Assembly (NCBI GenBank): GCA_035533475.1
Contig: DATLTS010000046.1
Coordinates: 2,229 to 66,228 of the forward strand
From: Mycobacteriales bacterium
Lineage (GTDB): Bacteria > Actinomycetota > Actinomycetes > DATLTS01
DNA length: 64,000 nucleotides
Direction of reading: 5' to 3'
The first letter of the stretch is position 1. Every line of letters begins with the position of its first letter. The position numbers were made by a program, and so were the translations under genes. The notes under the pieces were generated by a model. The model worked only from the letters and a program-made list of their open reading frames with translations. It searched no databases and was not told the origin of the DNA. Shown piece by piece: positions 1 through 64,000 of this stretch.

Positions 1-1419
<1,419 letters not shown>

Positions 1420-1526
1420 TCAAGATCCATCCGGCGGCCTCCGGTCAGTCGCGGGGGACGCGCCTGAGCCTCGCCGAGCATCGTTTCCCGCCGGCTTCGG
1501 CGGCGTTTCACTCCGGTGACCGGGCG

Positions 1527-2708
1527 TTACCGGCGTGTGAACTCCTCGGCGGGGGTGTCCGGGGTGTCGCCGAGCAGCGCGTCGACGAACGCCTCGGGTT
1601 CGAACGGCGCCAGATCATCGGGTCCTTCGCCGAGCCCCACCAGCTTCACCGGGACGCCGAGTTCGCGCTGCACGGCGATGACGATGCCGCCCTTGGCCGT
1701 GCCGTCGAGTTTGGTCAGCGCAATGCCTGTGACGTGAACGGCCTCGAGAAAAACCCGGGCCTGCACGACACCGTTCTGCCCGGTGGTGGCGTCGAGAACC
1801 AGCAGCACCTCCCCCACCGCCGCCTGCTTCTCGACTACCCGCTTGAGTTTGCTGAGCTCGTCCATGAGACCGGTTTTCGTGTGCAACCGGCCGGCTGTGT
1901 CGATGACGACCGTGTCCGAACGACGGTCGATACCGAGCTTCACGGCCTCGAAGGCGACGCTCGCCGGATCCGATCCCTCGGCGCCACGGACAACCTCGGC
2001 GCCCACCCGGCCGGCCCAGGTCGCCAGCTGTTCGGCGGCGGCGGCCCGGAAGGTGTCTGCGGCGCCGAGGACGACGCTACGACCGTCCGCCACGAGCACC
2101 CGGGCGAGCTTCCCGCAGGTGGTCGTCTTGCCGGTGCCGTTGACGCCGACGACCAGCAGCACGGCGGGGATGCCGTCCGCCGCCGTGGTCGACAGCGATC
2201 GGTCGGCCTCGCCCACGGCGAGGATCAGCTGCTCCCGGAGCAGCGCCCGGAGCTCGACCGGGCCGCGGGCGCCGCGAACCCGGACCTGGGTCCGCAGCGC
2301 ATCGACGAGTTCCCGGGTGGCGGCGACCCCGACGTCGGCGGCGAGCAGCGTGTCCTCGACGTGCTCCCAGGCGTCGTCGTCGAGGACATCGCGGGCCAGG
2401 AGGGAGAGCAAACCGCGACCCAAGGTCGACTCCGAGCGGGCCAGCCGGCCACGGAGGCGGACCAGGCGGCCGTCGCTGGGGAGCGGCGCCTCGAGCCCCG
2501 GAGCGGGGAGCGGCGCCTCCATCTCCGGGGCGGCGAGCGGCGCCTCGAGTCCCGGAGCGGGTGGCGGCGACTCGACCGCCCGGCCCGGAGGCCCCACGAG
2601 CGGCTCCGGGCCCCGTCCACGGCGGCTTCGCAGCGCGGTGATCGAGGCGGCAGCCGCCGCCAGGACGACGACTGCGATCGCGAGATACAGGTAGAGCACG
2701 GACGGCAT
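1527..2708 (-). CDS. ftsY: Signal recognition particle receptor FtsY
   Basis: NG domain motifs GVNGTGKTTTCGKLA, DTAGRLH and TKLDGTAKGG are present. The N-terminal A-domain carries PAPGLEAPL-type tandem repeats. Confidence 0.9.
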   Translation of the reverse strand: MPSVLYLYLAIAVVVLAAAAASITALRSRRGRGPEPLVGPPGRAVESPPPAPGLEAPLAAPEMEAPLPAPGLEAPLPSDGRLVRLRGRLARSESTLGRGLLSLLARDVLDDDAWEHVEDTLLAADVGVAATRELVDALRTQVRVRGARGPVELRALLREQLILAVGEADRSLSTTAADGIPAVLLVVGVNGTGKTTTCGKLARVLVADGRSVVLGAADTFRAAAAEQLATWAGRVGAEVVRGAEGSDPASVAFEAVKLGIDRRSDTVVIDTAGRLHTKTGLMDELSKLKRVVEKQAAVGEVLLVLDATTGQNGVVQARVFLEAVHVTGIALTKLDGTAKGGIVIAVQRELGVPVKLVGLGEGPDDLAPFEPEAFVDALLGDTPDTPAEEFTRR

Positions 2709-2888
2709 CCTCGCAAACCGCCCCGGGGCCCGACGATGCGGTCCTACCGATCAGTAACGGATCGGGTCCGAGTCATTACGAGGTGTAGTCATTTTGGAGG
2801 ATCTTCGTAACGAACCGGTGATATCGGAATCGCCGCCTCCGATAGTAGGTGGCGCCGCCCGGACCCGGCGGCAGACAACTGGAGTCCG

Positions 2889-5186
2889 GTGACAGCGATC
2901 GCTTCCCCGCACCCGCTCTCGGCGCGCACGGCGGCCCGACTTTCCGGCGCCCTGTTCGTGCTGTGTGGCTCGCTCGTGGCCATTGTCGCGGCGGTGCTGC
3001 CGAACGCGCCGGGGACCAACCGGCCCGTCCTCACCGCGATCGGGCTGGTGGCTGCGGGCTGTGGGGTCCTCGTCTGGGTTCTGCCATGGGACCGCTGGCC
3101 GCGGATCGCCACGCTGACCCTGGTGCTCCCGGCGTGGCTGCTGATCGCGCTGCACAACACGTTCACGCGGGCCGACGGCTTCAAGTACTCGATCTTCTTC
3201 GCGGTCACCTTCGCCTGGATGGGGCTGACCCACCGACGGGGAACGAGCTCGGCGGTCTGGCCGCTGGCGCTGGTGGCCTACCTCGCCCCGCTGACCGTCG
3301 TTCCCCATGTCCCGGCGGCGGCCTGGTCGGCCGTCTACATAGTCCCGGTCTGCGTGCTGATCGGGGAGACCGTCGCCTGGGTGACCGGGCGGCTCGGCGA
3401 CACCGAACAGGAGCTGCGCTCCGGCCAGGAGCTGTGGCGCGGTCTGTTCGTCGAGTCGCCGCTGCCGATGTGGATCTTCGAGCGACCGGGGCTCGCTTTC
3501 CTCGACGTCAACGCCGCCGCCATCCAGCAGTACGGCTGGACCCGGGAGGAGTTCCTCTCTATGACCCTGCTGGACATCCGGCCGGTCGAGGCACATGCCG
3601 CCCTGCGCGAGGCGACCGCCGACCCCGCCGCCCACCAGTCCGCCATCTGGGAGCACCGCACGAAGGGTGGCACGCGGATCGATGTCGAGGTGCGGAGCTG
3701 CCCGGCAACCGGATTCCGGGCCGAGGCCTACGTCGTGGTCGCTCGCGACGTAAGCGACGAGCGGCGCGCGGCGGATGCCCTGGCCCGCCAGCTCGTCCAC
3801 GACCCGCTCACCGGCCTGCCCAACCGCGCCCTGCTCCTCGACCGGCTCCAACAGTCGGTGGAGCGCCGGCCCCGGGTCGCCGCCCTGCTCATCGACATCG
3901 ATCGATTTCGGCTGGTCAACGATCAGCTCGGCCCGGATGCCGCTGACCGGGTCCTGCGCGCGCTGGCCGAGCGGCTCGCCGATCTGGTCGGCCCGGCCCG
4001 CACGCTCGGCCGGATGGACGGGGACGCCTTCCTCGTCATCTGCGAGGACGGGGGGAGCGCCGAGCAGGTCGCCGAGGACATCCTGCGCGAGGTGTCCCGC
4101 CCGATGATCATCGATGGGCGGCAGCTCACGATCACCGTGAGTGTCGGCCTGGCCCGGCACGCCGGCCCGATGGACGCGGCCGATCTGCTGCGCGAGGTGG
4201 AGAACGCGCTGGGGGTGGCAAAGCAAGCCGGGCGCAACCGGGTCGTCGGGCTGGACTCGCAGGCCCGGGACCGGGCCTGGCAGCGCCGGGAGCTCGAGCG
4301 CCGGCTCCCCGACGCCGTGTCCACGGGCCAGCTCGTCCTGTATTTCCAGCCGATCGTGAGCCTCGCCGACCAAAGGGTGACCGGCGCGGAGGCCCTGATC
4401 CGGTGGCGCACCCCGGAGCACGGCCTAATCCTCCCCGACCACTTCCTGCCGATCGCCGAGGAGCTCGGACTACTCCCGCAGATCGACAGCTGGGTCTTGC
4501 TCGAGGCCTGCCGGGCCTACGCCCGCTGGTGCGGGCAGGGCAATCTGGCCGCGCCGGACCACGTGTACGTCAACGTCACCCCGGCCCAGCTGGCCCAGGC
4601 CCCCTTCCCGGAGTTCGTCCAGAGCGTGCTCGCCGCGACCGCAGTCCCGCCGGACGCGCTCTGCCTCGAGCTCACCGAGCACACCCTGATCGCCGAGGAT
4701 CCCGGGACCCACGCGACCCTGGAGCGGCTGCGTCGAATCGGGGTAGGGCTGGCGGTGGACGACTTCGGGGCCGGGTTCGCGTCGTTCGGCTACCTGCGCC
4801 ATCTCCCGGTGACGACGCTGAAGATCGACCGCTCGTTCGTCGCCGACCTGCCACACAATCCGCATGACGTGACCATCGTCAGCAACATCGTCCGGCTGGC
4901 CGACGAACTGGGACTCACCGCCGTCGCCGAAGGCATCGAGACCCCCGCCCAGGCTCAGGCCCTGCGGGACCTGGGCTGCGCGAACGGCCAGGGCTACCGC
5001 TGGGCACGCCCGACGGCCGAGCCCGAATTCGTCGACTGGCTGGCCGAGTGGCAAGGCGACCATCCGCACGCGGTCCGTTCCGAGCATCTCTCGTCGGTGG
5101 CGACCGTGAGCCGGCTGCACCCGAGGCCCCCCGAAGTGCTCAGGCCGGCTCGACCTCACGGATCCGCTGGGAGATCACCTGCGTGA
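2889..5186 (+). CDS. Membrane-anchored PAS-GGDEF-EAL protein (c-di-GMP diguanylate cyclase/phosphodiesterase)
   Basis: N-terminal hydrophobic segments, then a PAS-like region. The GGDEF-type domain appears as DPLTGLPNRALLLDRL...GRMDGDAFLV (degenerate GGDEF motif MDGDAF), followed by an EAL domain (EALIRW..., ELTEHTL, DDFGAGFASFGYL). GTG start at 2889. Confidence 0.85.
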   Translation: MTAIASPHPLSARTAARLSGALFVLCGSLVAIVAAVLPNAPGTNRPVLTAIGLVAAGCGVLVWVLPWDRWPRIATLTLVLPAWLLIALHNTFTRADGFKYSIFFAVTFAWMGLTHRRGTSSAVWPLALVAYLAPLTVVPHVPAAAWSAVYIVPVCVLIGETVAWVTGRLGDTEQELRSGQELWRGLFVESPLPMWIFERPGLAFLDVNAAAIQQYGWTREEFLSMTLLDIRPVEAHAALREATADPAAHQSAIWEHRTKGGTRIDVEVRSCPATGFRAEAYVVVARDVSDERRAADALARQLVHDPLTGLPNRALLLDRLQQSVERRPRVAALLIDIDRFRLVNDQLGPDAADRVLRALAERLADLVGPARTLGRMDGDAFLVICEDGGSAEQVAEDILREVSRPMIIDGRQLTITVSVGLARHAGPMDAADLLREVENALGVAKQAGRNRVVGLDSQARDRAWQRRELERRLPDAVSTGQLVLYFQPIVSLADQRVTGAEALIRWRTPEHGLILPDHFLPIAEELGLLPQIDSWVLLEACRAYARWCGQGNLAAPDHVYVNVTPAQLAQAPFPEFVQSVLAATAVPPDALCLELTEHTLIAEDPGTHATLERLRRIGVGLAVDDFGAGFASFGYLRHLPVTTLKIDRSFVADLPHNPHDVTIVSNIVRLADELGLTAVAEGIETPAQAQALRDLGCANGQGYRWARPTAEPEFVDWLAEWQGDHPHAVRSEHLSSVATVSRLHPRPPEVLRPARPHGSAGRSPA

Positions 5187-8100
5187 TCCCGTCCCCGCGC
5201 ATGCTCACCCCGTAGAGGGAGTCGGCGGCCTCCATGGTTCGTTTCTGGTGGGTCACCACCAGCAGCTGTGAGGTGTCCTTCAGCTCGGCGAGCAAGTCGA
5301 CCAGGCGCGCCAGGTTCCGGTCGTCGAGCGCCGCCTCGACCTCGTCGAGCACGTAGAACGGCGAGGGCCGGGCCCGGAAGATCGCGACCAACAGCGCGAT
5401 GGCGGTGAGCGAGCGCTCCCCCCCGGACAGCAGAGACAGTCGCTTCACCTTCTTGCCCGGCGGGCGGGCCTCCACGTCCACCCCGCTGGTCAGCAGGTCG
5501 GCGGGGTCGGTGAGCACGAGCCGACCCTCTCCGCCGGGGAAGAGGGTCGCGAACACCTGCCCGAATTCGCGGGCCGTGTCGTGATAGGCGGCAGCGAAGA
5601 CCGCCTCGACCCGGTCGTCTACCTCCTTGACCACGGTCAGCAGGTCCCGGCGGGTGGCCCGCAGGTCCTCGAGCTGCTCGGCGAGGAATTTCTGCCGCTC
5701 CTCCAGCGCGGCGTACTCCTCGAGCGCGAGCGGGTTGACCCGGCCGAGCACGGCGAGGGCACGTTCGGCCGCCCGGGCCCGCTTCTCCTGCTCCTCCCGG
5801 ACGTAGGCGACCGATCCGGCGGCTTCGCGAGCGGGTTCGGCGTCCGCCTCGGTGAGCACGGGGACGGGGGCCTGGGGACCGTACTCGCCGACCAGGGTGG
5901 CCTCGTCGACCCCGTACTCCTCGACCGCCTTCGTGGCGAGGGCCTCGACCCGGGCCCGCTGCTCGGCCCGGAGCAGCTCGTCGCGGTGCACGGCGTCGGT
6001 CAGCGTGGCCAGTTCGGTGGCCAGCTCGCGAACCCGGCCGCGAACTCCGAGCAGCTCACCTTCGCGAACCGTGCGGCCCTCTTCGGCCGCCGCCCGCTCC
6101 CGGGCGGCGGCGGCGAGCGAGGTTTCGACGCTGCGGGCGGCGATCGCACCGGCCCGGGCCACCGCCGCGGCGACAGCGGACTCGCGGGCACGGCGGGCTC
6201 GAGCCGCGACCGCTGCCGCCCGGGCGGCCCGCTCGGCGGCGGCCGCCGCGGCCAGCGCCTGGGCCCGCTCGGTGACCGCGCGGAGCCGCTCCTCGCCGGT
6301 CCGGACCGCGAGCCGCGCATCGACCTCGGCGACCCGGGATTCGGCGCACGCGAGGGCCAGCCGGTCCCGTTCCGCGCTGCCGGGCTCCTCGGCTGCCGGG
6401 GCGGCCTGCGCATTCGCCAGCCGTTCCTCGAGCTCGAGGAGCTCACCCGCCCAGCGTTCCCGGTCCGCCGTGGCCTGGTCGCGGGCTCGGGCCAGCCGTT
6501 CCGTCTCGGCCTGGGCGGCCCGGGCGGCCGCGCCGAGCTGCCCCAGCCGCTCGGCAACCGCGGCCTGCCGAGCGTCGGATTCGTGAAGTTCGCCGAGCGT
6601 CGCATCGAGCTCGACCTGCCACCGGTCGCGCTCCGCGATGGCCGCACCGAGAGCGAAGCGCAGCCGCTCGCAACGATGCCCCGTCTCGACGAGACGGGCG
6701 TCGGCATCGTCGAGGGCGACCTGAACCTCGAGCCGGCTCGGCACCCGAGCCGATCCCCCCGCGGCCCACCCGGCTCCGAGCTGGTCCCCCGCGGCGGTGA
6801 CCGCGCACAGCGACGGGTCGGCCCGAACCACCCGCCGGGCGGCCGCGAGGTCGTCGACGACTACTACGTGGCCGAGCAGCCGACCCAACGCCGCAGAGAA
6901 CTCGGGGGGCGCACTCACGCACTCGAGCGCCCAACGCCCCTCCGGTGCCTGGCCCCGGCGGTCCGGCACCGCTGCGGCTCCGCCCACGAGCAGCCCGACC
7001 CGGCCGGCGTCATCGGCCTTGACCAGCTCGAGTGCCGTCACCGCGCCGTCGACCGACCCGACGGCGATCGCGTCGGCGGCGACCCCCAGGGCCGCGGCGA
7101 GCGCGGTCTCGAAACCCGGCGCGACGGCGAGGATGCTGGCGACCGCGCCGACCAGGTCGGGAAGGCGCTCGCGGGCATCGAGCAGGGCCGCTCCCGCGTC
7201 GCCACGCTCGAGGGACAGCGCGAGGGCCTCGCGGCGGCCCAGCAGCAGGCTGCGGTCGCGCTCGGCCTCCCGCTCCTCCGCCTCGAGCCGGCGAACCTGC
7301 TCGGCCGCGGCCTCGACGGCGGCCGCGGCCGTCTCGTAACGCTCGTCGAGCCCGGCCTCGCCGGCGTCGAGGCCGGCGATGTCGGCTTCGATCGCCTGAA
7401 ACTCGCCCTGCGCCACACCGGCCCGGGTGCTGGCCTCGTCGACCGCCGCCCGCAGCCGTCCGATCTCGGCGTCCGCCGCTGCGGCCCGCGATCGCAGTGC
7501 GGCCACCTGCCCGGTGAGCCGAGCCAGCCCTTCCCGCCGGTCGGCCACGGCCCGCACCGCGGCGACCAGTCGGCTCTCCTCCGCGGCCAACTCGGCCTCG
7601 AGCCCGGCCCGCGCGTCGGCCGCGGCCCGAAGGCTCAGCTGATCCCGGGCCAGCTCCTCCGCCAGCTTCGCCTGCTCGCCGCGGACCGCCGCCGCCTCGG
7701 CGTCCAGCGCGTCCGGGTCGGGACCGGTCCGGTCCGCGTCGTCGGCGGCGGCCAGGTGCCGACCCCGCTCGGCCGCCAACGCCGCGACGCCGCGAAGGCG
7801 CTCGGCGAGGGAGCTGAGTCGATACCAGGTCTCCTGGGCTCGGGACAGCAGCGGGACGGCCTCGAGCAGTTCGGCCTCGAGGCGGGCTTCCCGGGCGGTC
7901 GCCTCGGTGAGCATGCCCTCGACCTCGACCCGTCGCGACCGGATCGCCGTCTCGTCGGCCACCTCGCTGTCCAGTGCCGCGGTGAGCGTGACGAGGTCCT
8001 CGGCGAGCAGCCGGAGCCGGGCGTCGCGGAGGTCTGCCTGGATCACCGCCGCCCGGCGGGCGACTTCGGCCTGCCGCCCGAGCGGTTTGAGCTGACGGCG

Positions 8101-8694
8101 CAGCTCGGCGGTGAGGTCGGTGATCCGGGTCAGGTTGGCCTGCATGGCCTCCAGCTTGCGGAGCGCCTTCTCCTTGCGCTTGCGGTGCTTGAGGACTCCG
8201 GCGGCTTCCTCGATGAACGCCCGCCGGTCCTCCGGTCGGGCGGAGAGCACCGCGTCGAGCTGTCCCTGGCCGACGATGACGTGCATCTCTCGGCCGATGC
8301 CGGAATCGGAGAGCAGCTCCTGAACGTCGAGCAGCCGGCACGGCGAACCGTTGATCGAGTATTCGCTGTCCCCGGACCGGTACATCAACCGGCTGATCGT
8401 CACCTCGGCGTAGTCGATCGGAAGCGCCCCGTCGGCGTTGTCGATGGTCAGCACGACCTCGGCCCGGCCGAGCGGCGGCCGGCCGGCCGTTCCGGCGAAG
8501 ATGACGTCCTCCATCTTGCCGCCGCGCAGCGACTTGGCACCCTGCTCGCCGAGCACCCAGGCGATCGCGTCGACCACGTTCGACTTTCCCGACCCGTTGG
8601 GCCCGACGACACAGGTGATTCCCGGCTCGAAACGCAACGTCGTCGACGACGCGAAGGACTTGAACCCGCGCAACGTGAGGCTCTTCAGGTGCAC
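5140..8694 (-). CDS. smc: Chromosome partition protein Smc
   Basis: 1184 aa. The N-terminal Walker A region reads MHLKSLTLRGFKSFA...GPNGSGKSNVVDAI. Long coiled-coil arms follow, and the C-terminus has LSGGERSLTAIALLVAIF signature and Walker B motifs. Confidence 0.95.
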   Translation of the reverse strand: MHLKSLTLRGFKSFASSTTLRFEPGITCVVGPNGSGKSNVVDAIAWVLGEQGAKSLRGGKMEDVIFAGTAGRPPLGRAEVVLTIDNADGALPIDYAEVTISRLMYRSGDSEYSINGSPCRLLDVQELLSDSGIGREMHVIVGQGQLDAVLSARPEDRRAFIEEAAGVLKHRKRKEKALRKLEAMQANLTRITDLTAELRRQLKPLGRQAEVARRAAVIQADLRDARLRLLAEDLVTLTAALDSEVADETAIRSRRVEVEGMLTEATAREARLEAELLEAVPLLSRAQETWYRLSSLAERLRGVAALAAERGRHLAAADDADRTGPDPDALDAEAAAVRGEQAKLAEELARDQLSLRAAADARAGLEAELAAEESRLVAAVRAVADRREGLARLTGQVAALRSRAAAADAEIGRLRAAVDEASTRAGVAQGEFQAIEADIAGLDAGEAGLDERYETAAAAVEAAAEQVRRLEAEEREAERDRSLLLGRREALALSLERGDAGAALLDARERLPDLVGAVASILAVAPGFETALAAALGVAADAIAVGSVDGAVTALELVKADDAGRVGLLVGGAAAVPDRRGQAPEGRWALECVSAPPEFSAALGRLLGHVVVVDDLAAARRVVRADPSLCAVTAAGDQLGAGWAAGGSARVPSRLEVQVALDDADARLVETGHRCERLRFALGAAIAERDRWQVELDATLGELHESDARQAAVAERLGQLGAAARAAQAETERLARARDQATADRERWAGELLELEERLANAQAAPAAEEPGSAERDRLALACAESRVAEVDARLAVRTGEERLRAVTERAQALAAAAAAERAARAAAVAARARRARESAVAAAVARAGAIAARSVETSLAAAARERAAAEEGRTVREGELLGVRGRVRELATELATLTDAVHRDELLRAEQRARVEALATKAVEEYGVDEATLVGEYGPQAPVPVLTEADAEPAREAAGSVAYVREEQEKRARAAERALAVLGRVNPLALEEYAALEERQKFLAEQLEDLRATRRDLLTVVKEVDDRVEAVFAAAYHDTAREFGQVFATLFPGGEGRLVLTDPADLLTSGVDVEARPPGKKVKRLSLLSGGERSLTAIALLVAIFRARPSPFYVLDEVEAALDDRNLARLVDLLAELKDTSQLLVVTHQKRTMEAADSLYGVSMRGDGITQVISQRIREVEPA

Positions 8695-8850
8695 GCGGCT
8701 CGCTCCGGGGCCATCTGGCCGGATCGTGACGGAGGGGAAGTCCGTTCGACCCTACTCGTCGGTCCCCGGCGCCGGCGCGTAACGCACCGGCACAACCGTC
8801 CGGAAATGGGCTGGGAAGAGGGCAGCGGCGCCCTCGGCGGAACCGAGCGG

Positions 8851-9075
8851 TCAGGCCAGCGCGGGCTCGCCGGCCACTTCGGCCGCCGAGTCGGGCACGG
8901 AGATCGCCAGCATGTCGTCGGAGACGCGGACCGACTCGACGAGCCGGTCGTTGATCTGGCGCAGCTGGCTCAGCTCCGCCTCGAGATCGTGCACCTGCCG
9001 CCGCAGCCGATGAACCTCGGCCGTGAGACGGGGGTCGGGGCCGAGCCCGACGTGGCCGAACAGGGCCTTCGCCAT
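8851..9075 (-). CDS. Hypothetical small coiled-coil protein (74 aa)
   Basis: An ATG ORF sits in the correct orientation between smc and fpg. Sequence is helical and heptad-like (RLRRQVHDLEAELSQLRQINDRL), with no recognisable family. Called weakly because it fills a real intergenic gap. Confidence 0.35.
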   Translation of the reverse strand: MAKALFGHVGLGPDPRLTAEVHRLRRQVHDLEAELSQLRQINDRLVESVRVSDDMLAISVPDSAAEVAGEPALA

Positions 9076-9276
9076 CTTCGGAGTCCTCCGCAGTGAGGCA
9101 CGTGATGCGCGAGCTGGTGGGCGATGGAGGCTCGCAGGGGGTCATTTGAGGGTGACACGCTCCGCCGCGCCGGTCAAGCCCCAGGTTACGGGTTCATCAC
9201 GACTTGAGTCCCGATGGCTCAATCTTACGCCGGGTCGAGGAGGCCACCGGAGTGCACGGCGCGCCCTTCGGGTGGG

Positions 9277-10131
9277 TCATCGAGGGGCCCGGCGGGGAGG
9301 TGGTTGGCAACCGGGGCAGAAATACGAGGAGCGGTTCATGAACGGGTCACGCCGGACCGGGCGGCCGCAGCGCGGACATGGCTGGCCCGCGCGACCGTAG
9401 ACCGCGAGTTCCCGCTCGAAGTGGCCGCGCTCCCCCTCGACGTTGACATAGAGCGCGTCGAAGCTCGTCCCCCCGGCCGCGAGCGCCTCGGTGAACACCT
9501 CGCGGACCCCGGCGAGGACCCGCACCACCTCCCCCCGCCGCAGCGTCGAGGTCGGCCGGGCGTAGTGCAGCCGGGCCCGCCACAGCGCCTCGTCGGCATA
9601 GATGTTGCCGATCCCGGAGACGAGGGTTTGATCGAGCAATGCCCGCTTGAGCCCGGTGTTGCGACGCCGGATCGCGGCGACGCATCCGGGCTCGTCGAAC
9701 TCGGGGTCGAGGGGGTCACGGGCGACATGGGCGATGCTCGGCGGAACGGGATACCCATCTTTTACGACAGCCAGCCCACCGAACGTCCGCTGGTCCCGGA
9801 ACCGCAACTGCGGGCCGAGGTCGGCGAAGCTCAGACGAGCCCGCAGGTGCCCCGGGTCGACGAACCCGGGGGGAGCGACGACGAACTGCCCGCTCATGCC
9901 CAGGTGGGCGGCCAGTGCCTCACCCGAGTCCAGCGGGAGCCACAGGTACTTGCCCCGGCGGCGAGCCGACTCGATCCGCCGACCGATCAGCCGGGCCGCG
10001 AAATCCTCCCCGCCGGCGAGGTGGCGGCGCAGCGTGCGCGGTCCGGAGACCTCGACCGCGGCGATGGTGCGCCCGACGACATGGCGGTCGAGCCCGGACC
10101 GGACGACCTCGACCTCGGGAAGCTCCGGCAC
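9277..10131 (-). CDS. mutM: Formamidopyrimidine-DNA glycosylase (Fpg/MutM)
   Basis: N-terminal MPELPEVE catalytic Pro2/Glu3 motif. The helix-two-turn-helix region is present, and the C-terminus has a CPRCG....CPGCQ zinc finger. Confidence 0.9.
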
Positions 10132-10134
10132 CGG

Positions 10135-10851
10135 TTAGTCCCCCGCGGCCCGCAGCCGCTCGGCCAGGGTCAGCCACGCGGCCTCGGCGGCGCGCTGTTC
10201 GGCTTCCTTCTTGCTCCGGCCATGTCCGGACCCGAGGACGTCGCCGTCGATCCCGACGGTGGCCTCGAAGTTCTTCTGATGGTCGGGGCCGCTCTCGTCG
10301 ACCTTGTAGTCGGGGGCCCCGTACTCCCCGGTCGAAGCCAGCTCCTGAAGCGAGGTCTTCCAGTCGAGGCCGGCCCCACGCTCCACGGCGTCGATGATGA
10401 GCGGATCGAACAGCCGGTGGACGAGTCCGGTGGCGGCGGCGATCCCCTGGTCGACGTAGACCGCCCCGATCAGCGCCTCGAGGGTGTCGGCGAGGATCGA
10501 GGACTTGTCCCGCCCCCCGCTGGTTTCCTCGCCGCGGCCGAGCCGAACCGAATCGCCGAGGTCGAGGCTGCGGGCGACGTCGGCCAGGGCACGGGAATTG
10601 ACCACGGCGGCTCGCAGCTTGGCGAGCTGCCCTTCGGCGAGGTCGGGGTGACGGTGGTAGAGGCTGTCGGTGACGACCAGGCCGAGCACGGCATCGCCGA
10701 GGAACTCCAGCCGCTCATTGGTGGGCAGGCCGCCATGCTCGTAGGCGAAAGACCGGTGGGTCAACGCCTGGCAGAGCAGATCCGGGTCGAGGGTCAACCC
10801 GAGGGTGGCAGCCAGCGCGGTCGGATCGGCTGGCTCCGGGGTTCGGCTCAC
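10135..10851 (-). CDS. rnc: Ribonuclease III
   Basis: Signature motifs [18 protein letters not shown] and EALIGAVY are present, plus a C-terminal dsRBD ([20 protein letters not shown]). The start is inferred near an internal GTG; the 330-aa listed ORF has a spurious upstream extension that overlaps the ACP gene in another frame. Confidence 0.85.
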
Positions 10852-11117
10852 AGCCGGGCGACCGCGTAGTCCACGGCGTCCCCCACGGTGCGCAGATCCT
10901 CGAGATCGCCGTCGTCGATGTGGAACCCGGAAGCCGCCCGCGGGGCGAGCCGCTCCTCGACGATCTCGGCCATCTCGACGAGCGCCAGCGAGTCCGCGCG
11001 CAGGTCCTCGCGGAACGTGCTGTCCCGCCGAACCGTCGCTGGATCTATCTCGAGGACGGTGGCGATCGCGTCGCGGATCACCCCGAACACATCCGGTGGC
11101 CCGTCCGGCGTACTCAC
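10848..11117 (-). CDS. Acyl carrier protein-like (89 aa)
   Basis: Acidic small protein with a phosphopantetheine-attachment-type DSL motif ([19 protein letters not shown]). It sits between plsX and rnc, as in the Bacillus plsX-fab-acpA-rnc-smc-ftsY order. Confidence 0.7.
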
Positions 11118-12223
11118 CGGGCCGCACCCACCGTGCGGCGGGACAGCAGGTCGGCGAGCACCGCCCCGGTCCGCACGACGAGCCCCTCGGTGGCCGCCCG
11201 GGCCGCGATCCGGATGCCGGAGGCGATCGCCCGCGGGTTCGCGGCGCCGTGACCGATCACCGCGACCCCGTTGACGCCGAGCAGGATCGCCCCGCCGAGC
11301 CGGTCCGGCTCGAGCCGCTCGTCGATCCGCGCCGGGCCGTCGATCGCCCCCAGGACCAGCCGGTACATCCCTTCCAGACCCTTGAGCAGGACGTTGCCGG
11401 TGAATCCGTCGGTGACGACGACGTCGGCCCGCTCCCCGAGGGGCACGTCATGACCTTCGACGTTGCCGACGAACCGGATCGGCAGTTCGGCGAGCACCTG
11501 GTGGGCGTCCTTGCGGAGCTGGTCACCCTTGCCCGGCTCCTCGCCCATGGACAGCAGCCCGACCCGCGGGTTCTCGATCCCCAGACCGATCTGGGCGTAG
11601 GCCACACCGGCCATCGCGAACTGGGCGAGCCGGTCCGGATCGGCGTGCACCCCGGCACCGGCGTCGAGCAGGACGACCGGGCCGTGCGCGGCCGGCACTA
11701 CGACGGCCAGGGCCGGCCGGGACATCCCCGGCAGCCGACCGAGTACGAGCAGGGCCGCGGCCACCGCGGCTCCGGTGGATCCCATCGACACGGTGGCGTC
11801 GGCGGCGCCGTCGCGAACCAGCCGGGCCGCGACGCGCACGGTGGCGTCGCGTTTGGCCCGGACCGCGCGGGCCGGATCCTCGGCCATTCCGATCGATTCG
11901 GTGGCCGCGACGACGTCGAGCCGGTCCGCGAGCGGCCGGCCGGCGAGCAGTTTCGCCGCCAGGTCCGGCGGCCCGACCAGGGTGACCGCCAGGTCCGGCA
12001 GCTCGGCGCAGGCGAGCAGGGCGCCGTCGACGACGGCGGCCGGGGCACCCTCACCGCCGAGCAGATCCAGGGCGACGGTGAGCAGCCGGTCCGATCCGCT
12101 CACGGTCAGACGGTGAGGACGCGTCGGCCGTTGTAGAAACCGCAGACGGCGCAGGCGGCGTGCGGCAGCTTGGCCTGCTTGCATCTCGGGCAGTCGACCG
12201 TCGTGGGTGCGGTCGTCTTCCAC
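11114..12223 (-). CDS. plsX: Phosphate acyltransferase PlsX
   Basis: 369 aa with the typical PlsX core ([12 protein letters not shown]..., [28 protein letters not shown]). Lies immediately downstream of rpmF. Confidence 0.9.
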
Positions 12224-12279
12224 TGGGAGCGGCGCGCGCGGGTGTTGCTGCGCGACATTCGGCGTTTCGGGACGGCCAC
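12106..12279 (-). CDS. rpmF: 50S ribosomal protein L32
   Basis: [21 protein letters not shown]...C..C....C motif. GTG start inferred. The listed 160-aa ORF is an upstream extension overlapping the DUF177 gene. Confidence 0.85.
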   Translation of the reverse strand: MAVPKRRMSRSNTRARRSQWKTTAPTTVDCPRCKQAKLPHAACAVCGFYNGRRVLTV

Positions 12280-12281
12280 GG

Positions 12282-12833
12282 TCAACTCTCCTCGTTCTCG
12301 TCGGTCACCAAGCGGAGGGCGGCCCAGCGGGGGTCGGCCTCGACGTGCATGTGGCCCGGTTCGACGTTGTCTAGCCGGGCGCCGCACCCTGGGCACAGGC
12401 CCGGGCACTCCGCCCGGCACAGCGGTGTGAGCGGAAGTGCGAGCACGACCGCGTCCCGGACCGCCGGCTCGAGGTCGATGAGGTCGCCCGCCAACCGGCC
12501 GGTCTCCTCGCCGGCGTCGTCGTACGCGAACAACTCCTGGAGCTCGGCCTCCACCTCGGCGGCGACCGGCTCCAGGCAACGTCCGCACTCGCCGGAAAGC
12601 GGAGCACGGGCGGTTCCCGACACGAGCACCCCCTCGACGACCGCCTCGAGCCTCAGATCGAGTTCGAGATCGGTGCCTTCGGGGACGCCGATGAGCTCGA
12701 GGCCGAACCCGCCCGGCGCCGGGACCGTCCGGCGGACCCGGCGCATCGACCCGGGGCGCCGCCCGAGTTCCCGGGTGTCGAGAACGAGCGGGGCGCGGGG
12801 ATCGAGCCGGGGCGCAGTGTGATCGCGAGGCAT
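12282..12833 (-). CDS. DUF177 (YceD-like) protein
   Basis: 183 aa with a conserved C-terminal CxxC...CxxC region (CRAECPGLCPGCG). It sits in the conserved yceD-rpmF position. Confidence 0.8.
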   Translation of the reverse strand: MPRDHTAPRLDPRAPLVLDTRELGRRPGSMRRVRRTVPAPGGFGLELIGVPEGTDLELDLRLEAVVEGVLVSGTARAPLSGECGRCLEPVAAEVEAELQELFAYDDAGEETGRLAGDLIDLEPAVRDAVVLALPLTPLCRAECPGLCPGCGARLDNVEPGHMHVEADPRWAALRLVTDENEES

Positions 12834-12883
12834 GGTGAGGTTCGGTCTCAGGCAGACCGTAGGGGCATCCTACCGAACGGCGG

Positions 12884-13390
12884 TCAGTGCGGGAGCTCCG
12901 GCTCGTCCGGGTTCTCCTGGAGCCGGCTCAGCTCGTGCTGGCCGGCCAGCTTGGAGCGGCCGCGCTCGACGGCGGCGAGGGTCTTGTTGAGCACGATCTC
13001 GAAGTTCGCGAGCTTCTTGTCGACGTAGTCCTCGACCTCGGCCCGCATCTGGACCGCGGCGTCTTCCGCGTCGCCGACCAGCCGCTCGGCCTCGAGTGCG
13101 GCCTCCGCCACCACCTCGGTCTTCGCGATCAGGCGGGCCCGCTCATCCCGGGCCGCCGCGATGATCCGGTCGGCATCCTGCCTGCCCTCCTCGACCAGCT
13201 GGTCCCGGTCGCGGAGCAGGCGCCGGGCTTGGCTCATCTCCGCCGGCAGCATGGCTCGCAGCTCTTCGAGCTGGTTGAGCAGCTCGACGCGGTTGACCAT
13301 GCACGAGGCGGACATCGGCATCGCCCGCGCCCCTTCGATCAGGCCGACGATCTCGTCCAGCTTGGCCGGTACATCCACGGGACCGGTCAC
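12884..13390 (-). CDS. Conserved coiled-coil protein (Rv2927c/SepIVA-like, ATP-synthase-b-like helix)
   Basis: 168 aa, highly helical (LEELRAMLPAEMSQARRLLRDRDQLVEEGRQDADRIIAAARDERARLI). Position is conserved between coaD and the DUF177 gene in Corynebacteriales. Confidence 0.6.
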   Translation of the reverse strand: MTGPVDVPAKLDEIVGLIEGARAMPMSASCMVNRVELLNQLEELRAMLPAEMSQARRLLRDRDQLVEEGRQDADRIIAAARDERARLIAKTEVVAEAALEAERLVGDAEDAAVQMRAEVEDYVDKKLANFEIVLNKTLAAVERGRSKLAGQHELSRLQENPDEPELPH

Positions 13391-13896
13391 TTCCGGGGGG
13401 TGGGCGGCCGGTCGGCGGCGTAGCGCGAGGCAACTCGGTCGGTGAGCCGGGTGAGCACGCTGAGCGGCACCAGTCCGGACACGTCCCCACCATAGGTCGC
13501 GACCTCCCGGACGAGGCTCGACGAGAGGAAACTGTAGAGCGGGTTGGTCGGCATGAACAGCGTCTCCACCCCGGCGAGGCTGTGGTTCATCTGGCCCATC
13601 TGAAGCTCGTAGTCGAAGTCGCTGACGGCCCGCAGGCCCTTGACGGCGACCTGGATCGACCGATCCCGGCAGAAGTCGACGAGCAGTCCGTAGAAGCTGG
13701 CGACGGTGACGTTGGGGTACTCGGCGACCACCTCACGCAGCATCTCCATCCGCTCGTCCACGTCGAACAGGCTGCTCTTCGACTTGTTGACGAGAACGGC
13801 CACGACGACCTCGTCGAACAGCCGGCTGGCCCGGCCGATGATGTCGAGATGACCATTGGTGACCGGGTCGAACGACCCGGGGCAGACCGCCCGTCG
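13387..13896 (-). CDS. coaD: Phosphopantetheine adenylyltransferase
   Basis: AVCPGSFDPVTNGHLDII H/T-x-G-H motif, with ...SSSLVRE near the C-terminus. Start taken at the internal ATG (MRRAVCPGSFDP). Confidence 0.9.
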   Translation of the reverse strand, partial: RRAVCPGSFDPVTNGHLDIIGRASRLFDEVVVAVLVNKSKSSLFDVDERMEMLREVVAEYPNVTVASFYGLLVDFCRDRSIQVAVKGLRAVSDFDYELQMGQMNHSLAGVETLFMPTNPLYSFLSSSLVREVATYGGDVSGLVPLSVLTRLTDRVASRYAADRPPTPRK

Positions 13897-13910
13897 CACG
13901 CGCGTCCTCC

Positions 13911-14486
13911 TCAGCACGCCTCCGGCGGGGCGGCGGCGCGACCGTACCAAAGCCGAGCTTCACCGTAACGGCGGTCCCGGTCGGGGACCACCCCGGTGGG
14001 CCACCGCCAAGCGCCGTCCCGGACGGCCCGCTCCACGACGACGACCGCCCCGGCCGCCAACCAGCCACCGACCCGGAGTCGGCTCACCGTCGCCGCCAGC
14101 TCCTCGTCCCCTACCGCGTAGGGCGGGTCGGCGAAGGCGACGTCGAAGCGCTCGGGCGCGCCGGCGAGGTAGCGCCGCACGGCGAGCGGACGCACGACGG
14201 CACCGGGCAACCCGAGCCCGCGGGCATTGTCCGTCGCGGTCGCCACCGCCGTCCGGTCGGACTCGACGAGCACCACCCGCGCGGCGCCGCGGGACAGCGC
14301 TTCGAGCCCCACGGCGCCGGACCCGGCGTAGAGGTCGAGGAAACGGGCACCGGCGAGCGGGCCTCGAAGCGCCTCCAGAGTGGAGAACAGCCCCTCCCGG
14401 GCCCGGGCCGAGGTGGGTCGAGTCCGCTCCCCCGACGGCACGGCCAGCCGCCGGCCCCCGGCCGCCCCGGCGATGAGCCGGGTCAC
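13911..14486 (-). CDS. rsmD: 16S rRNA (guanine966-N2)-methyltransferase RsmD
   Basis: VTRLIAGAAGGRRL...DLYAGSGAVGLEALSRGA...VFADPPY signature. The GTG start overlaps the recG stop (GTGA). The upstream part of the listed 299-aa ORF is low-complexity R/G-rich and rejected. Confidence 0.85.
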   Translation of the reverse strand: MTRLIAGAAGGRRLAVPSGERTRPTSARAREGLFSTLEALRGPLAGARFLDLYAGSGAVGLEALSRGAARVVLVESDRTAVATATDNARGLGLPGAVVRPLAVRRYLAGAPERFDVAFADPPYAVGDEELAATVSRLRVGGWLAAGAVVVVERAVRDGAWRWPTGVVPDRDRRYGEARLWYGRAAAPPEAC

Positions 14487-16627
14487 GCCTTCTCCAGAAA
14501 CTCGGCGCGATCCTCGTCGAGGCTGGCCTCGACCGCCCGGGCCAGCTCCGGGTGACCGGCCAGCCCGGGGTCGGCCGCCACCAACGCGAGGGCCTCGGCC
14601 CGGGCCGCCTCGATCACGTCGCGGTGGCGCAACACCTCGAGCAGCCGCAGCCTCTTCTTCCGGCCGGACTGGGCCTCGCCGAGCACGTCGCCCTCCCGCC
14701 GCTGCTGGAGGTCGAGCTCGGCCAGCACGAATCCGTCGAGGGTCTCGGCGACCGCGTCGATCCGATCCCGGGCCGGCGTTCCGGCGGCGGCGGAGGTGAC
14801 GAGCAGGCACAGCCCGGCAGCGCTGCCCCGGCCGACCCGCCCGCGCAGCTGGTGCAGCTGAGAGACCCCGAAACGGTCCGCGTCGAGCACGACCATGACC
14901 GTGGCGTTTGCGACGTCGACCCCGACCTCGATCACGGTGGTCGCGACCAGGACGTCGATCCGTCCCGCCGCGAACGAGGTCATGACGTCGTCCTTCGCCT
15001 CGGCCGGGAGGCGACCGTGCAGGGCCTCGACGCGCAGCCCGGCCAACTCTCGCTCACGCAACCCGGCCAGGACGTCGAGCACCGCGGCGCTCCCCTCGGC
15101 CTGCTCCTCCTCGCCGGCCGCCGTCGCGGCGTCGATCCGCGGGCAGACGACGTAGACCTGATGGCCGGCGGCCACCTCTTCGGTGACCCGCTGCCAGCTT
15201 CGCTCCAGCCAGGCGGGCTTCTCGCGGGCCGGTACGACCGACGTGGCGATCGGCGACCGGCCGGCCGGCAGTTCGGTGAGCACGCTGGTGTCGAGATCGC
15301 CGAACACGGTCATCGCCACCGTTCGCGGGATCGGCGTGGCCGTCATGACCAGCAGGTGCGGCGGGCGCGCCGCCTTGGCCCGCAACGCGTCGCGCTGTTC
15401 GACCCCGAACCGGTGCTGCTCGTCGACCACGACCAGGCCGAGATCGGCGAACTCCACGCTCTCCTCGAGCAATGCGTGGGTGCCGATGACCAGTCCGGCG
15501 CTCCCGTTCGCCGCCGCCGCGAGGGCATCCCGGCGGGCGGCGGCGCCGAGCGAGCCGGTGAGCAGCGCGATGCCGGTGGCCCGGTCGTCGCCGCCGAGCT
15601 GACCAGCCAGGGCGAGCGGCCCGAGCAGTTCAGCGATCGAGCGCGCGTGTTGATGTGCCAGCACCTCGGTCGGGGCGAGGAGCGCCGCCTGCCCGCCTGC
15701 ATCGACGACGGTCAGCATCGCCCGAAGCGCCACCACCGTCTTGCCGCTGCCGACTTCGCCCTGAAGCAGTCGGTGCATCGGGTGCTCGCCGGCCAGTTCG
15801 GCCAGAATCGTCTCGGAGACCGCATGCTGACCGGCCGTGAGGGCGAACGGCAGCTGGGCGTCGAATCCGGCGAGCAAGCCGTCGGGACGGGGCCGGCGTG
15901 GCGTCGCCGGCTGGGCTCGGGCCGCTGCCCGGCGGCCGGCGAGCGCGACCTGGAGAAAGAAGGCCTCGTCCCAGATCAGGCGTTGCCTGGCTCGTTCGAT
16001 CTCGGCCCGCGACTCCGGGCGGTGCACCAGCTGCAGGGCTTCGGCCAGTCCGATCAGCCCGTGCCGGTCACGCACGTCGGCCGGCACTGGATCCGCCAGG
16101 TCCTGGAGGCCGTCCAGCACGATCCGGACCGCTCGACTGATCGCCCAGGTGTTCGCCGCCGCCCCGGCCGGGTAGATCGGGATCAGCGGGCGGGCGAACT
16201 CGGCGATGTCCTCCTCGTCCTTGCCGTCGATCAGCAGGTAAGCCGGGTGGGAGAGCTGGCGAACCCTGTTGAAGACCTCGACCTTCCCGGCGAACAGGCC
16301 GCGGCGGCCGGGCGCCAACCGATCGAGCAGCCACCTCTTGGCGTTGAAGAAGGTCAGGACCAGCTTGCCGGTGCCGTCGGTGAGCTCGACCTTCAGCAGG
16401 CTTCCGGGGCGGCTCGAGTAGGGGATCAGTGCGCTCTTGTCGATGTCGGCGACCACGGTCGCGTATTCGCCGACCTGGAGCGAGCCGAGGTCGGTGAGCT
16501 GCCCGCGCTCCGCGTAGCGGCGCGGGTAGTGGTGCAGCAGATCGTTGACGGTCCGGATGTCGAGCCCGGCCAGCGCGTTGGCCGTCTTGTCGCCAACGAC
16601 TCGCTTGAGCGGCTCGTCGAGTCTCAC
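14483..16627 (-). CDS. recG: ATP-dependent DNA helicase RecG
   Basis: Wedge/OB region is present. Helicase motifs include LQGEVGSGKTVVALRAML, DEQHRFGVEQR and TATPIPRT, with a C-terminal helicase domain. The start near 16627 (VRLDEPLKRVVGDKTANALAGLDIRTVNDLLHHYPRRY) is approximate. Confidence 0.9.
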   Translation of the reverse strand: MRLDEPLKRVVGDKTANALAGLDIRTVNDLLHHYPRRYAERGQLTDLGSLQVGEYATVVADIDKSALIPYSSRPGSLLKVELTDGTGKLVLTFFNAKRWLLDRLAPGRRGLFAGKVEVFNRVRQLSHPAYLLIDGKDEEDIAEFARPLIPIYPAGAAANTWAISRAVRIVLDGLQDLADPVPADVRDRHGLIGLAEALQLVHRPESRAEIERARQRLIWDEAFFLQVALAGRRAAARAQPATPRRPRPDGLLAGFDAQLPFALTAGQHAVSETILAELAGEHPMHRLLQGEVGSGKTVVALRAMLTVVDAGGQAALLAPTEVLAHQHARSIAELLGPLALAGQLGGDDRATGIALLTGSLGAAARRDALAAAANGSAGLVIGTHALLEESVEFADLGLVVVDEQHRFGVEQRDALRAKAARPPHLLVMTATPIPRTVAMTVFGDLDTSVLTELPAGRSPIATSVVPAREKPAWLERSWQRVTEEVAAGHQVYVVCPRIDAATAAGEEEQAEGSAAVLDVLAGLRERELAGLRVEALHGRLPAEAKDDVMTSFAAGRIDVLVATTVIEVGVDVANATVMVVLDADRFGVSQLHQLRGRVGRGSAAGLCLLVTSAAAGTPARDRIDAVAETLDGFVLAELDLQQRREGDVLGEAQSGRKKRLRLLEVLRHRDVIEAARAEALALVAADPGLAGHPELARAVEASLDEDRAEFLEKA

Positions 16628-18177
16628 TCGACGCCGAGCAACAGCGGTCGGTCCGGCTGGCCGCCGGCGTAGATCACGGTTTCGACGCCCGGCCGGACCG
16701 CCTCGAGGTAGGCGGCGATCTCGCCGCCTACCTCCGGATCCGCCGCACCGCCGGTGATCAGCGTCACCAGCTCTCCGCCGCCGATGAGCATCCGGTCGAG
16801 CACCCCGGTGGCCACGTCTCGAACCGAGCTGCCGACGACGACGATCTCGCCCTCGACCAGCCCGAGCACGTCGCCCCTGGAGCACGGTCCGGCCGGGGTC
16901 GAGGACTCCCGGACCGCGCTGGTGACCTCCGCCCAGCGGGTTGCACCGGCGGCGGCCGTCATCGCGATGACGTCGTCGGCGAAGCGTCGGCGCGGGTCGT
17001 GGACCGCCAGCGCGGCGAGCCCCTGCACCGGGGACTGGGTCGGGATCACCTCGACCGCGCGCCCCTCTTCGCGCGCCCGGGCCGCAGCGGTGTCGGCGAA
17101 CGGCCGGACCGCGGGGTCGTTGGGGAGCAAGGCGACCTGGTCGGCTCCGGTAGCCCGGACGACCGCGAGCAGGTCGGCCGCCGACGGCGGGCGTACGCCG
17201 TCGATCACGGCGGCGCCCTCGGCGCGGAAGAGCCCGGCCAGCCCTTCGCCCGGCGCCACGGCGACAACCGCCGCGCCGACCGCGGGCTGCGCCGGCGCGT
17301 CAGCGAACCGGGTCACGACGATCCGGTGCGGCCGGCCGGCCTCGATCCCGGCCTCGACCGCCGCACCGACGTCGTTGACGTGCACATGGACCGTCCACAG
17401 GCCGTCCCCGCCGACCACGACTAGGGAGTCGCCGAGACGGCCGAGCCGCTCGCGCAGGCCGGCCACCGACGTCTCCGGCGCGTCGAGCAGGTACTGGACC
17501 TCGTACCCGAACGCGAGACTGCCCGACTCCCGGGCCCGGACGGACGGCGCGGGGCCGGCGTTGACCGGGGTGCCACCCGGTTGGCCGCCGCAGACCGCGG
17601 CCAGCGCGTCCAGCAGCACGACGAGGCCCCGGCCGCCGGCGTCGACGACACCGGCCAGGGCGGCGAGCTTCTGCGGGCTGCGGACCAGCTCCTCCGCGGC
17701 CCCCCGCGCGGCGGCGTCCGCCACTCCGGCGAGGTCGTCACCGGCGACCGCGGCGGCTGCCTCGGCGGCGGCCCGGGCCACCGACAGGACGGTACCTTCG
17801 ACCGGAGTGGCGACGGCGGCGTAGGCGAGATCCGCGGCGCGACCCAGCGCCACCTCCAGCTCGCGGCCACCGGCCGGACCGGCGCCGAACACCTCAGCGA
17901 GACCGCGGAGCAGCTCGCTGAGGATGACTCCGGAATTGCCGCGCGCACCGAGCAGAGCGCCGCGGGCCATCGCGGCGACCGTCCCCGGCAGATCCGAGCC
18001 GACGGGTGGTAGTGCCTCGACCACCGCGGCCATCGTGAGCGCGAGATTCGTTCCGGTGTCGCCGTCGGGGACCGGGTATACGTTCAGCCCGTCGATCTCC
18101 GCACGAGCCCGCTGGAGGGCTTCGAGTCCGGCGATGCACCACCGTCGGATGTCGTCGGCGTCGAGGCGGTCGAGCAC
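16624..18177 (-). CDS. DAK2 domain fusion protein (YloV family)
   Basis: N-terminal DAK2 domain (LNVYPVPDGDTGTNL) followed by a DegV-like C-terminal region, the conserved partner divergent from rpmB. Start set at the GTG of VLDRLDADDIRRW. The listed 834-aa ORF runs through rpmB and thiD and is not real upstream of ~18300. Confidence 0.7.
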   Translation of the reverse strand: MLDRLDADDIRRWCIAGLEALQRARAEIDGLNVYPVPDGDTGTNLALTMAAVVEALPPVGSDLPGTVAAMARGALLGARGNSGVILSELLRGLAEVFGAGPAGGRELEVALGRAADLAYAAVATPVEGTVLSVARAAAEAAAAVAGDDLAGVADAAARGAAEELVRSPQKLAALAGVVDAGGRGLVVLLDALAAVCGGQPGGTPVNAGPAPSVRARESGSLAFGYEVQYLLDAPETSVAGLRERLGRLGDSLVVVGGDGLWTVHVHVNDVGAAVEAGIEAGRPHRIVVTRFADAPAQPAVGAAVVAVAPGEGLAGLFRAEGAAVIDGVRPPSAADLLAVVRATGADQVALLPNDPAVRPFADTAAARAREEGRAVEVIPTQSPVQGLAALAVHDPRRRFADDVIAMTAAAGATRWAEVTSAVRESSTPAGPCSRGDVLGLVEGEIVVVGSSVRDVATGVLDRMLIGGGELVTLITGGAADPEVGGEIAAYLEAVRPGVETVIYAGGQPDRPLLLGVE

Positions 18178-18310
18178 AGCGGCCAGCGTAGCCGCGGGTA
18201 GCGACGGTTCGGTTGGTCCCGGCGACCCCGGTCGGCTAGTCTGGATCCGCTTGATCGCACCGCCGGTCGACGAATCCCGCGCCGGCTGACCACGTTCAGG
18301 AGAGATCCCG

Positions 18311-18499
18311 TTGGCTGCCGTCTGCGACGTCTGTGGCAAGGGGCCCGGTTTCGGCATGTCCGTGTCCCACTCCCACCGTCGCACCAGGCGCCGCTGGAAC
18401 CCGAACATCCAAACCGTGCACGCGGTCGTCGGCGGCACGCGGCGCCGGCTCAACACCTGCACGTCCTGCCTCAAGGCCGGCAAGGTCAGCCGGGGGTAG
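18311..18499 (+). CDS. rpmB: 50S ribosomal protein L28
   Basis: 62 aa, [34 protein letters not shown]..., a canonical L28 sequence. Confidence 0.9.
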
Positions 18500-19283
18500 T
18501 CCGCCACCGCCAGCCGTGGTCGACCGGGCCGATGCCCTGTCCCAGCGGGAACCCGGCGGCGATCGCGCCCGTCACGTAATCCTTCGCGGCTCGCGCCGCG
18601 GCCGGGACGTCCAGCCCGCGGGCGAGACCCGCCGCCAGTGCAGAGGCCAACGTGCAGCCGGTGCCGTGCGTGTGCCGGCGATCGAGCCGACCGGCCCGCA
18701 ACTCGAGGTGCGAACTGCCATCGGTGAGCAGGTCCACCGCGTCGCCCGACAAGTGGCCGCCGGTGACAAGGACCCAGCGCGGGCCCAGGGCGAGCACCGC
18801 GTCGGCCGCGCGGGACAGATCGGATTCCGCGTCGACGCGCAGGCCGGTGAGCATCTCGACCTCGTACAGGTTCGGCGTCACCACCGTCGCCAGCGGGAGA
18901 AGCTCGGTCCGGACGGTGGCCACGGCTTCCGGGGCGAGTAGCGGGTCGCCGTGCTTGGAGACGCCGACCGGGTCCACGACGAGCGGTGCCGTGATCCCGG
19001 ACAAGCCCTCGGCCACCGCCGACACCAGTTCCGGGGAGGCGAGCATCCCCGTTTTGACCGCGTCGACCCCGATGTCCCCGAGGACGCTCGCCAGCTGGGC
19101 GCGGACCGCCTCGACCGGTAGCTCCCATACCCCCTGGACACCGACCGAGTTCTGCGCGGTCACCGCGGTGATCACCGACATCGCGTGCACCCCGAAGGCG
19201 AGCATCGTCTTGAGGTCCGCCTGGATCCCAGCGCCACCCCCGGAATCCGAGCCGGCGATCGCGAGCACCCGCGGCGGGGTCAC
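18486..19283 (-). CDS. thiD: Hydroxymethylpyrimidine/phosphomethylpyrimidine kinase
   Basis: [23 protein letters not shown]..., VVDPV and [10 protein letters not shown] motifs are present. The GTG start overlaps the thiL stop. Confidence 0.85.
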
Positions 19284-20269
19284 CCGGGGTCCGCGAAGTG
19301 CTCGTGCCCGGGCGCCCCGGGTGGCTCGCGATCGATCCAGGCGAGTCCGCTGCCGGCGAGGACCCTGCCGACCTGCGTCACCGGCCACGGTCGGGCCAGC
19401 CCGGCGATCCGCACCGCAACGCGCCGCGCATCCTGATCCGACAGCGTCGCAGCGAACGCGTGGTCGTCCCCACCGCCGGCCAGCCAGCTGAGCGGATCGA
19501 TGCCCAGCCGTGCGGCGGCGGTGGCGAGCTCGGGGCCCATCGGCAGATCCGCGGCGGACAGTTCGATCCGGACGGCGGACCGCGTGGCCACGTGCCCGAG
19601 GTCGCGGGCCAGCCCGTCGCTCACATCGATCATCGAACTGGCGCCGGCCTCGGCCAGCTGGAGCGCCGCCGGGTAGGCCACAACCGGCTGCCGGTGCGCC
19701 TGGGCGAGCCGGGCCAGGTCCGGCTCGTGGCCGAGCCCGGCCCGCAGCACGGCGAGTCCGGCCGCCGCCCAGCCCAGTCGGCCGACGACGAGGACCACGT
19801 CCCCGGGCCGGGCTCCGGCGCGGGTCACCGGAGCCCGCCCGGCCAGGTCGCCGAGCGCGGTGACCGAGACGACCAGCCGGTCGCAGCGAACCACGTCGCC
19901 GCCGGCCACCGCCGCGCCACCGGCCATCGCCTCGTCCCGCAGCCCGTCGGCCAGCGCCTCGGCCCAGGCGACGGGGAGGGCGGCCGGCGCGGCCAGGCCG
20001 ACGAGTAGCGCGGTCGGAGCGGCTCCCATCGCGGCGACGTCGGCGAGGTTCTGTGCCGCCGCCTTGCGGCCGACGTCGTAACCGCTGGACAGGTCACGAT
20101 CGAAGTGCACGTCCTCGACCAGCAGGTCGGTGGTCGCGACCACCCGGCCGTCCGGCGCCCGAACGACCGCCGCGTCGTCACCTGGCCCGAGCACGATCCC
20201 CGGCCCGGACGGCAACCGGGCGATGATCCGCTCGATCAGGGCGAACTCGCCGATGTCGGCGAGCGTCAA
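19280..20269 (-). CDS. thiL: Thiamine-monophosphate kinase
   Basis: [15 protein letters not shown]..., DDAAVV and [10 protein letters not shown] are present with an AIR-synthase-related fold. Adjacent to and upstream of thiD. Confidence 0.85.
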
Positions 20270-20355
20270 GGGCTCCGATACCGAGATGACAGCCTCCCCG
20301 ATAGATCGGATAGCGTGCCACTTCCAGTGCCGAGCGCCCGGGAGGTGGCACAGCC

Positions 20356-20592
20356 GTGACGGTTCAGGCCTACATCCTCATCCAGACCGAGGTCGGCAAG
20401 GCAGCGAAGGTCGCGCGCGACATCGCGGCCATCAAGGGCGTCACGATGGCCGAAGACGTCACCGGCCCCTACGACGTCATCGTCCGGGCCGAGGCCCGCA
20501 ACGTCGACGAGCTCGGCAAGATGGTCGTCGCGCGGGTCCAGGGCGTGGACGGCATCACCCGGACGCTCACCTGCCCGATCGTTCACCTCTGA
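20356..20592 (+). CDS. Lrp/AsnC ligand-binding (RAM) domain protein, stand-alone (78 aa)
   Basis: MTVQAYILIQTEVGKAAKVARDIAAIKGV...YDVIVRAEARNVDELGKMV..., typical of AsnC C-terminal domain-only proteins. Confidence 0.7.
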   Translation: MTVQAYILIQTEVGKAAKVARDIAAIKGVTMAEDVTGPYDVIVRAEARNVDELGKMVVARVQGVDGITRTLTCPIVHL

Positions 20593-20618
20593 ACCGGGGC
20601 CGCCTCGCGGGCCCCCTG

Positions 20619-21047
20619 TTGGCTGCCGCCTTCGCCGGCGGCTGCGGTGGGGGGGGCGGACCCACCCCGGTGGTCCCGCCGGTCCCGCCCAACCCAGCCG
20701 TCCGGGCGGCGTGCCTCCGGCTCGGCGCGACCCTGCCTGCCCGGCTCGACGGCGAGTCGCGCCGACGCACCGTCCCTGCCTCGCCGCTCACCACGGCCTG
20801 GGGGGATCCCGCCGTCGTCCTCCGCTGCGGGGTGGCGCGACCGGCCGGGTACAACGCCGCAGCCGAGACCGCCGTCGTCGACGGCGTGGCGTGGTTCCAG
20901 CAGGTGGGATCCGCGTCGGTGACCTGGACCCTCGTCGGGCGCGGCGCATACCTGGACCTACGGGTTCCGACGCGCTATCCGGCGCAGGCCGGGTTCCTGG
21001 TCGGCCTGGCCGGCCCGATCACCGCCGCCCTCCCGGCGACCGGCTGA
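20619..21047 (+). CDS. DUF3515-like putative secreted/lipoprotein (start uncertain)
   Basis: The open frame continues from the AsnC-like gene. FAGGC followed by a Gly/Pro linker suggests a lipoprotein, and a conserved C-terminal domain is present (VVLRCGV..., VDGVAWFQ). No convincing start codon with a signal peptide was found; the TTG at 20619 is a guess. Confidence 0.4.
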   Translation: MAAAFAGGCGGGGGPTPVVPPVPPNPAVRAACLRLGATLPARLDGESRRRTVPASPLTTAWGDPAVVLRCGVARPAGYNAAAETAVVDGVAWFQQVGSASVTWTLVGRGAYLDLRVPTRYPAQAGFLVGLAGPITAALPATG

Positions 21048-21060
21048 GCCGGCGGTCGAC

Positions 21061-22182
21061 TCAACGCAGCCCCGGCCGGCGACCCAGCGCGGTCCGGATC
21101 AGCCGGTCCACGAGCGCGGGGTAGTCCAGGCCGGTGGCTGCCCACATCCGGGGAAACATCGACGCGGGGGTGAAACCGGGCATCGTGTTGAGCTCGTTGA
21201 CGGTGAGCGCCCCCGCGTCGTCGAGGAAGAAGTCCACCCGGGCCAGGCCCTCGCAACCGAGCGCGGTGAACGCCGCGGCGGACAACCCCCGCACCTCGGC
21301 GAGTACCTCCGCCGGTAGCCGGGCCGGAACGTCGAAGGTCGTGTCGCCCAGATACTTCGCGTCGAAGTCGTAGAACTCCCGCCCGGCCCCGACATGGATC
21401 TCGGCCGGAAGGCTGGTGTCCGGCAGCGCGCCGTCCAATCCCTCGAGCACGCCGCACTCGATTTCCCGGCCGACCATCCGGACCTCGACGAGCGCCTTCG
21501 TGTCGTGCCGGAAGGCGAGTTCGAGGGCCGCGGCCAGCTCGTCGCGAGTTGCGGCGGAGCTGATCCCGAGGCTCGAACCGCCCCGTGCCGGCTTGACGAA
21601 CACCGAGCCCCCGAGGTCGTCGAGCCGGTCGAGCGCGCCGTGCGGATCCGCAATCCACTCGCGCTCGCGGACGAGCGCGAACCGACCGACCGGAAGCCCG
21701 CGCGCGTCGAGCACCAGCTTCATGTACTCCTTGTCCATGCTCGCCGCGCTCGCGAGGACCCCGGAGCCGACGTAGGGAACCCCGGCCAGCTCGAGCAAGC
21801 CCTGCACCGTTCCGTCCTCGCCGTAGGGACCGTGCAGAAGCGGGAACACCACGTCGACCGCTTCGAGGGGGGAGGCCTTCGTTGAAGGGTCGAGAAGGAG
21901 CAGCGCAGTGGCGGTCGGGTCACCCGGCAACGCGAGTGCCGGCCCGTCCGGATCCACCTGTGGAAGTTCGCCGGATGCACCGACGAGCCGCTTCGGGTCG
22001 TCGGCGGCGAGCAGCCAGCGACCCTCCGGGCTGATGCCGATCGGGACGACGTCGTATCGGTCTCGGTCCAGTGCGGCGAGCACGCTCCCGGCGGACATGC
22101 AGGAGACCGCATGCTCGCTACTGCGACCGCCGAACAGGACCGCGATCCTGATCCGTCGACTCGGTCGACTCGGCCCCGGCAC
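21061..22182 (-). CDS. ddl: D-alanine--D-alanine ligase
   Basis: IAVLFGGRSSEHAVS..., HGPYGEDG and an ATP-grasp domain (SSLGIS, ECGVLE, EINTMPGFT). Confidence 0.9.
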   Translation of the reverse strand: MPGPSRPSRRIRIAVLFGGRSSEHAVSCMSAGSVLAALDRDRYDVVPIGISPEGRWLLAADDPKRLVGASGELPQVDPDGPALALPGDPTATALLLLDPSTKASPLEAVDVVFPLLHGPYGEDGTVQGLLELAGVPYVGSGVLASAASMDKEYMKLVLDARGLPVGRFALVREREWIADPHGALDRLDDLGGSVFVKPARGGSSLGISSAATRDELAAALELAFRHDTKALVEVRMVGREIECGVLEGLDGALPDTSLPAEIHVGAGREFYDFDAKYLGDTTFDVPARLPAEVLAEVRGLSAAAFTALGCEGLARVDFFLDDAGALTVNELNTMPGFTPASMFPRMWAATGLDYPALVDRLIRTALGRRPGLR

Positions 22183-22202
22183 CGGCCGACCCTATCCGCA
22201 GG

Positions 22203-23444
22203 TCAGGCCGGTCGGACCGCGCCGATGTAGTCCGAACGGAAGACGTTGTCGAACCGCACGTCGGCCCCGGTGAACGGCGCGTCGATCATCTGCCCGCTCC
22301 CCACGTAGATGCCGACATGGTGGATCGTCGAAGGGTCGGAGGTGTTGGTTGCGAAGAAGACGAGGTCGCCGGGGAGAAGCGCGGATTGGGCGACCCGCGT
22401 CCCTTCGGTCCACTGGTCGCCGGTGTAGTGCAGCAGTGCGATCCCGGCCTGCGCGTAGACGTACTGGGTGAGCCCGGAACAGTCGAAGGTGTCCGGTCCG
22501 GCCGCCCCCCACACGTAGGGCTTGCCGATCTCGGCGTATGCCCAGCGCACCGCGACGGCAGCGGCGCTGCCCGGCGGACCCGCAACGATGGGGATCGGCG
22601 TCGCGCCCTGGCTTGCCCGGGCGGACTCCAGCGCCAGCCGCGCCGCCTGGGCGGCGGCCGCGGCTGCCGCGGCGGCCCGGGCGGCCGCGAGCGCCGCGGC
22701 ACGACGGGCGGCCAGCGCGTGCGCCGAGGCGATCGCCTGGTGCAGCAGCATGGACAGCTGTCCCTGCTCGACCTGAAGGGCGCGCAACGCGCTCACCTGA
22801 GCACCTACCTGGGCGAGCGCGCGGCCCCGGGCCTGGTCGGCGGCCGCGGCAGCCGACCGGCGGGCCGCGAGAACCCGGGTGGTCTCCTCCGCCACCGCCC
22901 CCGCGTAGGTCCGGGCGGCGACCAGCTCGAGCACCGCCCGATTCTCGCCGGACGCGATCGCGTCAAGGGTTCGCAGCTGGGCGAGGAAGGTGGCGGGGCC
23001 GTTGGAGTCGATGACCGCGCCAAGAGCCGAGCCGGTCCCGATCGACATATAGGCGCTCGCGGCGTAGCGGTCGACTGCGGTCTGCGCATCCGCGAGTTGG
23101 ACGCCCGCGGCCGCGGCGACGGTCTCGGCGGCCACGGCTTGGGTGCTCGCCTGCGCGAGCCGGACCTGGGCCAGGTCGAACGATTCGATGGTGAGCTCGG
23201 CGGTGGTGTTCAGCACACCGAGCCGGCGCTGGGTGATCGCGATCTGCCTCTCCACCGCAGTGACCTCGGCCGCCCGGTGTCCGACCGCCGAGTTCGCGGC
23301 CGCGATCTGGCCGGGGGTCGGGGCCGGCGCAGAATCGGCCCCGGGCAGTCCAGCCCCGGCCGGGCCAGCCTCGGCCGGGCCAGCGGCCAACCCGGTGGCC
23401 AAGGCGAGCACGGCGACAAGCGACCCGAGCCGTTCTCCTCGCAC
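22203..23444 (-). CDS. Secreted NlpC/P60 peptidoglycan endopeptidase with N-terminal coiled-coil (RipA-like)
   Basis: Signal peptide followed by a long Ala/Gln-rich coiled coil. The C-terminal NlpC/P60 domain has the Cys-His catalytic pair (YVWGAAGPDTFDCSGL...HHVGIYVG). Confidence 0.85.
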   Translation of the reverse strand: MRGERLGSLVAVLALATGLAAGPAEAGPAGAGLPGADSAPAPTPGQIAAANSAVGHRAAEVTAVERQIAITQRRLGVLNTTAELTIESFDLAQVRLAQASTQAVAAETVAAAAGVQLADAQTAVDRYAASAYMSIGTGSALGAVIDSNGPATFLAQLRTLDAIASGENRAVLELVAARTYAGAVAEETTRVLAARRSAAAAADQARGRALAQVGAQVSALRALQVEQGQLSMLLHQAIASAHALAARRAAALAAARAAAAAAAAAQAARLALESARASQGATPIPIVAGPPGSAAAVAVRWAYAEIGKPYVWGAAGPDTFDCSGLTQYVYAQAGIALLHYTGDQWTEGTRVAQSALLPGDLVFFATNTSDPSTIHHVGIYVGSGQMIDAPFTGADVRFDNVFRSDYIGAVRPA

Positions 23445-23517
23445 TCCGCCCCCTCGACGGTCGGCAGCGTCGGTCCTACTGTAGTGACAGATGTGACGAA
23501 AGTGAACAGTTGTCCCG

Positions 23518-24729
23518 TCAGGGCGGCTCCAGGGCCGCGACCAGGTCCGCCACGATGTCCTCGGCGTCTTCGAGACCGACCGAGATCCGGACCGCGGCCG
23601 GGTCGATGCCCGCCCCGGCGAGAGCGGCGTCGTCGAGCTGACGGTGCGTGGTGGAGGCTACGTGGCTCACGACGGTGTGCGTTCCGCCGAGACTGGTGGC
23701 GTTGGTAGCCAGGCGGAGCCGATTGCAGAACGCCTGTCCAGCCTCCCGTCCCCCCACCGGCACGACGGTCACCACGCCGCCGAACAGGTTTTTCTCGAAC
23801 AGCTCCACGGCAAGCTGATGATCGACGTGGCTCGGCAGCCCGGGATAGTGAACGGCGGCGACCGCCGGGTGCCCGACCAGAGCGCGGGCCACCGACCCGG
23901 CGTTGGCGCAATGCCGCTCGACCCGCAGCGGCAGCGTCGCGAGCCCGCGGTGCAGCAGGAATGCCTCGTCCGGGGCCAGCGCGCCGCCGAGATCGATCCG
24001 GGTAGCCCGGATCGCCCGGACGAGATCCGGGTGGCCGATGACCGCACCGCCGGTCACGTCGCTATGCCCGCCGATGTATTTGGTGGCCGAATGCACGACG
24101 AGATCAGCGCCGTGGGCGAGTGGCCGGCAGACCACCGGAGTGGCGAACGTCGAGTCCACGACGAGCGGCACGGCGGCTTCATGGGCGACCGCGGCGAGCC
24201 CGGGCAGGTCGGCGACGGTCAGCATGGGATTGGCGATCGTCTCCGCCCACACCAACGCCGTCTCCGGACGCAACGCGGCCCGGGCACCCTCGACGTCGTC
24301 GACGAAGGTGGCCGCCACGCCAAACCGGGCGAGGACGTGGGCGAGCAGGCCATAGGTGCCGCCGTAGACCTGGCGTTGCACGACAACATGACTACCGGCG
24401 GAGCACAGGGCGATCAGCGTGCTAGAGATCGCCGCCATCCCGGAAGCGAACGGCTGACCGGCCGCCGCCTGGCCGTCGGCCACCGGCAGACCGCCAGCCT
24501 CCAGGGCCGTTAGTCCCGCGACGAACGCGTCGGCGGTCGGGTTGTCGATCCGGCTGTAGACGTAGCCGAGCGTCGGGTCGGCGAGCACGTCCGCGTAAGC
24601 CTCGGCGGTGTCGAAGCCGAAGACCGCGGTCCGGTAGACCGGCAGGCCGATCGGGGGCTGGGACGGTGGCGGCGGGACCGGCAGGTGGACGGCGCGGGTG
24701 TGCGTCCCCGGCTCGCTGGGCTCAGCCAC
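23518..24729 (-). CDS. PLP-dependent Cys/Met metabolism enzyme (cystathionine gamma-synthase/lyase family)
   Basis: YSRIDNPT and SATKYIGGHSDVTGG motifs (PLP-lysine), typical of the MetB/MetC/MetZ family. Confidence 0.85.
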   Translation of the reverse strand: MAEPSEPGTHTRAVHLPVPPPPSQPPIGLPVYRTAVFGFDTAEAYADVLADPTLGYVYSRIDNPTADAFVAGLTALEAGGLPVADGQAAAGQPFASGMAAISSTLIALCSAGSHVVVQRQVYGGTYGLLAHVLARFGVAATFVDDVEGARAALRPETALVWAETIANPMLTVADLPGLAAVAHEAAVPLVVDSTFATPVVCRPLAHGADLVVHSATKYIGGHSDVTGGAVIGHPDLVRAIRATRIDLGGALAPDEAFLLHRGLATLPLRVERHCANAGSVARALVGHPAVAAVHYPGLPSHVDHQLAVELFEKNLFGGVVTVVPVGGREAGQAFCNRLRLATNATSLGGTHTVVSHVASTTHRQLDDAALAGAGIDPAAVRISVGLEDAEDIVADLVAALEPP

Positions 24730-25733
24730 CGCGAGGGCGCTCCGACTTGGGGTCCCGCGACATCAGGCTCCGCACCATGTCTCCGACACCCATCCGCTCA
24801 TGAACGACGGCCGCCACATGTTCGGCGATCGGAACGTCGATGTCGTGCTTGTGAGCCAACTCGAGCACGGCATCGCAGGACTTGACCCCCTCGGCGGTCT
24901 CCTTCGTGATGGCCAGCACCTCGGCGACGGTCATGCCCTTGCCGAGGTTCTCACCGAAGGTTCGGTTCCGCGAGAGCGGTGAAGAGCAGGTCGCAACGAG
25001 ATCCCCGAGGCCGGCCAGCCCGGCGAAGGTGAGCGGGTCGCCGCCAAGTGCCTCCCCCAGCCGAGCCGTCTCGGCGAGCCCGCGGGTGATCAGCGATGCC
25101 CGGGCGTTGTCTCCGAAACCCAGACCGACCGCGATGCCCACCGCCACGGCCATGACGTTCTTCACCGCTCCCCCGAGCTCGCAGCCGACGACATCGGTGT
25201 TCGTGTACGGCCGGAAGTAGCCAGTGGCCATGGCGGACTGCAGGCGGACTGCCACGGCCTCGTCGGTGCAGGCGACGACACTGGCTGCGGGTTGCCGGCG
25301 GGCGATCTCCTTCGCCAGGTTCGGCCCGCTGACCACAGCCACCCGCTCCGCCGTGAGGTCCGCGACCTCGCAGATAACCTCGCTCATCCGCTTGGCGGTG
25401 CCGAGCTCGATGCCCTTCATCAGGCTGACCAACACGCTGTCCGGCGGCAACATCGTCAGCCAGCCGGTCAGGTTCCCGCGCAGGGTCTGGGACGGCATCG
25501 CGAGGACGACGAAGTCGGCACCCGCGAGGGCTTCGGCGGCCTCGGTGGTCGCCCGAAGCGCTGCCGGAAGCACGACCCCGGGCAAGTAGTCGATGTTCTC
25601 GTGCCGGGTGTTGAGCGCGTCGGCGAGCTCCGGGCGGCGCGCCCAGAGCACGGTCTCGGTGCCCGCGTCGGTTAGCACGGCCGCGAACGCGGTCCCCCAG
25701 GAACCGGCGCCGAGGACCGCCGCCCGCGTCACG
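24722..25733 (-). CDS. gpsA: NAD(P)H-dependent glycerol-3-phosphate dehydrogenase
   Basis: VTRAAVLGAGSWGTAFA Rossmann motif and the NTDVVGCELGGAVKNV family motif. GTG start inferred. The listed 468-aa ORF includes a spurious upstream extension into plsC. Confidence 0.85.
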
Positions 25734-26472
25734 CCGACCGCCGCCGCGCTGTGGTGGCTTCGACTCGGGTTCGAGTTCGCGGGTCGAACACCGACGCCGG
25801 CGGTTGCGCCCCCCGCAGTTCCGCTACCAGCGCGGTGACCGCGCCCATGATGGTTTCGGTCACGTCGCGCAACACCTCGACGGTCGGCTCGGCGCCGAGA
25901 TAGCCGGAGAGGTCGACCGGCGGGCCGGCGAGGACCTGCGAGGTCTTGCGGGGCAGCAGACGGAGCAACCTGGTGTACGGGCGCAGGATCTCCTGCGGAC
26001 CCCACTGGGCCACCGGGATGACCGGCGCCCCGGTCGCGAGGGCGAGCCGGGCCACCCCGGTCTTCGCGAGCATCGGCCAGCCCTGCGGGTCGCGCGTGAC
26101 CGTGCCCTCCGGGTAGATGGCCAGGCATTCCCCGCGACCCAGGGCGCCCAGCGCATCCCGGAGCGCGAGCGTGGCGTCCGCGGTGTAGCGGTAGACCGGG
26201 ATCTGCTCGGCGCCCCGGACCAGACGGCCGATGAGCGGCACCCGGAACAGCTCGGACTTCGCCAGGTACCGCGGCAATCGGCCGCTCTCGTAGAGGAAGT
26301 GCGCCAGGGTCAGCGGGTCGACATGCCCGACGTGGTTCGTCGCGATGATCACCTTGCCGGTCGGCGGGATGTTCTCCCGGCCGCGCCAGTCGCGCTTGAC
26401 GAATACGAGGAGCAGAGGCTTGACCACGCAGATGGCGAGGCGGTACCAGAAACCGATCTTGCCTCGGCGCAC
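25729..26472 (-). CDS. plsC: 1-acyl-sn-glycerol-3-phosphate acyltransferase (PlsC family)
   Basis: N-terminal transmembrane segment, NHVGHVDP (HxxxxD) catalytic motif and YPEGT motif. Confidence 0.85.
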   Translation of the reverse strand: MRRGKIGFWYRLAICVVKPLLLVFVKRDWRGRENIPPTGKVIIATNHVGHVDPLTLAHFLYESGRLPRYLAKSELFRVPLIGRLVRGAEQIPVYRYTADATLALRDALGALGRGECLAIYPEGTVTRDPQGWPMLAKTGVARLALATGAPVIPVAQWGPQEILRPYTRLLRLLPRKTSQVLAGPPVDLSGYLGAEPTVEVLRDVTETIMGAVTALVAELRGAQPPASVFDPRTRTRVEATTARRRSA

Positions 26473-26612
26473 CGAACCGACCTCCTCATCCGTCCACGAC
26501 CGTCAGAGTTCGCGCCACCGGCCGCCTCGCCTGCCGCGAGTCTGTCTCGACGGCCGCCGACTGTCGAGCGATCAACGCGACCCCGGCGTGGGCCACCCTG
26601 CGATTATTCCAA

Positions 26613-27249
26613 CGTGACGTCAGCGGCACTCCTCTGGTCGGTCGTTCTGCCGGTCAAGCGACTCGAGATCGCGAAGACCCGGCTGGCGACACCGGAACGG
26701 GCTGCGCTCGCCCTGGCGATGGCGCTCGACACGGCGGCCGCGGCCCTCGCCGGTCGCCGGGTCGCGTGCGTGGTGGCCGTGTGCGACGACCCGACCGCCG
26801 CCGCCGAGCTCCGGTCGCTCGGGGTCCAGGTCGTGCCAGACCTCCCGGATGCCGGGCTCAACCCGGCGCTGCGCCACGGGGTGGCCGCGGCCCTGGCCGA
26901 TCTCGGGTCGGGGGTAGCCGCCGTCTCCGCCGACCTGCCGGCACTGCGCCCGGCCGAACTTGACCTCGCGCTAGACGCCGCCGCCGGCCACGAGCAGGCT
27001 GTCGTCCCGGACGTCGGCGGGCTCGGCACCACGATGTACGCGGTCCGGGATCAGCGTCATTTCCGCCCGGAGTTCGGGACCGACTCGCTCGCTCGCCACC
27101 TGCGCGGCGGAGCCATGCCGATCATCCTCGACGGCATCGACGGCCTGCGCCGCGACGTCGACACGTTGGTCGACCTCGCAGCGGCCGATGCCCTCGGGTT
27201 GGGTGCGCACACGTCAGCGGTGCTTGCCCGGTCCGCGGCCGGCCGGTGA
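26613..27249 (+). CDS. cofC: 2-phospho-L-lactate guanylyltransferase (CofC/FbiD), F420 biosynthesis
   Basis: WSVVLPVKRLEIAKTRL... is CofC-like. Position next to gpsA matches the mycobacterial fbiD locus. GTG start inferred. Confidence 0.8.
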
Positions 27250-27257
27250 GAAGCATG

Positions 27258-27443
27258 CAGGCAACCGTGCACTCTTTCGAACCGGGCGGCAGCGGCACCG
27301 TTGTCACCGACGACGGCCGCGAGCTGGCATTTGGAGCGGATGCGTTCGCTCGCTCCGGCCTGCGCCTGCTCAGACCAGGCCAACGCGTCCGGCTCGAGAC
27401 CAGCGACGGGCGAATAACCCTGGTCACGATCTCCACGATGTGA
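27258..27443 (+). CDS. Hypothetical small protein (~61 aa)
   Basis: The ORF abuts cofC and is followed directly by a strong hairpin. It is beta-strand-like (TVHSFEPGGSGTVVTDDGRELAFGADAF) with no recognisable family. Confidence 0.35.
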   Translation, partial: QATVHSFEPGGSGTVVTDDGRELAFGADAFARSGLRLLRPGQRVRLETSDGRITLVTISTM

Positions 27444-27487
27444 AGGAGGGGAAGCCCCGTTAAACCCGGGCCTTCCCCTCCTTCACG
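27439..27487. terminator. Bidirectional intrinsic-terminator-like hairpin between convergent genes
   Basis: Perfect 15-bp inverted repeat gtgaaggaggggaag / cttcccctccttcac with a ~17-nt loop. It lies between the small + ORF and the hupB 3' end. Confidence 0.6.
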
Positions 27488-27504
27488 ATCGCGCCTGGCG
27501 CCGC

Positions 27505-28032
27505 CTAACGCCGCCGCGCGGGCGCCTTCTTCGCGGGGGCCTTCTTCGCGGGCGCCTTCTTCGCGGCCGCCTTCGCGGGGGCCTTCTTCACGACCGCCTT
27601 CTTCGCGGCCGCCTTTGCGGGGGCCTTCTTCGCCGCCGGCCGGCCGGCGGCTCCCCTGGCCGCGCTACTCGCCTTAGCCGCAGTGCGCTTGGCGGGGGCC
27701 GCCGCCTTCGTCGCCGTGGACTTCGCCGCCAAGGTGGTGGCCGCGGCGAGCTTCACCGCCCCGTTGACGACGCCCTTGAACTGGCTGCCGGGCCGGAACT
27801 TCGGCACCGAGCTCTTCTTCACCCGGACTGCCTGGCCGGTCTGCGGGTTGCGTCCCATCCGGGCCGGTCGCTCGATCTTCTCGAACACCCCGAAACCCGT
27901 GATGGCCACTTTCTCGCCCTTGGCAACCGCTCGGGTCACCGTATCGATCACTGCTTCCACGGCATTGTTCGCCGTTCTCTTGTCCACACCGATTCGATCG
28001 GCGATGGCATCGATCAGCTCCGCCTTGTTCAC
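27505..28032 (-). CDS. hupB: Histone-like DNA-binding protein HU with C-terminal Lys/Ala-rich tail (HupB/MDP1-like)
   Basis: [32 protein letters not shown]...[22 protein letters not shown] is an HU fold. It is followed by ~90 aa of [13 protein letters not shown] repeats. GTG start at 28032. Confidence 0.9.
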
Positions 28033-28151
28033 GTAGACCCTCCGATTAGTGCCGAGACCCGCGCTCGACTTTCGACGGAACGTAGCGGCGAATGGGGTGC
28101 ACTGACAACGACCGGGCGGCGTTTTTCTTTGTGTCGAGGATGTTTTTCTTT

Positions 28152-28778
28152 TCAGCCGGCCGACGGTGACCCGGATTTGCGGCCCGGACGGGCGAAAGTC
28201 GTTGGAAACCAAGGGGGCCGCCGGACCTCGAAAAGTGCGATGTCCTCGACGTGTCGAAGGGTCAGTTCGATGTCGTCGAGGCCTTCCATCAGTCTCCAGC
28301 GGGTGTCGTCGTCAATTTCGAAGCCGGCCACGAGATCACCGAGGCGGACCTGTCGGGTGGCGAGGTCGATGACGATTTCGGTCGTGGGCTCGCGGTCGAC
28401 CCGATCCATCAGCACGTCGACGACCGTCCCGGGAAGGACGACGGGTAGCAAGCCGTTCTTCAATGCATTCCCGCGAAAGATGTCGGCGAAGCGCTCGGCG
28501 ATGACCGCTCGGAATCCGTAGTCCTGCAGGGCCCAGATCGCATGCTCCCGCGAGGAGCCGGTGCCGAAGTCGGCACCAGCTAGCAGGATCGACGCGCCCG
28601 CGTGTCGGGGGTCGTCGAGCACGAAGCCCGGCTCGCTGCGCCACGTGGCGAACAGGCCGTCGGCGAAGCCGGACCGAGTGACCCGCTTCAGGTAATCGCT
28701 CGGGATGATCTGGTCGGTATCGACGTTGCTGCGACGCAGCGCGACGGCTCGGCCGGCGTGCGCGGTGAATGGCTGCAT
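28152..28778 (-). CDS. leuD: 3-isopropylmalate dehydratase small subunit
   Basis: [12 protein letters not shown] and [16 protein letters not shown] motifs. Lies directly downstream of leuC. Confidence 0.9.
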
Positions 28779-28791
28779 GGGGAGGCTCCGG

Positions 28792-30201
28792 TCAGAGGTC
28801 TGCCGGCGCCGTGAGGCGGCCGGTGATGGCAGTGGCCGCGGCTACCTGCGGCGACACGAGATGCGTTCGCGCGCCGCGGCCCTGCCGGCCTTCGAAGTTG
28901 CGGTTGGACGTCGACGCGGAACGCTCACCCGGCGCGAGGGTGTCCGGGTTCATCCCGAGGCACAACGAGCAGCCGGCACCACGCCATTCGGCACCGGCAG
29001 CGAGAAACACTTCGTTCAGGCCCTCGGCCTCTGCCGCGATCCGCACCGCGGTGGATCCCGGCACGACCAGCACGCGCAAGCCATCGGCGACCCGCCGACC
29101 GGCGAGGACCTCGGCGGCGGCCCGCAGATCCTCCAGCCGGCCGTTGGTGCAGGATCCGATGAACACCGTGTCGACGACGACGTCGCGCAGCCGGGTGCCG
29201 GGCGCTAGCGCCATGTATGCCAGCGCGCGTTCGGCCGCGGCCCGCTCGGCCGGATCGGCGAAGCTCGCCGGATCCGGCACCGTGGCGTCGAGCGGGACGC
29301 CCTGGCCCGGATTCGTCCCCCAGGTGACGAAAGGCGCGAATCCGGCTGCGTCGAAGCTCACCTCACGGTCGAAGACGGCATCCGGATCGGTCGCCAGGGA
29401 TTGCCAATGCTCGACGGCGGTGTCCCAGTCGTCGGCCGCCGGCGCATGCCGGCGGCCGCGCAGGTAGCCGAACGTGGTGGCGTCCGGAGCGATGATGCCG
29501 GCACGAGCGCCAGCCTCGATCGACATGTTGCAGACTGTCATCCGACCTTCCATGGTCAGGCCCCGGATCGCCGCCCCCCGGTACTCGATGGCGTGGCCCT
29601 GCCCACCCCCGGTTCCGATCCGGGCGATGATCCCGAGGATGAGGTCCTTCGCGGTGACCCCGTCCGGAAGGTCGCCGTCGAGGTTCACCGCCATCGTTTT
29701 GGGCCGCACGGCCGCCAGGGTCTGGGTGGCGAGCACGTGCTCGACTTCGCTGGTGCCGATCCCGAAAGCAAGGGCACCGAAGGCGCCGTGCGTCGACGTG
29801 TGGCTGTCCCCGCAGACGACGGTGAGCCCCGGTTGGGTCAACCCCAGCTGCGGTCCGATCACGTGCACGATGCCCTGTTCGGGATCGCCCATGGAATGCA
29901 ACGGAACGCCGAACTCGGCGCAGTTGCGGCGCAGCGTCTCCAACTGGATGCGCGATACCGGATCGGCGATCGGCGCGTCGAGGTCGGTGGTCGGAACGTT
30001 GTGGTCCTCGGTCGCGATCGTGAGGTCGGGCCGGCGCACCACCCGGCCGGCGAGCCGAAGCCCATCGAATGCCTGTGGCGAGGTCACCTCGTGGACGAGG
30101 TGCAAGTCGATGTAGAGCAGGTCCGGCTGACCTTCCGCCCGGTGAACCACATGCGCGTCCCAGAGCTTCGCTGCGAGCGTCTGCCCCATCGGTCTCTCCA
30201 C
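28792..30201 (-). CDS. leuC: 3-isopropylmalate dehydratase large subunit
   Basis: Aconitase-family motifs [33 protein letters not shown] and GSCTNGR. Confidence 0.9.
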
Positions 30202-30254
30202 CTACCCTCTGGCTGCCTCTTGTGTCTCGCGGGCCGAGACGAGAGTATCGGAAC

Positions 30255-31109
30255 ATGGACAACTCTAGCGGAGTCGGCGTAATAGACAAGGCGGTTCGAA
30301 TCCTGGACAGCCTTGCCGTGGGCCCGGCCAGTCTTGCCGCGTTGGTCGAACGCACCGGCCTGGCCAGACCCACCGCCTACCGGATTGCCGTCGCCCTGGA
30401 GAGCCATCGGATGGTCGCGAGAGACGCCGGGGGGCGTTTTGCCCTGGGCCGGCGCCTCGCGGAGCTGTCTGGGGCCGCGACCGTGGACCCGCTGCTCGCA
30501 GCCGCCGCCTTTGTGCTGCCCCGGCTGCGGGACGCCACCGGCGAGAGCGCCCAGCTCTACGGTCGGCGCGACGACGTCCGGGTCTGCCTCGCGGCGGCGG
30601 AACGGGCCGCTGGCCTACGAGACACCGTCCCGGTGGGCGCTGCACTCCCGATGAGCGCGGGCTCGGCCGCACAGGTCCTGTTGGCCTGGGAACCGCCGGC
30701 TGAGGTAACCCGGCTGATCGAGGGCGCCCGGTTCAGTGCCGCCGCCCTCTCCGCCGTGCGGCGCCGGGGCTGGGCAGCCAGCGTGGCCGAGCGTGAGGCA
30801 GGGGTCGCGTCGGTGTCGGCGCCGGTGCGGGCCGCGGACGGGCGAGTTGTCGCGGCCGTCTCGGTGTCCGGCCCGATCGACCGGCTGACCCGGACCCCTG
30901 GCCGGCGACATGCCGGCGCAGTCGTCGCTGCGGGAGCCGAACTCAGCGCAAGCCTCGGCGCCGGAGCCGCTCCCGGGGCCAAGCCGCCCGCCGGGGCCAG
31001 GCCGCCCGCCGGGGCCATGCCGCTCCCGGGGGCAGGCCGCAGGAGGGCCGCTACCCCCGCTAGGGGTCAGTCGGGCACCCCCGCGCCAAGCAGCGGCCCG
31101 CTCGTTTGA
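30255..31109 (+). CDS. IclR-family transcriptional regulator (LtbR-like, divergent from leuCD)
   Basis: wHTH IGVIDKAVRILDSLAVGPASLAALVERTGLARPTAYRIAVAL plus an IclR effector domain. The C-terminus carries PAGA(K/R)PP tandem repeats. Confidence 0.85.
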   Translation: MDNSSGVGVIDKAVRILDSLAVGPASLAALVERTGLARPTAYRIAVALESHRMVARDAGGRFALGRRLAELSGAATVDPLLAAAAFVLPRLRDATGESAQLYGRRDDVRVCLAAAERAAGLRDTVPVGAALPMSAGSAAQVLLAWEPPAEVTRLIEGARFSAAALSAVRRRGWAASVAEREAGVASVSAPVRAADGRVVAAVSVSGPIDRLTRTPGRRHAGAVVAAGAELSASLGAGAAPGAKPPAGARPPAGAMPLPGAGRRRAATPARGQSGTPAPSSGPLV

Positions 31110-32458
31110 CGAAACAGCACCACGTCGACCCGGTTACCGTTGCTGCCGGTCGCCGGGCCGTCACTGGACACCGCCGAAAACCCGCGCCCGTCAGGCCCGA
31201 CGGCGGTCCAGATGTAATCGAGCAGGTTGCGATTGTTTCCGAACCCTGGGACGCCGCAGAGGATCCCTGACATGCAAATGTCGAGCAGGTGCACCGGCAA
31301 CGGGAGGGGCCGCACCACCGCGACGACCGGGTGCGCCGAGTCGGCGTGGACGACGTAACCGGCTTCGGCGCTCCACGGCTGGGCGGTGTTCGGACCACTC
31401 GCGGGCCCGTGCAGATAAACCAGACCGAGGGTGCCGCGCACCGAGGTGGCCGCGATGGCTGCGTACACGTTGTTGCCGCCGGCGAGCCCGAGATCGGCCG
31501 GCCGGGACCAGTGCAGCGCGTGATCCGTGGACACCCAGAGCCAGGCGGACTGGTGGCCCGCGTGCAGACCATTGCCCAGCACGTACAGAGTGCCGTTCGG
31601 GGCGACGGTCAGCCAGTTGAAGCCGTCGATGAATCCGTCACCGGACCCCCCGACGTAGACCGGGTGGCTGACGAAGTGGCCGCCGGCCAGGCCCGGCGCG
31701 AGCACCGCCACGTACAACCGATCAGGGACCCCGACCGGATTGGCCGCGCTATAGGTTTCCGGACCGTCGATACCGTAGAGCACGTAGAGCTGACCGGTGC
31801 GCGGATCGGTAGCGACGTGGTCGACGTAGGCGTTCTGATTGGTCACGAGCGCCTCGACCGGGGTGGGGGACGTGCCGCCCGCCTCGGCAGGTACCACTCC
31901 GTCGCCGTAAATCGGCACCGGCACCGGGCCGAAGCTCTGCCCGCCGTCGTGACTGGTGTAAAGGTACGGGATGCCGTCGAAACCCTTGGTTACGACGTAT
32001 ACGAGCCTGCTCCCGAAGGTGGTCAGCCAAGGACGGTCGTAGACGTCCTCACTGATTACCGCATCGGTCCAGTGCAGACCACCGTCGGTGGATCGGTGAA
32101 TGTAGATCCCCGTACCGAGAGATAGATCGACCGCGATCACGGTGTGGTCGTCGAGCCAGCGCATGTCCCAATCCCCGCCACCCACGTGCTGGAAGTACGG
32201 CCTGATGTTGACGAAGTGCCGGCCGCCGTCGATCGAGCGGAACAGGTCGGCCGGCTGGTTGGGCCCGCCCCCGCCCAGCCCGTCGACGAGCACGATCCGT
32301 CCGTTCGGGCTGACCGAGACATTCGGCTCTCCGCCTGCACCGCGGAACACCGTCACGGCGAATCGCGGCGGGCCGGGCCGCCCGGCGGACGCCGCGGTGG
32401 CGAGCGGGGCGGCCAGAAGGGCGACCGTGGCGAGGGCGGCGAGCAGACGACGGTTCAT
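31067..32458 (-). CDS. Secreted BNR/Asp-box repeat protein (sialidase/glycosyl-hydrolase-like beta-propeller)
   Basis: Signal peptide MNRRLLAALATVALLAAPLATAASA followed by multiple Asp-box motifs (SIDGGRHF, STDGGLHW, SHDGGQSF, STDHALHW). Confidence 0.7.
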   Translation of the reverse strand: MNRRLLAALATVALLAAPLATAASAGRPGPPRFAVTVFRGAGGEPNVSVSPNGRIVLVDGLGGGGPNQPADLFRSIDGGRHFVNIRPYFQHVGGGDWDMRWLDDHTVIAVDLSLGTGIYIHRSTDGGLHWTDAVISEDVYDRPWLTTFGSRLVYVVTKGFDGIPYLYTSHDGGQSFGPVPVPIYGDGVVPAEAGGTSPTPVEALVTNQNAYVDHVATDPRTGQLYVLYGIDGPETYSAANPVGVPDRLYVAVLAPGLAGGHFVSHPVYVGGSGDGFIDGFNWLTVAPNGTLYVLGNGLHAGHQSAWLWVSTDHALHWSRPADLGLAGGNNVYAAIAATSVRGTLGLVYLHGPASGPNTAQPWSAEAGYVVHADSAHPVVAVVRPLPLPVHLLDICMSGILCGVPGFGNNRNLLDYIWTAVGPDGRGFSAVSSDGPATGSNGNRVDVVLFRQTSGPLLGAGVPD

Positions 32459-32499
32459 GAACCGAACAGTTCGCTGCCCAGGCGCCGGTTCCTGCCCTG

Positions 32500-32997
32500 C
32501 TATCGCCTGGACACCGCACGCCGGGCGGTGCCCGTCGACCCGGCCGATGCTCCTGCGCTGTAGAGCCGGCCGACGAGATCCTCGAGCAGGTTCGCGAGGC
32601 TCCGTCGCCTGGCGTCGGTCATGCTGGCGAGCGAAGCCGCGAGTTGGCGGCGCATGTGGTCGCGCAGCCGCTGCCGGGTCCGCCGGCCGGCCGGCGTCGC
32701 CGCGTAGACCACCACCCGTCGGTCGGCGGGGTCCCCGGCTCGGGCCAGCAGTCCTTCCTCCTCCAGCTGGAGAAGCGAGCGGCTAGCGGTGGGCTGGCTC
32801 ACGTCGAGCAGCGCGGCCAGCCGGGACACCGAGATCGGTCCGGAGTCGGCAACCGTCGAAAGCAACCGGAAGTTCGCCCGGGACAGCTGCACCCCGCTGG
32901 CCCTGGCCCGCGCCTCGTGCACCCGAGGGGACATGGTGAGCCGCATCAGCTCACTCAGCGCGGCATCGATTCGCCGGATGTCCGCATCGTCCTCCAC
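32500..32997 (-). CDS. MarR-family transcriptional regulator
   Basis: Winged helix region LSRANFRLLSTVADSGPISVSRLAALLDVSQPTASRSLLQLEEEGLLAR...RR..V..T..G. Confidence 0.85.
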   Translation of the reverse strand: MEDDADIRRIDAALSELMRLTMSPRVHEARARASGVQLSRANFRLLSTVADSGPISVSRLAALLDVSQPTASRSLLQLEEEGLLARAGDPADRRVVVYAATPAGRRTRQRLRDHMRRQLAASLASMTDARRRSLANLLEDLVGRLYSAGASAGSTGTARRAVSRR

Positions 32998-33071
32998 CAG
33001 CCCACCCTTCGTATGCGTGCCGAAACTATCTACACGTGGTCGGGGTTCATGTCACCGGCTAGCGTCGGGAG

Positions 33072-34175
33072 ATGCCGTCGCCGCTCGATGAGTACCCGAT
33101 CCATCAGACCTCACGATCGATGCGGACTGTGGAATCGAGCGACCCCAACTTCTACGACCGCTGCTACGTCAACGCCCACGATCGCAGCGGCGACGTTTTC
33201 CTGGTGGCGGGCCTCGGCGTTTATCCAAACCTCGGCGTCATCGATGCCTTCGCCGTCGTCCGGCATGGGGGCCGCCAGCACGCACTCCGGTGCTCCGACC
33301 AGCTACCCGAGGACCGGCTCCAACAACGCGTCGGGGCGTTCGCGGTCGAGGTACTCGAGCCTCTGCGCAGACTACGTCTCACCTGTACCGGCGATGAACT
33401 CGGAATCGCCTTCGACCTCACCTGGGAGGGGTCCTTCCCGGCCACCGAGGAACCGCCGCACACGCTGTACGCCGGCACCCGTCGGATCGTCGACGCCTCC
33501 CGGTTCGCGCAGGTGGGGACTTGGGAGGGTCGGCTCCGGGCCGGCGGGTCCGAGTGGACCGTCACCCCGGATCGCTGGGTCGGCAGCCGGGACCGGTCCT
33601 GGGGTATCCGGCCGGTGGGCGAGCCCGAGCCTCCCGGGCGAGCAGCGCACGAGCCAATCGCCGGCTTCTGGTGGCTATACATCCCGATCCGCTTCGAGAG
33701 CTACGCGGTCGTCCTCATCGCCCAGGAGGATCCGGACGGTTTTCGCAGTCTCAACGAGGCGATCCGCGTGCACCCGGACGGCCGGATCGAGCAACTCGGC
33801 TGGCCCCGGGTCCAGATCGGCTACCGGAGCGGGACTCGGCACCCCGAGCACGCACTCATCGGGCTGACCGACAGCTCCGGACGCCCGCTCCGGCTCGAGA
33901 TCGACACACTCACGGCAGTGGCGTTGAACGTCGGCGCCGGTTACGGAGGGGACCCAGACTGGACCCACGGCCAGTGGCGGGGGCCCGCCTGGCGGGATAG
34001 TGCGGTCTACGACCTGGCCAGTCCGGAGGTCGCGAGCCGCATCCCCTTCGGGGTGGTCGACCACGTGGCGCGGGCGAGCCTCGACGGAGCCGAGGGCTGG
34101 GGGCTGTTCGAGCATGCTTCGATCGGCCGGCACGATCCCTCCGGTTTTGCGGACTGGGCAGCTGTCGCCCGCTGA
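33072..34175 (+). CDS. Conserved hypothetical protein (367 aa)
   Basis: Long clean ORF divergent from the MarR gene, no transmembrane segments, no family recognised by eye. Confidence 0.55.
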   Translation: MPSPLDEYPIHQTSRSMRTVESSDPNFYDRCYVNAHDRSGDVFLVAGLGVYPNLGVIDAFAVVRHGGRQHALRCSDQLPEDRLQQRVGAFAVEVLEPLRRLRLTCTGDELGIAFDLTWEGSFPATEEPPHTLYAGTRRIVDASRFAQVGTWEGRLRAGGSEWTVTPDRWVGSRDRSWGIRPVGEPEPPGRAAHEPIAGFWWLYIPIRFESYAVVLIAQEDPDGFRSLNEAIRVHPDGRIEQLGWPRVQIGYRSGTRHPEHALIGLTDSSGRPLRLEIDTLTAVALNVGAGYGGDPDWTHGQWRGPAWRDSAVYDLASPEVASRIPFGVVDHVARASLDGAEGWGLFEHASIGRHDPSGFADWAAVAR

Positions 34176-34252
34176 CCTCCGATTGCCGTCTTGTTTCGGC
34201 GGCCATTCCCCAGACAGAATCTGACGATCCGTCAGAACGTCGGGGAGGAAAT

Positions 34253-35160
34253 GTGCTGAGGAATGCTCGCGTACTCGTCACCGGCGTGACCAGCCCGGTT
34301 GCCCGCCCGGTGGCGGTCGCCCTGGCCAGGGACAACCAGGTCATCGGAGCCGCCCGGTTCCGGGACGAGACGCTCCGGTCGTCCCTGGCTGCGGAGGGGG
34401 TGTCCACCGCCAGGCTGGACCTGGTCGGAGGTGACCTCGACGATCTTCCGGCAGAGGTCGACTACGTCCTGCACTTCGCCGTCGTCAAGAGCAACAAGTG
34501 GTCGGTCGACCTTGACGGCAACGTCGGCGGATTGGCGCTTCTCATGGAGCGCTACCAGCAGGCCCGGGGCTTTCTGCACTGCAGCACGACGGCGGTCTAC
34601 CAGCCCGACGGGCATCGTGCCTTCGACGAGGATGCCCCCTCGGTGACAGCCACCGCAATTATTTCCTGCCGACCTACAGCATCGCCAAGATCGCGGCGGA
34701 GGCCGTAGCCCGGCACGGCGCACGGCGCTGGCAGCTACCCACGACCATCGCCCGGCTCAGCGTCCCCTACGGCAACGGTGGCGGCTGGCCGGCGTTCCAC
34801 CTGGCCCTGATGGCGCAAGGGTCGGACATCGCCATTCACCATGACGCCCCAAGCGTCTACCACCCGTTGCACGAGGACGACATCGTCGCGATGGTGCCAC
34901 GGCTTCTCGATGTCGCGGGGGTGCCGGCGACGGTGGTCAACTGGGGCGGCGACGAACCGGTGAGCGTCGAGGACTGGTGTGCCTACCTAGGCGAGCTGAC
35001 CGGCCTCCGGCCCCGGCTCGTCCCGACCGACCAGGCCCTGCGCAGTGTCCAGCTGGACCTGTCCCGAATGCACGAACTGGTCGGCCACCCGACGGTCCCC
35101 TGGCACGATGGGTTCCGCCGGATGGTCGGGGCGATCCGGCCCGACCTGCTTCGGGCATGA
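34253..35160 (+). pseudogene. NAD-dependent epimerase/dehydratase, apparent frameshift at a C5 tract near 34640
   Basis: Frame A (34253-34708) encodes the Rossmann N-terminus (VLVTGVTSPVARP...HCSTTAVY). The catalytic YxxxK motif (PTYSIAK) and the C-terminal half are in another frame that runs to 35160. The joint is at gatgccccctcgg; one extra C would restore a continuous ~300-aa protein. Confidence 0.5.
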
Positions 35161-35166
35161 CCGGGT

Positions 35167-36242
35167 TCAGATGCCGGTCGCCAGGCCGTCGAGCACGCGG
35201 TTCGCCTGAACCACGATCCGCTCGATGAGCTCCGCGCAACTCGGCAGGTCGTCGATTACGCCGACGACCTGGCCGGCGGCCATGACTCCGAGATCGGCCC
35301 GCCCGTCGACCATGGCGGCGCGAAGCATCGTCGGCGTGTTCGCCGCCATCAGCACCTGGCTCCAGCTCAGCTGGTGGCTCCTGCGCATGGCCAACCCTTC
35401 CCGGGCGATTTCCGGCCACGACGTTCCCGACCGACGCTGGAACTCCCGCGCGCTGCGTACCGACCGGGTCAACCGACGCAGGCCGCCGCTGGACTCCAGC
35501 CGGTCGACCAGGGCACTGCGCAGAACTCGGTGCGGAATGCCGTCGACCTGCGTGGTCACGACGGTGTCGGTCACCGACCGGGCCAGATAGTGCTCCTTCA
35601 CGCCTTGCGGCACCGGACTGTCGCGGGTCAGCAGGAACCGCGTTCCCATAGCCACCCCGGCGGCGCCATAGGCGAGCGCCGCGACGAGACCGCGCCCGTC
35701 GAAGAAACCCCCCGCGGCGATGACCGGGACGTCGACGGTATCGACCACCTGGGGTAAGAGCAGGCTGGTCGGAACCGGACCGGTGTGGCCACCACCCTCG
35801 CCACCCTGCACGAGCACAGCGTCCACGCCCCAGGCGGCGACTTTCTCGGCATGTCGCTTCGCGCCGATCGAGGGCATGACGAGGACTCCGCCCCCCTGCA
35901 GCCGCCGGATCAGCTCCGGCTTGGGAGCCAGCGCGAACGACGCCACCCGCACTCCGGTCTCGATGAGTAGGTCGATGCGCTGCGCGATGTCGCCCTGATC
36001 GGCGCGCATGTTCACCCCGAACGGCGCGTCAGTACGCTCCCGCATCTCGCCGATCGCCCGGCGCAACCCCTCGAGGGACATCGTCGCCGCGGCCAGGATC
36101 CCGAGGCCGCCGGCGGCCGACGTTGCCGCGGCAAGCGGTGGTTCGGCCACCCAGCCCATCCCGGTCTGAACGATCGGATAACGGATCCCGAAAAGGTCAC
36201 AGATCGGCGTCCGGAGCGCCCGATGCGGCTCGACGGTCATCC
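35167..36242 (-). CDS. Nitronate monooxygenase-family flavoprotein (IpdC-like)
   Basis: NMO/2-nitropropane dioxygenase fold (GIRYPIVQTGMGWVA..., GGEGGGHTG). It sits downstream of the CoA transferase A/B pair, as ipdC does in HIP catabolic clusters. Confidence 0.8.
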
Positions 36243-36968
36243 GTCCACCTCCCGGTAACGCTCGCCGTCCGGATCGATCCGCCTCAGCCACTCGAGTTCG
36301 TCCGAGGTGGGCAGCCGGGTCTCAGCCAGGTCGCTAGCCAGCTGGAGGTCGAATCCGGTCGCCCGCTTGACGTCCTCGGCGCTGACTCCCGGGTGCACCG
36401 ATCGGAGCCGCATCCGGTGGTCCGCGGTCTGAAAGTCGAGCACCGCAAGGTCGCTCACCACGTAGCGCAGCTCGTGGTAGCGGCTCGCGGCAGGGCCGGC
36501 CGCAAGCGCCCGTTCGTACCCGACTCCGCTGACGACATCGACCCGCTCCACGAAGACGCGCGGCGAATGGTTGGGCACCCAGTAGCTCGTCACGTTGTTG
36601 ACCGTGTTACCAGGGGCTCCACGGAACCCGAGCAACTGAACCCTGGGTCGCACCATGTCGCCGATCGCGGCGAAGTTCTGGTTGCCGAAGACGTCGATCT
36701 GGCTCCCGCCCATGATCACGTGCCGCCGACCAGACCACACGACGTCGAACATCGATCGGTACGGATTCCAGGACTCGATCGCGCCGGAGCGGTCGGTGAA
36801 CATCGCCTCCCCGTCGGTCATCACCAGGTCGGGTTCGAAGGTGAGCCGGGCGAGCAAGCCACCGATCCGGGGGATGGTCCCGATCGGGTTGGCCACGATC
36901 TCCCCATCCCCCCGGAAGCACTCGGCGATCGCCACCGCACAGACATCGGCCCGCCGCGGGCTACTCAT
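36237..36968 (-). CDS. CoA transferase subunit B (IpdB-like)
   Basis: 3-oxoacid/glutaconate CoA-transferase beta-subunit features. Overlaps subunit A by 4 nt. Confidence 0.85.
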   Translation of the reverse strand: MSSPRRADVCAVAIAECFRGDGEIVANPIGTIPRIGGLLARLTFEPDLVMTDGEAMFTDRSGAIESWNPYRSMFDVVWSGRRHVIMGGSQIDVFGNQNFAAIGDMVRPRVQLLGFRGAPGNTVNNVTSYWVPNHSPRVFVERVDVVSGVGYERALAAGPAASRYHELRYVVSDLAVLDFQTADHRMRLRSVHPGVSAEDVKRATGFDLQLASDLAETRLPTSDELEWLRRIDPDGERYREVDG

Positions 36969-37822
36969 CGGTCGGCGAGCTTGCGCTGGTAGTCGGACTC
37001 CGTGAGGTCGATCCAGGCCGCACGGAACGCCGCCCAGTCCTCCGCGGACCGGGCTGACTGGGCATACTCACGTTGGAACGCCTCGTCCCGGTCATAGTCG
37101 GGAAGGCACGAGGTGAAGTGGGCGCCGTTGGGGGTCTCGACCACCCCGTCCGTCCAGAGCCGGCTGATCCGCAGCGTGTGGTGGCTTCCCTCCGCACCGA
37201 ACTGGTCGGTCGCCACGAGTCTTTCGCAGCTGACGAAAGCACGGTCGGCGGCTTGGCACAACAGGTCGTCGAAGTAGAGGTCGGGGCCGAGGAACTGGGC
37301 ATTGCCAGCCATGTCCGCCCGGTTCTGATGGACGAGGGCGACATCGAGGCGCAACGCAGGCATCGCGACCAGCTCCTCCCCGTCGCTGTACGGGGAACGA
37401 ACAGTCCGGAGCTCAGGCTGACGGACGATCAGGTCGGAACCCAGGCCCGCCCGGGTGGGCAGAAAGGGGACCCGCCAGGCAGCCGCCTGAAGCCCGAGCA
37501 GGAACATCCCCTCGTCGAGTTCGAGGCTACCGACGGCCCCAGATTCCCGGGCCCGGCGAAAATGCGGCTCCAGCGGGATGGAGTCCAACGACACGAACGC
37601 GAACACCACCCGTCGAACCTTTCCGGCCGCGCAAAGCAACCCGACGTCCGGGCCGCCGTACGACACCACGGTGAGATCGGCGAGCCCCGATCGCAGGATG
37701 GCCCGCACCATGGCCATCGGCTTGCGCCGCGAGCCCCAACCGCCGATCCCGATCGTCATCCCGTCGCGCAGCTCCGCGACGACGTCGTCGAGTTCGAGGC
37801 GCTTGTCGGTCACGAGCCGAAC
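36965..37822 (-). CDS. CoA transferase subunit A (IpdA-like)
   Basis: VTDKRLELDDVVAELRDGMTIGIGGWGSRRKP..., a CoA-transferase alpha-subunit fold. Start taken at the internal GTG. The listed 453-aa ORF extends spuriously into the hydratase gene. Confidence 0.85.
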   Translation of the reverse strand, partial: VRLVTDKRLELDDVVAELRDGMTIGIGGWGSRRKPMAMVRAILRSGLADLTVVSYGGPDVGLLCAAGKVRRVVFAFVSLDSIPLEPHFRRARESGAVGSLELDEGMFLLGLQAAAWRVPFLPTRAGLGSDLIVRQPELRTVRSPYSDGEELVAMPALRLDVALVHQNRADMAGNAQFLGPDLYFDDLLCQAADRAFVSCERLVATDQFGAEGSHHTLRISRLWTDGVVETPNGAHFTSCLPDYDRDEAFQREYAQSARSAEDWAAFRAAWIDLTESDYQRKLADR

Positions 37823-38577
37823 GTCGGTTCGCGGTTCTCGACGAAGGCGTCCCGCGCCTCGTCGGACACGCCGGTGAGATTCAGCTCGAACGTGAAACCC
37901 TGTTCGAACCGGTAGCTGCGCCGGACGTCCACCGGATCGATCCCATTGAGCGATTCCTTCGCCGCCCGGATCACCATCGGGCTCTTCCCGGCAATAACCG
38001 CGGCGAGCTCTCGCGCGGCGCTCCGCAACTGGGCCACCGGGACCACCTTGAGGATCGACCCGTAGCCGGCCAGTTCGGCGGCGCTGGCACGTTCCGACGT
38101 ATAGACCATCTGGCGCATCCGCTGCAGGGGGACAAGCCTGGCGAGGTGGGTAGCGGCGCCCAGCGCGCCCCGGTCGACCTCGGGCAAGCCGAAGGTCGCG
38201 TCCTCCGCCGCGACAACGATGTCGGCGTTGCCCACCAGTCCGATCCCACCGCCAAGGCAGAAGCCATGAACCGCCGCGATGACCGGCACCGCGCATTCGT
38301 ACACCGCGGCAAAAGCCGCCGCGCATCCTCGATTGGCGCCAACGAGCCCCGTGAATCCCGCTGCGGCCTGGATCTCCTTGATGTCGACCCCAGCGTTGAA
38401 TCCACGGCCCTCGGCAGCCAGGATCACCACTCGAACTGTCGGATCCTCGCCGGCGCGGCGGAGAGTCTCAGCCAATTCGAACCACCCGGCAATGGTCAGC
38501 GCATTCACCGGCGGGGCGTCCACGACGACTTCGGCGATTCCGTCTCGCACCAAGCACGTGGTCACCATCGACGACAC
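37810..38577 (-). CDS. Enoyl-CoA hydratase/isomerase (EchA20-like)
   Basis: Crotonase fold: VVILAAEGRGFNAGVDIKE..., AAVHGFCLGGGIGL.... Confidence 0.85.
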   Translation of the reverse strand: MSSMVTTCLVRDGIAEVVVDAPPVNALTIAGWFELAETLRRAGEDPTVRVVILAAEGRGFNAGVDIKEIQAAAGFTGLVGANRGCAAAFAAVYECAVPVIAAVHGFCLGGGIGLVGNADIVVAAEDATFGLPEVDRGALGAATHLARLVPLQRMRQMVYTSERASAAELAGYGSILKVVPVAQLRSAARELAAVIAGKSPMVIRAAKESLNGIDPVDVRRSYRFEQGFTFELNLTGVSDEARDAFVENREPTFGS

Positions 38578-38633
38578 ACTTTCTGATAGAGAGTCAGATC
38601 TGCTGACACCATAGACAACCGAGGGAGATCGCC

Positions 38634-39428
38634 ATGGTGCAGGCGCCCGGGAACGATCTCGCCGGACGGGTCGCCCTCGTGACCGGTGGCACCAAGGGCC
38701 TCGGCCGCGGGCTGACCGAGGCTTTTCTCCGCGCCGGAGCCAACGTCGTCACCTGTGCCCGAACGGCGGCGGACACCTGTCCCGAAGTCGACGGCCGCAG
38801 CGCGGTCTTCGTCGCCGCCGACCTCCGCGACCCGGCGGGAGCGGAGGCTGTCGTGACGGCCACGATCGGTGAATTCGGCCGCCTCGACATCTGCGTGAAT
38901 AGCGCGGGCGGTTCCCCGCCCGCGGCCGCGGCCACCGTCTCCCCACGCTTCGTGGAACGGATCGTGGCACTGAACCTGCTCGCTCCCTTCTATGTCGCGC
39001 AGCGGGCCAACGCCGTCATGCAGGCTCAGGACGATGGCGGCGTCATCATCAATATCGGCAGCATCTCCGGCAACCGACCGTCTCCGGGCACCGCCGCCTA
39101 CGGCGCTGCCAAGGCCGGATTGGCGAACTTGACCGGATCGCTGGCGATGGAGTGGGCCCCCCGGGTCCGCGTGAACTGCATCGTCGTCGGCTACCTGAGA
39201 ACCGAGCGCGTCGAGCTTCACTACGGCGATCCGGCGGGCGTCGCGGCCGTGGAACGGACCATTCCGATGGGGCGGCTGGTCGAAGCCTCCGATGTCGCGG
39301 CGGCTTGCCTGTTTCTCGCCTCCGACCCGGCGGCTTACCTCACCGGCACGACGATCGCCGTCCATGGCGGCGGGGAACCCCCGCCGTTCCTTGCCGCCGC
39401 CCGGGCCCGGCCCGAAGCCAGCGATTAG
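38634..39428 (+). CDS. Short-chain dehydrogenase/reductase (SDR)
   Basis: TGGTKGLGRG Rossmann motif, NSAG and the Y..AK catalytic motif (YGAAKAG). Confidence 0.85.
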   Translation: MVQAPGNDLAGRVALVTGGTKGLGRGLTEAFLRAGANVVTCARTAADTCPEVDGRSAVFVAADLRDPAGAEAVVTATIGEFGRLDICVNSAGGSPPAAAATVSPRFVERIVALNLLAPFYVAQRANAVMQAQDDGGVIINIGSISGNRPSPGTAAYGAAKAGLANLTGSLAMEWAPRVRVNCIVVGYLRTERVELHYGDPAGVAAVERTIPMGRLVEASDVAAACLFLASDPAAYLTGTTIAVHGGGEPPPFLAAARARPEASD

Positions 39429-39437
39429 CATTCCCCC

Positions 39438-40100
39438 GTGGTCAAACCTGATGCCGCGTCAGTTCCGCGTGCGGCCGACGGCCGACTGCCGGGCCGACGC
39501 GGTCTGGCCACCCGGCAAAAGCTCGTCGACTGCACCCGTGACCTGCTGGCGACGACCCGGTACCGCGATCTCAAGGTCACCGACATCACGCGCTCGGCCG
39601 GTACCTCGTCGGCCACGTTCTACCAGTACTTCCTCGACCTGGAAGCTGTCATGCTCGCGGTCGCCGAGGAGACCGCCGAGGAGGGGCTCGAGCTCGCCCG
39701 GCTGATCGCGGATCACAAGTGGCAGGGGGCGGCCGGACTGACCAGCGCGGGGGACCTGGTCGACGGCTTTCTCGAATTCTGGCGGGCCCATCGTCCGCAG
39801 TTGCGGGTGCTCGACCTGCTCACGTCCGAGGGTGATGAGCGCTTCCGGCGCACGCGAACGGTCATGCTGAATGCGATTACCCGGGAACTGGCGTCGGCGA
39901 TCACCGCCGTGCGGACGACCGACCGGAACGATGACGTCGATCCGATGGCAATGGCCGGTGCCCTGATCGGAACCCTGGCCAATCTCAGCGCCCACCAGAG
40001 CGGCTTCGAAGCCTGGAACATCCCGATGGCGGAGGTGCGCGAGGCGATGGTGCGGCTGCTCTACTGGGGAGTGACCGGGCCCCGCCTGCCACGGCGCTGA
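39438..40100 (+). CDS. TetR-family transcriptional regulator (KstR2-like by context)
   Basis: N-terminal TetR HTH (RQKLVDCTRDLLATTRYRDLKVTDITRSAGTSSATFYQYF). It is embedded among HIP-degradation-type genes. Confidence 0.75.
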   Translation: MVKPDAASVPRAADGRLPGRRGLATRQKLVDCTRDLLATTRYRDLKVTDITRSAGTSSATFYQYFLDLEAVMLAVAEETAEEGLELARLIADHKWQGAAGLTSAGDLVDGFLEFWRAHRPQLRVLDLLTSEGDERFRRTRTVMLNAITRELASAITAVRTTDRNDDVDPMAMAGALIGTLANLSAHQSGFEAWNIPMAEVREAMVRLLYWGVTGPRLPRR

Positions 40101-40104
40101 CGCC

Positions 40105-41181
40105 TTACCCAGGGCCGCTGGCGACGCCCAGACCGGCCGCGATCGCGACCGCTCGCCGCTGCGCGCGACTGTCGCCGAGTAGCAGTCGCGACGTGGTGGC
40201 CCGCTTGAAATACAGATGTGCCTCGTGCTCCCAGGTGAAGCCAATCCCACCGTGCAACTGGATGGATTCGGCTGCGATGTGAAAGAACGCGTCGCAGCAG
40301 ACGGCCTTTGCCAACGGACCGACCAGGTTGAGCTGGGCCGGCTCCGCCGCCGCGGCCCAAGAGGCGTAGTACCCGGTCGAAGCGGCCGCCTCGAGCTGCA
40401 CCGCCAGATCGGCCGCCCGATGCTGCAGCGCCTGGAACGACCCGATCGGTTGACCGAACTGAACCCGCCTGCGCAGGTAGTCGAGGGTCATCTCCAGGCA
40501 CCGCCGGGCGCCCCCGATCGCCTCGACCGCCAGCGCGACCCGCAGCAGACCGGTCGCAACGTCGGCCGCTTCGGCACCCCCGAGCCGGCTGCCACCCGCG
40601 CCATGCAGAACGACCGAGGCCTGCCGCCGGGTCGGGTCCAAGGTGGCGAGCGGGATGCGCTCCACGGCGGGCTGGTCGGTCTCGATCGCGACCAGCGAAG
40701 GTTCCCCGGCAAGGTCGGCGACGGCGACGAGCAGGTCCGCGGATTCGGCGTCGACAACCTGGTCGAGCCGACCCTCGAGCGTCATCCCGCCCGGTCCCGA
40801 GTCCCCGGTCAGCCCGCGACCCACACAGACCGCGGCGATCCGGCGGCCGGTGGCCAGTTCCGGCAGCAATTCGTCGGCCAGCGCGCCACCCGCGCGCTCG
40901 ATTGCGGCCGCCGCCGTCATCGTCGCCAGCAGCGGCACCGGCAACAGGGCCCGGCCGGCCTCTTCGAAGACGATGCCGGCCTCCACCCAGGACCCCCCCG
41001 CGCCACCGTGCCGCTCCGCGAGGGCCACCCCCGGCAAGCCGAGCTGGCCGGCAACGACCGCCCACATTTCCGGGTCGAATCCGGCGGTCCGGCGGACCCG
41101 GTCGAAGGCCGTGTGATCCTCGGCGAGCGACCTGATCGTGCCGCGGAGCACGTCCTGCTCGGCGGTGAAGGTGAAGTCCAT
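40105..41181 (-). CDS. Acyl-CoA dehydrogenase (short, FadE alpha/beta-type subunit)
   Basis: ACAD C-terminal signature (QLHGGIGFTWEHEAHLYFKRA). 358 aa. Divergent from the next ACAD. Confidence 0.85.
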   Translation of the reverse strand: MDFTFTAEQDVLRGTIRSLAEDHTAFDRVRRTAGFDPEMWAVVAGQLGLPGVALAERHGGAGGSWVEAGIVFEEAGRALLPVPLLATMTAAAAIERAGGALADELLPELATGRRIAAVCVGRGLTGDSGPGGMTLEGRLDQVVDAESADLLVAVADLAGEPSLVAIETDQPAVERIPLATLDPTRRQASVVLHGAGGSRLGGAEAADVATGLLRVALAVEAIGGARRCLEMTLDYLRRRVQFGQPIGSFQALQHRAADLAVQLEAAASTGYYASWAAAAEPAQLNLVGPLAKAVCCDAFFHIAAESIQLHGGIGFTWEHEAHLYFKRATTSRLLLGDSRAQRRAVAIAAGLGVASGPG

Positions 41182-41256
41182 CGGGTCGATCCTAGGACCT
41201 GACGGTGCGTCAGGTCGGCTAAGCTGACTCGTCGTCAGATTCTAGGGAGCCAGCCG

Positions 41257-42438
41257 GTGGACTTCGATTTCACGCCGGAGCAGGAGTCGTTCCTCGCCGA
41301 GGTGGAGCGCTTCCTCGACGAGTGCGCCGATCCCGAGGTCTTCGACCCGACCCGCGAGAATATGGCGCAGATCGTCGACACTCCGGCCCGCCGGGCCTTC
41401 ATGCGGAAGTTGGCCGAGCGGGGTTGGCTGGGAATCACCTGGCCGAAGGCCTGGGGCGGCCAGGACGGCGAGGGCGTCTACGAATACCTGCTCAATGAGG
41501 CCCTGGCCGGGCGTGGCGGTCCGCAGATCGGCAAGGGCGTCGGCATCATCGGAAAGACGTTGCTCCGGCACGGCAGCGAAAAGCTCCAACACGAGTTTCT
41601 GCCGCAAATCCGCAACGCCGAGATCGAGTTCGCCGTCGGCTACAGCGAACCCGATGCCGGGTCCGATGCCGCATCGATGCGCCTCAAGGCCACCAGGGAC
41701 GGAGCCGGCTGGCGGCTCAACGGGCAGAAGATCTGGACCACTTCGGCACACTTCGCCGACTGGTACTGGGTTGGGGCCCGGACCGACCCCGAGGCTCCGA
41801 AGCATCACGGCATCACTTTGTTCCTTGTGCCGATGAACCACCCCGGGCTCACCGTCAAAGCCATCTGGACCATGGGCGACGAACGGACGAACGAGGTGTT
41901 CTTCGACGACGTATGGGTGTCCGACGACTACGTGGTCGGAGAGCTCAACCGGGGCTTCCAGTACATCTCGGAGGCGCTCGACCTCGAGCGCTTCACGATG
42001 TTCACGTTCTCACCGATCAGGCAGCGGCTCGAGCTGCTCATCGGGCACCTGCGGCAGGCTACCCGCGACGGGCAGCCGGTCCGAGACGACCCGGTCGTCC
42101 GATCCCGGGTCGCCCAGCTGGTCACCCAGGCCGAGGTGGCCCGCGTCCTCGGGCTGCGTTTCGTCGCCGAGTCTGCCAAGGGGGACGCTGCCCCGACCAG
42201 CGAGGCCAGCGAATACAAGCTCTACGCCACCGAGTTCTCGAAGCGCCTGGCGGACGCGTCGATGGATCTGTTGGGGCCGGGTTCCCAGCTGCGGGTCGGG
42301 ACAGCCGAGGCCCCCTTGGCCGGGCGCGCGGAGTCGACCTACCGTTACACCGTTCTGGACACGATCGGCGGTGGCACCTCCGAGGTGCAGAAGAACATCA
42401 TCGCCCGTCGCAAGCTTGGCCTGCCGAAGAACTTCTGA
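41257..42438 (+). CDS. Acyl-CoA dehydrogenase
   Basis: MDFDFTPEQESF...GWLGITWPKAWGGQ..., the classical ACAD N-terminus and core. Confidence 0.85.
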   Translation: MDFDFTPEQESFLAEVERFLDECADPEVFDPTRENMAQIVDTPARRAFMRKLAERGWLGITWPKAWGGQDGEGVYEYLLNEALAGRGGPQIGKGVGIIGKTLLRHGSEKLQHEFLPQIRNAEIEFAVGYSEPDAGSDAASMRLKATRDGAGWRLNGQKIWTTSAHFADWYWVGARTDPEAPKHHGITLFLVPMNHPGLTVKAIWTMGDERTNEVFFDDVWVSDDYVVGELNRGFQYISEALDLERFTMFTFSPIRQRLELLIGHLRQATRDGQPVRDDPVVRSRVAQLVTQAEVARVLGLRFVAESAKGDAAPTSEASEYKLYATEFSKRLADASMDLLGPGSQLRVGTAEAPLAGRAESTYRYTVLDTIGGGTSEVQKNIIARRKLGLPKNF

Positions 42439-43610
42439 TGAGCCATGGACCGCTCGGTGGCATCACCGTGCTCGATCTGTCCAGTGTGGGTCCGGCCGCC
42501 CGTGCGTCCCGCTGGCTGAGCGACTACGGCGCCGCCGTGGTCAAGGTCGGTCCGGTCCCGACCGTCCGGGGCCCAGGTGTCCAGATCGTCCCTCCGTTCC
42601 ACGCCTACAGCGGCCAGCGGGGTATCCGCCGGACCCTGATCGATCTCAAGGCGAGCGAGGGTCGGGCGGTCTTTCTCCGGCTGACCGCGCGGGCCGACGT
42701 GATCATCGAAAGTTTCCGACCAGGCGTGGCGGACCGGCTGGGCATCGGCTACGACGACGTCAAGGGCCGCAACCCACGGATCGTGTACTGCTCAACTTCG
42801 GGCTACGGCCAGCACGGACCACGGTCGCAGTGGGCCGGACACGATCTCAACTACCTAGCCGTCGCTGGGTTCCTCCACACCTCCGGGCGTGGCCCGGACG
42901 GCAGGCCTGTACTCCCTGGAGCCACCGTGGCTGACAGCGCGGGTGGCGGATTGCACGCGGTCACCGCGATCCTCGCCAGCCTGGTGGCTCGCGCCCAAAC
43001 CGGCGAAGGCTGCTACCTCGACGTTTCGATCGCCGACGGAGTGCTCGCGTTGATGGCGCTCCAGGTCGACGAATATCTCGCGGTTGGCCGTTCCCCCGAG
43101 CCCGGTTCCGGACTGCTTACCGGCCGTTACGCCTGTTACGACACCTACCGCACGAGTGACGGTGGATGGTTGGCGGTCGCCGCGATCGAGCCTCGGTTCT
43201 GGGCCAACTTGTGCCGGACGCTCGGTCTGGAGAAGTGGATCAACCATCAGACCGACGACGCGGTGCAAGACGATGTGCGGCGCGACCTGGCTGCGGTCTT
43301 GGCAGGCCGGAGTCGGCTGGACTGGGAGACCGACTTGGCGGGCGCCGACACCTGTATCGCGGCTGTCCGCCCGGTCGAGGAGGTAGTGGTCGACGAACAC
43401 TTCAGTGCGCGCGGCGCGGTCATCGAAGCGCAGCATCCAAGCCACGGCGCCCTCCGCCAACTCGGACCGCTGCTAGCCGGCGCGCCACGCGCCGAACAGC
43501 CGGTCGTGTTGCCCGACCCCGCGACCACTGACACAGACGAACTGCTCAGCGCCGCTGGGTACACCGCGAGCGATTGTCGGGAGCTGCGGGCGAAGGGGGT
43601 CGTCGGGTGA
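42438..43610 (+). CDS. CoA-transferase family III (CaiB/BaiF-like)
   Basis: LGGITVLDLSSVGPAARASRWLSDYGAAVVKV..., the family III N-terminal motif. ATG overlaps the previous stop. Confidence 0.85.
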   Translation: MSHGPLGGITVLDLSSVGPAARASRWLSDYGAAVVKVGPVPTVRGPGVQIVPPFHAYSGQRGIRRTLIDLKASEGRAVFLRLTARADVIIESFRPGVADRLGIGYDDVKGRNPRIVYCSTSGYGQHGPRSQWAGHDLNYLAVAGFLHTSGRGPDGRPVLPGATVADSAGGGLHAVTAILASLVARAQTGEGCYLDVSIADGVLALMALQVDEYLAVGRSPEPGSGLLTGRYACYDTYRTSDGGWLAVAAIEPRFWANLCRTLGLEKWINHQTDDAVQDDVRRDLAAVLAGRSRLDWETDLAGADTCIAAVRPVEEVVVDEHFSARGAVIEAQHPSHGALRQLGPLLAGAPRAEQPVVLPDPATTDTDELLSAAGYTASDCRELRAKGVVG

Positions 43611-44122
43611 CCGGCACAGACCTGCCACCGGGCGTCACCACGCTGATCGACGTCGTGCAGTACGAACAGGCCGCCGATTTTCCGGTCGAACGCGGCTACG
43701 TGTGGACGTGCTGCGCGTCGGTCGAGAACGGCAATCCGCTCTACTGGGACGACGCGGTGGCCGCTGAAGTCACCGGCGGCCCGATAGCCCCGCCGTCGAT
43801 GCTCTCCGCGTGGTTTCGCCCCCACCATTGGACTCCCGGCCAGACCAAGGCAGCCCTGCCGCTCCAGGTGCACTTCGACCTCAAGGAGCTGCTCGGGTTG
43901 CCGGAGGCGGTCATGACCGACAACTCGATGGTCTTCTATGACCCCGTACGGCCGGGGGATCTTCTGGTCACCGGCCAGCGGCTGCGCTCGGTCGGCCCGG
44001 AGAAACGGACCTCGCTGGGCACCGGTCGCTTCTGGGTCATCGACGTGGAGTACCGCAATCAGCGTGGCGAGCTCGTCGGTATCGAGTCCTACACCGGATT
44101 CGGCTACCGGAGGTCGGCATGA
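43607..44122 (+). CDS. Hotdog-fold protein, MaoC N-terminal-like (ChsH-type partner)
   Basis: Small hotdog-fold protein translationally coupled (GTGA / ATGA overlaps) to the following MaoC dehydratase. Confidence 0.65.
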   Translation: MTGTDLPPGVTTLIDVVQYEQAADFPVERGYVWTCCASVENGNPLYWDDAVAAEVTGGPIAPPSMLSAWFRPHHWTPGQTKAALPLQVHFDLKELLGLPEAVMTDNSMVFYDPVRPGDLLVTGQRLRSVGPEKRTSLGTGRFWVIDVEYRNQRGELVGIESYTGFGYRRSA

Positions 44123-44604
44123 GCCCGGGCGCCGGCCAGTTGATGCTCCCGGACGTCCGCGCCGGCGACCGCCTGCCCGACCTGACCCATGACGTCAGCG
44201 CGACGACAATCGTGCTCGGCGCCCTTGCCAGCCGGGACTGGCGCCCGATGCACCACGACCACGACTTCGCGGTCAACCGCAATGGCACCCGCGACATCTT
44301 CATGAACACTCCCAACCAAGCCGCCTGGTTCGAGCGCTACCTCACCGACTGGAGTGGGCCCCTCGGCAGGCTCGGTCGGCTGCGCTTCCGGATGCGTGAG
44401 TCGGTCTTTCCCGGGGACACGATGGTGCTCTCCGGGATCGTCCGCGCCGTCGAGCGGGATGAGGTCGGGTGCGGCTGGGCAGAGCTCGACGTGACGCTCT
44501 CCGCAGGCGGGCGGACCTGCACCGAGTGCCTCGCCCGGATCGCCCTCCCCGACGCAGACGACGACAACCCCTGGGCCCGCCGTGGCCCCCGCTGGCAGCC
44601 GTGA
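44119..44604 (+). CDS. MaoC-like (R)-specific enoyl-CoA hydratase
   Basis: MaoC dehydratase motifs (RDWRPMHHDHDFA, GDTM). Confidence 0.75.
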   Translation: MSPGAGQLMLPDVRAGDRLPDLTHDVSATTIVLGALASRDWRPMHHDHDFAVNRNGTRDIFMNTPNQAAWFERYLTDWSGPLGRLGRLRFRMRESVFPGDTMVLSGIVRAVERDEVGCGWAELDVTLSAGGRTCTECLARIALPDADDDNPWARRGPRWQP

Positions 44605-44618
44605 GCTGAGGAGCTGGC

Positions 44619-45737
44619 ATGGACCTGGATCTCACCTCCGAGCAGGAGCTGCTGCGAGAATCAGTGCGGCGAATCTGCGCCCGGCACGCCGGACTCGACG
44701 TGGTTCGCAAGATGGAGAACGACCCGATCGGGTACCCGCCACAGCTGTGGGCGCAGCTCGCCGACTCCGGGCTGATCGGTCTCACTCTCCCCGATCGCTG
44801 GGGCGGCTCCGCCATGACCCTGCTCGAGGCAGCTCTGGTCTACGGGGAGTTCGGCCGATCTCTGGCCCCGTCGCCGCACTTCGTGAGCTCCGTGCTGTGC
44901 GGAGGTGTGCTCGCGCGCGGCGGGACGGATGAGCAACGCGAGCGTTTCCTGCCCGGGATCGCTGACGGTTCGGCCGTCTGGTCCGTCGCCTGGCTCGAGC
45001 CCGCGGGTGGGTTCGGCCCGCGCGGGATCGGCCTCCGCGCCGAAGCCGAGGGGGACGGATGGCGACTGGATGGCGTCAAGCGGCACGTTGCCTACGCGAC
45101 GGCAGCCGACCGGCTGCTCGTCCTCGCCGAAACCGCAGATGGGATCACCCTGTTCGTCGTCGACCCGAGCTCCCCCGGGGTCAGCCTCACTCAACAGCTG
45201 TCGGTGGCGTCGGACACCCAGTACCGGGTGGAGTTCGCCGCAGCCACCGTCCCCGCCGACGCCGTCGTCGGGGCACCGGGCGCCGGCTGGGCGATCTGGG
45301 AAGAGGTCGCACCCGCGGCGATGATCCTGTTGGCGGCGCAAGCCGTCGGCGGAGCCCGCCGCTCCCTCGAGCTCGCGGTCGACTACGCCGCGACCCGACG
45401 CCAGTTCGACAAGCCGCTCGGCGCCTTCCAGGCGATCGCGCACTACCTCGCGGACGCAACCACCGCGGTCGACGGCGCCGAGACGCTGGTCTGGGAGGCG
45501 GCCTGGGCTGCTTCAGCCGGGCGTTCGACGGCCCGGCTGGCGCCGATGGCGAAGTTGTTCGCCTGTCAGACATTCCGCGACGTCACCGCCATGGCGCAGC
45601 AGATCTTCGGCGGCGTCGGCTTCGCCCTCGAATTCGACGTCCAGCTGTTCTTTCGCCGCGCCAAGGCTCTCCAGGTCGCCTGGTGGGACGGCCGCTACCT
45701 CGAGGAGCTCATCGCTGCCGAGGTGCTCGACGCGTAG
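44619..45737 (+). CDS. Acyl-CoA dehydrogenase
   Basis: ACAD fold (QIFGGVGFALEFDVQLFFRRAKAL). Confidence 0.85.
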   Translation: MDLDLTSEQELLRESVRRICARHAGLDVVRKMENDPIGYPPQLWAQLADSGLIGLTLPDRWGGSAMTLLEAALVYGEFGRSLAPSPHFVSSVLCGGVLARGGTDEQRERFLPGIADGSAVWSVAWLEPAGGFGPRGIGLRAEAEGDGWRLDGVKRHVAYATAADRLLVLAETADGITLFVVDPSSPGVSLTQQLSVASDTQYRVEFAAATVPADAVVGAPGAGWAIWEEVAPAAMILLAAQAVGGARRSLELAVDYAATRRQFDKPLGAFQAIAHYLADATTAVDGAETLVWEAAWAASAGRSTARLAPMAKLFACQTFRDVTAMAQQIFGGVGFALEFDVQLFFRRAKALQVAWWDGRYLEELIAAEVLDA

Positions 45738-45765
45738 CGCCAGCGCCCCCAGCAAGATCAAACTG

Positions 45766-45838
45766 CTCGAGTGTGCAATTTCCGACAGCGCCCATGCGGG
45801 GATCTGTCGAAAGACCGTCGGAAATTGCACACTCGTGC
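45766..45838. promoter_or_regulatory. Long perfect inverted repeat (18-21 bp arms, ~28 nt spacer): candidate operator or terminator between the fadE gene and the WXG100 operon
   Basis: cgagtgtgcaatttccgacag ... ctgtcggaaattgcacactcg, read directly from the sequence. Confidence 0.6.
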
Positions 45839-46013
45839 AGGCAATCCGGCCGGCGGAGGGACCGAGGCGGCGTCCCGGCCGAGCTGTTGGTCCGATTCGT
45901 CCGGCGGGCGCCCGGGCGGCGCATCCGAACGACGGGCCAGCGGGCACATGAGTCTCGGCGAACCGCTTTCCGGGCGGCGGGGCCTGGTCTAGTCTGCGAT
46001 CGAGGCGCCCGAT

Positions 46014-46040
46014 CGGCGGGCGCTCCGAGCGCCCGCCGGA
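46014..46040. promoter_or_regulatory. GC-rich 12-bp palindrome cggcgggcgctc-cg-gagcgcccgccg ~30 nt upstream of the WXG100 start
   Basis: Perfect palindrome read directly. It is followed by a gggga RBS-like stretch and the ATG at 46072. Confidence 0.5.
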
Positions 46041-46071
46041 GCTTGCCCGGTCGGGAGTTGAGGGGACCGCG

Positions 46072-46368
46072 ATGGCCATGATCAAAGTCACGTCCGAGGA
46101 TCTGCAGAGCGCATCCGGCACGCTGATGCAGGGCTCGAACGAGATCAGCGACCGCCTGACGAGCATGAAGAACCTCGTGACGAATCTCGTCGGCGGCGAC
46201 TGGCAGGGCGCCGCGTCGGGCAAGTTCAACGAACTGTTCGACCAGTGGAACGTCTCGGCGGCCGACCTGCAGCGGGCCCTAAGCGGGATCTCCCAACTGC
46301 TGGGCAACGCGGCCAGCGCCTACGCCGAGACGGAGAGCCAAATCGCGCAGTCGATGAACCAGGGCTGA
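46072..46368 (+). CDS. WXG100-family protein (ESAT-6/EsxA-like type VII secretion substrate)
   Basis: 98 aa, helical hairpin with a central W-x-G motif (LVGGDWQGAASGKFNELFDQW). N-terminus reads MAMIKVTSEDLQSASGTLMQGSNEI, typical of Esx proteins. Confidence 0.85.
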   Translation: MAMIKVTSEDLQSASGTLMQGSNEISDRLTSMKNLVTNLVGGDWQGAASGKFNELFDQWNVSAADLQRALSGISQLLGNAASAYAETESQIAQSMNQG

Positions 46369-46396
46369 GCCGGGCACCAGAGGCAAGGGAGACCAG

Positions 46397-46690
46397 GTGC
46401 GCTTCACCGTCGACCCGGAAGGGCTCGCCGCCTTGCACGACCAGCTGGTGGGCATCCAGGCCGACATGCAGAACATCGGCTCGTTCACCGGGAACCACGA
46501 TCCGCTGGACCTCGGCACGAATGATGACGTGTTCAACAGCCTGCAGAACTTCTACAACCAGTGGTCCAACGGGCTGTCCATCGTCACCGACGACATGACG
46601 GCGATCGTGGAGTCCCTCGCGACCGCGGCCGAGGGCTACGCGAAGACTGAGAACTCGATCGTGACAGCGGAAACCCCGAAGGGTTCATAG
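46397..46690 (+). CDS. Small helical partner protein (97 aa), WXG100-like size but lacking a WXG motif
   Basis: Good RBS (caagggagacc) upstream. Tightly linked between the WXG100 gene and the large WXG-domain protein. Predicted helical. Confidence 0.5.
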   Translation: MRFTVDPEGLAALHDQLVGIQADMQNIGSFTGNHDPLDLGTNDDVFNSLQNFYNQWSNGLSIVTDDMTAIVESLATAAEGYAKTENSIVTAETPKGS

Positions 46691-46694
46691 TTCG

Positions 46695-48146
46695 ATGCCC
46701 CGATGGCTGACCATTCTCGGTCAGAATTTCTCGCTGCCCGATCCCGACGTCGTCGAGGAGATCTCGCGCCAGTTCCGGCAGATCTCCGATAACCTGGAGC
46801 AGTCCGGCACGCGCCTCACCAAGCTCGGACCCACCCACGACTGGGGTCATTGGTCCGGCTCCGCCGCGGACGCGTTCGAGCAGAAGCTCGGGCCGCTGCC
46901 TGGTGACCTGAATCAGGCATCCGGCTCCTTCGGCAAGGTCGCTTGGGCGCTGTGGGAGTACGGCAACACGCTGCGCGACGTCATCACCTCCATCCAGACG
47001 CTCGCCGGGCATGTCGACGATGCCCAGTCCGAGCTCTCGTCCATCCAGGCCGCGGCCGCCGCTAATACCGACCCCACCCAGCAACGCGCCTGGCAGGACA
47101 AGATCACCCAGGCACAGCAGGCAGTTGCCTCGCACGCGACGCGGCTCCAGCAGTTGCGGGACGACCTGGATTCGGCAGCGCACCTCGTCGAGGGTCGGAT
47201 CCAGGACGCCATCAACATCGGCATCACCGGCTTCAGCTCGTTCGGCCGGCACTGGATCGGTCGAACTCAGAACGCGGTTGGTGAGGTTGCTGGCTTCGTC
47301 GTGCATCCGATCGAGGATCTACCCGGGGCCATCGCCGCCGAGTGGAATCACCCGTCATGGCAGAACCTGGCTCGGGTGGTGGGTGACGTCGCGGGCATCG
47401 TTGGACTAGTCGCTCTGGTCATTCCCGGGCTGGGCGAGGCGCTCATGGTTGTGTCGATGGGCCTCGATGCCGGCAAGCTCGCCCTGGACACGGGGGCGGT
47501 TGTCAGCGGGGAAACACACAGCTGGGGCAACGTCGCCCTCGACGGAATCTCGTTGGCCCTCGATGGCACGGCACTGCACGCGAGCGGGGCGGCCGAAGGT
47601 GAGACTGTGGCCAACGATGCGCTCGGCGCCGGCCAGTCGGATCTGAACCAGGCCGTCCGGGCCAACGTGAAGGCACAGAGCAGCCTGTCTCGGGCGATCG
47701 CGAGCGGACGTTCCGACGGACTGATCGCATCTCTGCGCGACGGCGCCGACGGGTCACTGGTGCATCTCGAGTCGATGCGCAACAAGGTGTCGATGCTCGA
47801 CGACGCCCGGACGGCGGCACAGACGGGTGCCGGCGCCTGGCGGACCGGGTTCCGCAGCTCGCTGAAATTCGACTTCGGCGGGGTCGGCGAAACGTATCAG
47901 GCGTGGCGGCACCTCCAGTGGAACACGCTCGCCCGCAGGTATCTCGGTGAATTCACCGGCGTGGACCTCTCCGGGGCTGTGCACAGCGCAGGTGTCGTTC
48001 GGATCGAAAACCTGAACTTCGCCGTGCATCAGCTCCGAGCTGCGAGCGGCGGCATGGTCGGGGGCGACGATAACTTCTCTGCTGTCCTTGGAGATCCGCT
48101 CGCGGGCCTCCGCGCTCTCGGAGTCAAGGTGGGGGCCGCATCATGA
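46695..48146 (+). CDS. Large WXG-like N-terminal domain protein (483 aa): candidate T7SS effector/polymorphic toxin with central hydrophobic hairpin
   Basis: N-terminal ~100 aa mimic a WXG100 fold with a W-x-G motif (THDWGHWSGSAADAFEQKL). A hydrophobic segment follows (VAGIVGLVALVIPGLGEALMVVSMGL). The C-terminal ~200-aa domain has no recognisable family. It begins 5 nt after the previous gene. Confidence 0.65.
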   Translation: MPRWLTILGQNFSLPDPDVVEEISRQFRQISDNLEQSGTRLTKLGPTHDWGHWSGSAADAFEQKLGPLPGDLNQASGSFGKVAWALWEYGNTLRDVITSIQTLAGHVDDAQSELSSIQAAAAANTDPTQQRAWQDKITQAQQAVASHATRLQQLRDDLDSAAHLVEGRIQDAINIGITGFSSFGRHWIGRTQNAVGEVAGFVVHPIEDLPGAIAAEWNHPSWQNLARVVGDVAGIVGLVALVIPGLGEALMVVSMGLDAGKLALDTGAVVSGETHSWGNVALDGISLALDGTALHASGAAEGETVANDALGAGQSDLNQAVRANVKAQSSLSRAIASGRSDGLIASLRDGADGSLVHLESMRNKVSMLDDARTAAQTGAGAWRTGFRSSLKFDFGGVGETYQAWRHLQWNTLARRYLGEFTGVDLSGAVHSAGVVRIENLNFAVHQLRAASGGMVGGDDNFSAVLGDPLAGLRALGVKVGAAS

Positions 48147-48787
48147 CCGCAACGACGCACATCGCACCGAGCGGGATCCGGCTGGCGACACCCGGGGACT
48201 GGTTCGAGGTGCCGACCTCCGAAGACCCCTCCGAGATCGCACGTCAGGTAGACGCACTGGTCGTCTCCCGGCCCGGGCTTGAAGGGCAGCGCGAGGTGCT
48301 CACCGGGCTGCTCGGCGTCCTCGGGGCCACGGCCGCAGCGAGCCGTGCCCTATGCGTGCGGGCAGTGCTCGTCGACGCTCCCGGTGGCCAGCTGCCGGCC
48401 TTTCTCATGGCCTCTATCGGGGAGGCGCCCGCGGGCGGTGTGGCGGCTATCCCCGGGGAAGACGCTTCTTGGCTGAGCCGGACCTTCGATTTGCCGATGG
48501 GCCCGACGGTCCGTCTCGAGGGGGTCGGCGAAACCCCCCGTGGTGCCGACGGCGGCGCAGTGGCCGTTTCACTCGTGCAGTACCACGCTGCCGTTCCGAG
48601 CACCGACCGGCTGCTCAGCCTGGTGTTTTTCACACCCGCGCTAGGGCTGATGGACACCGTGCTACGGGAGATCTTCCACGGCATCGCCTGCAGCGTCGAG
48701 TTCGAGGCCGACAACCCGGACCCCGAAGGTACGGCCGCGATGGCGCCGACCCATGGGCGTTCCGCCCCGGACGGCCTGACCTCCTGA
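48143..48787 (+). CDS. Hypothetical cytoplasmic protein (214 aa): candidate cognate immunity protein/chaperone
   Basis: Start overlaps the stop of the candidate effector (ATGA), and its stop overlaps the eccC start. No transmembrane segment and no known family. Confidence 0.5.
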   Translation: MTATTHIAPSGIRLATPGDWFEVPTSEDPSEIARQVDALVVSRPGLEGQREVLTGLLGVLGATAAASRALCVRAVLVDAPGGQLPAFLMASIGEAPAGGVAAIPGEDASWLSRTFDLPMGPTVRLEGVGETPRGADGGAVAVSLVQYHAAVPSTDRLLSLVFFTPALGLMDTVLREIFHGIACSVEFEADNPDPEGTAAMAPTHGRSAPDGLTS

Positions 48788-51700
48788 TGCGGCTCACGAT
48801 CACCCTGCGCTCCGCGGAGGCATCTCGTCATCTGGCAGTAGACACCCAGCCCGGAACCACCCTCGCCGACTTGCTCGAGGCCGCCGGTGCCAGCGGCGCT
48901 GTTGCGGTGAACGGCAGGGCGGCGCAGCCCAAGACCTTGCTTAGCCATATTCCGGTTCGTGACGGAACTGTGCTCGATGTTGGTCGCCGGCGCCCTGCCA
49001 CCCGCCGTGCGGACCCGGGCGCCCTGGCCCTACTCGTAGCAGGGGGGCCGGCGGCCGGGCACAGCCTGCCACTGGCCGAAGGAACGCATCCTCTCGGACG
49101 CACCGAACCCCTGCCGCTGGACGATCCGGACGTGTCCCGTCGCCATGCCCAGCTGGTGGTCACCCCCGACCATTCCCTCGCCTTGACCGACCTCGGCTCG
49201 CTGAATGGCACCCGCGTGCAGGAGCAACCGGTGGCCGGCACGCACCTGCTACGCCCCGGCGACCTGATCCGGATGGGGCAGTCCGCGCTCATAGTGGCGA
49301 TGGCACCGACGGCGGACGCGGCCATGACCGAAGGCGACGGGGGCCGGCTCCGGTACAGCCGTCCACCGAGGATCCGGGTGGGAGCGGCCGGGACCAAAGT
49401 GGACCTGCCGGCACCGCCCGGGGAAACCGACCGCGCGCCGATTCCGGTTCTGGCCATCCTGGCCCCAGTGGCTATCGGGGTGATGATGGCCCTGCTGCTG
49501 CACCAGATCACCTACCTAGCCTTCACCGCCCTGTCGCCGGTGATGGCCATCGGCAACGTGGTGTCCGATCGGCGCCGCGGCCGGGTCGGTCACCGCCAGA
49601 GAATGGTCGAGTTCGAGGCGCGTCGCTCCGCCGCCCTGGCTACCGCGCGCACCGCCCAGGAAACCGAGCTTGGTCGTTTGCGCTACGACCATCCCGATCC
49701 GGCCACCGCGCTGCTCATTGCGACCGGCCCGAGCAGCCGATTGTGGGAGCGGCAACGCCACGACGATGACTTCCTCACGCTGCGCATCGGCACCGCCGAG
49801 ATCCCCGCGTCGGTGGAGGTCCGGCAAACGGCGCCGCCCACCGAAACGGTGTCCCGGGTCACCCGGTTGCCAGAAGCGCCCGTGGTCGTGCCGGTGACGA
49901 GTTGCGGCGCGGTGGGTCTGACCGGCCCTGCGACGCTGGTCCGGGCGCTCGCTCGGGCGATGCTGCTGACGGCCGCAGTCCTGCATAGCCCACGTGAACT
50001 CACCATCACCTTGTTGACCCTCGACGAGGCTCGTGCCGACTGGGAGTGGCTGCGCTGGCTCCCGCACACACGCTTCCCTGACTCCGCTGCCGCCGGTTCC
50101 CGAATCGGCAACGACGAGGTCACAGTGACAAACAGGGTTAGTGAACTGGCCGCACTGATCGATGCGCGCCGTGCGGCTGTCCCGCCTGGTCAGAAGCCGA
50201 CGCTGCCGGCAACCGCCGATCTGGTGGTCGTAGACAACTCCTATCGGGTGCGACTCGAAACCGCGCTGGGCCCACTGCTGCACGCCGGGCCGGGTGTCGG
50301 TGTCTACTTCCTCTGCCTGGATGACACGGCCGCCCGGCTGCCCGAGGAATGCGCATCCGTCGTGGAGATCCGCGATGCGCCGGATGGTCCGCTGGCCCAA
50401 CTCCGCCGGAGCGGGCACCAACCGGTAGAGCAAATCGTGCCGGACCGGGTTACTCCCGACGTGTGCGAGGAGCTGGCTCGTTCCATCGCCCCCGTGATCG
50501 ATGCCGGTGGCGTCGAGACCCAGGCGGCGTTGCCCGGATCGGTGCGCTTCCTCGAGCTGGCCGGTCTCGAGCCGCCGACCTCGGAGGCGATCCTCGCGGG
50601 CTGGTCCGGCGGCGGTCGGACCACCCGAGCGCTGCTCGGCGTTGGCGCGGACGGTCCGGCAATTCTCGACCTGGCTCAGGGACCGCACGTCCTCATCGGC
50701 GGCACCACCGGGTCGGGCAAGAGCGAACTGTTGCAAACCCTGGTGGCCTCGCTCGCGGTCGCAAACCGCCCGGACGCGATGAACTTCGTGCTCGTCGACT
50801 ACAAGGGGGGGGCGGCGTTCCGCGGATGCGCCCAGCTGCCGCACACCGTCGGCATGCTCACCGACCTCGACGCCTTCCTCGTCGAGCGGGCGCTCACCTC
50901 GCTGCGTGCCGAACTTCAGCGTCGCAAGGCCCTCCTCGACGCCGCAGACAAGACCAACGTCTCCCGATACTGGGAAGCCCTGCCTTCGATGCCCGGCGCA
51001 GACCCCATGCCACGGCTCGTCGTAGTTGTCGACGAGTTCGCGGTGATGGCCGAGCAGTTGCCGGAACTGCTCAAGTCCCTCGTCGAGATCGCCGCGCAGG
51101 GTCGCTCGCTCGGCGTGCATCTCGTGCTGGCCACGCAGCGCCCGGCGGGCGTGGTCAACGCCGAGATGCGAGCGAACATCAACTTGCGCATCGCGTTGCG
51201 GGTGGCGTCCATTGACGACAGCATGGACGTGATCGGCGGTCCGGAGGCGGCCCGGATCCCGGCCGAAGGCACCGCCGGACGTTGCCTCGTGCGGACCGGC
51301 ACCAGCCGACCGGTCCCCCTGCAGGCCGCGCGAGTCGGGGGCCTGCGGCCCGGAGCCCACGCGGTTAGCGCCAGTGTCGGCGTCGTGCCTGTGGACTGGC
51401 TCGACGTCGGCCGGCCACCGGCCGGCGCGCCGCCCGACAGCTACGACCCGGCGGATCCCACTGATCTGTCCACCTTGGTGACCGCGGTCGCCGAAGCCGG
51501 GAGTCGGCTTGGCACAGCGCGGCCACGCTCACCCTGGCAGCCGCCGCTGCCGACCGCCCTCCCGCTGTCGTCGCTGGCGCCGTCCGACCAGGATCTCGCC
51601 ATCGTCTACGGCCTTGAGGACCTGCCGTCCCGGCAACAGCAGCGTCCCGCCGTACACGACCTACGCCGTGCCGGGCACCTGCTGGTAGCTGGTGCCCCCA

Positions 51701-53109
51701 AATCCGGCAGATCGACCCTGCTGCGCACATTGGCCGGATCGATCGCCACAAGCGTCACCGCCGAAGTGGCCCAGCTCTATGTCGTGGACTGCGGCGGGGG
51801 GGGCCTGTCGTCGCTGGCGGCGTTGCCGCACTGCGGTGCCGTCGTCACGCCGGCCGAGCCTGAGCGGGTTGACCGGCTGCTTACCAGGCTCACAGCTGAG
51901 CTGTCGCGCCGGATGCAGCTGCTTGCCACTGCGGGCTGCAGCGATATCGGTGAGTACGTTGCCGGGGGTGGTGAGCCCCTTCCGTACCTCGCGGTGATCG
52001 TCGATCGTCACGACGCATTCAGCACCGCGCTCGAGCACATCGACGGTGGCCGCCTGGTTACCGAGCTCCAGCGACTGGTCCGGGACGGGCTGGCCGCGGG
52101 TGTCCGGGTCATCGTGACCGGTGACCGGAGCCTCCTGACGGGGAAGCTCGGTGGCCTCGTCGAGGACAAGCTGGTGCTTCGGCTCGCCGACCGGATGGAC
52201 TACACCGTGGCTGGCCTATCGGCCAAGACATTGCCCGACATCGTTCCAACCGGACGCGCGTTCCGGCTGCCGGCCGGCGACCAGATTCAAATCGCCACCC
52301 TCTCCGCCGACCCGGAGGGTGCGGCGCAGAATCGCGCGATCCGGGACATCGCCGCGACTGCTGCGGCACCACGGCACCGACCGATCCGGGTCGATTCGCT
52401 GCCTCCGGCAATCAGCTATGCCGAGGCACGTGATCTGCCCGTCTCCGGCAGCGGCGCTCTTGTCGGCGTCGGCGGCGACGAGTTGGGACAGGTCCGCGCC
52501 GACGGCCCCGGGTTCCTCGTCCTCGGGACGTCAGGTAGCGGCCGCAGCAGCGCCCTGGCCGTTATCGCCCGTTCCGTCGTCGACGACGGTCGCCCGGTGG
52601 TTCTGGTCACCCCACGCCGGTCCCGATTGTCGGTACTGATCCCCGCCGGACCCGGCGTACTCGCAGTTCACGACGGTGGCGAGGAGGAACTTGCGGCCGC
52701 GGTAGCCACTTCAACCGACACGGTCCTCATCATCGACGACGTGGAAATGCTCACCGAGACCGCCCTTGGAGAACAGATCACCGCCATCCTCCGCCAGGCA
52801 CGCGATACCCGGCACGTCGTGTACGCCGCCGCGTCGGGAGACGAGGCGGGAAACATCTACCGCGGCCCGCTCGCCGAACTGCGCAAGTGCAAGCAAGGGC
52901 TGGTACTTGCACCAACCAACCCCACCCAGGGGGATGTGATCGGCACCCGGCTGCCTCGGTCGGTGCTGTCCGCCGGCATCCCGCAACGAGGCGCCCTGGT
53001 GCTCAACGGGACGGTCACCGCGGTGCATGTACCAACCATCGAACCGCCGGCACCCGCGCGTGCTCCCGCCAAGCGCCGACGGGCGCCTGCCCGGACCGAG
53101 AGCGGTTGA
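48787..53109 (+). CDS. eccC: EccC/EssC-type type VII secretion FtsK/SpoIIIE ATPase (three P-loop domains) with N-terminal ubiquitin-like and FHA domains
   Basis: 1440 aa. A beta-grasp-like N-terminus (MRLTITLRSAEASRHLAVDTQPGTTLADLLEAAG) is followed by an FHA domain (HPLGRTEPLPLDDPDVSRRHAQLVV...SLNGTRV). Two transmembrane helices follow. Three Walker A motifs are present (GGTTGSGKSELLQTL, AGAPKSGRSTLLRTL, LGTSGSGRSSALAV) with Walker B-like DEF/DD boxes. The listed ORF start at 48352 overlaps the previous gene; ATG 48787 was chosen. Confidence 0.9.
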   Translation: MRLTITLRSAEASRHLAVDTQPGTTLADLLEAAGASGAVAVNGRAAQPKTLLSHIPVRDGTVLDVGRRRPATRRADPGALALLVAGGPAAGHSLPLAEGTHPLGRTEPLPLDDPDVSRRHAQLVVTPDHSLALTDLGSLNGTRVQEQPVAGTHLLRPGDLIRMGQSALIVAMAPTADAAMTEGDGGRLRYSRPPRIRVGAAGTKVDLPAPPGETDRAPIPVLAILAPVAIGVMMALLLHQITYLAFTALSPVMAIGNVVSDRRRGRVGHRQRMVEFEARRSAALATARTAQETELGRLRYDHPDPATALLIATGPSSRLWERQRHDDDFLTLRIGTAEIPASVEVRQTAPPTETVSRVTRLPEAPVVVPVTSCGAVGLTGPATLVRALARAMLLTAAVLHSPRELTITLLTLDEARADWEWLRWLPHTRFPDSAAAGSRIGNDEVTVTNRVSELAALIDARRAAVPPGQKPTLPATADLVVVDNSYRVRLETALGPLLHAGPGVGVYFLCLDDTAARLPEECASVVEIRDAPDGPLAQLRRSGHQPVEQIVPDRVTPDVCEELARSIAPVIDAGGVETQAALPGSVRFLELAGLEPPTSEAILAGWSGGGRTTRALLGVGADGPAILDLAQGPHVLIGGTTGSGKSELLQTLVASLAVANRPDAMNFVLVDYKGGAAFRGCAQLPHTVGMLTDLDAFLVERALTSLRAELQRRKALLDAADKTNVSRYWEALPSMPGADPMPRLVVVVDEFAVMAEQLPELLKSLVEIAAQGRSLGVHLVLATQRPAGVVNAEMRANINLRIALRVASIDDSMDVIGGPEAARIPAEGTAGRCLVRTGTSRPVPLQAARVGGLRPGAHAVSASVGVVPVDWLDVGRPPAGAPPDSYDPADPTDLSTLVTAVAEAGSRLGTARPRSPWQPPLPTALPLSSLAPSDQDLAIVYGLEDLPSRQQQRPAVHDLRRAGHLLVAGAPKSGRSTLLRTLAGSIATSVTAEVAQLYVVDCGGGGLSSLAALPHCGAVVTPAEPERVDRLLTRLTAELSRRMQLLATAGCSDIGEYVAGGGEPLPYLAVIVDRHDAFSTALEHIDGGRLVTELQRLVRDGLAAGVRVIVTGDRSLLTGKLGGLVEDKLVLRLADRMDYTVAGLSAKTLPDIVPTGRAFRLPAGDQIQIATLSADPEGAAQNRAIRDIAATAAAPRHRPIRVDSLPPAISYAEARDLPVSGSGALVGVGGDELGQVRADGPGFLVLGTSGSGRSSALAVIARSVVDDGRPVVLVTPRRSRLSVLIPAGPGVLAVHDGGEEELAAAVATSTDTVLIIDDVEMLTETALGEQITAILRQARDTRHVVYAAASGDEAGNIYRGPLAELRKCKQGLVLAPTNPTQGDVIGTRLPRSVLSAGIPQRGALVLNGTVTAVHVPTIEPPAPARAPAKRRRAPARTESG

Positions 53110-53601
53110 TCAGTGCCGCCGCAGAGCCCCCCGCAGGCGCCCCCATCGGCCATGCATTACCGGTTGGCCTGCTGGCGCTGCGCCAGCGGGCCGATCCGCC
53201 CGCATCCGGGTTCGCGTCGGATCCGCCACGGGTTCGGACTGCTGTATTTCCGGCCGGGCGGCTACGCTCGCCGGCCGGAAATGCACCCATACGTCGCCAA
53301 AGCGCAGCGAGCACGCGTCGATCAGGGCGGTTCCGTCCGGCCCAACGGCGGTCTCCCCCAGCCACGTGCCGTTCGCGGACCCGAGGTCACGCAACACGAC
53401 AGCGGAAGCGGTCACTTCGAGTTCGGCGTGACGACGGGAGACGGACCGGTCTGGGTCCAGCTCGGTGAGATCGACATCCGGTGGCACCGGCATCCGCTCG
53501 TCGTAGCGTCCGACAACTGTCATCCCGGGCGGCAGGAACCATACCGATGGTCCGGCCGCGAGGGACGATTCGGTCGCCCGTTGGGTCACGGCAGCGAGCA
53601 T
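53110..53601 (-). CDS. Stand-alone FHA-domain protein
   Basis: GMTVVGRYDERMPVPPDVDLTELDPDRSVSRRHAELEVTASAVVLRDLGSANGTWL matches the FHA consensus (G-R, S-R-x-H, N-G-T). It is convergent with the eccC end. The start could be further upstream (up to 53844) through an Arg-rich stretch. Confidence 0.7.
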   Translation of the reverse strand: MLAAVTQRATESSLAAGPSVWFLPPGMTVVGRYDERMPVPPDVDLTELDPDRSVSRRHAELEVTASAVVLRDLGSANGTWLGETAVGPDGTALIDACSLRFGDVWVHFRPASVAARPEIQQSEPVADPTRTRMRADRPAGAAPAGQPVMHGRWGRLRGALRRH

Positions 53602-53630
53602 ACGGTGATCGAACCTCAGGGGGCGCAATC

Positions 53631-54437
53631 GTGAGCGACGACCCGACCGCAACCCGCGGCCGGTCCAAGCCACCTGCATCAGAGCCGCCGGCGGAAGGGC
53701 AGCCCAGCAACGACCCGACCGCAACCCGCGGCCGGTCCAAGCCGGCGCCGGCACCGCCTGTATCCGAGCCGCCGGCGGAGCGGCAGGCCGCCGCAGATCC
53801 GACCGCAACCCGCGGTCGGCTCGCTCCACAGTCCTCGCCGCCACCCGACGGCGCGCCCCAGCCTGACCCGCAAGGGACCGTGCTCCGGCGTCGCGCGCCG
53901 GGGTCCTTCCCGGCCGCGGAAGTCAAGGTCGCTCCAGCACTGGCCTCCGCCCCGATGGCACCGGTCGTACTGCCCGATCGTCGGATCGAGCCACCCGTCT
54001 ACCGGCCTCCCGGCAGCCGGCGCAGGCTGGTCGCTGCCGTCGGTGGTTTGCTTCTCGCGGGCGCCGGAGTGGCCCTCGGATACGCATTGCATCCGCAGCC
54101 AACGCCCCCGGCCCGGGCCACGGTCGCACCGCCGACCCTGTCGGGGGTGGTCGCTTCCGGTCCGGCCGGAGCTCTGCACTGCCCATCAGCGCTCCTGCAC
54201 GTGGTCGGAACTATCACGGTCACCGCCGCGACCACGGTTCGCTACCAGTGGCGCCTTCCGGATGGCACCTTCACGGCCGTGCAAACCCTCACCGCGGCAG
54301 GCCCCGGACCGGTCACCGCCACACTGAGCTACACCCTGTCCGGTCACGGACAGCAAACCGGCGTGGCCACTCTGCACGTGCTGACACCCGCGGACGTTTA
54401 CTCCAACCCAGTGGCCGTCGCCTACCGGTGCCCATGA
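53631..54437 (+). CDS. Proline-rich single-pass membrane protein with 3x DPTATRGR(S/L)KP tandem repeats and a C-terminal extracytoplasmic beta-rich domain
   Basis: GTG start with an aggggg RBS. Three ~60-bp direct repeats (53640-53830) encode DPTATRGRSKP...SEPPAE. A transmembrane helix follows (LVAAVGGLLLAGAGVALGYAL), then a Cys-containing C-terminal domain. The opposite-strand reading of the same repeats is also open, so strand assignment is not certain. Confidence 0.55.
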   Translation: MSDDPTATRGRSKPPASEPPAEGQPSNDPTATRGRSKPAPAPPVSEPPAERQAAADPTATRGRLAPQSSPPPDGAPQPDPQGTVLRRRAPGSFPAAEVKVAPALASAPMAPVVLPDRRIEPPVYRPPGSRRRLVAAVGGLLLAGAGVALGYALHPQPTPPARATVAPPTLSGVVASGPAGALHCPSALLHVVGTITVTAATTVRYQWRLPDGTFTAVQTLTAAGPGPVTATLSYTLSGHGQQTGVATLHVLTPADVYSNPVAVAYRCP

Positions 54438-54449
54438 AGCCAGTTGCCG

Positions 54450-57063
54450 CTAGGAACCTGTGAAATGGAAGGTGACCGGCATGTAGTTCGCCGCGTGAGC
54501 GTTAGCGTTTGGACTGCTCTGGCATGACGCCTCGATGGTGAGGTCACCGGCGGGTATCGAGGGCGTTGGTTGTCCCTGCTGGGATTGGAATGAGCCGACC
54601 TGCGCCGTGCCCTGCCAGGAACCGTCCGGCTGTAGCCGGATCGGCCCACCCTGCCTGAGGTCCGCTTGGGGGACGAGGGTTGCGATGTCGTAAATGACGA
54701 TTTGGCTTCCTGCTGGGCAGGCTGTTTGGGAGGTCATGGTGATGACCGTTTTGGCCCCACCACTGCTCGGCGAAATGGTGAACGTCATCGCCGGGCCGCC
54801 GTAGCAGAGCCACGACACCGCGTCGTTGGGATCGTTGAGCCTGGCCGTCACGTTCGAGTGGTAGTAGAACTGCCACTGACAGGCAGCGTTCATGTCGACC
54901 GGCTGGGTGCCTTTGGCTCCTGTACAGGTCCAGTTCCCGGTCCCGTCGCCCGGACCGAGCAGAGGCTTCGTCGGGGCGGCCATGCTGAATCCGAGCGACG
55001 CGCAGTAGGAGTCGAGTTGCGCGCCGCCGAGCAAGCCGGCCTGCGACGGCACGATAGACGCGGGCGGCAACTCGGCGCCGGCCGGCAGCCTGCGGAGGTT
55101 TTGCGTGCTGGTCAGGACGTGCCCGTGGTAGGTGAACGAATCGAATATGGTCAACCGCGTTGCCGTGCACGTTACCTGAGTCGGGACGATACCCGTCTGC
55201 AGCGGCACGCCCTGCGACAGTGTGTGATCGTACCCGGCGTAGAGCAGGCTCACCGAGTGGCTGTAGTCAGCGTTGATCGTCAGCAGGGTGTGCTCACCAC
55301 GGGTCGCCCAGCGCCAGGTCGACGTCCCATATCCGGTGTCGATGAAGGGGGCGCCGTTGAGAACCCCCGTGGCCGGCGGTCCGCCGGGCGGGGACACCCC
55401 GATCGCCGTGCCGTCGGCGTTGTAACGCGTGTCCCCGTCGAGCGGACTGGGCGGCAGGTTTACCAGGACGGGCTGCTGGCTCCAGACGTCGTCGTACGGA
55501 CCGCCCAGCACCGCCCAGGTGCCGACTATGCATGACGCCAGCGGTGGGGGGCTGGGTGAGGCTGCAGCGGCGCCGACGAGAGTGACGGCCGTCAGTACCG
55601 CAACCACTCCAGCGACGACCGGCGGCCGGCTGGCGATGCGCACCGGTATCGCGCTCACAACGACACTAACCAGAGCGGATGTGCGCCGCGGTGGCGCCGC
55701 CCGGCCCGGTTCCGCGGGAGCTTTCGGGCCGTCCGCCGCGTGACTCGGGGGCTCGCTCCTCGGGGCGCTCGGTCCGGGGGGAGCCGCCGGGGAAGTGCCG
55801 CCCGCCACGGTGCCGCCCGCCACGGTGCCGCTCGCCACGGTGGCCCCCACCGTGCTGGAACCGGCGACCGGAGCGAGCGCAGCCCCCGCTGCCGAGACGG
55901 TCCCGGCGCCGACAATCGCGGCCGTTGCGCCGCCGGCGGCCAGAGCGGCGACAGCGCCAACCATCGCGGCCGGCTGCCAATTCGGCCCGTAGGCCTGACG
56001 AGCTGCCGCGGTGAGGTTCTCCCGGAACTGCGCGGCCGAACCGGGCCGGGCGGCAGGATCTTTGGCCAGGGCGGACATCGTGAGCAGCGCCAAGGCCTCG
56101 GGGATCTGTGGCCGCACCGACCGGGGGTCCGGCACCGGATCTCCGAGGTGGGCGTCCATCACGGCGGCTGGGGTCGCGCCCACGTACGGGCGCTGCCCGG
56201 TCAGCACCTCGAAGAGCACCGCCCCGCAGGAGTAGATATCCGTTCTGGCGTCCAGGGGTTCGCCGCGCACCTGTTCCGGACTCATGTAGGCGGGCGAGCC
56301 CACCGATGCCTCGCTGCCCTGGGCGAAGGCTCCGACGTCGCGGGCGAGGCCGAAGTCGACGAGCCGGGACACCCCGGCGCGATCCACGAGGATGTTGTCG
56401 GGCTTGATGTCGCGGTGCACCATCCCCCGGGCATGCACGTGCTCGAGGCCGGCGAGCGCCCCGTCGAAGACTGCGGCCGCCTGTTCGCCACCAAGTGGGC
56501 CAGAACGGCGAAGCATCGCGCGCAGGCTGGCCCCGTCCACGTAGTCGACCACGATCGCCGCGATCACGTCGTCGTCGAGGATTTCGCGCACCCGGACGCA
56601 GTTCGGATGATCGAGGGCACGCATCAGCGTGGCCTCGTCGCGGAAGCGGGCGCGAAATTCCTCGTCGTCCATCCACTCGGGCGCGAGCACTTTGATCGCA
56701 ACCGCATGGCCGTCGTCGTCATGCGCCCGATACACGGTGCCGGACGCGCCGGACCCCACGATTCCGTCAACCGAGTAGGTGCCGATCCGCACCCGGGCTG
56801 GCGAGCCCAGCCACCTGGCCACGAGCAGTGGCGCCGCCCCGAGTAGGGCACCGGCGACGGCTGCGACGATCCACCACACCGGGTTCATCGAACCGACCCG
56901 CGACCCCCACCACGCAGCGTCCCCAGCGCCAGCAGCGAGGCCCAGCCCCGCTAACCGTGCCAGGCTCGAGGAACGGTGGCGGAAAGCCAGCATCAAGGAG
57001 ATGCCGGTGGCGGCGACGGTGACGGCCAGACCGAAGTAACCGGCCCAGGTGGGAACATGCATG
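54450..57063 (-). CDS. Membrane Ser/Thr protein kinase with N-terminal transmembrane helices, second TM and large Cys-rich extracytoplasmic domain
   Basis: Hanks kinase motifs are present (GSGASGTVYRA, AIKVL, HRDIKPDNILV, DFGLA, SPAYMSPE). N-terminal hydrophobic helices precede the kinase domain. An Ala/Gly-rich linker, a transmembrane helix (VVAGVVAVLTAVTLVGAAAA) and a ~380-aa C-terminal region with eight Cys follow. Start set at ATG 57063 (MHVPTWAGYFGL). Confidence 0.9.
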
Positions 57064-57148
57064 ACGGCCTCCTCGCGAACACCCAAGCATCTCCGCGCAC
57101 CGATCGCGGGTGTTTTCGGGTAACCAGCGGGAGAAGCGCCCTGGTCGC

Positions 57149-58546
57149 CTAGCTGAAGGCGGCGGCGAGTTCTTCGAGGCATCCGGGCAGCGCGTCGGCG
57201 ATCGCCCAGGTGTCCGCCACCAGATCGGGGCAGGCCATGATGCCGACGTCGAGCCGGTCGAGGTTGGACAGCACCGTGATGTTCATCCCGGTGCCCGGCA
57301 GCAGCGGGCCGAGCGGATAGATGGCGTCGATCCGAGCCCCAGCCAGGTACAGCGCTACCGGCGGTCCCATGACGTTGGACACGATGAGGTTCTGAAGGGC
57401 GGGCTGCAGCGCCGAGAGACCGAGGCTGCGCATCAGCCAGGTCACGACGGAAACCGCCGCGGGTGGCGTCACGTCGGCGAGCGACGCGAGCGTCGACGTC
57501 CCTGCCGCCCCCGTAATCTCCTTGGCCATCGCCGAGTTTCGATGCACGAGCTGTAGGAGCTCCGCCGGCTCGCTCTCCCGCATCGGTAGAGCTACGAGGA
57601 GGGCGGCGAGCCGGTTGGTGCCGCTCGTCTCGCCCTCACCCGCATTGAGCGGGCAGCTGACGACGAGCGGTCGGCCCGGCACCGCATCCCGCGCCCTGAG
57701 GTAGCGCCGGAGTGCCAGCGCGATCGTGGCGAGCACCACATCGTTGAGCTTCACGCCGGCCGCGTCCTTGACCTGCTTCGCCTGCTCGAGCGGCAGCGCG
57801 GAGAAGGCCGCGATCCGGGCCCGGGTGGGCGGCCCGCTGATCGGGGTCCGCGGCGAGGCGATCGGCATCGTGGCCGGGCCGGAACCGGCAATCATGCGAC
57901 CCACGGCGGGCAGGGCCGAGATCAGGCCCCGTCCGCTCGACAGCACGGCCCTCCCGGCGGCCAGCGGCCAGCGGAGTTGGTTCGCCAGGGTCCGGCCGGT
58001 CAGCGCGAATGCGCCGGGCCGTTCGTCCTGGGGGCCGGGCAGCGGCGGCGCGGGAAGCGGCGGAGGGTTCGGCTCGAGATCTAGCAGGGCGGCAATGAAC
58101 TCGGCCCCCGCCGCCCCGTAGAGGGTGCAGTGGTGCACCTTGGCGACCAGCCCCACCCGGCCCGCTGCCAGTCCGTGAACGACGTGCAACTCCCAAAGCG
58201 GCCGGTCCCGGTCCAACCGTCGGCTCGCGATCCTTCCGACCAGATCGCCGAGGGCGCGCGCATCGCCGGGGGGATCGACCTCGTCGTCGAACAGGTGGAG
58301 CGAGAGGTCGACGTCGGCCACCTCCAGCCAGTACGGCTTGTCCAGGGAGAGCGGCACGGTGACGAGTTGCCGTCCGAATGGCGGCATCAGGTGGATTCGG
58401 TCGGCCACGACCTGGCGCAACCGGGCGCGGGAGTACCCGTCTCCGGGTGAAGGATCGAGCAGCAGGACACCGAGAACGTGCATCGGGAGCTCGGCGGTCT
58501 CCAGGGCGAGGAAGGCGGCGTCCATCCCGGTGAGCTGCTCGGCCAT
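57149..58546 (-). CDS. Wax ester synthase/diacylglycerol acyltransferase (WS/DGAT)
   Basis: MAEQLTGMDAAFLALET N-terminus and the active-site HHCTLYGAAG (HHxxxDG-type) motif. Confidence 0.85.
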   Translation of the reverse strand: MAEQLTGMDAAFLALETAELPMHVLGVLLLDPSPGDGYSRARLRQVVADRIHLMPPFGRQLVTVPLSLDKPYWLEVADVDLSLHLFDDEVDPPGDARALGDLVGRIASRRLDRDRPLWELHVVHGLAAGRVGLVAKVHHCTLYGAAGAEFIAALLDLEPNPPPLPAPPLPGPQDERPGAFALTGRTLANQLRWPLAAGRAVLSSGRGLISALPAVGRMIAGSGPATMPIASPRTPISGPPTRARIAAFSALPLEQAKQVKDAAGVKLNDVVLATIALALRRYLRARDAVPGRPLVVSCPLNAGEGETSGTNRLAALLVALPMRESEPAELLQLVHRNSAMAKEITGAAGTSTLASLADVTPPAAVSVVTWLMRSLGLSALQPALQNLIVSNVMGPPVALYLAGARIDAIYPLGPLLPGTGMNITVLSNLDRLDVGIMACPDLVADTWAIADALPGCLEELAAAFS

Positions 58547-58560
58547 CGGGCTCCCCTCGT

Positions 58561-59684
58561 TTAGGCCGGTTGCCCGCACCGGCCGGCCAGGCCGGCGATC
58601 TTGGCCGACCGAGTAAACGCCGACACGACTTCCACGTCCAGCCCGTTCGTCAGGTAACAGAACGACAGCCCGGTATCGGGATCGGCCCAGGCGAGCTGCC
58701 CGCCAACTCCCATCGAGCCAAATGTCCGCGGCCCGACGGTTCGGCCGAACTGGCGGACGACGGCGTGCCCGTCGTCGCCGGCGATCACGAGTCCGAGCGT
58801 CCGGTTCGCCGCAACCCCGAGGAGGGGGTCCACCATGGCGTTACGAATCCGCCCGGTCGCATCGGCCAGGACCGCGGGATCCCAGACGGCGCTTGGGTCG
58901 TGCAACAGTGCCTGGTAGTACAGCGCGACGTCGCCAGCGCCGGCGACGGCGCCGGCCCCCGGGACTCCGGCGGCGCGCACCCTTGGCTCGTTGAACCGGA
59001 GCAGGAGCCCGTCCGCAGTCTCTGCGAGCCGATCCCCCAACTTCTCCCCCGCCGACCCGCCGTCGCCTGTCAAGGTCAGGTCCAGAACGTCGCCCTGCTC
59101 GTCCGCTGGTACGCCCAGCTGGAGTCGCGGTAGACCGAGCCGGCCGGCGACCCGGGAGGCGAAGAACTTGCGGAAGTCGGTGCCGGTGACCCGCTCGATG
59201 AGATCCGCGAGCACCCAGGACGCGGAAGTTGCGTGATACTCGGTCCGACTTCCGGGGGCCCAATCGAGCCGCCAGCTGGCGAAGCGCGCGCGGCGGCGGT
59301 CTGGGTCGGCACCCTCCTCGGGTCGCATCGGCGCCCGCGCGAACCCCGCGGTATGGGTGAGAAGGTGCTCAACCGTGACCAGGTCCTTGCCGGGGGTGGC
59401 AAACTCCGGCACAAGTTCGGCGACGGCAGTCTCCGGCCGCAGGTTGCCCTCGCCGAACAGCAGCCAGATCGCGGAAGCGGTCAGCGCCTTGGTCACGCTG
59501 AAGACGACGTAGCGGGCGGACTCCTCGGCGCCGAAGGTCTCGGCAGCTATCAGCCGACCGGAGTGCGCGACCGCGACCTGGCAGCTGGGTAGCGTCCCGT
59601 CGTCGATGTCGCGACGCGCCCGCGCGAACAGGGCTTTCAGCGCGCCGGCTGGTATCGGGTCGGGCGCCGTCACGAGCTCGTCAG
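58561..59684 (-). CDS. Serine hydrolase, beta-lactamase/esterase family
   Basis: S-x-x-K motif (FSVTKALTASAIWLL) and beta-lactamase-fold signatures. The N-terminus is approximate; the listed 472-aa ORF includes a spurious upstream extension. Confidence 0.7.
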
Positions 59685-60686
59685 GTCCGCCAGCGCGCGC
59701 AGCTGCGCCGGGTCCCGAACCCCGCCGATGAGCAGCGTTCGCACCGGGCTGGCCCGCCACAGCTCGAGCCGCTCGCGGATTCGCGCCAGCGGACCGCAGA
59801 GCGCGATGCCGTCCGCCAGGCTGTCCGGGACGGCTCGCATTGCCGCCTCGCGATCGCCGGCTAGAAACAGCCGCTGCACGACTGCCGCAGACTCGGCGTA
59901 GCCCATCCGGGCAATGACGTTCAGATGGAAGTTCTGACTCGCTGCTCCCATCCCGCCGATGTAGAAGGCCAAACTCCACTTGACCAGGCTCAGTGCCTGC
60001 TCGACATCATCGTGGATGGACACGGTCACCGGGCAGGCCACTTCGAAGTCCGGTCCCGCTCCGGCCAGCGCCTCCGCGTACACCTCGGCTCCACGTTCGA
60101 CGTGGTAGAAGATCGGCAGCCAACCATCCGCTATTTCGGCCGCCAGCGCGACGTTCTTCGGTCCCTCCGCTCCGAGCAGCACCGGGATCCGCTCCCGGAG
60201 CGGATGCAGGGTGAGCTTCAGCGGCTTACCGAGCCCGGCGCCCCCGGGGTAGGGCATCGGGTAGTGCGGCCCGTCGTTGCGCACCACGTCCCTACGCCAG
60301 ACCGACCGGAGGATCTCGACGTACTCCCGGGTCCTTGCAAGCGGTTGGGGAAACGGCAGCCCGTACCAGCCCTCGACCACCTGTGGACCGGATACCCCCA
60401 GTCCCAGCGTCAGCCGGCCACCGGATAGGGCGTCCAGGGTCGCCGCAGTCATCGCCGTCGCGGCAGGGGTCCGCGCGGATATCTGCACGAGCCCGGTACC
60501 GAGCCGGATCCGGGATGTACGGGCCGCGTACCAGGTGAGCGGAGTGAATGCGTCGGAACCGTAAGCCTCCGCGGTCCAGACCGATCCAAAGCCGCAATCC
60601 TCCGCCGCGAGCACGGCGTCCGTCGCGTCGTCGGGTTGCGCCCCCCAGTAGCCGAGCATCAGACCGAGGTTGAGGTCGCTCACCAT
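59670..60686 (-). CDS. Luciferase-like monooxygenase family oxidoreductase (probably F420-dependent)
   Basis: LGLMLGYWGAQP... and TIM-barrel LLM signatures. ATG at 60686 with a gggagg RBS lies 11 nt downstream of the fadE stop. Confidence 0.8.
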   Translation of the reverse strand: MVSDLNLGLMLGYWGAQPDDATDAVLAAEDCGFGSVWTAEAYGSDAFTPLTWYAARTSRIRLGTGLVQISARTPAATAMTAATLDALSGGRLTLGLGVSGPQVVEGWYGLPFPQPLARTREYVEILRSVWRRDVVRNDGPHYPMPYPGGAGLGKPLKLTLHPLRERIPVLLGAEGPKNVALAAEIADGWLPIFYHVERGAEVYAEALAGAGPDFEVACPVTVSIHDDVEQALSLVKWSLAFYIGGMGAASQNFHLNVIARMGYAESAAVVQRLFLAGDREAAMRAVPDSLADGIALCGPLARIRERLELWRASPVRTLLIGGVRDPAQLRALADLTSS

Positions 60687-60697
60687 GGCGTGCCTCC

Positions 60698-62851
60698 CTA
60701 GCCCCGCGGCAAGCCGAGGATGCGCTCCCCGACGACATTGCGGAGAACCTCGCTCGTCCCACCAGCGATCGTCAGTGCCCGGCTCGCCAGGAAGCGGTGG
60801 TAGGCCGCGGTCTGTTCGGGGGCGGCCTCCGGCCCGAGCAGTTCGAGACCGAGCTCCGCCGCATCCTGGCGCAGGTGCATGCCGACGAGCTTGCGGACGC
60901 TCGAGGCAGCCCCCGGATCGGTGCCAGACACCCGAGCGAGGGTGGATCGGAGCCCGAGCATGCCGTCCGCCTGAGCCAGACACACGAGCCGCCCCACGCG
61001 GTCCAATACACCCTGATCGTCGAGGTGGCCAGTCCCGGCAAGGCCCTCCAGCACGTCCTCGACCCCGGACGGGAAGGCCGAGCCGCTGCTCATGGCCACC
61101 CGCTCGTTCGCGAGCGTCGTCCTGGCCAGGCTCCAGCCGCGACCCACCTCGCCCACGACGCAGTCGTCGGCGACGAAGACATCGGACAGGAAGATTTCGT
61201 TGAACAACGCCTCCCCGGTCAGTTCGCGCAGCGGACGCACATCGATCCCTGGGCTGGTCATGTCAATCAGGAAGTAGGTGATCCCCTCGTGCCGTCTTTG
61301 CCCATCCGAGCCGGTACGGGCCAGGCAGATCGCCCAGTCCGCCTGGCGCGCGGACGACGTCCATACCTTCTGCCCGGAGATGGACCAACCCCCATCGACC
61401 CGGACCGCCCTCGTCTGCAGGGACGCCAGGTCAGACCCGGCTTCGGGTTCGCTGAACATCTGGCACCAGGAGATCTCGCCGGCCAAAGTCGGTGGGACGA
61501 ACCGGGCCCGCTGCTCCGCCGTCCCGTACTGCAAGATCGTGGGTAGCGCCCAGTTGCCGATGACCAGATCGGGGCGCTCGACGCCGGACCGGCGGAACTC
61601 CTCGTCGATCACCAGCTGCTCGAGGGGGCCCGCATCCCGACCGTACGGCGCGGGCCAGTGCGGGACCAGATAGCCAGACTCCGCGATCCGCCGACGCCTC
61701 CCGACCGCGTCTTCAGGGCCGATCGAGTCGAGAAAGGACCGAACTTCGGGCCGGTAGCTCTCGGCGGCGACCGGCAGGTCGATCTTCCGGCCCCGGCGAC
61801 CTCCGGCTCTGGCGGTGATCGCGGCACGGCGTCTCCAAAGCTCCGTACCGCCGACAAGCTGGCGGCTGGCCACGGCGCGCTTGAGATAGAGATGGGCGTC
61901 GTGCTCCCAGGTGAAGCCGATCCCGCCGAGGATTTGGATACAAGCCTTCGCGCAACCGACGGCCGCCTCCAGGCAGACGGCCCCGGCGGTTGCAACCGCC
62001 AGCCGGCGCTCGTCGGCAGAGGCTCCGGTGCTGCTTACCGCGCGGGCGGCATCCCACGCAGCCGCCCGGGCCAACTCAACTTCCACCAGCATGTCGGCGC
62101 AGCGATGCTTGACCGCCTGGAAGGCCCCGATCGGGCGGCCGAACTGGATCCGGTCGCGGGCATGGCCACACGCGGTGTCGAGGCACCACCCGGCGATCCC
62201 GGCGGCCTCAGCCGAGAGCAGGACCACCGCCCAGTCCCGGACCATGTCGGAGTCGACCCCATCGAGCCGTCGGCCTGCGCCGAGCCTGATCCCGGCCGTG
62301 GACAACCGCGCGATCCGCCGGCCCGGGTCCATACCCGGCCTCGAGGTAAGGGTGACGTCAGCCGCGTCCACGACGTACCACGCACGCCGGTCGCCGAGGT
62401 CGACGGGCACCAGGCAGAGCCGGACGGCGGCACCGCCGAGCAGCAGGCCGACGTCCCCGGCCGCGACAACGCCACCCCCGTCCGGTCGGCCGACGAGCGT
62501 CTGGTCGCCGAGCGCAACCGCCACCGGCGCCGAGCCGTCCAGAATCCCGGGGAGCAGTTCAGGCGCAGGTGGCCGCCCCTGCACGAGAACCGCGGCCAGG
62601 ACGGTCGGCAGGTACGGTCCGGGCGCGACGCAGCGGCCCAACTCGTCGAGGATCACAGCGAGTTCCGGGCCGCCGCCCTCAGCCGCCGCCGCGACCAGGC
62701 CCTGACCGGCGAGCGAATCCCACCAGGACGGCAGCTCGTCGGCGTCGGACTCGGCTGCCGACCGGGCACTCGCGGCGACCTGTGAACGCAGCGCCCAGCC
62801 GCGCACGGATGCGCCGAGCGCCTCCTGCTCTTCACCGATACCGAGGCCCAT
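60698..62851 (-). CDS. Fused double acyl-CoA dehydrogenase (two tandem ACAD domains, FadE34/ChsE3-like architecture)
   Basis: 717 aa. The C-terminal ACAD signature occurs twice (ILGGIGFTWEHDAHLYLKRA in the middle; a second ACAD core in the C-terminal half). Confidence 0.8.
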   Translation of the reverse strand: MGLGIGEEQEALGASVRGWALRSQVAASARSAAESDADELPSWWDSLAGQGLVAAAAEGGGPELAVILDELGRCVAPGPYLPTVLAAVLVQGRPPAPELLPGILDGSAPVAVALGDQTLVGRPDGGGVVAAGDVGLLLGGAAVRLCLVPVDLGDRRAWYVVDAADVTLTSRPGMDPGRRIARLSTAGIRLGAGRRLDGVDSDMVRDWAVVLLSAEAAGIAGWCLDTACGHARDRIQFGRPIGAFQAVKHRCADMLVEVELARAAAWDAARAVSSTGASADERRLAVATAGAVCLEAAVGCAKACIQILGGIGFTWEHDAHLYLKRAVASRQLVGGTELWRRRAAITARAGGRRGRKIDLPVAAESYRPEVRSFLDSIGPEDAVGRRRRIAESGYLVPHWPAPYGRDAGPLEQLVIDEEFRRSGVERPDLVIGNWALPTILQYGTAEQRARFVPPTLAGEISWCQMFSEPEAGSDLASLQTRAVRVDGGWSISGQKVWTSSARQADWAICLARTGSDGQRRHEGITYFLIDMTSPGIDVRPLRELTGEALFNEIFLSDVFVADDCVVGEVGRGWSLARTTLANERVAMSSGSAFPSGVEDVLEGLAGTGHLDDQGVLDRVGRLVCLAQADGMLGLRSTLARVSGTDPGAASSVRKLVGMHLRQDAAELGLELLGPEAAPEQTAAYHRFLASRALTIAGGTSEVLRNVVGERILGLPRG

Positions 62852-62975
62852 TCACCCACCCTGCCGGTAGTGGTCGCACACGGTCGAACGGCATATACTA
62901 GAACGTGTTTCATTTTTCGGATACCAGCGCCTGGCCGGATCCCGCGCGAGGGTGGGCGGCTGCTGAGCGACGGGC

Positions 62976-63890
62976 GTGATGGACTGGACGCTCTGGGCCG
63001 GCAAAGCCCTGGGTCGGCTGGTAACTGCCCCCAGGCCGGCCACCGTTCCGACGACGCGACTGGTCGAGCTACCCGGCCGCGGCACGACGTCCGTCATCGA
63101 CTTGCCCGGGCCACCTGATGCCCAGACGCTCGTTCTCCTCCACGCGCTGGGGACCACGGCGCGGCTGAGTTGGTATCCCTCACTCGAGACGCTCGCAGAG
63201 CGCTACCGCGTCGTGGCCTTCGACCAGCGCTGGCACGGGTCGGGAATCCGGTCCCGCGAATTCCGGCTGGTTGATTGCGCCGACGACGCGGTCGCGGTCG
63301 CCGACCTGCTCGGCCTCGACCGTTTCGTCGTCGTCGGGTATTCGATGGGCGGCGCGGTCGCCCAGTTGATCTGGCGCCGGCACCGGTCCCGGGTGGCCGG
63401 CTTGGTGCTTGCGGCGACCGCTCGCAACTACCGGGGAAAGGTCGGGGAGCGGCTCTGGTTCCAGCTGACCCGGGCGTCGATGGCGCGCTTCGGTGGGCAC
63501 GCCCATGGCCGAGTGGAACAGCTCGGCACGCGAGTCGCTGCGCTGGACGGCAACGGTTACCAGGACGAACTGTCCCGCTGGGCCATGCGGGAATTCCGCA
63601 GCACGAGCGTGTGGTCGATGCTCGCCGCACTCGATGAGCTGGGGCGGTTCGATTCCTCGGCCTGGATCCGGCGGGTGGACATTCCGACCAGCGTGATCGT
63701 CATGACCCGAGACCGGTTCGTTCCGACCCGACGTCAACGCAGCCTCGCGGCCGCGATACCGGGTGCGATCTCCTTCGACGTCGCCGGTCACCATGCCGCG
63801 CTGGTGCTCGGTGCCGATGAGTTCGTGCCCGTACTTCGCGCCGCCTGCGACTCGGTGGTCCGCCGAATCGATCAGGCCGGACGGCCCTGA
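62976..63890 (+). CDS. Alpha/beta hydrolase fold protein
   Basis: HALGTT..., GYSMGG nucleophile elbow and a C-terminal His region (VAGHHAAL). Confidence 0.8.
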   Translation: MMDWTLWAGKALGRLVTAPRPATVPTTRLVELPGRGTTSVIDLPGPPDAQTLVLLHALGTTARLSWYPSLETLAERYRVVAFDQRWHGSGIRSREFRLVDCADDAVAVADLLGLDRFVVVGYSMGGAVAQLIWRRHRSRVAGLVLAATARNYRGKVGERLWFQLTRASMARFGGHAHGRVEQLGTRVAALDGNGYQDELSRWAMREFRSTSVWSMLAALDELGRFDSSAWIRRVDIPTSVIVMTRDRFVPTRRQRSLAAAIPGAISFDVAGHHAALVLGADEFVPVLRAACDSVVRRIDQAGRP

Positions 63891-64000
63891 CGCGGAGTCG
63901 CCCGAGCTTTTCTCGGCGTCGCTGCGGACCGACCCCCGGGCAACTCGTCGGCTGCCCGCACGAGCTCCGCGAGGGCTGCGGGCACGGCGTCGACGAGATC

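What the first reader, a model, noticed from the sequence alone, without database searches (positions are those of the whole stretch)
46072..57063. Compact, non-canonical type VII secretion-like island with STPK/FHA control elements, embedded in a lipid/steroid catabolic cluster
Eight co-localised genes make up the island. Five are translationally coupled on the + strand:
- a WXG100 protein;
- a small helical partner;
- a 483-aa WXG-N-terminal protein;
- an overlapping small cytoplasmic protein;
- a triple-P-loop EccC/EssC ATPase.
Divergent from these are an FHA protein, a repeat-bearing membrane protein and a receptor-like Ser/Thr kinase.

No homologues of the usual membrane core are present (EccB/EccD/EccE/MycP of actinobacterial ESX, or EssA/EssB/EsaA of firmicute T7SSb), yet the ATPase and substrates are intact. 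The FHA domains and adjacent kinase suggest a phospho-threonine switch, analogous to Fha1/PpkA/PppA control of type VI secretion. That has not, to my knowledge, been described for an actinobacterial T7SS-like system.
Basis: partly seen in the sequence, partly recalled or inferred. Interest (0 to 1): 0.85.

Follow-up and report, generated by a model that had tools for sequence, protein, structure and literature searches.

The report
Kinase-linked minimal type VII secretion module
This is a compact type VII protein-export gene cluster from an uncultured actinobacterium that lacks the usual membrane parts and sits beside a signalling kinase; kinase-linked variants were already described in 2024, so it is a new variant, not a new kind.

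Summary
The gene orientations were misread: the FHA gene converges on eccC, and the repeat membrane gene is on the + strand. No EccB/D/E/MycP or EssA/EssB/EsaA gene was detected in the stretches that were annotated, from window position ~14.5 kb (with an unread gap at 19-21 kb) to 8.8 kb past the window end.

The ATPase belongs to a widespread, unnamed actinobacterial EccC/EssC clade. Its architecture is a ubiquitin-like domain, a phosphothreonine-competent FHA domain, two TM helices and three P-loop domains. Only the first P-loop domain has a Walker-A lysine.

Five sister contigs carry a fixed six-gene operon: WXG100, partner, a WXG-type protein with a TM segment, a ~200-aa protein, eccC and a Ser/Thr kinase. 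The kinase gene overlaps the end of eccC. This supports a functional kinase-secretion link. The window's own kinase is only ~40% identical to those kinases, so this end of the module was remodelled.

The 214-aa protein models as a Mog1/PsbP/Eag-type fold and is probably a chaperone for the TM-bearing substrate.

T7SSd (Garrett et al. 2024) and the Esr-Esx pathway (2026 preprint) already describe kinase/FHA-linked actinobacterial T7SS. This locus is not T7SSd. Verdict: a new variant of a known kind, of moderate interest.

The parts
46072..46368 (+). EsxA-like WXG100 protein (98 aa). It has a WQG motif and a C-terminal YAETE (YxxxE) motif.
   Evidence: Pfam WXG100 E 4.7e-22; TIGR03930 7e-20. A 97-aa orthologue heads the operon in L005, L087, L089, L090 and L091.
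46397..46690 (+). EsxB-like helical partner (97 aa). It has no WXG motif; its C-terminus carries YAKTE (YxxxE).
   Evidence: Weak WXG100 hit, E 0.0067. jackhmmer links it to WXG100-type ORFs in 25 loci. It occupies the syntenic second gene in the sister operons.
46695..48146 (+). P3 (483 aa), the putative exported substrate. It has a WXG/LXG-like T7SS-targeting N-domain (~1-200), a strongly hydrophobic TM segment (~224-275) and a poorly conserved C-terminal region.
   Evidence: Pfam T7SS_signal 6e-7 and WXG100 1e-6. W50/W53/G55 are invariant in the orthologues. The TM segment was found by hydropathy. Homologues with the same N-domain plus TM include 1654-2877-aa versions; the L009 one carries an RHS-like motif by eye.
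48143..48787 (+). P4 (214 aa), a cytoplasmic protein with a Mog1/PsbP/DUF1795(Eag)-type fold. It is the candidate chaperone for the TM segment of P3.
48787..53109 (+). EccC/EssC-like T7SS ATPase (1440 aa): ubiquitin-like domain, FHA domain, two TM helices, DUF, and three P-loop domains.
   Evidence: T. curvata EccC 279 bits; B. subtilis YukB 211 bits. 349 homologues across Actinomycetota. The family alignment is A1.
48787..48984 (+). N-terminal ubiquitin-like (YukD-type beta-grasp) domain of the ATPase, residues 1-66.
   Evidence: A profile of 27 family N-termini hits ubiquitin-fold PDB chains at E 4e-7 and the EccD1 Ubl at 0.04. Seven of 27 members hit Pfam YukD, best 1.8e-7. The AF2 model has pLDDT ~92 with beta-beta-alpha-beta-beta-beta topology.
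49024..49302 (+). FHA domain of the ATPase, residues ~80-172, with the GR...SRRH...NG phosphothreonine-binding residues intact.
   Evidence: Pfam FHA 4e-12. Foldseek best hits are OdhI, GarA and FhaA at 34-36% identity, E 1e-8. G104/R105/H120 are invariant and S117/N140 nearly invariant in the canonical-FHA subfamily.
49426..49560 (+). Two predicted transmembrane helices of the ATPase (residues ~214-258).
   Evidence: Hydropathy segment 216-248, score 2.56. The sequence was read.
50584..53046 (+). Three P-loop NTPase domains. D1: Walker A GTTGSGKS at 639-646, Walker B DE at 749-750. D2: GAPKSGRS at 969-976. D3: GTSGSGRS at 1247-1254.
   Evidence: Motif and conservation analysis on 42 family members. 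The D1 Lys is invariant. The D2 Arg is invariant and the D3 Arg is present in 41 of 42.
53110..53601 (-). Small stand-alone FHA protein (~163 aa; start uncertain), convergent with eccC.
   Evidence: Pfam FHA 3.2e-11 with GR/SRRH/NG intact. Codon-position GC fits the minus strand. It is absent from the five sister operons. Separate FHA genes recur near eccC in other loci, e.g. L031, L032, L034 and L085.
53631..54437 (+). P7 (268 aa; GTG start uncertain). It has a disordered N-terminal region with three DPTATRGR repeats (DNA 53640-53842), RRR followed by one TM helix (residues 132-153), and a ~110-aa Cys-containing C-terminal domain. It is the candidate kinase substrate and FHA docking site.
   Evidence: Translation. 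TRF period 84, 2.1 copies, at 53669-53842. TM by hydropathy. The gene was called on the source contig. There are no family hits and no homologue in 80 genome loci.
54450..57062 (-). Membrane Ser/Thr protein kinase (870 aa). It has an N-terminal TM hairpin, a catalytic domain (96-342) with VAIK/HRD/DFG intact, a TM helix, and a ~330-aa Cys-rich extracytoplasmic domain.
   Evidence: Pkinase 3.9e-50; PknB-type 3.7e-79. Motifs; TM segments. Kinase-domain identity to the sister-operon kinases is only 39-43%.

Best explanation
The region is a compact type VII secretion module from a widespread actinobacterial lineage. That lineage is not named in the papers I retrieved. It is neither ESX/T7SSa, nor T7SSb, nor T7SSd.

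Shown:
- It encodes an EsxA/EsxB-like WXG100 pair.
- It encodes a larger substrate (P3) with a WXG-type targeting domain followed by a TM segment.
- It encodes a cytoplasmic Mog1/PsbP/Eag-fold protein (P4).
- It encodes an EccC/EssC-type ATPase whose N-terminus carries a ubiquitin-like domain and a phosphothreonine-competent FHA domain.
- Close relatives have a membrane Ser/Thr kinase as the sixth, translationally coupled gene of the operon.

Inferred mechanism:
- The ATPase hexamer, through its two TM helices per subunit, forms the export channel.
- The fused ubiquitin-like domain plays the role that YukD plays in T7SSb and the EccD N-terminal domain plays in ESX, bracing the N-terminal region against the DUF domain.
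- The membrane kinase takes the position of the EssB/YukC pseudokinase on the FHA domain. Because it is catalytically intact and the FHA domain can read pThr, assembly or activity is gated by threonine phosphorylation in response to a signal sensed by the variable extracytoplasmic domain of the kinase.
- In this window the kinase end was remodelled. A different, inverted kinase is present, together with a small FHA protein and a membrane protein. The cytoplasmic DPTATRGR repeats of that membrane protein are the likeliest phospho-acceptor and FHA docking sites, in the way TssL-pThr recruits Fha in T6SS.
- P4 shields the TM segment of P3 in the cytoplasm until export.
- P3 then inserts into a membrane, either of a target cell or of the producer's own envelope.
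For: - Domain identities.
- It is EccC/EssC and not FtsK/TraB: 522, 418 and 315 bits against 76 and 27 bits. PDB best hits are T. curvata EccC and YukB.
- No canonical core: none is listed among called genes from window ~21 kb to 8.8 kb past its end. A direct scan of nine long ORFs in the first 21 kb found only housekeeping genes. No conserved membrane-protein family appears across 40 related loci, and none in four sampled sister-clade loci.
- Six-gene operon with a kinase overlapping eccC: five of five sister contigs, each with different flanks. Their kinase domains are 71-78% identical, at least as conserved as EccC at 61-74%.
- FHA is pThr-competent.
- A kinase lies within 10 kb in 7 of 15 loci with a canonical FHA, against 4 of 27 with a degenerate FHA.
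- Ubiquitin-like domain.
- P4 fold. P4 co-occurs only with TM-bearing P3.
- P3 homologues with the same N-domain plus TM reach 1654-2877 aa; the L009 homologue carries an RHS-like motif by eye.
- Structural precedent for a YukB-YukC-YukD core unit: PMC12637312.
- The same phospho-switch idea for T7SSc/d/e: PMC11217815.
- Experimental kinase-to-FHA control of Esx in Schaalia: PMC13622651.
Against: - Nothing here shows secretion, phosphorylation or any protein contact.
- The window's kinase is only 39-43% identical to the conserved operon kinases. That is the level of any two bacterial Ser/Thr kinases. It is also on the opposite strand. Its link to secretion therefore rests on adjacency.
- The small FHA protein and P7 have no counterpart in the sister operons or in 80 genome loci.
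- The P4 model is only moderately confident (pLDDT 62), and the same fold is used by immunity proteins such as Tsi3 and TplEi.
- About three quarters of related loci have no kinase within 10 kb, so a kinase is not essential to the wider family.
- D2 and D3 lack the Walker-A lysine. The consequence for function is unknown.
- A canonical ESX core elsewhere in the genome could not be excluded.
Confidence: 0.6

Rival explanations
1. The ATPase is an accessory EccC paralogue with no apparatus of its own. It works with a canonical ESX (T7SSa) membrane core (EccB/D/E/MycP) encoded elsewhere in the genome. The island would then be only a substrate and ATPase cassette.
For: The wider family includes sequences from Streptomyces; from general knowledge that genus also carries a canonical ESX locus, which was not checked here. 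The best solved-structure match is the T. curvata EccC. The rest of this genome could not be searched.
Against: The N-terminus (ubiquitin-like plus FHA) differs from that of ESX EccC. From PMC12637312, ESX EccC receives its ubiquitin-like contact from EccD. The module moves as a self-contained operon between unrelated contexts. No core gene lies next to any of about 45 family loci.
Confidence: 0.15
2. The kinase, the small FHA protein and the repeat membrane protein form an independent signalling module, for example for cell-envelope or lipid metabolism. On this view it merely lies next to the secretion operon in this organism.
For: The window kinase is not the orthologue of the operon-coupled kinases and is on the other strand. 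The FHA protein and P7 are unique to this contig. The neighbouring genes are lipid-related.
Against: A kinase occupies the position next to eccC in every close relative examined. The ATPase carries its own pThr-competent FHA domain. From general knowledge, Ser/Thr kinases and FHA proteins number only tens and a handful per actinobacterial genome, so both falling within 4 kb of eccC by chance is unlikely. Stand-alone FHA genes recur beside eccC in other loci.
Confidence: 0.15
3. The locus is simply a member of the published T7SSd subtype (TsdA, TsdC, TsdD, TsdH, TsdI).
For: It is actinobacterial. It has a WXG100 gene, an FHA-ATPase with the pThr motif, and a membrane kinase. P7 fits the description of TsdH: one TM helix and an unstructured cytoplasmic region.
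Against: There is no large Ig-like TsdI-type protein within the stretches examined. The Coriobacteriia loci do have one (1250-1551 aa with a C-terminal TM). The ATPase carries a ubiquitin-like domain, whereas T7SSd is reported to have none. In an NJ tree the Coriobacteriia ATPases group with the Bacillota EssC proteins, away from this clade. Identity to them is 25-31%, no higher than to Listeria EssC at 29%.
Confidence: 0.05
4. P4 is the immunity protein for a toxic C-terminal domain of P3, not a chaperone.
Against: P4 orthologues accompany P3 proteins whose C-termini differ completely in length and content, from 453 to 1654 aa. What those P3 proteins share is the N-domain and the TM segment. 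The two P3 homologues without a TM segment lack P4. P4 is soluble and cytoplasmic, which is an odd place to protect against a membrane-acting toxin.
Confidence: 0.25
5. The ATPase is a conjugative TraB/FtsK-type DNA translocase and the island is part of a mobile element.
For: It belongs to the FtsK/SpoIIIE superfamily. The module has island-like, variable flanks, and the GC content dips slightly to 66% at 46-48 kb.
Against: It has three tandem P-loop domains. EssC and EccC models score 315-522 bits, against 76 for FtsK and 27 for TraB. WXG100 genes are coupled upstream. No integrase, relaxase or replication genes appear in the flanks.
Confidence: 0.02

Closest known systems
T7SSd of Actinomycetota (Olsenella, Bifidobacterium). 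Garrett, Higginson and Palmer 2024, PMC11217815.
   Same: It is an actinobacterial system with no EccB/D/E/MycP. [quoted passage not shown] Phospho-regulation was proposed there by analogy with T6SS.
   Different: This locus has no TsdI-like giant Ig-repeat envelope protein. Its ATPase has a fused ubiquitin-like domain, whereas T7SSd is reported to lack any. The ATPase falls in a separate, purely actinobacterial clade. It also has an extra conserved pair, P3 and P4, and Arg replaces Lys in the D2 and D3 Walker A motifs.
[quoted passage not shown]
   Same: The same three functional modules are present: an FHA-bearing ATPase, a kinase-fold bitopic membrane protein, and a ubiquitin-like module. 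This gives a structural template in which kinase-fold dimers sit on the FHA domain and the ubiquitin-like module braces FHA against DUF.
   Different: Here the kinase is catalytically intact rather than a pseudokinase. There is one FHA domain with pThr-binding residues, rather than two degenerate ones. The ubiquitin-like module is fused rather than free. No EsaA/YueB or EssA/YueC is present. The EssC HMM score falls below its cut-off (522 < 778).
ESX / T7SSa of mycobacteria and other Actinomycetota.
   Same: The phylum is the same, and so is the EsxA/EsxB-type WXG100 pair with YxxxE motifs. The ATPase body is closest in sequence to a solved actinobacterial EccC (T. curvata 4nh0, 279 bits).
   Different: No EccB, EccD, EccE, MycP, EspG or PE/PPE gene was detected in the annotated parts of the window or the 8.8 kb beyond its end. 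The ATPase N-terminus carries ubiquitin-like and FHA domains, which ESX EccC lacks.
Esr threat-sensing pathway linked to Esx in Actinomycetales (2026 preprint, PMC13622651).
   Same: In that system a Ser/Thr kinase phosphorylates a threonine in a disordered region of an FHA-domain output protein, and this controls Esx secretion of a subset of substrates. The authors note FHA-EccC fusions. Related loci L006 and L029 do carry MoxR/DUF58/transglutaminase genes next to this type of eccC.
   Different: The window has no MoxR, vWA, transglutaminase, beta-propeller sensor or phosphatase gene. Only the kinase and FHA elements are present.
T6SS threonine-phosphorylation pathway (PpkA/PppA/Fha1; TssL-pThr in Agrobacterium).
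   Same: The logic is the same as the one inferred here: a membrane kinase phosphorylates a cytoplasmic Thr on a membrane component, an FHA protein docks, and secretion is activated.
   Different: It is an unrelated secretion machine. No phosphatase gene is present in this island. The resemblance is an analogy only.
Eag (DUF1795) chaperones of T6SS prePAAR effectors (EagT6/PA0094, SciW; PMC7773334).
   Different: P4 has no sequence match to Pfam DUF1795. The secretion system is different. The TM segment lies after, not at, the N-terminal targeting domain. The fold is also shared by Mog1, PsbP, LpqN, DcrB and some immunity proteins.

Membership tests
Type VII secretion system (generic) | Membrane-anchored FtsK/SpoIIIE-family ATPase with three tandem P-loop domains (EccC/EssC type) | tested here: met
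   EssC 522 bits, EccCa 418, EccCb 315, against FtsK 76 and TraB 27. Three Walker A/B sets were located. TM segment at 216-248.
Type VII secretion system (generic) | Adjacent WXG100-family small helical substrate(s) | tested here: met
   WXG100 E 4.7e-22, plus a weaker partner. WQG and YxxxE motifs were read.
T7SSa / ESX | EccB, EccD, (EccE) and the MycP mycosin encoded with eccC | tested here: not met
   None of these Pfam families is listed among called genes from window ~21 kb to 8.8 kb beyond its end. Long ORFs at ~2.9-8.7 and ~14.5-20.3 kb are housekeeping genes. About 9-14.5 kb gave no usable annotation. The rest of the genome could not be tested.
T7SSb | EssA, EssB/YukC pseudokinase, EsaA/YueB and free EsaB/YukD; EssC with two degenerate FHA domains | tested here: not met
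   No YukC, YueB or EssA family hits. There is one FHA domain with intact pThr residues, plus a fused ubiquitin-like domain. The EssC equivalog model scores below its cut-off.
T7SSd (Garrett et al. 2024) | TsdC: ATPase with N-terminal FHA domain(s) and a conserved pThr-binding motif, clustering near T7SSb/T7SSe ATPases | tested here: inconclusive
   The FHA domain with its motif is present. In an NJ tree, however, the Coriobacteriia ATPases group with Bacillota and not with this clade. No authentic O. uli TsdC sequence was available.
T7SSd (Garrett et al. 2024) | TsdD: membrane Ser/Thr kinase with a cytoplasmic N-terminal kinase domain | tested here: met
   Pkinase 3.9e-50; VAIK/HRD/DFG intact; a TM helix after the kinase domain. 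Unlike TsdD as described, it also has an extra N-terminal TM hairpin.
T7SSd (Garrett et al. 2024) | TsdI: very large (~1650 aa) Sec-exported Ig-repeat protein with a C-terminal TM helix | tested here: not met
   No such gene lies in the window or its flanks. By contrast, 1250-1551-aa proteins with a C-terminal TM are present in the Coriobacteriia loci L069, L073 and L078.
T7SSd (Garrett et al. 2024) | No ubiquitin-like component | tested here: not met
   The ATPase carries a YukD-type ubiquitin-like domain at residues 1-66.
T7SSd (Garrett et al. 2024) | TsdH: a single TM helix with a short unstructured cytoplasmic region | tested here: inconclusive
   P7 fits the description. However, it has a ~110-aa outer domain and is absent from the sister operons. 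Homology to TsdH could not be tested.
Esr pathway (PMC13622651) | MoxR AAA+ ATPase, vWA protein, transglutaminase, beta-propeller sensor and a kinase/phosphatase pair, with an FHA output protein | tested here: not met
   Only the kinase and FHA are present in the window. MoxR/DUF58/transglutaminase genes do occur in related loci L006 and L029.
Eag / DUF1795 effector chaperones (for P4) | DUF1795 sequence family; binds effector TM helices | tested here: inconclusive
Phosphothreonine-binding FHA domains | Conserved Gly-Arg, Ser-x-x-His and Asn-Gly residues of the pThr pocket | tested here: met
   Both FHA domains carry GR...SRRH...NGT. The residues are conserved in the subfamily. The nearest structures are OdhI, GarA and FhaA.

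The most novel reading that the evidence does not exclude
The module is a self-sufficient, minimal type VII secretion machine. Its only dedicated membrane parts are the Ubl-FHA-EccC hexamer and a catalytically active receptor kinase that takes the structural place of EssB. Secretion is switched on by threonine phosphorylation read by the ATPase's own FHA domain. Its TM-bearing substrate is handled by an Eag-like chaperone, which would be the first such chaperone for a T7SS and a convergence with T6SS effector handling. The family, present in Streptomyces, Actinomadura, Frankia and many soil metagenome-assembled genomes, would constitute a further T7SS subtype not covered by the a-j scheme.
Probability: 0.3. 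Interest if true: 0.7.

Novelty: new variant of a known kind. Interest (0 to 1): 0.5.

Why it matters
T7SS diversity outside mycobacteria and Bacillota is still being mapped. This family is widespread in soil Actinomycetes: 349 ATPase homologues were retrieved, including sequences from Streptomyces, Actinomadura, Nonomuraea, Micromonospora and Frankia. It offers a very small gene set of six genes.

With that set one could test several questions directly:
- what the minimal T7SS channel is;
- whether an active kinase is the ancestor or functional equivalent of the EssB pseudokinase;
- whether FHA-pThr recognition gates secretion;
- how TM-containing T7SS effectors are kept soluble.

The fused ubiquitin-like domain links the free YukD of Bacillota to the EccD-fused domain of ESX. 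However, the general ideas are already in the literature: non-canonical actinobacterial T7SS, kinase/FHA control and the T6SS analogy. The contribution is a new subtype and several new parts, not a new principle.

Tried and rejected
- TraB/FtsK DNA translocase: rejected by model scores.
- Canonical core just outside the window: the source contig was walked 8.8 kb past the window end and back to ~21 kb, and nothing was found. Two further look-ups for the first 20 kb failed because my guessed gene starts were not on record. That part was covered instead by a direct Pfam scan of long ORFs.
- Unbiased search for a conserved extra membrane component: all-against-all clustering of six-frame ORFs in 40 related loci found none. 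The frequent clusters were antisense artefacts of eccC, the WXG100/P3/P4 families, and Tad-pilus genes in a subset.
- P7 homologues: jackhmmer found none in 80 loci. P7 and the outer domain of the kinase share no similarity.
- P4 by sequence: there is no Pfam, NCBIfam or PDB profile match. A single-sequence word search found only itself. A profile built from locus ORFs was needed.
- Foldseek on the Ubl-FHA model returned only FHA hits. Evidence for the ubiquitin-like domain therefore rests on profile searches and model topology.
- Sister-clade loci were checked for ESX core genes, to see whether the clade derives from T7SSa. None was found, so the position of T7SSa relative to this clade is unresolved.
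- An orthologous relationship between the window kinase and the operon kinases was rejected on identity grounds.

Full report
**1. What is in the sequence**

The window is ~70% G+C. It matches a 198-kb metagenomic contig exactly (ENA ERZ27256814, k141_1239470). The ATPase is named in NCBI as coming from a 'Mycobacteriales bacterium' MAG.

Five + strand genes run from 46072 to 53109. Their spacings are 28 and 4 nt, followed by overlaps of 4 and 1 nt.
- The first is a WXG100 protein (Pfam E 4.7e-22). It has WQG and YAETE motifs.
- The second is a weak WXG100 relative (E 0.0067) with a YAKTE motif.
- The third is the 483-aa P3. Its N-terminus matches Pfam T7SS_signal (6e-7) and WXG100 (1e-6).
- The fourth is the 214-aa P4, which has no family hit.
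- The fifth is a 1440-aa FtsK/SpoIIIE ATPase.

- A ~163-aa FHA protein (FHA E 3e-11) is encoded on the minus strand at 53110-~53601. It converges on eccC and abuts its stop codon.
- A 268-aa membrane protein, P7, is on the + strand at 53631-54437.
- An 870-aa Ser/Thr kinase (Pkinase E 4e-50) is on the minus strand at 54450-57062 and converges on P7.
- Codon-position GC supports these strands.
- One automated gene call on the contig put a + strand ORF across the FHA gene. That ORF has no family hit and an implausible composition.

**2. The ATPase**

It scores 522 bits on the EssC model, 418 on EccCa and 315 on EccCb, all below their curated cut-offs. It scores 76 on FtsK and 27 on TraB. The best solved relatives are T. 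curvata EccC (279 bits) and B. subtilis YukB (211 bits). It is therefore a T7SS ATPase that fits none of the curated subtypes.

I aligned 42 family members and examined the motifs.
- D1 has an invariant GxxGxGKS Walker A and a DE Walker B.
- D2 (GxxxSGR[ST]) and D3 (GxxxSGRS) carry Arg where the Walker-A Lys should be; the Arg is invariant at D2 and present in 41 of 42 at D3.
- 'Triple P-loop' is thus correct, but probably only D1 is a conventional hydrolase. That last point is my inference from the general behaviour of K-to-R Walker-A substitutions.

Residues 80-172 form an FHA domain with GR, SRRH and NG intact. The AF2 model has mean pLDDT 88.5. It is closest to OdhI, GarA and FhaA, the classic actinobacterial phosphothreonine readers, at 34-36% identity.

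- A profile of 27 family N-termini hits ubiquitin-fold chains at E 4e-7 and the EccD1 ubiquitin-like domain at 0.04.
- Seven of 27 members hit Pfam YukD, best 1.8e-7.
- The model shows the beta-beta-alpha-beta-beta-beta topology.

**3. Context and absence of a canonical core**

Pfam annotations along the contig were read from window position ~21 kb to 8.8 kb beyond the window end. They show acyl-CoA dehydrogenases, CoA-transferases, thiolase, SDRs, TetR regulators, two WS/DGAT genes, and the leuCD-hupB-gpsA-ddl block. No EccB, EccD, EccE, MycP, YukC, YueB or EssA appears.

A direct Pfam scan of nine long ORFs in the first 21 kb identified GGDEF-EAL, smc, recG, a fakA-like gene and thiL, at ~2.9-8.7 and ~14.5-20.3 kb. 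ORFs at ~9-12 kb gave no hit and ~12-14.5 kb was not scanned. 'Lipid catabolic cluster' is a fair label for the flanks. 'Steroid' was not shown.

**4. Relatives**

The database holds 349 ATPase homologues at E < 1e-20. They come from Actinomadura, Streptomyces, Catenulispora, Kineosporia, Nonomuraea, Micromonospora, Streptosporangium, Frankiales and many MAGs.

Five sister contigs (ATPase 52-56% identical to the window's) could be read with full context. All five carry the same six-gene operon:
- WXG100 (97 aa);
- a ~105-aa partner;
- a ~450-aa P3;
- a ~200-aa P4;
- eccC;
- a Ser/Thr kinase whose start overlaps the end of eccC by about 20-50 nt in four of the five (a 13-nt gap in L005).

The flanks are unrelated in each case. 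This is the strongest evidence that a kinase belongs to the machine. The kinase domains are 71-78% identical among these five, at least as conserved as the ATPase at 61-74%.

The window's own kinase is only 39-43% identical to them. It has an extra N-terminal TM hairpin and sits on the other strand. The small FHA protein and P7 have no counterpart in the sister operons. I conclude that this lineage remodelled the 3' end of the module. It kept 'a kinase next to eccC' but probably not the original one.

I also surveyed 80 loci from named genomes. Iterative searches and all-against-all clustering found no further membrane protein conserved with the ATPase. P3 and P4 recur together. Kinases lie within 10 kb in 7 of 15 loci whose ATPase has a canonical FHA, against 4 of 27 with a degenerate FHA. 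Some loci have MoxR/DUF58/transglutaminase genes (L006, L029), and some have Tad-pilus genes.

**5. P3 and P4**

P3 orthologues share the WXG-type N-domain (W50, W53 and G55 invariant) and a strongly hydrophobic 25-50-residue segment. Their C-termini are poorly conserved. The same N-domain plus TM arrangement heads proteins of 1654-2877 aa in other genomes; the L009 homologue carries an RHS-like motif by eye. That is the signature of a T7SS-exported polymorphic effector (Zhang et al. 2012, PMC3482391).

- Tsi3, DcrB and PsbP.

EagT6 and SciW are T6SS chaperones that shield effector TM helices (PMC7773334). All ten loci with P4 have a TM-bearing P3. The two P3 homologues without a TM segment have no P4. 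I therefore favour a TM-chaperone role over immunity, at moderate confidence.

**6. P7**

The N-terminal ~130 residues are Pro/Ala-rich and contain three DPTATRGR repeats. These are encoded by an 84-bp DNA repeat. An RRR motif and one TM helix follow, which places the repeats in the cytoplasm by the positive-inside rule. The C-terminus is a ~110-residue domain containing Cys.

P7 fits the published description of TsdH, but it is unique to this contig. Its role as the kinase substrate and FHA docking site is an inference by analogy with TssL-pThr-Fha in T6SS.

**7. Comparison with the literature**

- Garrett, Higginson and Palmer 2024 (PMC11217815) defined T7SSc to T7SSj. T7SSd is actinobacterial (Olsenella, Bifidobacterium). 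It lacks ESX core genes and has an FHA-ATPase with a conserved pThr motif and an active membrane kinase. The authors compare that kinase topologically with EssB, and they explicitly propose phospho-regulation by analogy with T6SS.
- A 2026 preprint (PMC13622651) shows in Schaalia that a kinase phosphorylates an FHA protein, which controls export of a subset of Esx substrates. It also notes FHA-EccC fusions.
- The cryo-EM structure of YukB-YukC-YukD (PMC12637312) shows the pseudokinase dimer sitting on the FHA domain and the ubiquitin-like YukD clamped between FHA and DUF.

The locus is nevertheless not T7SSd.
- It has no TsdI-type giant protein, whereas Coriobacteriia loci in my set do.
- It has a ubiquitin-like domain, whereas T7SSd is reported to have none.
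- Its ATPase lies in a purely actinobacterial clade. The Coriobacteriia ATPases group with Bacillota EssC (NJ tree), and identities to them are 25-31%.
- Iyer et al. 2006 (PMC1779556) state that the actinobacterial YukD domain is always fused to the 12-TM protein (EccD). I found no description of a ubiquitin-like-FHA-EccC fusion in the papers I could search.

**8. Mechanism, with status marked**

Shown: gene content, domain integrity, operon conservation and the absence of nearby canonical core genes.

Inferred:
- The ATPase hexamer forms the channel.
- The fused ubiquitin-like domain substitutes for YukD or the EccD N-terminal domain.
- The kinase occupies the EssB position and, being active, makes FHA engagement dependent on phosphothreonine.
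- The kinase's variable outer domain senses the trigger.
- In this window, P7 and the small FHA protein add a docking or competition layer.
- P4 chaperones the TM segment of P3.
- P3 is exported with the EsxA/B pair.

**9. Verdict**

This is a new variant of a known kind with several features worth follow-up: the ubiquitin-like fusion, the Arg-substituted D2 and D3 Walker A motifs, the Eag-like P4, and a compact six-gene operon widespread in soil Actinomycetes.

Noticed in passing
window 53113-53634 (+) versus 53110-53601 (-): The gene call stored for the ENA contig places a 160-aa + strand ORF over what Pfam shows to be a minus-strand FHA gene. The call on the Logan copy of the same DNA is on the minus strand. 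This is a likely annotation error in the public record.
   Followed up: partly
window 51691-51714 and 52525-52548 (ATPase residues 969-976 and 1247-1254): The Walker A motifs of ATPase domains D2 and D3 have Arg in place of the catalytic Lys (42 of 42 relatives at D2, 41 of 42 at D3). D1 is canonical. This suggests that D2 and D3 bind nucleotide but do not hydrolyse it.
   Followed up: partly
L006:16017-20198 (Actinomadura livida) and L029:6148-9833: MoxR (AAA_3), DUF58 and transglutaminase genes sit directly beside the same type of eccC and kinase. This matches the Esr threat-sensing pathway of the 2026 preprint, which would extend that linkage to Streptosporangiales and to uncultured Actinomycetota.
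   Followed up: partly
L012, L013, L016, L024, L026, L030, L033 (upstream of eccC): Genes resembling Tad/Flp-pilus components (CpaF-like ATPase, TadB/C-like, TadE-like; judged by eye from representative sequences, no profile run) cluster next to eccC in about ten loci. In the seven listed, the ATPase FHA domain is degenerate in all but L030. Garrett et al. noted a Tad linkage for T7SSh in Bacillota.
   Followed up: no
L009:16054-21015, L014:15229-23859, L020:16041-23930: Very large proteins (1654-2877 aa) start with the same WXG-type domain plus TM segment as P3; the L009 one carries an RHS-like motif (by eye). They are candidate T7SS-delivered polymorphic toxins in Kineosporia, Kribbella and Streptomyces.
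   Followed up: partly
L089:9836-13613: One sister operon carries two tandem Ser/Thr kinase genes after eccC. Their kinase domains are 71% identical, which indicates a recent duplication of the coupled kinase.
   Followed up: no
window 46001-48000: GC content dips to 66% over the esxA-esxB-P3 genes, against ~70% in the flanks. The six-gene module sits in unrelated contexts in every relative. Both points are consistent with horizontal mobility of the module, although no integrase or repeats were looked for.
   Followed up: no
window 1-33000: The upstream half of the window holds GGDEF-EAL, smc, recG, a fakA-like gene, thiL, ddl, gpsA, cofC, hupB and leuDC. From memory, this resembles the gene order around Rv2922c-Rv2988c of M. 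tuberculosis, which would fit the Mycobacteriales label. ORFs at 9214-12136 (+) gave no Pfam hit.
   Followed up: partly
window 57149-58579 and beyond the window end (L003:7514-8980): Two wax-ester synthase/DGAT genes, a luciferase-like oxidoreductase, a beta-lactamase-fold protein and several acyl-CoA dehydrogenases flank the island. This points to storage-lipid metabolism rather than demonstrably to steroid metabolism.
   Followed up: no

Follow-up and report, generated by a model that had tools for sequence, protein, structure and literature searches.

We find that two adjoining genes in an actinobacterial DNA stretch of 64,000 nucleotides, referred to below as the window, appear from sequence to form a conserved, single-copy pair within the core operon of a set of related T7SS clusters, and not a variable toxin with its antidote. 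The first gene encodes a protein of 483 aa, here called X, and the second a protein of 214 aa, here called Y. In the reading that we favor, to which we assign a probability of about one half, X is a conserved and dedicated substrate of a compact T7SS whose ATPase is an FHA-bearing EssC, and Y is a cytoplasmic partner that would shield a hydrophobic hairpin of X before export. The genes of the cluster and the parts of X are listed in Table 1.

Judged by GC3 bias, X and Y are real genes; both have a value of 0.81, compared with 0.80-0.91 for their neighbors, in a window of 70% GC. Each is present in one copy within the 64 kb. The stop codon of X overlaps the start codon of Y in the sequence ATGA (48143-48146), and the stop codon of Y overlaps the start of the EssC/EccC gene in the sequence TGATG. 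The open reading frames, the ATGA overlap, the coupling to eccC, the W-x-G motif and the hydrophobic hairpin named in a preliminary description of this DNA were all present. Its assignment of X as a protein with a T7SS-type WXG targeting domain, encoded in a T7SS operon and coupled to EssC/EccC, agrees with the Pfam and NCBIfam matches and with the gene context.

Table 1. Genes of the cluster and parts of protein X, with positions in the window
Feature	Coordinates	Strand	Basis or annotation
EsxA-like WXG100 protein, 98 aa, first gene of the operon	46072..46368	+	PF06013 78.5 bits, TIGR03930 71 bits
WXG100-like helical protein, 97 aa, C-terminal YxxxD/E (YAKTE)	46397..46690	+	Weak PF06013 match, 17 bits
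X, 483-aa protein	46695..48146	+	Public tag VNG13_11305, 'hypothetical protein'
X residues 1-180, WXG/PPE-like T7SS targeting domain	46695..47234	+	Beta-hairpin and three long helices, W53-x-G55
X residues 222-271, hydrophobic helix-PGLGE-helix hairpin	47358..47507	+	Hydropathy, AF2, family conservation
X residues 301-483, Ala/Gly/Ser-rich tail, no recognizable domain	47595..48143	+	Low pLDDT, poor conservation
Y, 214-aa cytoplasmic alpha/beta protein	48143..48787	+	PsbP/Mog1 (Eag-like) fold
EssC/EccC-type T7SS ATPase, 1440 aa	48787..53109	+	PF00498 (one N-terminal FHA), repeated FtsK/SpoIIIE domains PF01580
Small FHA-domain protein	53110..53601	-	PF00498 E 3e-11
Proline-rich single-pass membrane protein, 268 aa	53631..54437	+	Sequence; no Pfam match
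Membrane Ser/Thr protein kinase, 870-910 aa	54450..57182	-	PF00069 171 bits

The genes around the pair are those of a small secretion cluster. The EsxA-like protein has both a WxG motif (DWQG) and a C-terminal YxxxE (YAETE). The NCBIfam model that the ATPase matched best was T7_EssCb_Firm, at 522 bits, a score under the cut-off of that model; the EccCa and EccCb models were likewise matched under their cut-offs. Beyond the ATPase, the small FHA protein probably belongs to phospho-threonine signaling of the cluster. In the public gene call (L001), a plus-strand ORF takes the place of this minus-strand gene. The N-terminal part of the proline-rich protein contains the repeat DPTATRGR three times; the protein may be a TsdH-like docking component for the kinase or FHA proteins, its membership in the system being uncertain. 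The kinase has a large C-terminal region past its transmembrane segments, and kinase genes also flank the FHA-EssC gene at three of the other loci examined (L007, L014 and L015).

Word-indexed searches for homologs returned a single distant relative of X and a single close relative of Y; the family of X was revealed by an exhaustive search of representatives, in which 196 clusters matched at E <= 0.001. Most of these proteins are 400-520 aa in length, with tails mostly of 100-230 aa, and they have one common architecture. The family HMM aligned end to end with the members encoded in the loci that were fetched. Related loci were sought with one peptide pattern taken from an alignment of eight sequences, which gave two in genome_contigs and two in metagenome_contigs, and the gene-context statistics rest on 10 other loci, not hundreds. 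These other loci belong to uncultured Actinomycetota and Dormibacteria-labelled MAGs. Besides the window, L005, L006, L007, L010, L012, L014, L015 and L017 have the gene order WXG100 protein, ~100-aa protein, X, Y, with an EssC gene adjacent in each; the module is partial in L004, L013 and L016. Wherever the flanking sequence was long enough, an FHA-EssC/EccC gene adjoins the module. Mean pairwise identity was 51% for the EsxA-like protein (7 loci), 40% for EssC, 36% for the ~100-aa protein, 35% for residues 200-300 of X, 32% for Y, 30% for the N-terminal region of X and 20% for its tail. X and Y have thus diverged about as fast as the ~100-aa protein and EssC, and so keep pace with the secretion machinery.

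The N-terminus of X scored 30.0 bits against PF21725 T7SS_signal (gathering cut-off 27) and 29.1 bits against PF06013 WXG100 (cut-off 27.3), both by small margins of ~2-3 bits. Among 40 relatives, PF21725 was matched by 31 and PF06013 by 29 at E <= 0.01. Among 118 relatives, conservation is 99% for W53 and 96% for G55. Because the Pfam scores exceed the cut-offs and these two residues are so widely kept, W53-S-G55 is no chance tripeptide. In the AF2 model of X it sits in the loop that joins helices 17-44 and 56-123. The model gives the domain a beta-hairpin and three long helices, the longest of 57 residues; the region is thus helical and WXG-like, as had been described, but spans ~180 aa and not the ~100 aa first proposed. 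In a comparison of folds, BAR domains were no worse matches to the model than PPE proteins; part of the resemblance is therefore a general property of long bundles of helices. A sequence-profile search of the PDB with X gave weak matches to EsxA only. PF04740 LXG was matched neither by X (E <= 0.1) nor by the 40 relatives (E <= 0.01), and PF00823 PPE was matched by one of the 40 (E 0.0035) and not by X itself. Kinship to EspA/EspE was also considered; it is unsupported, the match to PF18879 being weak for X (E 0.039) and found in three of the 40 relatives (E >= 0.004).

A homolog of the 97-aa protein is encoded directly upstream of the X homolog in every locus. Several of these homologs have weak matches to DUF6317, and the YxxxD/E motif was present in 7 of the 7 loci examined for it. 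We propose that the 97-aa protein is a co-secretion partner of X of the PE, EsxB or Lap kind. The ~180-aa domain of X and this partner would then together make a composite secretion signal in the style of PE/PPE, to be read by EssC.

The second conserved element of X is its hydrophobic hairpin. Kyte-Doolittle hydropathy is above 1.5 across residues ~224-259, and in the AF2 model the two helices, 222-242 and 247-271, have mean pLDDT values of 77-92 in blocks of 10 residues. A comparable stretch was found in 102 of 120 full-length relatives, which bears out the hairpin of the preliminary description, and pairwise identity is higher for residues 200-300, which include it, than for the other two thirds of X. 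Family-wide, acidic residues predominate on either side of the hairpin (K+R 1.1-1.6 versus D+E 3.1-3.2 per 20 residues), and the mean net charge of the family proteins is ~ -18. Such values are typical of exported or soluble proteins, unlike those of membrane proteins inserted by Sec/YidC.

These charges bear on the proposal that X is a structural membrane subunit which replaces EssB/EsaA or EccD/EccE. Its hairpin would lie in the cytoplasmic membrane of the producer, its WXG-like domain would dock on EssC as a pseudo-substrate or activator, and Y would be an assembly factor. A structural role has some probability, because within +/-10 kb nothing else in the window is an obvious candidate for a polytopic membrane protein that would partner EssC. 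The clusters likewise have no further polytopic membrane protein near EssC, X occurs once per cluster and has changed about as fast as EssC, and the hairpin region is better conserved than the rest of X. However, the acidic flanks and the net charge are contrary to what the positive-inside rule predicts for a protein stably inserted in a membrane, it is substrates that are marked by a WxG domain combined with a YxxxD/E partner, and the membrane Ser/Thr kinase is a likelier EssB-like partner for an FHA-EssC (PMC11217815). We consider a structural subunit rather unlikely.

In the tail of X, mean pLDDT in 10-residue blocks is 28-64, no column is conserved above 50% among the 118 relatives, and the Pfam/NCBIfam search of X gave no match past residue ~180. 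No toxin family in Pfam was matched by the C-terminus of X or by the 40 relatives, and BLAST of the tail gave no match to other tails. A C-terminal motif, 'SPaaV..qHv.F', was apparent in the 40 closest relatives and was lost among the 118; it was dropped as a defining feature. Identity of the tails falls gradually, from 66% for the two closest sequences through 24-27% at intermediate distance to 7-31% (mostly 10-20%) for the rest, with none of the abrupt switches of cassette swapping. The C-terminal domain that had been ascribed to X is therefore neither confidently folded nor conserved. As part of the reading of X as a dedicated substrate, and about as firmly as that reading itself, we regard the tail as a flexible appendage and not as an enzymatic toxin domain.

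A long, Ala/Gly/Ser-rich and poorly modelled tail would also suit a conserved, non-toxic Esx substrate that acts through a surface-exposed, flexible region related to interaction or defense, like AesB or many PPE proteins, with the hairpin as an anchor in the envelope and Y as an unrelated regulator. [quoted passage not shown] The MoxR, DUF58, PP2C, FHA and kinase genes that lie next to the cluster in L007 resemble the sensing pathway of the same report. Nevertheless, a protein acting through its tail is very unlikely here, given that no tail motif is kept among the 118 relatives and that the hairpin region is better conserved than the tail.

The preliminary description took X for a polymorphic toxin and Y for its immunity protein. 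X would then be an antibacterial T7SS toxin, for instance one that depolarizes membranes through its hairpin and tail in the manner of TspA or TelE. In its favor, a targeting domain, a small helical gene upstream and a coupled gene downstream are the classic LXG/Tap arrangement (PMC13444075), and a hydrophobic hairpin could make pores as the C-terminus of TelE is reported to do. Against this stand the failure to find a toxin domain in the 40 members, the uniform length and architecture of the family with tail divergence that is gradual and not modular, and the presence of the pair as a single copy within the core operon at every locus. The loci fetched showed no arrays of orphan immunity genes. 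The reading of X as a polymorphic toxin thus lacks support.

The evidence from Y points the same way. By sequence, Y lacks both a signal peptide and a transmembrane segment, and it has no Pfam or NCBIfam match. For 11 Y homologs, no credible match to DUF1795 or to another Pfam family was obtained, and a sequence-profile search of the PDB with Y gave nothing credible. The model of Y has an alpha/beta sandwich fold of the PsbP/Mog1 type, which is common to the T6SS Eag chaperones and to the T6SS immunity proteins Tsi3 and TplEi. A Y homolog directly follows the X homolog in 10 of the 10 other loci with downstream sequence. Thus Y travels with X; conservation of the downstream gene independently of the effector, which the preliminary description had named as an outcome that would count against its reading, was not seen. 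That Y always accompanies X fits an immunity protein, but a chaperone would give the same pattern. The mean identity of Y matches that of the conserved parts of X (30-35%) and not that of the variable tail. Moreover, Y is soluble and cytoplasmic, and the one candidate active element of X is a membrane hairpin, whereas immunity to membrane-acting T7SS toxins is normally provided by a membrane protein or lipoprotein that matches the target compartment (PMC13444075; the TipE complex). Since Tsi3 and TplEi have the same fold as the model of Y, some room is left for an immunity-like, neutralizing role. Given the constant pairing, the divergence in step with conserved X and the machinery, and the Eag-like fold, the reading of Y as an immunity gene lacks support, and we judge the toxin with cognate immunity to be unlikely.

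If X is instead a dedicated substrate, Y, with its Eag-type PsbP/Mog1 fold, would bind the hairpin in the cytoplasm and shield it. After export, the hairpin of X would enter a membrane of either the producer envelope or a target cell, and would serve there as a pore or as an element resembling a translocator. In a stronger form, which we offer tentatively and hold to be clearly less probable than the favored reading, X and Y would be the translocator-chaperone pair of an undescribed minimal FHA-EssC T7SS of uncultured Actinomycetota and Dormibacteria-labelled lineages, in which X is a universally conserved substrate whose hairpin, after export, forms the distal pore, and Y is the first Eag-like chaperone of transmembrane helices to work with a T7SS. 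Such a pore, in the producer envelope or the target cell, would be similar to that of T3SS translocators such as IpaB, which have class II chaperones.

Several known systems share some of these features. As in mycobacterial PE/PPE with EspG (T7SSa), a gene for a ~100-aa YxxxD/E protein lies just upstream of X, a neighboring gene encodes a soluble partner dedicated to the cytoplasmic side, and the C-terminal region of X is variable and poorly structured; X is also PPE-like in having a helical fold with WxG and in its pairing, by gene order, with the small upstream protein. However, X is not a member of the PPE sequence family, it carries a conserved hydrophobic hairpin, and the ATPase bears an FHA domain and scores best against a Firmicute EssC model. 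The T7SSb LXG toxins with Lap and immunity proteins, above all the membrane-active TspA/TsaI and TelE/TipE, are similar in their helical targeting N-terminus, small helical upstream genes, membrane-active hydrophobic region and tightly linked downstream gene. They differ in the LXG domain that X lacks, in that the X family is not polymorphic and the pair lies in the core operon at every locus, and in having a membrane immunity protein where Y is soluble and cytoplasmic.

The T6SS Eag proteins (EagT6/PA0094 and SciW; DUF1795) that serve prePAAR effectors resemble Y in cytoplasmic location and fold, and X, like their clients, has conserved hydrophobic helices that would need to be kept in solution until export. 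The secretion system and the phyla are different, no DUF1795 sequence match was found, Y is larger (about 190-214 aa, compared with about 145-150), and the Y gene is downstream of the effector gene whereas the Eag gene is upstream. In the literature we found no prior description of Eag/DUF1795 with a T7SS, nor of a T7SS in Dormibacterota.

The T7SSd of Actinomycetota (Garrett, Higginson and Palmer 2024, PMC11217815) has, like the present cluster, an FHA-bearing EssC-like ATPase (TsdC), a WXG100 protein (TsdA) and a membrane Ser/Thr kinase (TsdD), and as in that system no ubiquitin-like EsaB homolog was seen at our cluster. Unlike T7SSd, the cluster has no TsdI-like giant Sec-exported Ig-domain protein within +/-10 kb, the components described for T7SSd include neither X nor Y, and the hosts are uncultured soil-type lineages and not Olsenella or Bifidobacterium. 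AesA and AesB of Schaalia odontolytica (2026 preprint, PMC13622651) resemble X as conserved, cluster-encoded substrates with helical N-terminal bundles; the C-terminus of AesB was beyond AlphaFold modelling, and kinase, phosphatase and FHA signaling genes adjoin the esx genes there too. Compared by description only, AesA and AesB differ from X in that no hydrophobic hairpin and no PsbP-fold partner have been described for them.

For annotation, the lesson of this locus is that a WXG-type N-terminus and an overlapping small gene are insufficient for calling a polymorphic toxin and its immunity protein. Even if X were a conserved pore-forming toxin and Y its neutralizer, the pair would still represent a new actinobacterial effector family. 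If the favored reading is true, a system in which some five genes are conserved, and which at several loci has kinase and FHA genes close by, would be among the simplest T7SS known. It would have a single obligatory substrate that inserts into a membrane, and a chaperone of a fold so far tied only to type VI secretion. It would offer a tractable model for how hydrophobic T7SS substrates are kept soluble and handed over to the ATPase, and for what makes the pore past EssC, whether for exit or for entry. The diversity of T7SS would also widen past the T7SSa-j scheme and into uncultured soil lineages.

The 483-aa protein (X) and the 214-aa protein (Y) are both annotated publicly as 'hypothetical protein' (exact protein matches) and lie in a run of five plus-strand genes, tightly packed head-to-tail, in a window of ~70% GC. 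GC3 was 0.80-0.91 in each of the five, which marks them as real coding genes. X and Y each occur once in the 64-kb window, with the X/Y overlap (ATGA) and the Y/essC overlap (TGATG) that the preliminary description had reported; that observation as a whole, genes, overlaps and T7SS setting, was confirmed. The genes 5' to the operon are unrelated ones of acyl-CoA metabolism, and those 3' to it encode a small minus-strand FHA protein, a proline-rich single-pass protein and a membrane Ser/Thr kinase. No homologue of EccB, EccD, EccE, MycP, EssA, EssB or EsaA was called within +/-10 kb.

The EssC/EccC ATPase scored best with the Firmicute EssC model of NCBIfam (522 bits), without reaching the cut-off of any of the three EssC/EccC models there; this T7SS may be a subtype beyond the published a-j scheme. 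The FHA ORF directly after essC occupies the same DNA as an ORF of the public call on the other strand. GC3 cannot separate the two, and the minus-strand gene is probably the true one, overlooked by the public call. The neighbors of the proline-rich protein are the FHA protein, FHA-EssC and the kinase, and the threonines of its repeats could be phospho-docking sites for FHA domains. Pfam gave no match for the protein, and none of the compared loci has an obvious counterpart.

Coordinates of features in the window and in the compared loci (L005 to L015, from uncultured Actinomycetota or Dormibacteria-labelled MAGs)
Locus	Feature	Position	Strand	Details
Window	Local GC maximum	6001-8000		0.777 vs ~0.70 elsewhere in window
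Window	EsxA-like WXG100 protein	46072-46368	+	PF06013, 78.5 bits
Window	97-aa WXG-like protein	46397-46690	+	PF06013, weak, 17 bits
Window	X, 483 aa	46695-48146	+	VNG13_11305
Window	Y, 214 aa	48143-48787	+	VNG13_11310
Window	EssC/EccC ATPase, 1440 aa	48787-53109	+	Single N-terminal FHA domain; FtsK/SpoIIIE domains
Window	FHA ORF	53110-53601	-	Clear FHA domain, Pfam E 3e-11
Window	160-aa ORF, public call	53152-53634	+	No Pfam match
Window	Proline-rich single-pass membrane protein	53631-54437	+	Three near-identical repeats, DPTATRGR(S/L)(K/A)P, in N-terminal part
L005	Second cassette	1530-4910	-	
L006	Second cassette	781-4138	-	
L005	Gene between X and Y	11375-11701		
L007	Gene between X and Y	9669-10004		
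L008	Gene between X and Y	688-1023		
L009	Gene between X and Y	2070-2405		
L007	Gene set 3' of Y	10848-20579		PP2C phosphatase, 517-aa FHA protein, Ser/Thr kinase, MoxR AAA+, DUF58, transglutaminase (TgpA), >2100-aa protein with Big_9/fn3 repeats
L010	EssC as two ORFs	4949-8889		915 aa + 359 aa
L011	EssC as two ORFs	4204-8144		915 aa + 359 aa
L014	Ubiquitin-like set	1-4589		JAB, ThiF/E1, two UQ_con/E2-like genes, FHA protein
L015	Ubiquitin-like set	1-388, 13158-14027		UQ_con, Prok-RING protein

Pfam searches placed PF21725 (T7SS_signal) on X residues 16-173 (30.0 bits, cut-off 27) and PF06013 (WXG100) on residues 16-65 (29.1 bits, cut-off 27.3), which supports the earlier view of X as a T7SS-targeted protein; past residue ~180 there were no Pfam matches. 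In an AlphaFold2 model based on an alignment of 40 relatives, the N-terminal domain consists of a beta-hairpin (3-14) and three long helices (17-44, 56-123 and 127-176), with block mean pLDDT >90 over most of the domain and W53-x-G55 in the first inter-helix loop. Residues ~200-295 form a second confident block of four helices (block mean pLDDT 72-93), including the hydrophobic hairpin made up of helices 222-242 and 247-271 and the linker IPGLGE.

An exhaustive search for X homologues over 1.84 billion cluster representatives returned 196 clusters at E <= 0.001, mostly of 400-520 aa and aligned to query residues 1 to ~320. Members have WxG around position 50-53 and a hydrophobic stretch around 225-290, and W53, G55, F61, L68, P69 and L72 were conserved in 91-99% of 118 members. 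The family HMM aligned end-to-end with members in the fetched loci, X included (profile 1-428 of about 435). Every named member derives from a MAG or metagenome (of Candidatus Dormibacteria, of uncultured Actinomycetes, or the Mycobacteriales MAG of the window) and is annotated 'hypothetical' or 'YukE'. Most tails past the hairpin measure 100-230 aa; 48/113 were connected by BLAST to another tail, and the window's tail had no partner among those compared. Mean pairwise identity within X over 8 loci was 30% for residues 1-180, 35% for residues 200-300 and 20% for the tail. L005 and L006 are the closest pair, with 66% identity in the tail vs 52% in the N-terminal region; tail identity at middle distance was 24-27%. 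From these alignments, the tail varies by slow drift under weak constraint, not by the abrupt cassette swaps that are the mark of polymorphic toxins. None of the 40 members scanned, tails included, matched a toxin family, and the proposal that X is a polymorphic toxin was not borne out in this uniform family. Residues 301-483 were modelled at block mean pLDDT 28-64 and had no column >50% conserved among the 118 members. We consider it very unlikely that X is an AesB-like surface or interaction protein that works through a flexible tail.

X-Y pairs were found in independent assemblies, and a Y homologue followed X wherever downstream sequence exists (Y HMM E-values of 1e-102 to 4e-15 for full-length genes, with partial matches in L013 and L004). 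The window order of EsxA, ~100-aa protein, X, Y and FHA-EssC recurs in L010/L011 and L017. Elsewhere we found EssC, EsxA, 101 aa, X, Y (L012); EsxA, 97 aa, X, Y, convergent FHA-EssC, kinase (L014); kinase, FHA-EssC, EsxA, 101 aa, X, Y (L015); FHA-EssC, EsxA, 99 aa, X, 111 aa, Y, PP2C, FHA, kinase (L007); an X-Y cassette divergent from essC (L005, L006); and the ~100-aa protein, X and Y, with no EssC within the sequence recovered (L016). The ~100-aa protein encoded 5' to X had a C-terminal YxxxD/E in 7/7 loci inspected (YAKTE, YGKAE, YDQAE, YGQTD, YEHTD, YRGTE and YGTTD). In PE/PPE and Esx dimers, WxG is paired with YxxxD/E, the T7SS secretion motif. Mean identity across loci was 51% for EsxA, 40% for EssC, 36% for the ~100-aa partner, 35% for the middle of X, 32% for Y and 30% for the N-terminal region of X; thus X and Y diverge about as the ~100-aa partner does and somewhat faster than EssC.

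Several loci have further features. L005 and L006 share 52-88% protein identity over the cluster but are labelled 'uncultured Actinomycetes bacterium' and 'Candidatus Dormibacteraeota bacterium', respectively; one label is probably imprecise, and the phylum range of the X family is therefore uncertain. On the essC side both have a second cassette, which could be a truly variable effector cassette. Its genes encode, in order, WXG100, proteins of 103 aa and ~444 aa, and two more of 185 aa and 239/256 aa; of the ~444-aa protein, only the N-terminal WXG domain matches the HMM of the X family. L006 has the gene for this protein broken into two and carries a duplicate of the WXG100 gene. One sub-lineage has an additional 108-111-aa gene of unknown family between X and Y; the window, with its direct X/Y overlap, lacks this gene. 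Two distant loci, L014 and L015, have genes for prokaryotic ubiquitin-like conjugation beside the T7SS cluster. The gene set 3' of Y in L007 resembles the MoxR/vWA/kinase/FHA 'Esr' threat-sensing pathway tied to Esx (PMC13622651, 2026 preprint). The second EssC ORF of L010/L011 starts within ATPase-like sequence, and the split is either a natural one of EccCa/EccCb type or an assembly frameshift.

Y had no Pfam or NCBIfam match and no match to PDB sequences, and 11 homologues had no credible Pfam matches. It lacks an N-terminal hydrophobic segment and is therefore predicted to be cytoplasmic. Its AF2 model is an alpha/beta sandwich (pLDDT 78.9, pTM 0.76) whose fold relatives, with scores, are 3lyd (an uncharacterised Jonesia protein, 12.1), LpqN (11.3), PA0094 (1tu1, which is EagT6; 10.4), PsbP (10.2), Mog1 (9.7), Tsi3 (9.7), SciW (9.6) and TplEi (9.0). 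The modelled fold class thus takes in T6SS Eag chaperones as well as some periplasmic T6SS immunity proteins. Eag chaperones keep effector transmembrane helices soluble (PMC7773334, PMC12881460). For Actinomycetota, PMC13444075 documents T7SS toxins whose N-terminal domains are helical and which have Tap/Lap partners and immunity genes downstream, so the layout noted in the preliminary description was already known. In contrast to those toxin pairs, X and Y are conserved, single-copy and inside a core operon, X has no toxin domain, and its partner is a predicted cytoplasmic protein of Eag-like fold. The reading of Y as an immunity gene was not supported, and the original model without the polymorphism, in which X would be a conserved toxin acting on membranes and Y its immunity protein, seems improbable to us. 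T7SS targeting is thus the part of that interpretation that stood.

The ~43-aa hydrophobic stretch is flanked family-wide by acidic 20-residue segments (K+R averaging 1.6 and 1.1, D+E 3.1 and 3.2); it holds ~2.7 acidic residues itself, and the mean net charge of the family is about -18. Judged by sequence, such acidic flanks and negative charge go against the positive-inside rule of stably inserted membrane proteins, and the pattern fits an exported protein that conceals a hydrophobic hairpin until a membrane is met. A structural membrane subunit is thus an unlikely role for X, and the conserved membrane Ser/Thr kinase adjoining FHA-EssC is a better candidate for an EssB-like partner in the membrane, the role that Garrett et al. 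(PMC11217815) proposed for the T7SSc and T7SSd kinases.

The model that we favor, at a probability of about one-half for the whole, is this: a compact FHA-EssC T7SS would have X as its conserved, dedicated substrate; the PPE-like WxG domain of X would form the secretion signal with the upstream YxxxD/E protein; the Eag-like Y would cover the hairpin in the cytoplasm ahead of export; and the hairpin would enter a membrane once exported. The anatomy of the domains, the family, its synteny, the rates and the folds were observed directly, and from them on, the pairings, export and insertion are inferred. The cluster resembles T7SSd in its FHA-ATPase, WXG100 protein and kinase, but it has no TsdI, and the described components of T7SSd do not include its X and Y. 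Our literature searches turned up no T7SS that comes with an Eag/DUF1795-like protein, and none in Dormibacterota. On the sequence and model evidence, the cluster may represent a minimal T7SS whose hairpin substrate is obligatory and has a chaperone-like partner, and as such it would be of interest to specialists in T7SS.

Follow-up and report, generated by a model that had tools for sequence, protein, structure and literature searches.

The analysed window, a 64-kb stretch of a Mycobacteriales metagenome-assembled genome (MAG), contains an operon that begins with the gene of an EsxA-like WXG100 protein (46072–46368, +; Pfam WXG100 E 4.7e-22; TIGR03930 71 bits, above the cutoff). It is followed by the gene of a second, divergent WXG100-like small helical protein (46397–46690, +), a probable partner or Lap-like protein, which matches WXG100 at E 0.0067, below the cutoff, and is conserved in the related loci L002 and L047. 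The third gene (46695–48146, +) encodes an LXG-like candidate substrate of 483 amino acids, in which an N-terminal T7SS_signal/WXG-like helical domain (PF21725 T7SS_signal 30 bits, cutoff 27; WXG100 29 bits) precedes a hydrophobic, glycine-rich middle region. Next in order is a cytoplasmic protein of 214 amino acids with unassigned function (48143–48787, +), whose gene overlaps both neighbours, indicating translational coupling. This protein has no Pfam or NCBIfam match and is kept at the same position in the window's subfamily only (six to seven loci). The last gene of the operon (48787–53109, +) encodes a type VII secretion ATPase of 1440 amino acids, consisting of a ubiquitin-like (Ubl) domain, a forkhead-associated (FHA) domain, a transmembrane (TM) region, a DUF, and three P-loop domains. 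Among 80 related loci, a WXG100 gene adjoins the ATPase gene in 50, and LXG-like or T7SS_signal homologues are found in 35.

The reading frame of the ATPase gene is open from 48352 to 53109. The start at 48787 is supported by a switch of the high-GC3 frame at about 48700–48800 and by the sequence TGATG, in which the stop codon of the preceding gene overlaps this start, and homologues of the ATPase start at the same MRL/MTRL motif. An identical 1440-aa protein is already in the public record (HVA61107.1, from a Mycobacteriales MAG). A fusion artefact, created by a mis-assembled contig or by a wrongly placed start that joins the ATPase to a separate Ubl gene, might be suspected, as the source is a MAG and the ORF could formally begin upstream at 48352. 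Its likelihood is vanishingly small: the stretch from Ubl to FHA contains no stop codon, the linker is modelled at a pLDDT of ~80, the GC3 pattern and the stop/start overlap favour 48787, the identical protein is present on three contigs, and the same arrangement recurs in 74 of 80 independent genomes, complete isolates among them. Such an artefact is effectively ruled out by the conservation in isolate genomes. The preliminary description had also considered that the N-terminal extension could be a misannotated separate gene, which is contradicted by the common start in homologues and the fusion in 74 of the 80 loci.

The membrane region of the ATPase comprises two TM helices (residues ~218–262; 49438–49572, +), located by a hydrophobicity scan and the sequence. 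Just 5' of TM1, the linker contains an RYSRPPR motif (49351–49374, +), in which R192, P194 and R195 are invariant in the underlying alignment. Three FtsK-like domains with P-loops at residues 639, 969 and 1247 make up the C-terminal part, and canonical Walker motifs are present in the first domain only. Specifically, D1 (50587–51336, +; best FtsK_SpoIIIE stretch 619–787) carries the Walker A motif GTTGSGKS (639–646) and the Walker B motif LVVVVDE (744–750). The ATPase-like D2 (51484–52266, +), recognised by the sequence and by the NCBIfam EccCb alignment (901–1281), has the Walker A variant GAPKSGRS with arginine in place of lysine. The ATPase-like D3 (52384–53046, +) was recognised by its motifs and by Pfam nSTAND/P-loop matches (1237–1357), and combines the variant GTSGSGRS with a Walker-B-like VLIIDD.

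The ATPase matches Pfam FtsK_SpoIIIE with an E-value of 7.7e-58. Scores against the dedicated secretion models are high yet remain below the respective cutoffs: 522 bits for EssC (TIGR03928, residues 190–1158, cutoff 778.4), 417.6 bits for EccCa (TIGR03924, residues 217–851, cutoff 509) and 315.4 bits for EccCb (TIGR03925, residues 901–1281, cutoff 346.6). The TM region aligns with that of the EccCa and EssC models from residue ~190–217 onwards. The closest PDB structures are Thermomonospora curvata EccC, YukB and EccC5, with T. curvata EccC (4NH0) being the closest solved structure by sequence at 279 bits. The ATPase shares 23–29% identity with the EccC references and 23% with the EssC references. 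Related proteins are annotated publicly as "FtsK/SpoIIIE domain-containing protein", "cell division protein FtsK" or "DNA segregation ATPase", and weak matches to the TraB, TraD and HerA models were found. An FtsK/TraB-like DNA translocase acting in conjugation or chromosome segregation, with incidental regulatory domains, is nevertheless highly improbable. The FtsK model yields only 76 bits compared with 315–522 bits for the EccC and EssC models, three P-loops together with a DUF and two TM helices are the hallmark of EccC/EssC, and the WXG100 and LXG-like genes of the same operon recur across loci. With its two TM helices, DUF, three P-loops and linkage to WXG100 genes, the ATPase belongs to the EccC/EssC-type superfamily of type VII secretion system (T7SS) ATPases.

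The N-terminal domain (residues 1–66; 48787–48984, +) was examined by an AF2 model, Foldseek and a family profile. It is predicted from an alignment of 54 sequences at a pLDDT of 90 and shows the b-b-a-b-b-b topology. The top Foldseek PDB matches are without exception ubiquitin, SUMO, NEDD8 or the TINCR Ubl (probability 1.0, TM-scores 0.5–0.66), bearing out the earlier proposal of a beta-grasp fold in the first ~75 residues. Searched alone, the copy from the window gives only sub-threshold ThiS/SLBB matches (ThiS E 0.013) and no match to YukD. With the family profile, PDB chains of the ubiquitin fold are found at E 1e-6 and the Ubl of EccD1 (4kv2) at E 0.024; polyubiquitins are picked up as well. 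Pfam YukD (PF08817) is matched by 16 of 54 family members at E ≤ 0.1, the best value being 9.6e-5. In profile comparisons with hhalign, the N-terminal Ubl of actinobacterial EccD is matched with a probability of 90% (E 1.6e-6), and firmicute YukD from Bacillus mycoides with a probability below 1%. Judged by these profiles, the domain appears closer in sequence to the Ubl of EccD than to firmicute YukD. As a functional analogy, the comparison with YukD/EsaB as the T7SSb equivalent remains valid.

The Ubl is followed by a single canonical FHA domain (residues ~80–175; 49024–49311, +), which was assigned by Pfam (PF00498, E 4.2e-12, 46.8 bits against a cutoff of 20.7), its GR, SxxH and NG motifs, and the model (pLDDT 92–98). 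All phosphothreonine-contacting residues are present, namely G104, R105, S117, H120, N140 and G141. The closest structures are OdhI, GarA and FhaA, which are known phosphothreonine readers, with 34–36% identity and TM-scores of up to 0.89. The FHA of EssC/YukB is not found among the best 50 structural matches, and the alignment of YukB to the ATPase begins only at residue 188, i.e. beyond the FHA. From its residues and closest structures, the domain is thus predicted to be of the canonical phosphothreonine-binding type. In the combined Ubl-FHA model the pTM is only 0.62, so the relative orientation of the two domains is uncertain.

The early reading of the protein as an FHA domain, two TM helices and three FtsK-like ATPase domains agrees with the Pfam matches, the TM scan and the P-loops. 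Its proposal of a hybrid between two T7SS lineages was not supported. Such a protein would have arisen by recombination of a firmicute EssC N-terminal module and YukD with an actinobacterial EccC body, which we consider very unlikely. It is true that EssC is the best single NCBIfam model with its 522 bits, that an N-terminal FHA is otherwise a feature of the EssC side, and that the Ubl is the functional counterpart of YukD. However, the FHA is GarA/OdhI-like and has neither sequence nor structural affinity to the FHAs of EssC/YukB, the Ubl matches that of EccD, and the summed EccCa and EccCb scores exceed the EssC score. Of the comparison with the tandem FHAs of EssC, the presence of an FHA stands, but a single domain is found instead of a pair. 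Furthermore, tblastn found no EccB, EccD, EssA, EssB or YukD in the window or the 80 related loci, and the family has an old origin and a broad distribution in Actinomycetota. The similarity to EssC plus YukD is more aptly regarded as analogy or convergence.

The family spread was followed through the Ubl. Its HMM is positive in 74 of 80 species loci across Actinomycetota, including complete isolate genomes, and also in members from Bifidobacterium and Winkia. An exhaustive profile search returned many single-copy, N-terminal Ubl matches in proteins of ~1400–1500 amino acids. Hosts include Streptomyces, Actinoplanes, Micromonospora, Actinomadura and Microbacterium. As the architecture is family-wide and common in this phylum, the protein is not an isolated chimera. 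In a neighbour-joining ATPase tree with few references, the Ubl-FHA ATPases form their own clade with 100% bootstrap support, apart from EccC and from the EssC/T7SSd-like ATPases. This clade joins the EccC side at a deep node with 76% support, while EssC and the T7SSd-like ATPases of Coriobacteriales constitute the other side. The phylogenetic comparison with EccC and EssC sets, suggested at the outset, places the family outside ordinary EccC in this tree. The Ubl-FHA ATPases are a distinct, widespread and so far unnamed actinobacterial lineage, unlike both textbook versions of the T7SS.

Three further genes lie 3' of the ATPase gene. The first encodes a small separate protein that carries a canonical FHA at its C-terminus (53110–53601, −; Pfam FHA E 3.2e-11; start at 53601 or 53679), and analogous genes with a C-terminal FHA are located directly 3' of the ATPase gene in the loci L057 and L060. 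The second, a putative gene, encodes a single-TM protein (53547–54437, +; start at 53547 ATG or 53631 GTG), whose coding call is based on ORF length and weak GC3. Its disordered N-terminal region contains three DPTATRGR repeats, a candidate phospho-acceptor. It has no Pfam match, and no homologue was found among the related loci. The third gene encodes a membrane Ser/Thr protein kinase (54450–57182, −; Pfam Pkinase E 4.2e-50; start at 57182, 57062, 56993 or 56888). The catalytic motifs VAIK, HRDIKPDN, DFG and SPE are present, and the kinase is predicted to be active; its C-terminal domain of ~370 amino acids contains cysteines and is extracytoplasmic. In the window, the kinase gene is convergent to the ATPase gene at a distance of 1.3 kb and is not co-transcribed with it. 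In the closest relatives (L001, L002, L003, L007, L047 and also L015) it is located directly 3' of the ATPase gene on the same strand. Overall, 29 of the 80 related loci have a kinase in their flanks, at a position that is fixed within each clade, and the flanks of the other 51 contain none.

Neither EccB nor EccD was detected by tblastn with annotated references in the 64-kb window or in the 80 related loci, a result limited by search sensitivity and flanks of +/-10 kb. Likewise, EssA, EssB and YukD were not found in the window or the 80 loci by tblastn with references from B. mycoides and Enterococcus, and the neighbouring genes in the window have no Pfam or NCBIfam match to EssA, EssB, EsaA or free EsaB/YukD. 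A MycP-like S8 protease occurs in just 14 loci of the Actinoplanes/Micromonospora type and not in the window, which also yielded no dedicated channel and no component spanning the cell wall.

Several features are shared with the ESX systems (T7SSa), including the WXG100 pair as substrates. The EccC proteins (4NH0; EccC5, 7B9F/7NP7) share the layout of two TM helices and a DUF ahead of three FtsK-like domains, the first of which (D1) is the canonical ATPase. In contrast, the EccC references start directly at the TM region, without an N-terminal Ubl or FHA, which agrees with the initial remark that actinobacterial EccC normally lacks an FHA. In ESX the Ubl is carried by EccD, a protein with 11–12 TM helices, whereas here it resides on the ATPase, and EccB, EccD and EccE were not found in the loci. 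EssC/YukB of T7SSb (9QKS; PMC12637312) also has a cytoplasmic N-terminal FHA region ahead of the TM helices; however, EssC contains two degenerate FHAs (PMC11217815) instead of one canonical phosphothreonine-type FHA. As here, T7SSb exports LXG-type substrates with small WXG-like partners. EssB/YukC shares its layout with the kinase, consisting of a cytoplasmic N-terminal kinase fold, a TM helix and an extracellular domain, but is a pseudokinase, while the motifs are intact here. The Ubl component of T7SSb contacts the FHA and DUF. YukD is a free protein and the Ubl described here is covalently fused; EssA, EssB and EsaA were not found.

Another actinobacterial system, T7SSd, was described by Garrett, Higginson & Palmer (2024) and comprises a WXG100 protein, the FHA-bearing TsdC, the Ser/Thr kinase TsdD, TsdH and TsdI (PMC11217815). 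TsdC is closer to EssC than to EccC and carries N-terminal FHA domains, TsdH has one TM helix and a cytoplasmic tail that is short and disordered, and TsdI is a Sec-secreted Ig-like protein of ~1650 amino acids (PMC11217815). The ubiquitin-like component was reported missing (PMC11217815). That the window's system is a T7SSd member, with the fused domain as this missing component, is unlikely. T7SSd (TsdA/C/D/H/I; Olsenella, Bifidobacterium) is found in the same phylum and also features an FHA with GR/SxxH/NG, a membrane kinase, a small single-TM protein, few core genes, and no free Ubl gene; the single-TM protein at 53547–54437, with its disordered N-terminal region, may correspond to TsdH in layout. 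The Bifidobacteriaceae loci L057 and L060 even show the gene order kinase, small TM protein, Ig-like protein of 1600–1850 amino acids, and ATPase carrying the Ubl. On the other hand, the type TsdC (1563 aa) has the N-terminus MSVDAYVTMTIDAQRLNF..., which aligns with the region of FHA1 in EssC rather than with a Ubl. Two Coriobacteriales "EssC" proteins (P0174 and P0175), used as proxies for TsdC and not PMC11217815's own accessions, have no Ubl match and group with EssC at 100%. The GR motif of TsdC is 100% conserved, whereas the FHA is undetectable in Bifidobacteriaceae members of the Ubl family. WP_214375749 from Bifidobacterium colobi does not appear among the PMC11217815 supplementary entries examined. 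Finally, no TsdI-like giant ORF lies near the ATPase gene in the window, such giants being restricted to L057 and L060, and T7SSd is far less widespread than the Ubl-FHA family.

The protein is best seen as the membrane motor ATPase of a T7SS-like (WXG100/Esx) secretion system of a distinct actinobacterial lineage, probably with the Ubl acting in cis and with gating by kinase and FHA. YukD is known to bind the DUF and FHA of YukB and is needed to recruit YukC, and the Ubl of EccD binds the EccC DUF (PMC12637312). The fused Ubl may play in cis the role that the EccD Ubl (T7SSa) and free YukD/EsaB (T7SSb) play in trans. It would dock on the DUF/D1 region of its own ATPase and on the adjacent FHA, and could thereby lock the oligomeric ATPase, at its cytoplasmic base, in a conformation competent for assembly. 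D1 would hydrolyse ATP and drive export, while D2 and D3, with arginine for lysine in Walker A, may bind substrates or have a regulatory role, as they do in EccC. The neighbouring membrane kinase would set a phosphothreonine mark and the FHA would read it, in which case an extracytoplasmic signal would gate assembly or activity. The mark could be carried by the kinase itself, the Thr-repeat membrane protein, or another partner, and the stand-alone FHA protein may act as competitor or adaptor. The same logic of phospho-regulation has been proposed for T7SSc/d/e by Garrett et al. (PMC11217815).

More tentatively, the family may represent an unclassified, phylum-wide actinobacterial T7SS subtype outside T7SSa–j, a reading that we regard as possible rather than probable. 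Such a subtype would have dispensed with the EccD scaffold, moved the Ubl onto the ATPase, and placed secretion under the phosphothreonine signal of a cognate kinase, and the fusion would provide a "Rosetta-stone" proof of the Ubl-ATPase contact. If true, the assembly of every T7SS would share this contact as its conserved core.

The phosphothreonine-contacting residues are at least 90% conserved in the close subfamily and kept by about 60–65% of the wider family, and the FHA of the Bifidobacteriaceae members is degenerate or not detectable; thus, phospho-gating cannot be universal. Where these residues are retained, as in the ATPase of the window, they are the same as in GarA, OdhI and FhaA (Rv0020c), which are small soluble proteins that regulate metabolism or the synthesis of the cell wall, whereas the FHA described here forms part of a secretion ATPase.

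The protein encoded at 48787-53109 (+) of the window combines an N-terminal ubiquitin-like domain (Ubl, residues 1-66), a forkhead-associated (FHA) domain, transmembrane helices and three FtsK-like P-loop domains (D1 to D3). This architecture, proposed in the preliminary description, was confirmed by Pfam and NCBIfam matches and by AF2 models searched with Foldseek. The ATPase belongs to a widespread lineage of putative type VII secretion system (T7SS) motors that is unnamed and apparently undescribed; no description of a Ubl fused to a T7SS ATPase was found in the literature searched. An ORF scan of the window, which has a G+C of about 70%, places the gene in a forward reading frame free of stops from 48352 to 53109, and translation from 48787 yields 1440 aa. 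Position 48787 is taken as the right start because the high-GC3 frame switches from that of the upstream gene to that of the ATPase at about 48700-48800, the ATG overlaps the stop codon of the upstream gene (cctgATG), the homologues share the N-terminal motif MRL/MTRL seen from this start, and the deposited entry HVA61107.1 is an identical 1440-aa protein.

When searched alone, the Ubl segment gave only sub-threshold beta-grasp matches, namely ThiS (E 0.013), SLBB and Ub-Mut7C. A profile built from an alignment of 54 homologous N-termini, 16 of which individually match Pfam YukD, matched PDB chains of the ubiquitin fold with E values as low as 1e-6 and the Ubl of EccD1 (4kv2) with an E value of 0.024. 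The AF2 model of the domain (pLDDT 90) shows a b-b-a-b-b-b topology, and its best Foldseek matches are exclusively ubiquitin, SUMO, NEDD8 or TINCR-Ubl (prob 1.0, TM 0.5-0.66), which bears out the beta-grasp fold suggested for the N-terminus. In a model of residues 1-215 (pLDDT 86.6, pTM 0.62), a single Ubl is joined to a single FHA domain by a linker that is fairly ordered.

With the Ubl profile, 1.84 billion representatives were searched exhaustively by HMMER, giving 1402 matches at E <= 1e-3. The best of these are polyubiquitin-type repeat proteins, while many others carry a single N-terminal copy in proteins of ~1400-1500 aa or are N-terminal fragments thereof. The highest-scoring proteins (P0191-P0207) contain 5-18 tandem ubiquitin repeats, with Pfam ubiquitin matches at E down to 1e-228. 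Since the top scores fall on ubiquitin-repeat proteins, the Ubl is nearer to ubiquitin proper than to YukD by sequence profile. Free YukD as its closest kin was dropped on the basis of hhalign: comparison with Bacillus mycoides YukD gave no meaningful alignment (prob <1%), whereas the N-terminal Ubl of Streptomyces EccD aligned with a probability of 90% (E 1.6e-6) and is the preferred relative. The YukD domain in actinobacteria has been described as "always" fused to a 12-TM protein (Iyer et al. 2006, PMC1779556).

The FHA domain occupies residues 109-164 (Pfam, E 4.2e-12) and retains the phosphothreonine-contact residues G104-R105, S117, H120 and N140-G141. These positions are at least 90% conserved in the close subfamily and about 60-65% in the wider family. 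By sequence the domain matches GarA, OdhI and Rv0020c, and the structurally nearest proteins are OdhI, GarA and FhaA, with 34-36% identity and TM up to 0.89. No FHA domain of EssC or YukB is among its best 50 structural matches, and the sequence alignment with YukB starts only at residue 188. Judged by its residues and nearest structures, the domain is predicted to be a canonical phosphothreonine reader. Between the FHA domain and TM1 lies a RYSRPPR motif (49351-49374, residues 189-196) with invariant R192, P194 and R195; the equivalent linker of YukB binds the pseudokinase YukC and has a role in oligomerisation (PMC12637312).

Two TM helices at residues about 218-262 precede the ATPase body, which matches FtsK_SpoIIIE in Pfam with an E value of 7.7e-58. 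The NCBIfam T7SS models align across most of the protein, with 522 bits for EssC, 418 for EccCa and 315 for EccCb, all under the curated cutoffs, and the FtsK model scores only 76 bits. Among solved structures, the sequence is closest to T. curvata EccC (279 bits), followed by B. subtilis YukB (211) and EccC5 (192). Canonical motifs are found in D1 (Walker A GTTGSGKS, Walker B LVVVVDE). D2 and D3 carry G-x-x-x-S-G-R-S variants of Walker A in which Arg replaces the catalytic Lys, namely GAPKSGRS at 51691-51714 (residues ~969-976) and GTSGSGRS at 52525-52548 (residues ~1247-1254). The G-R-S of both variants is at least 90% conserved in alignment A2. This substitution suggests that D2 and D3 are nucleotide-binding or regulatory domains and not hydrolytic ones.

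The lineage of the ATPase was assessed with a neighbour-joining tree of 1196 shared columns and 200 bootstraps. Its few references were taken from plasmids, EssC proteins being chosen with EsaA/EssA/YukD/EssB neighbours and EccC proteins with EccA/B/D and PE/PPE neighbours; these were supplemented by further EccCa proteins and by "EssC" proteins of Coriobacteriales. In this tree with few references, the Ubl-FHA family, including its Bifidobacterium and Winkia members, forms one clade with 100% support. The EccC clade (100%) joins it at 76%, and EssC together with the Coriobacteriales T7SSd-like proteins forms the opposite clade (100%). In an earlier trimmed alignment the ATPase shares 23% identity with EssC, 23-29% with EccC and 54-55% with its nearest relatives. 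To the preliminary description the protein had looked like a hybrid of the EccC (T7SSa) and EssC (T7SSb) lineages. That holds in part and in form only: body and Ubl group with EccC/EccD, and the FHA domain is of the canonical actinobacterial type; the phylogeny speaks against a hybrid by setting the family apart as a clade of its own.

The full-length ATPase was used as the query for homologues, the N-terminal 347 aa alone having drawn mostly generic FHA proteins. This search yielded 355 clusters at E <= 1e-10, with proteins of about 1400-1570 aa and 37-55% identity from Streptomyces, Actinomadura, Nonomuraea, Micromonospora, Kineosporia, Pseudofrankia and many MAGs. Relatives were found in 80 species-level genomes. 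With the ATPase of each locus picked by its D1 match, the Ubl HMM is positive at the N-terminus in 74 of the 80; the other six are frameshifted or truncated ORFs, or Ubl-like by eye. Genera with the fused form are Streptomyces, Actinoplanes, Micromonospora, Actinomadura, Microbacterium, Bifidobacterium and Winkia, along with many MAGs; in Bifidobacterium colobi, Winkia neuii/Actinomyces and other Bifidobacteriaceae members the Ubl is present at E 1e-6 to 5e-12. WXG100 genes occur in 50 of the 80 loci and LXG-like genes in 35. A tblastn search with annotated references, limited in sensitivity, found no EccB, EccD, EssA, EssB or YukD, either in the window or in any of the 80 loci with flanks of +/-10 kb. 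Kinase genes lie within +/-10 kb in 29 of the 80 loci, at clade-specific fixed positions, and in the closest relatives of the window's ATPase the kinase gene comes immediately after that of the ATPase, in the same orientation.

In the window, the operon begins with a WXG100 gene (46072-46368; Pfam/NCBIfam) and a second, weakly matching WXG100-like gene (46397-46690). These are followed by an LXG-like T7SS_signal protein (46695-48146, +), a candidate substrate, and by a 214-aa protein (48143-48787, +) that precedes the ATPase. The LXG-like protein contains a central hydrophobic Gly-rich stretch, VAGIVGLVALVIPGLGEALMVVSMGLDAG, which recalls membrane-active T7SS toxins. The 214-aa protein, translationally coupled and conserved only within the subfamily of the window's ATPase, may act as an immunity protein or as a chaperone. 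The operon is flanked by lipid-metabolism genes, including an acyl-CoA dehydrogenase.

A small stand-alone protein whose C-terminal part is a canonical FHA domain (GR...SRRH...NGT; Pfam E 3.2e-11) is encoded at 53110-~53601 (-), directly adjoining the ATPase gene at its 3' end. Genes of this kind also lie directly 3' of the ATPase in two Bifidobacteriaceae loci, L057 (14422-15261) and L060 (14400-15071). A single-TM protein of uncertain coding status and start (~53547-54437, +) carries three near-identical DPTATRGR(S/L)KP repeats in a disordered N-terminal region, behind which lies a beta-rich C-terminal domain of ~90 aa. It has no homologue in the 80 related loci, and Pfam and NCBIfam gave no match for it, for the 214-aa protein or, in other clades, for several conserved neighbouring genes. 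The repeat protein is a candidate phospho-acceptor for the adjoining kinase and FHA domains. A membrane Ser/Thr kinase (54450-57182, -) converges on the operon with intact VAIK, HRD, DFG and SPE motifs. Its start is one of 57182, 57062, 56993 and 56888; the longest ORF has hydrophobic segments on both sides of the kinase domain, and the C-terminus is a ~370-aa Cys-containing extracytoplasmic region that lacks a family match.

T7SSc-j were defined by Garrett, Higginson & Palmer 2024 (PMC11217815). T7SSd has an ATPase with a pThr-competent FHA domain and a membrane kinase, and is "surprisingly" without a ubiquitin-like protein (PMC11217815). The neighbours of the family members in L057 (3808-9357) and L060 (4437-9284) are a kinase, a small TM protein and an Ig-like-domain protein of 1615-1849 aa. 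Such a gene order, together with the Ubl, raised the idea that the fused domain is the "missing" ubiquitin-like protein of T7SSd. The idea was rejected, as the N-terminus of type TsdC aligns with FHA1 of EssC, the TsdC motif table argues against identity (both PMC11217815), and Coriobacteriales TsdC-like proteins, used as proxies for TsdC, are Ubl-negative and cluster with EssC. The two loci match published T7SSd in gene order, but their ATPases carry the Ubl and a degenerate FHA domain and cluster with the Ubl-FHA family, not with the T7SSd-like Coriobacteriales proteins. A 2026 preprint ties kinase/FHA signalling to Esx in Actinomycetales and does not give the domain architecture of EccC (PMC13622651). 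Kinship with its Esr threat-sensing/Esx system of Schaalia was not established, no MoxR or vWA genes lying downstream of the ATPase in the two loci checked, L057 and L060.

A 2025 cryo-EM study of the B. subtilis T7SSb identified YukD, a small ubiquitin-like protein, as the key assembly factor, which binds the DUF and FHA domains of YukB and is needed for recruiting the pseudokinase YukC (PMC12637312). By analogy with what YukD and the EccD Ubl are known to do, the fused domain would act in cis on the DUF/D1 and FHA domains of the very ATPase that carries it and give an assembly-competent base. The FHA domain, if it behaves like those of the GarA type, would read phosphothreonine made by the neighbouring membrane kinase, with the kinase itself or the DPTATRGR-repeat protein as candidate targets and the small stand-alone FHA protein as a possible competitor or adaptor. 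D1 would power the secretion of both WXG100 proteins and of the LXG-like protein. Such phospho-gating is not universal in the family, since in many members the FHA residues are degenerate or no kinase lies nearby.

Type VII secretion is central in mycobacterial virulence and in Gram-positive interbacterial competition. Its classification now comprises ten subtypes, T7SSa-j (PMC11217815). The fusion, found in loci without the scaffold genes for EccB/EccD or EssA/EssB, offers independent evolutionary evidence for the Ubl-ATPase contact as the conserved core in T7SS assembly, and presents a minimal system for structural and mechanistic studies. With an intact FHA domain next to a kinase that is active by its motifs, phospho-regulation of a T7SS becomes directly testable. 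The family also draws attention to secretion systems of antibiotic-producing actinomycetes whose present annotation is only "FtsK/SpoIIIE domain-containing protein".

Some loci of the family encode further proteins. A MycP-like S8 protease was found by tblastn in only 14 loci of the Actinoplanes/Micromonospora type (L026, L028-L034, L038, L041, L046, L052, L076 and L080), which have extra conserved genes downstream of the ATPase. Besides this mycosin-like protease, these encode a secreted fusion of an SLT transglycosylase with a Ricin-type lectin (e.g., L080:17295-18917), possibly a dedicated hydrolase of the cell wall, by analogy with EssH. In L006, L019 and L025, a second ORF of 1513 aa (about 14840-19390, +) without a Ubl match lies directly downstream of the ATPase gene and may encode a paralogous ATPase or another giant protein.
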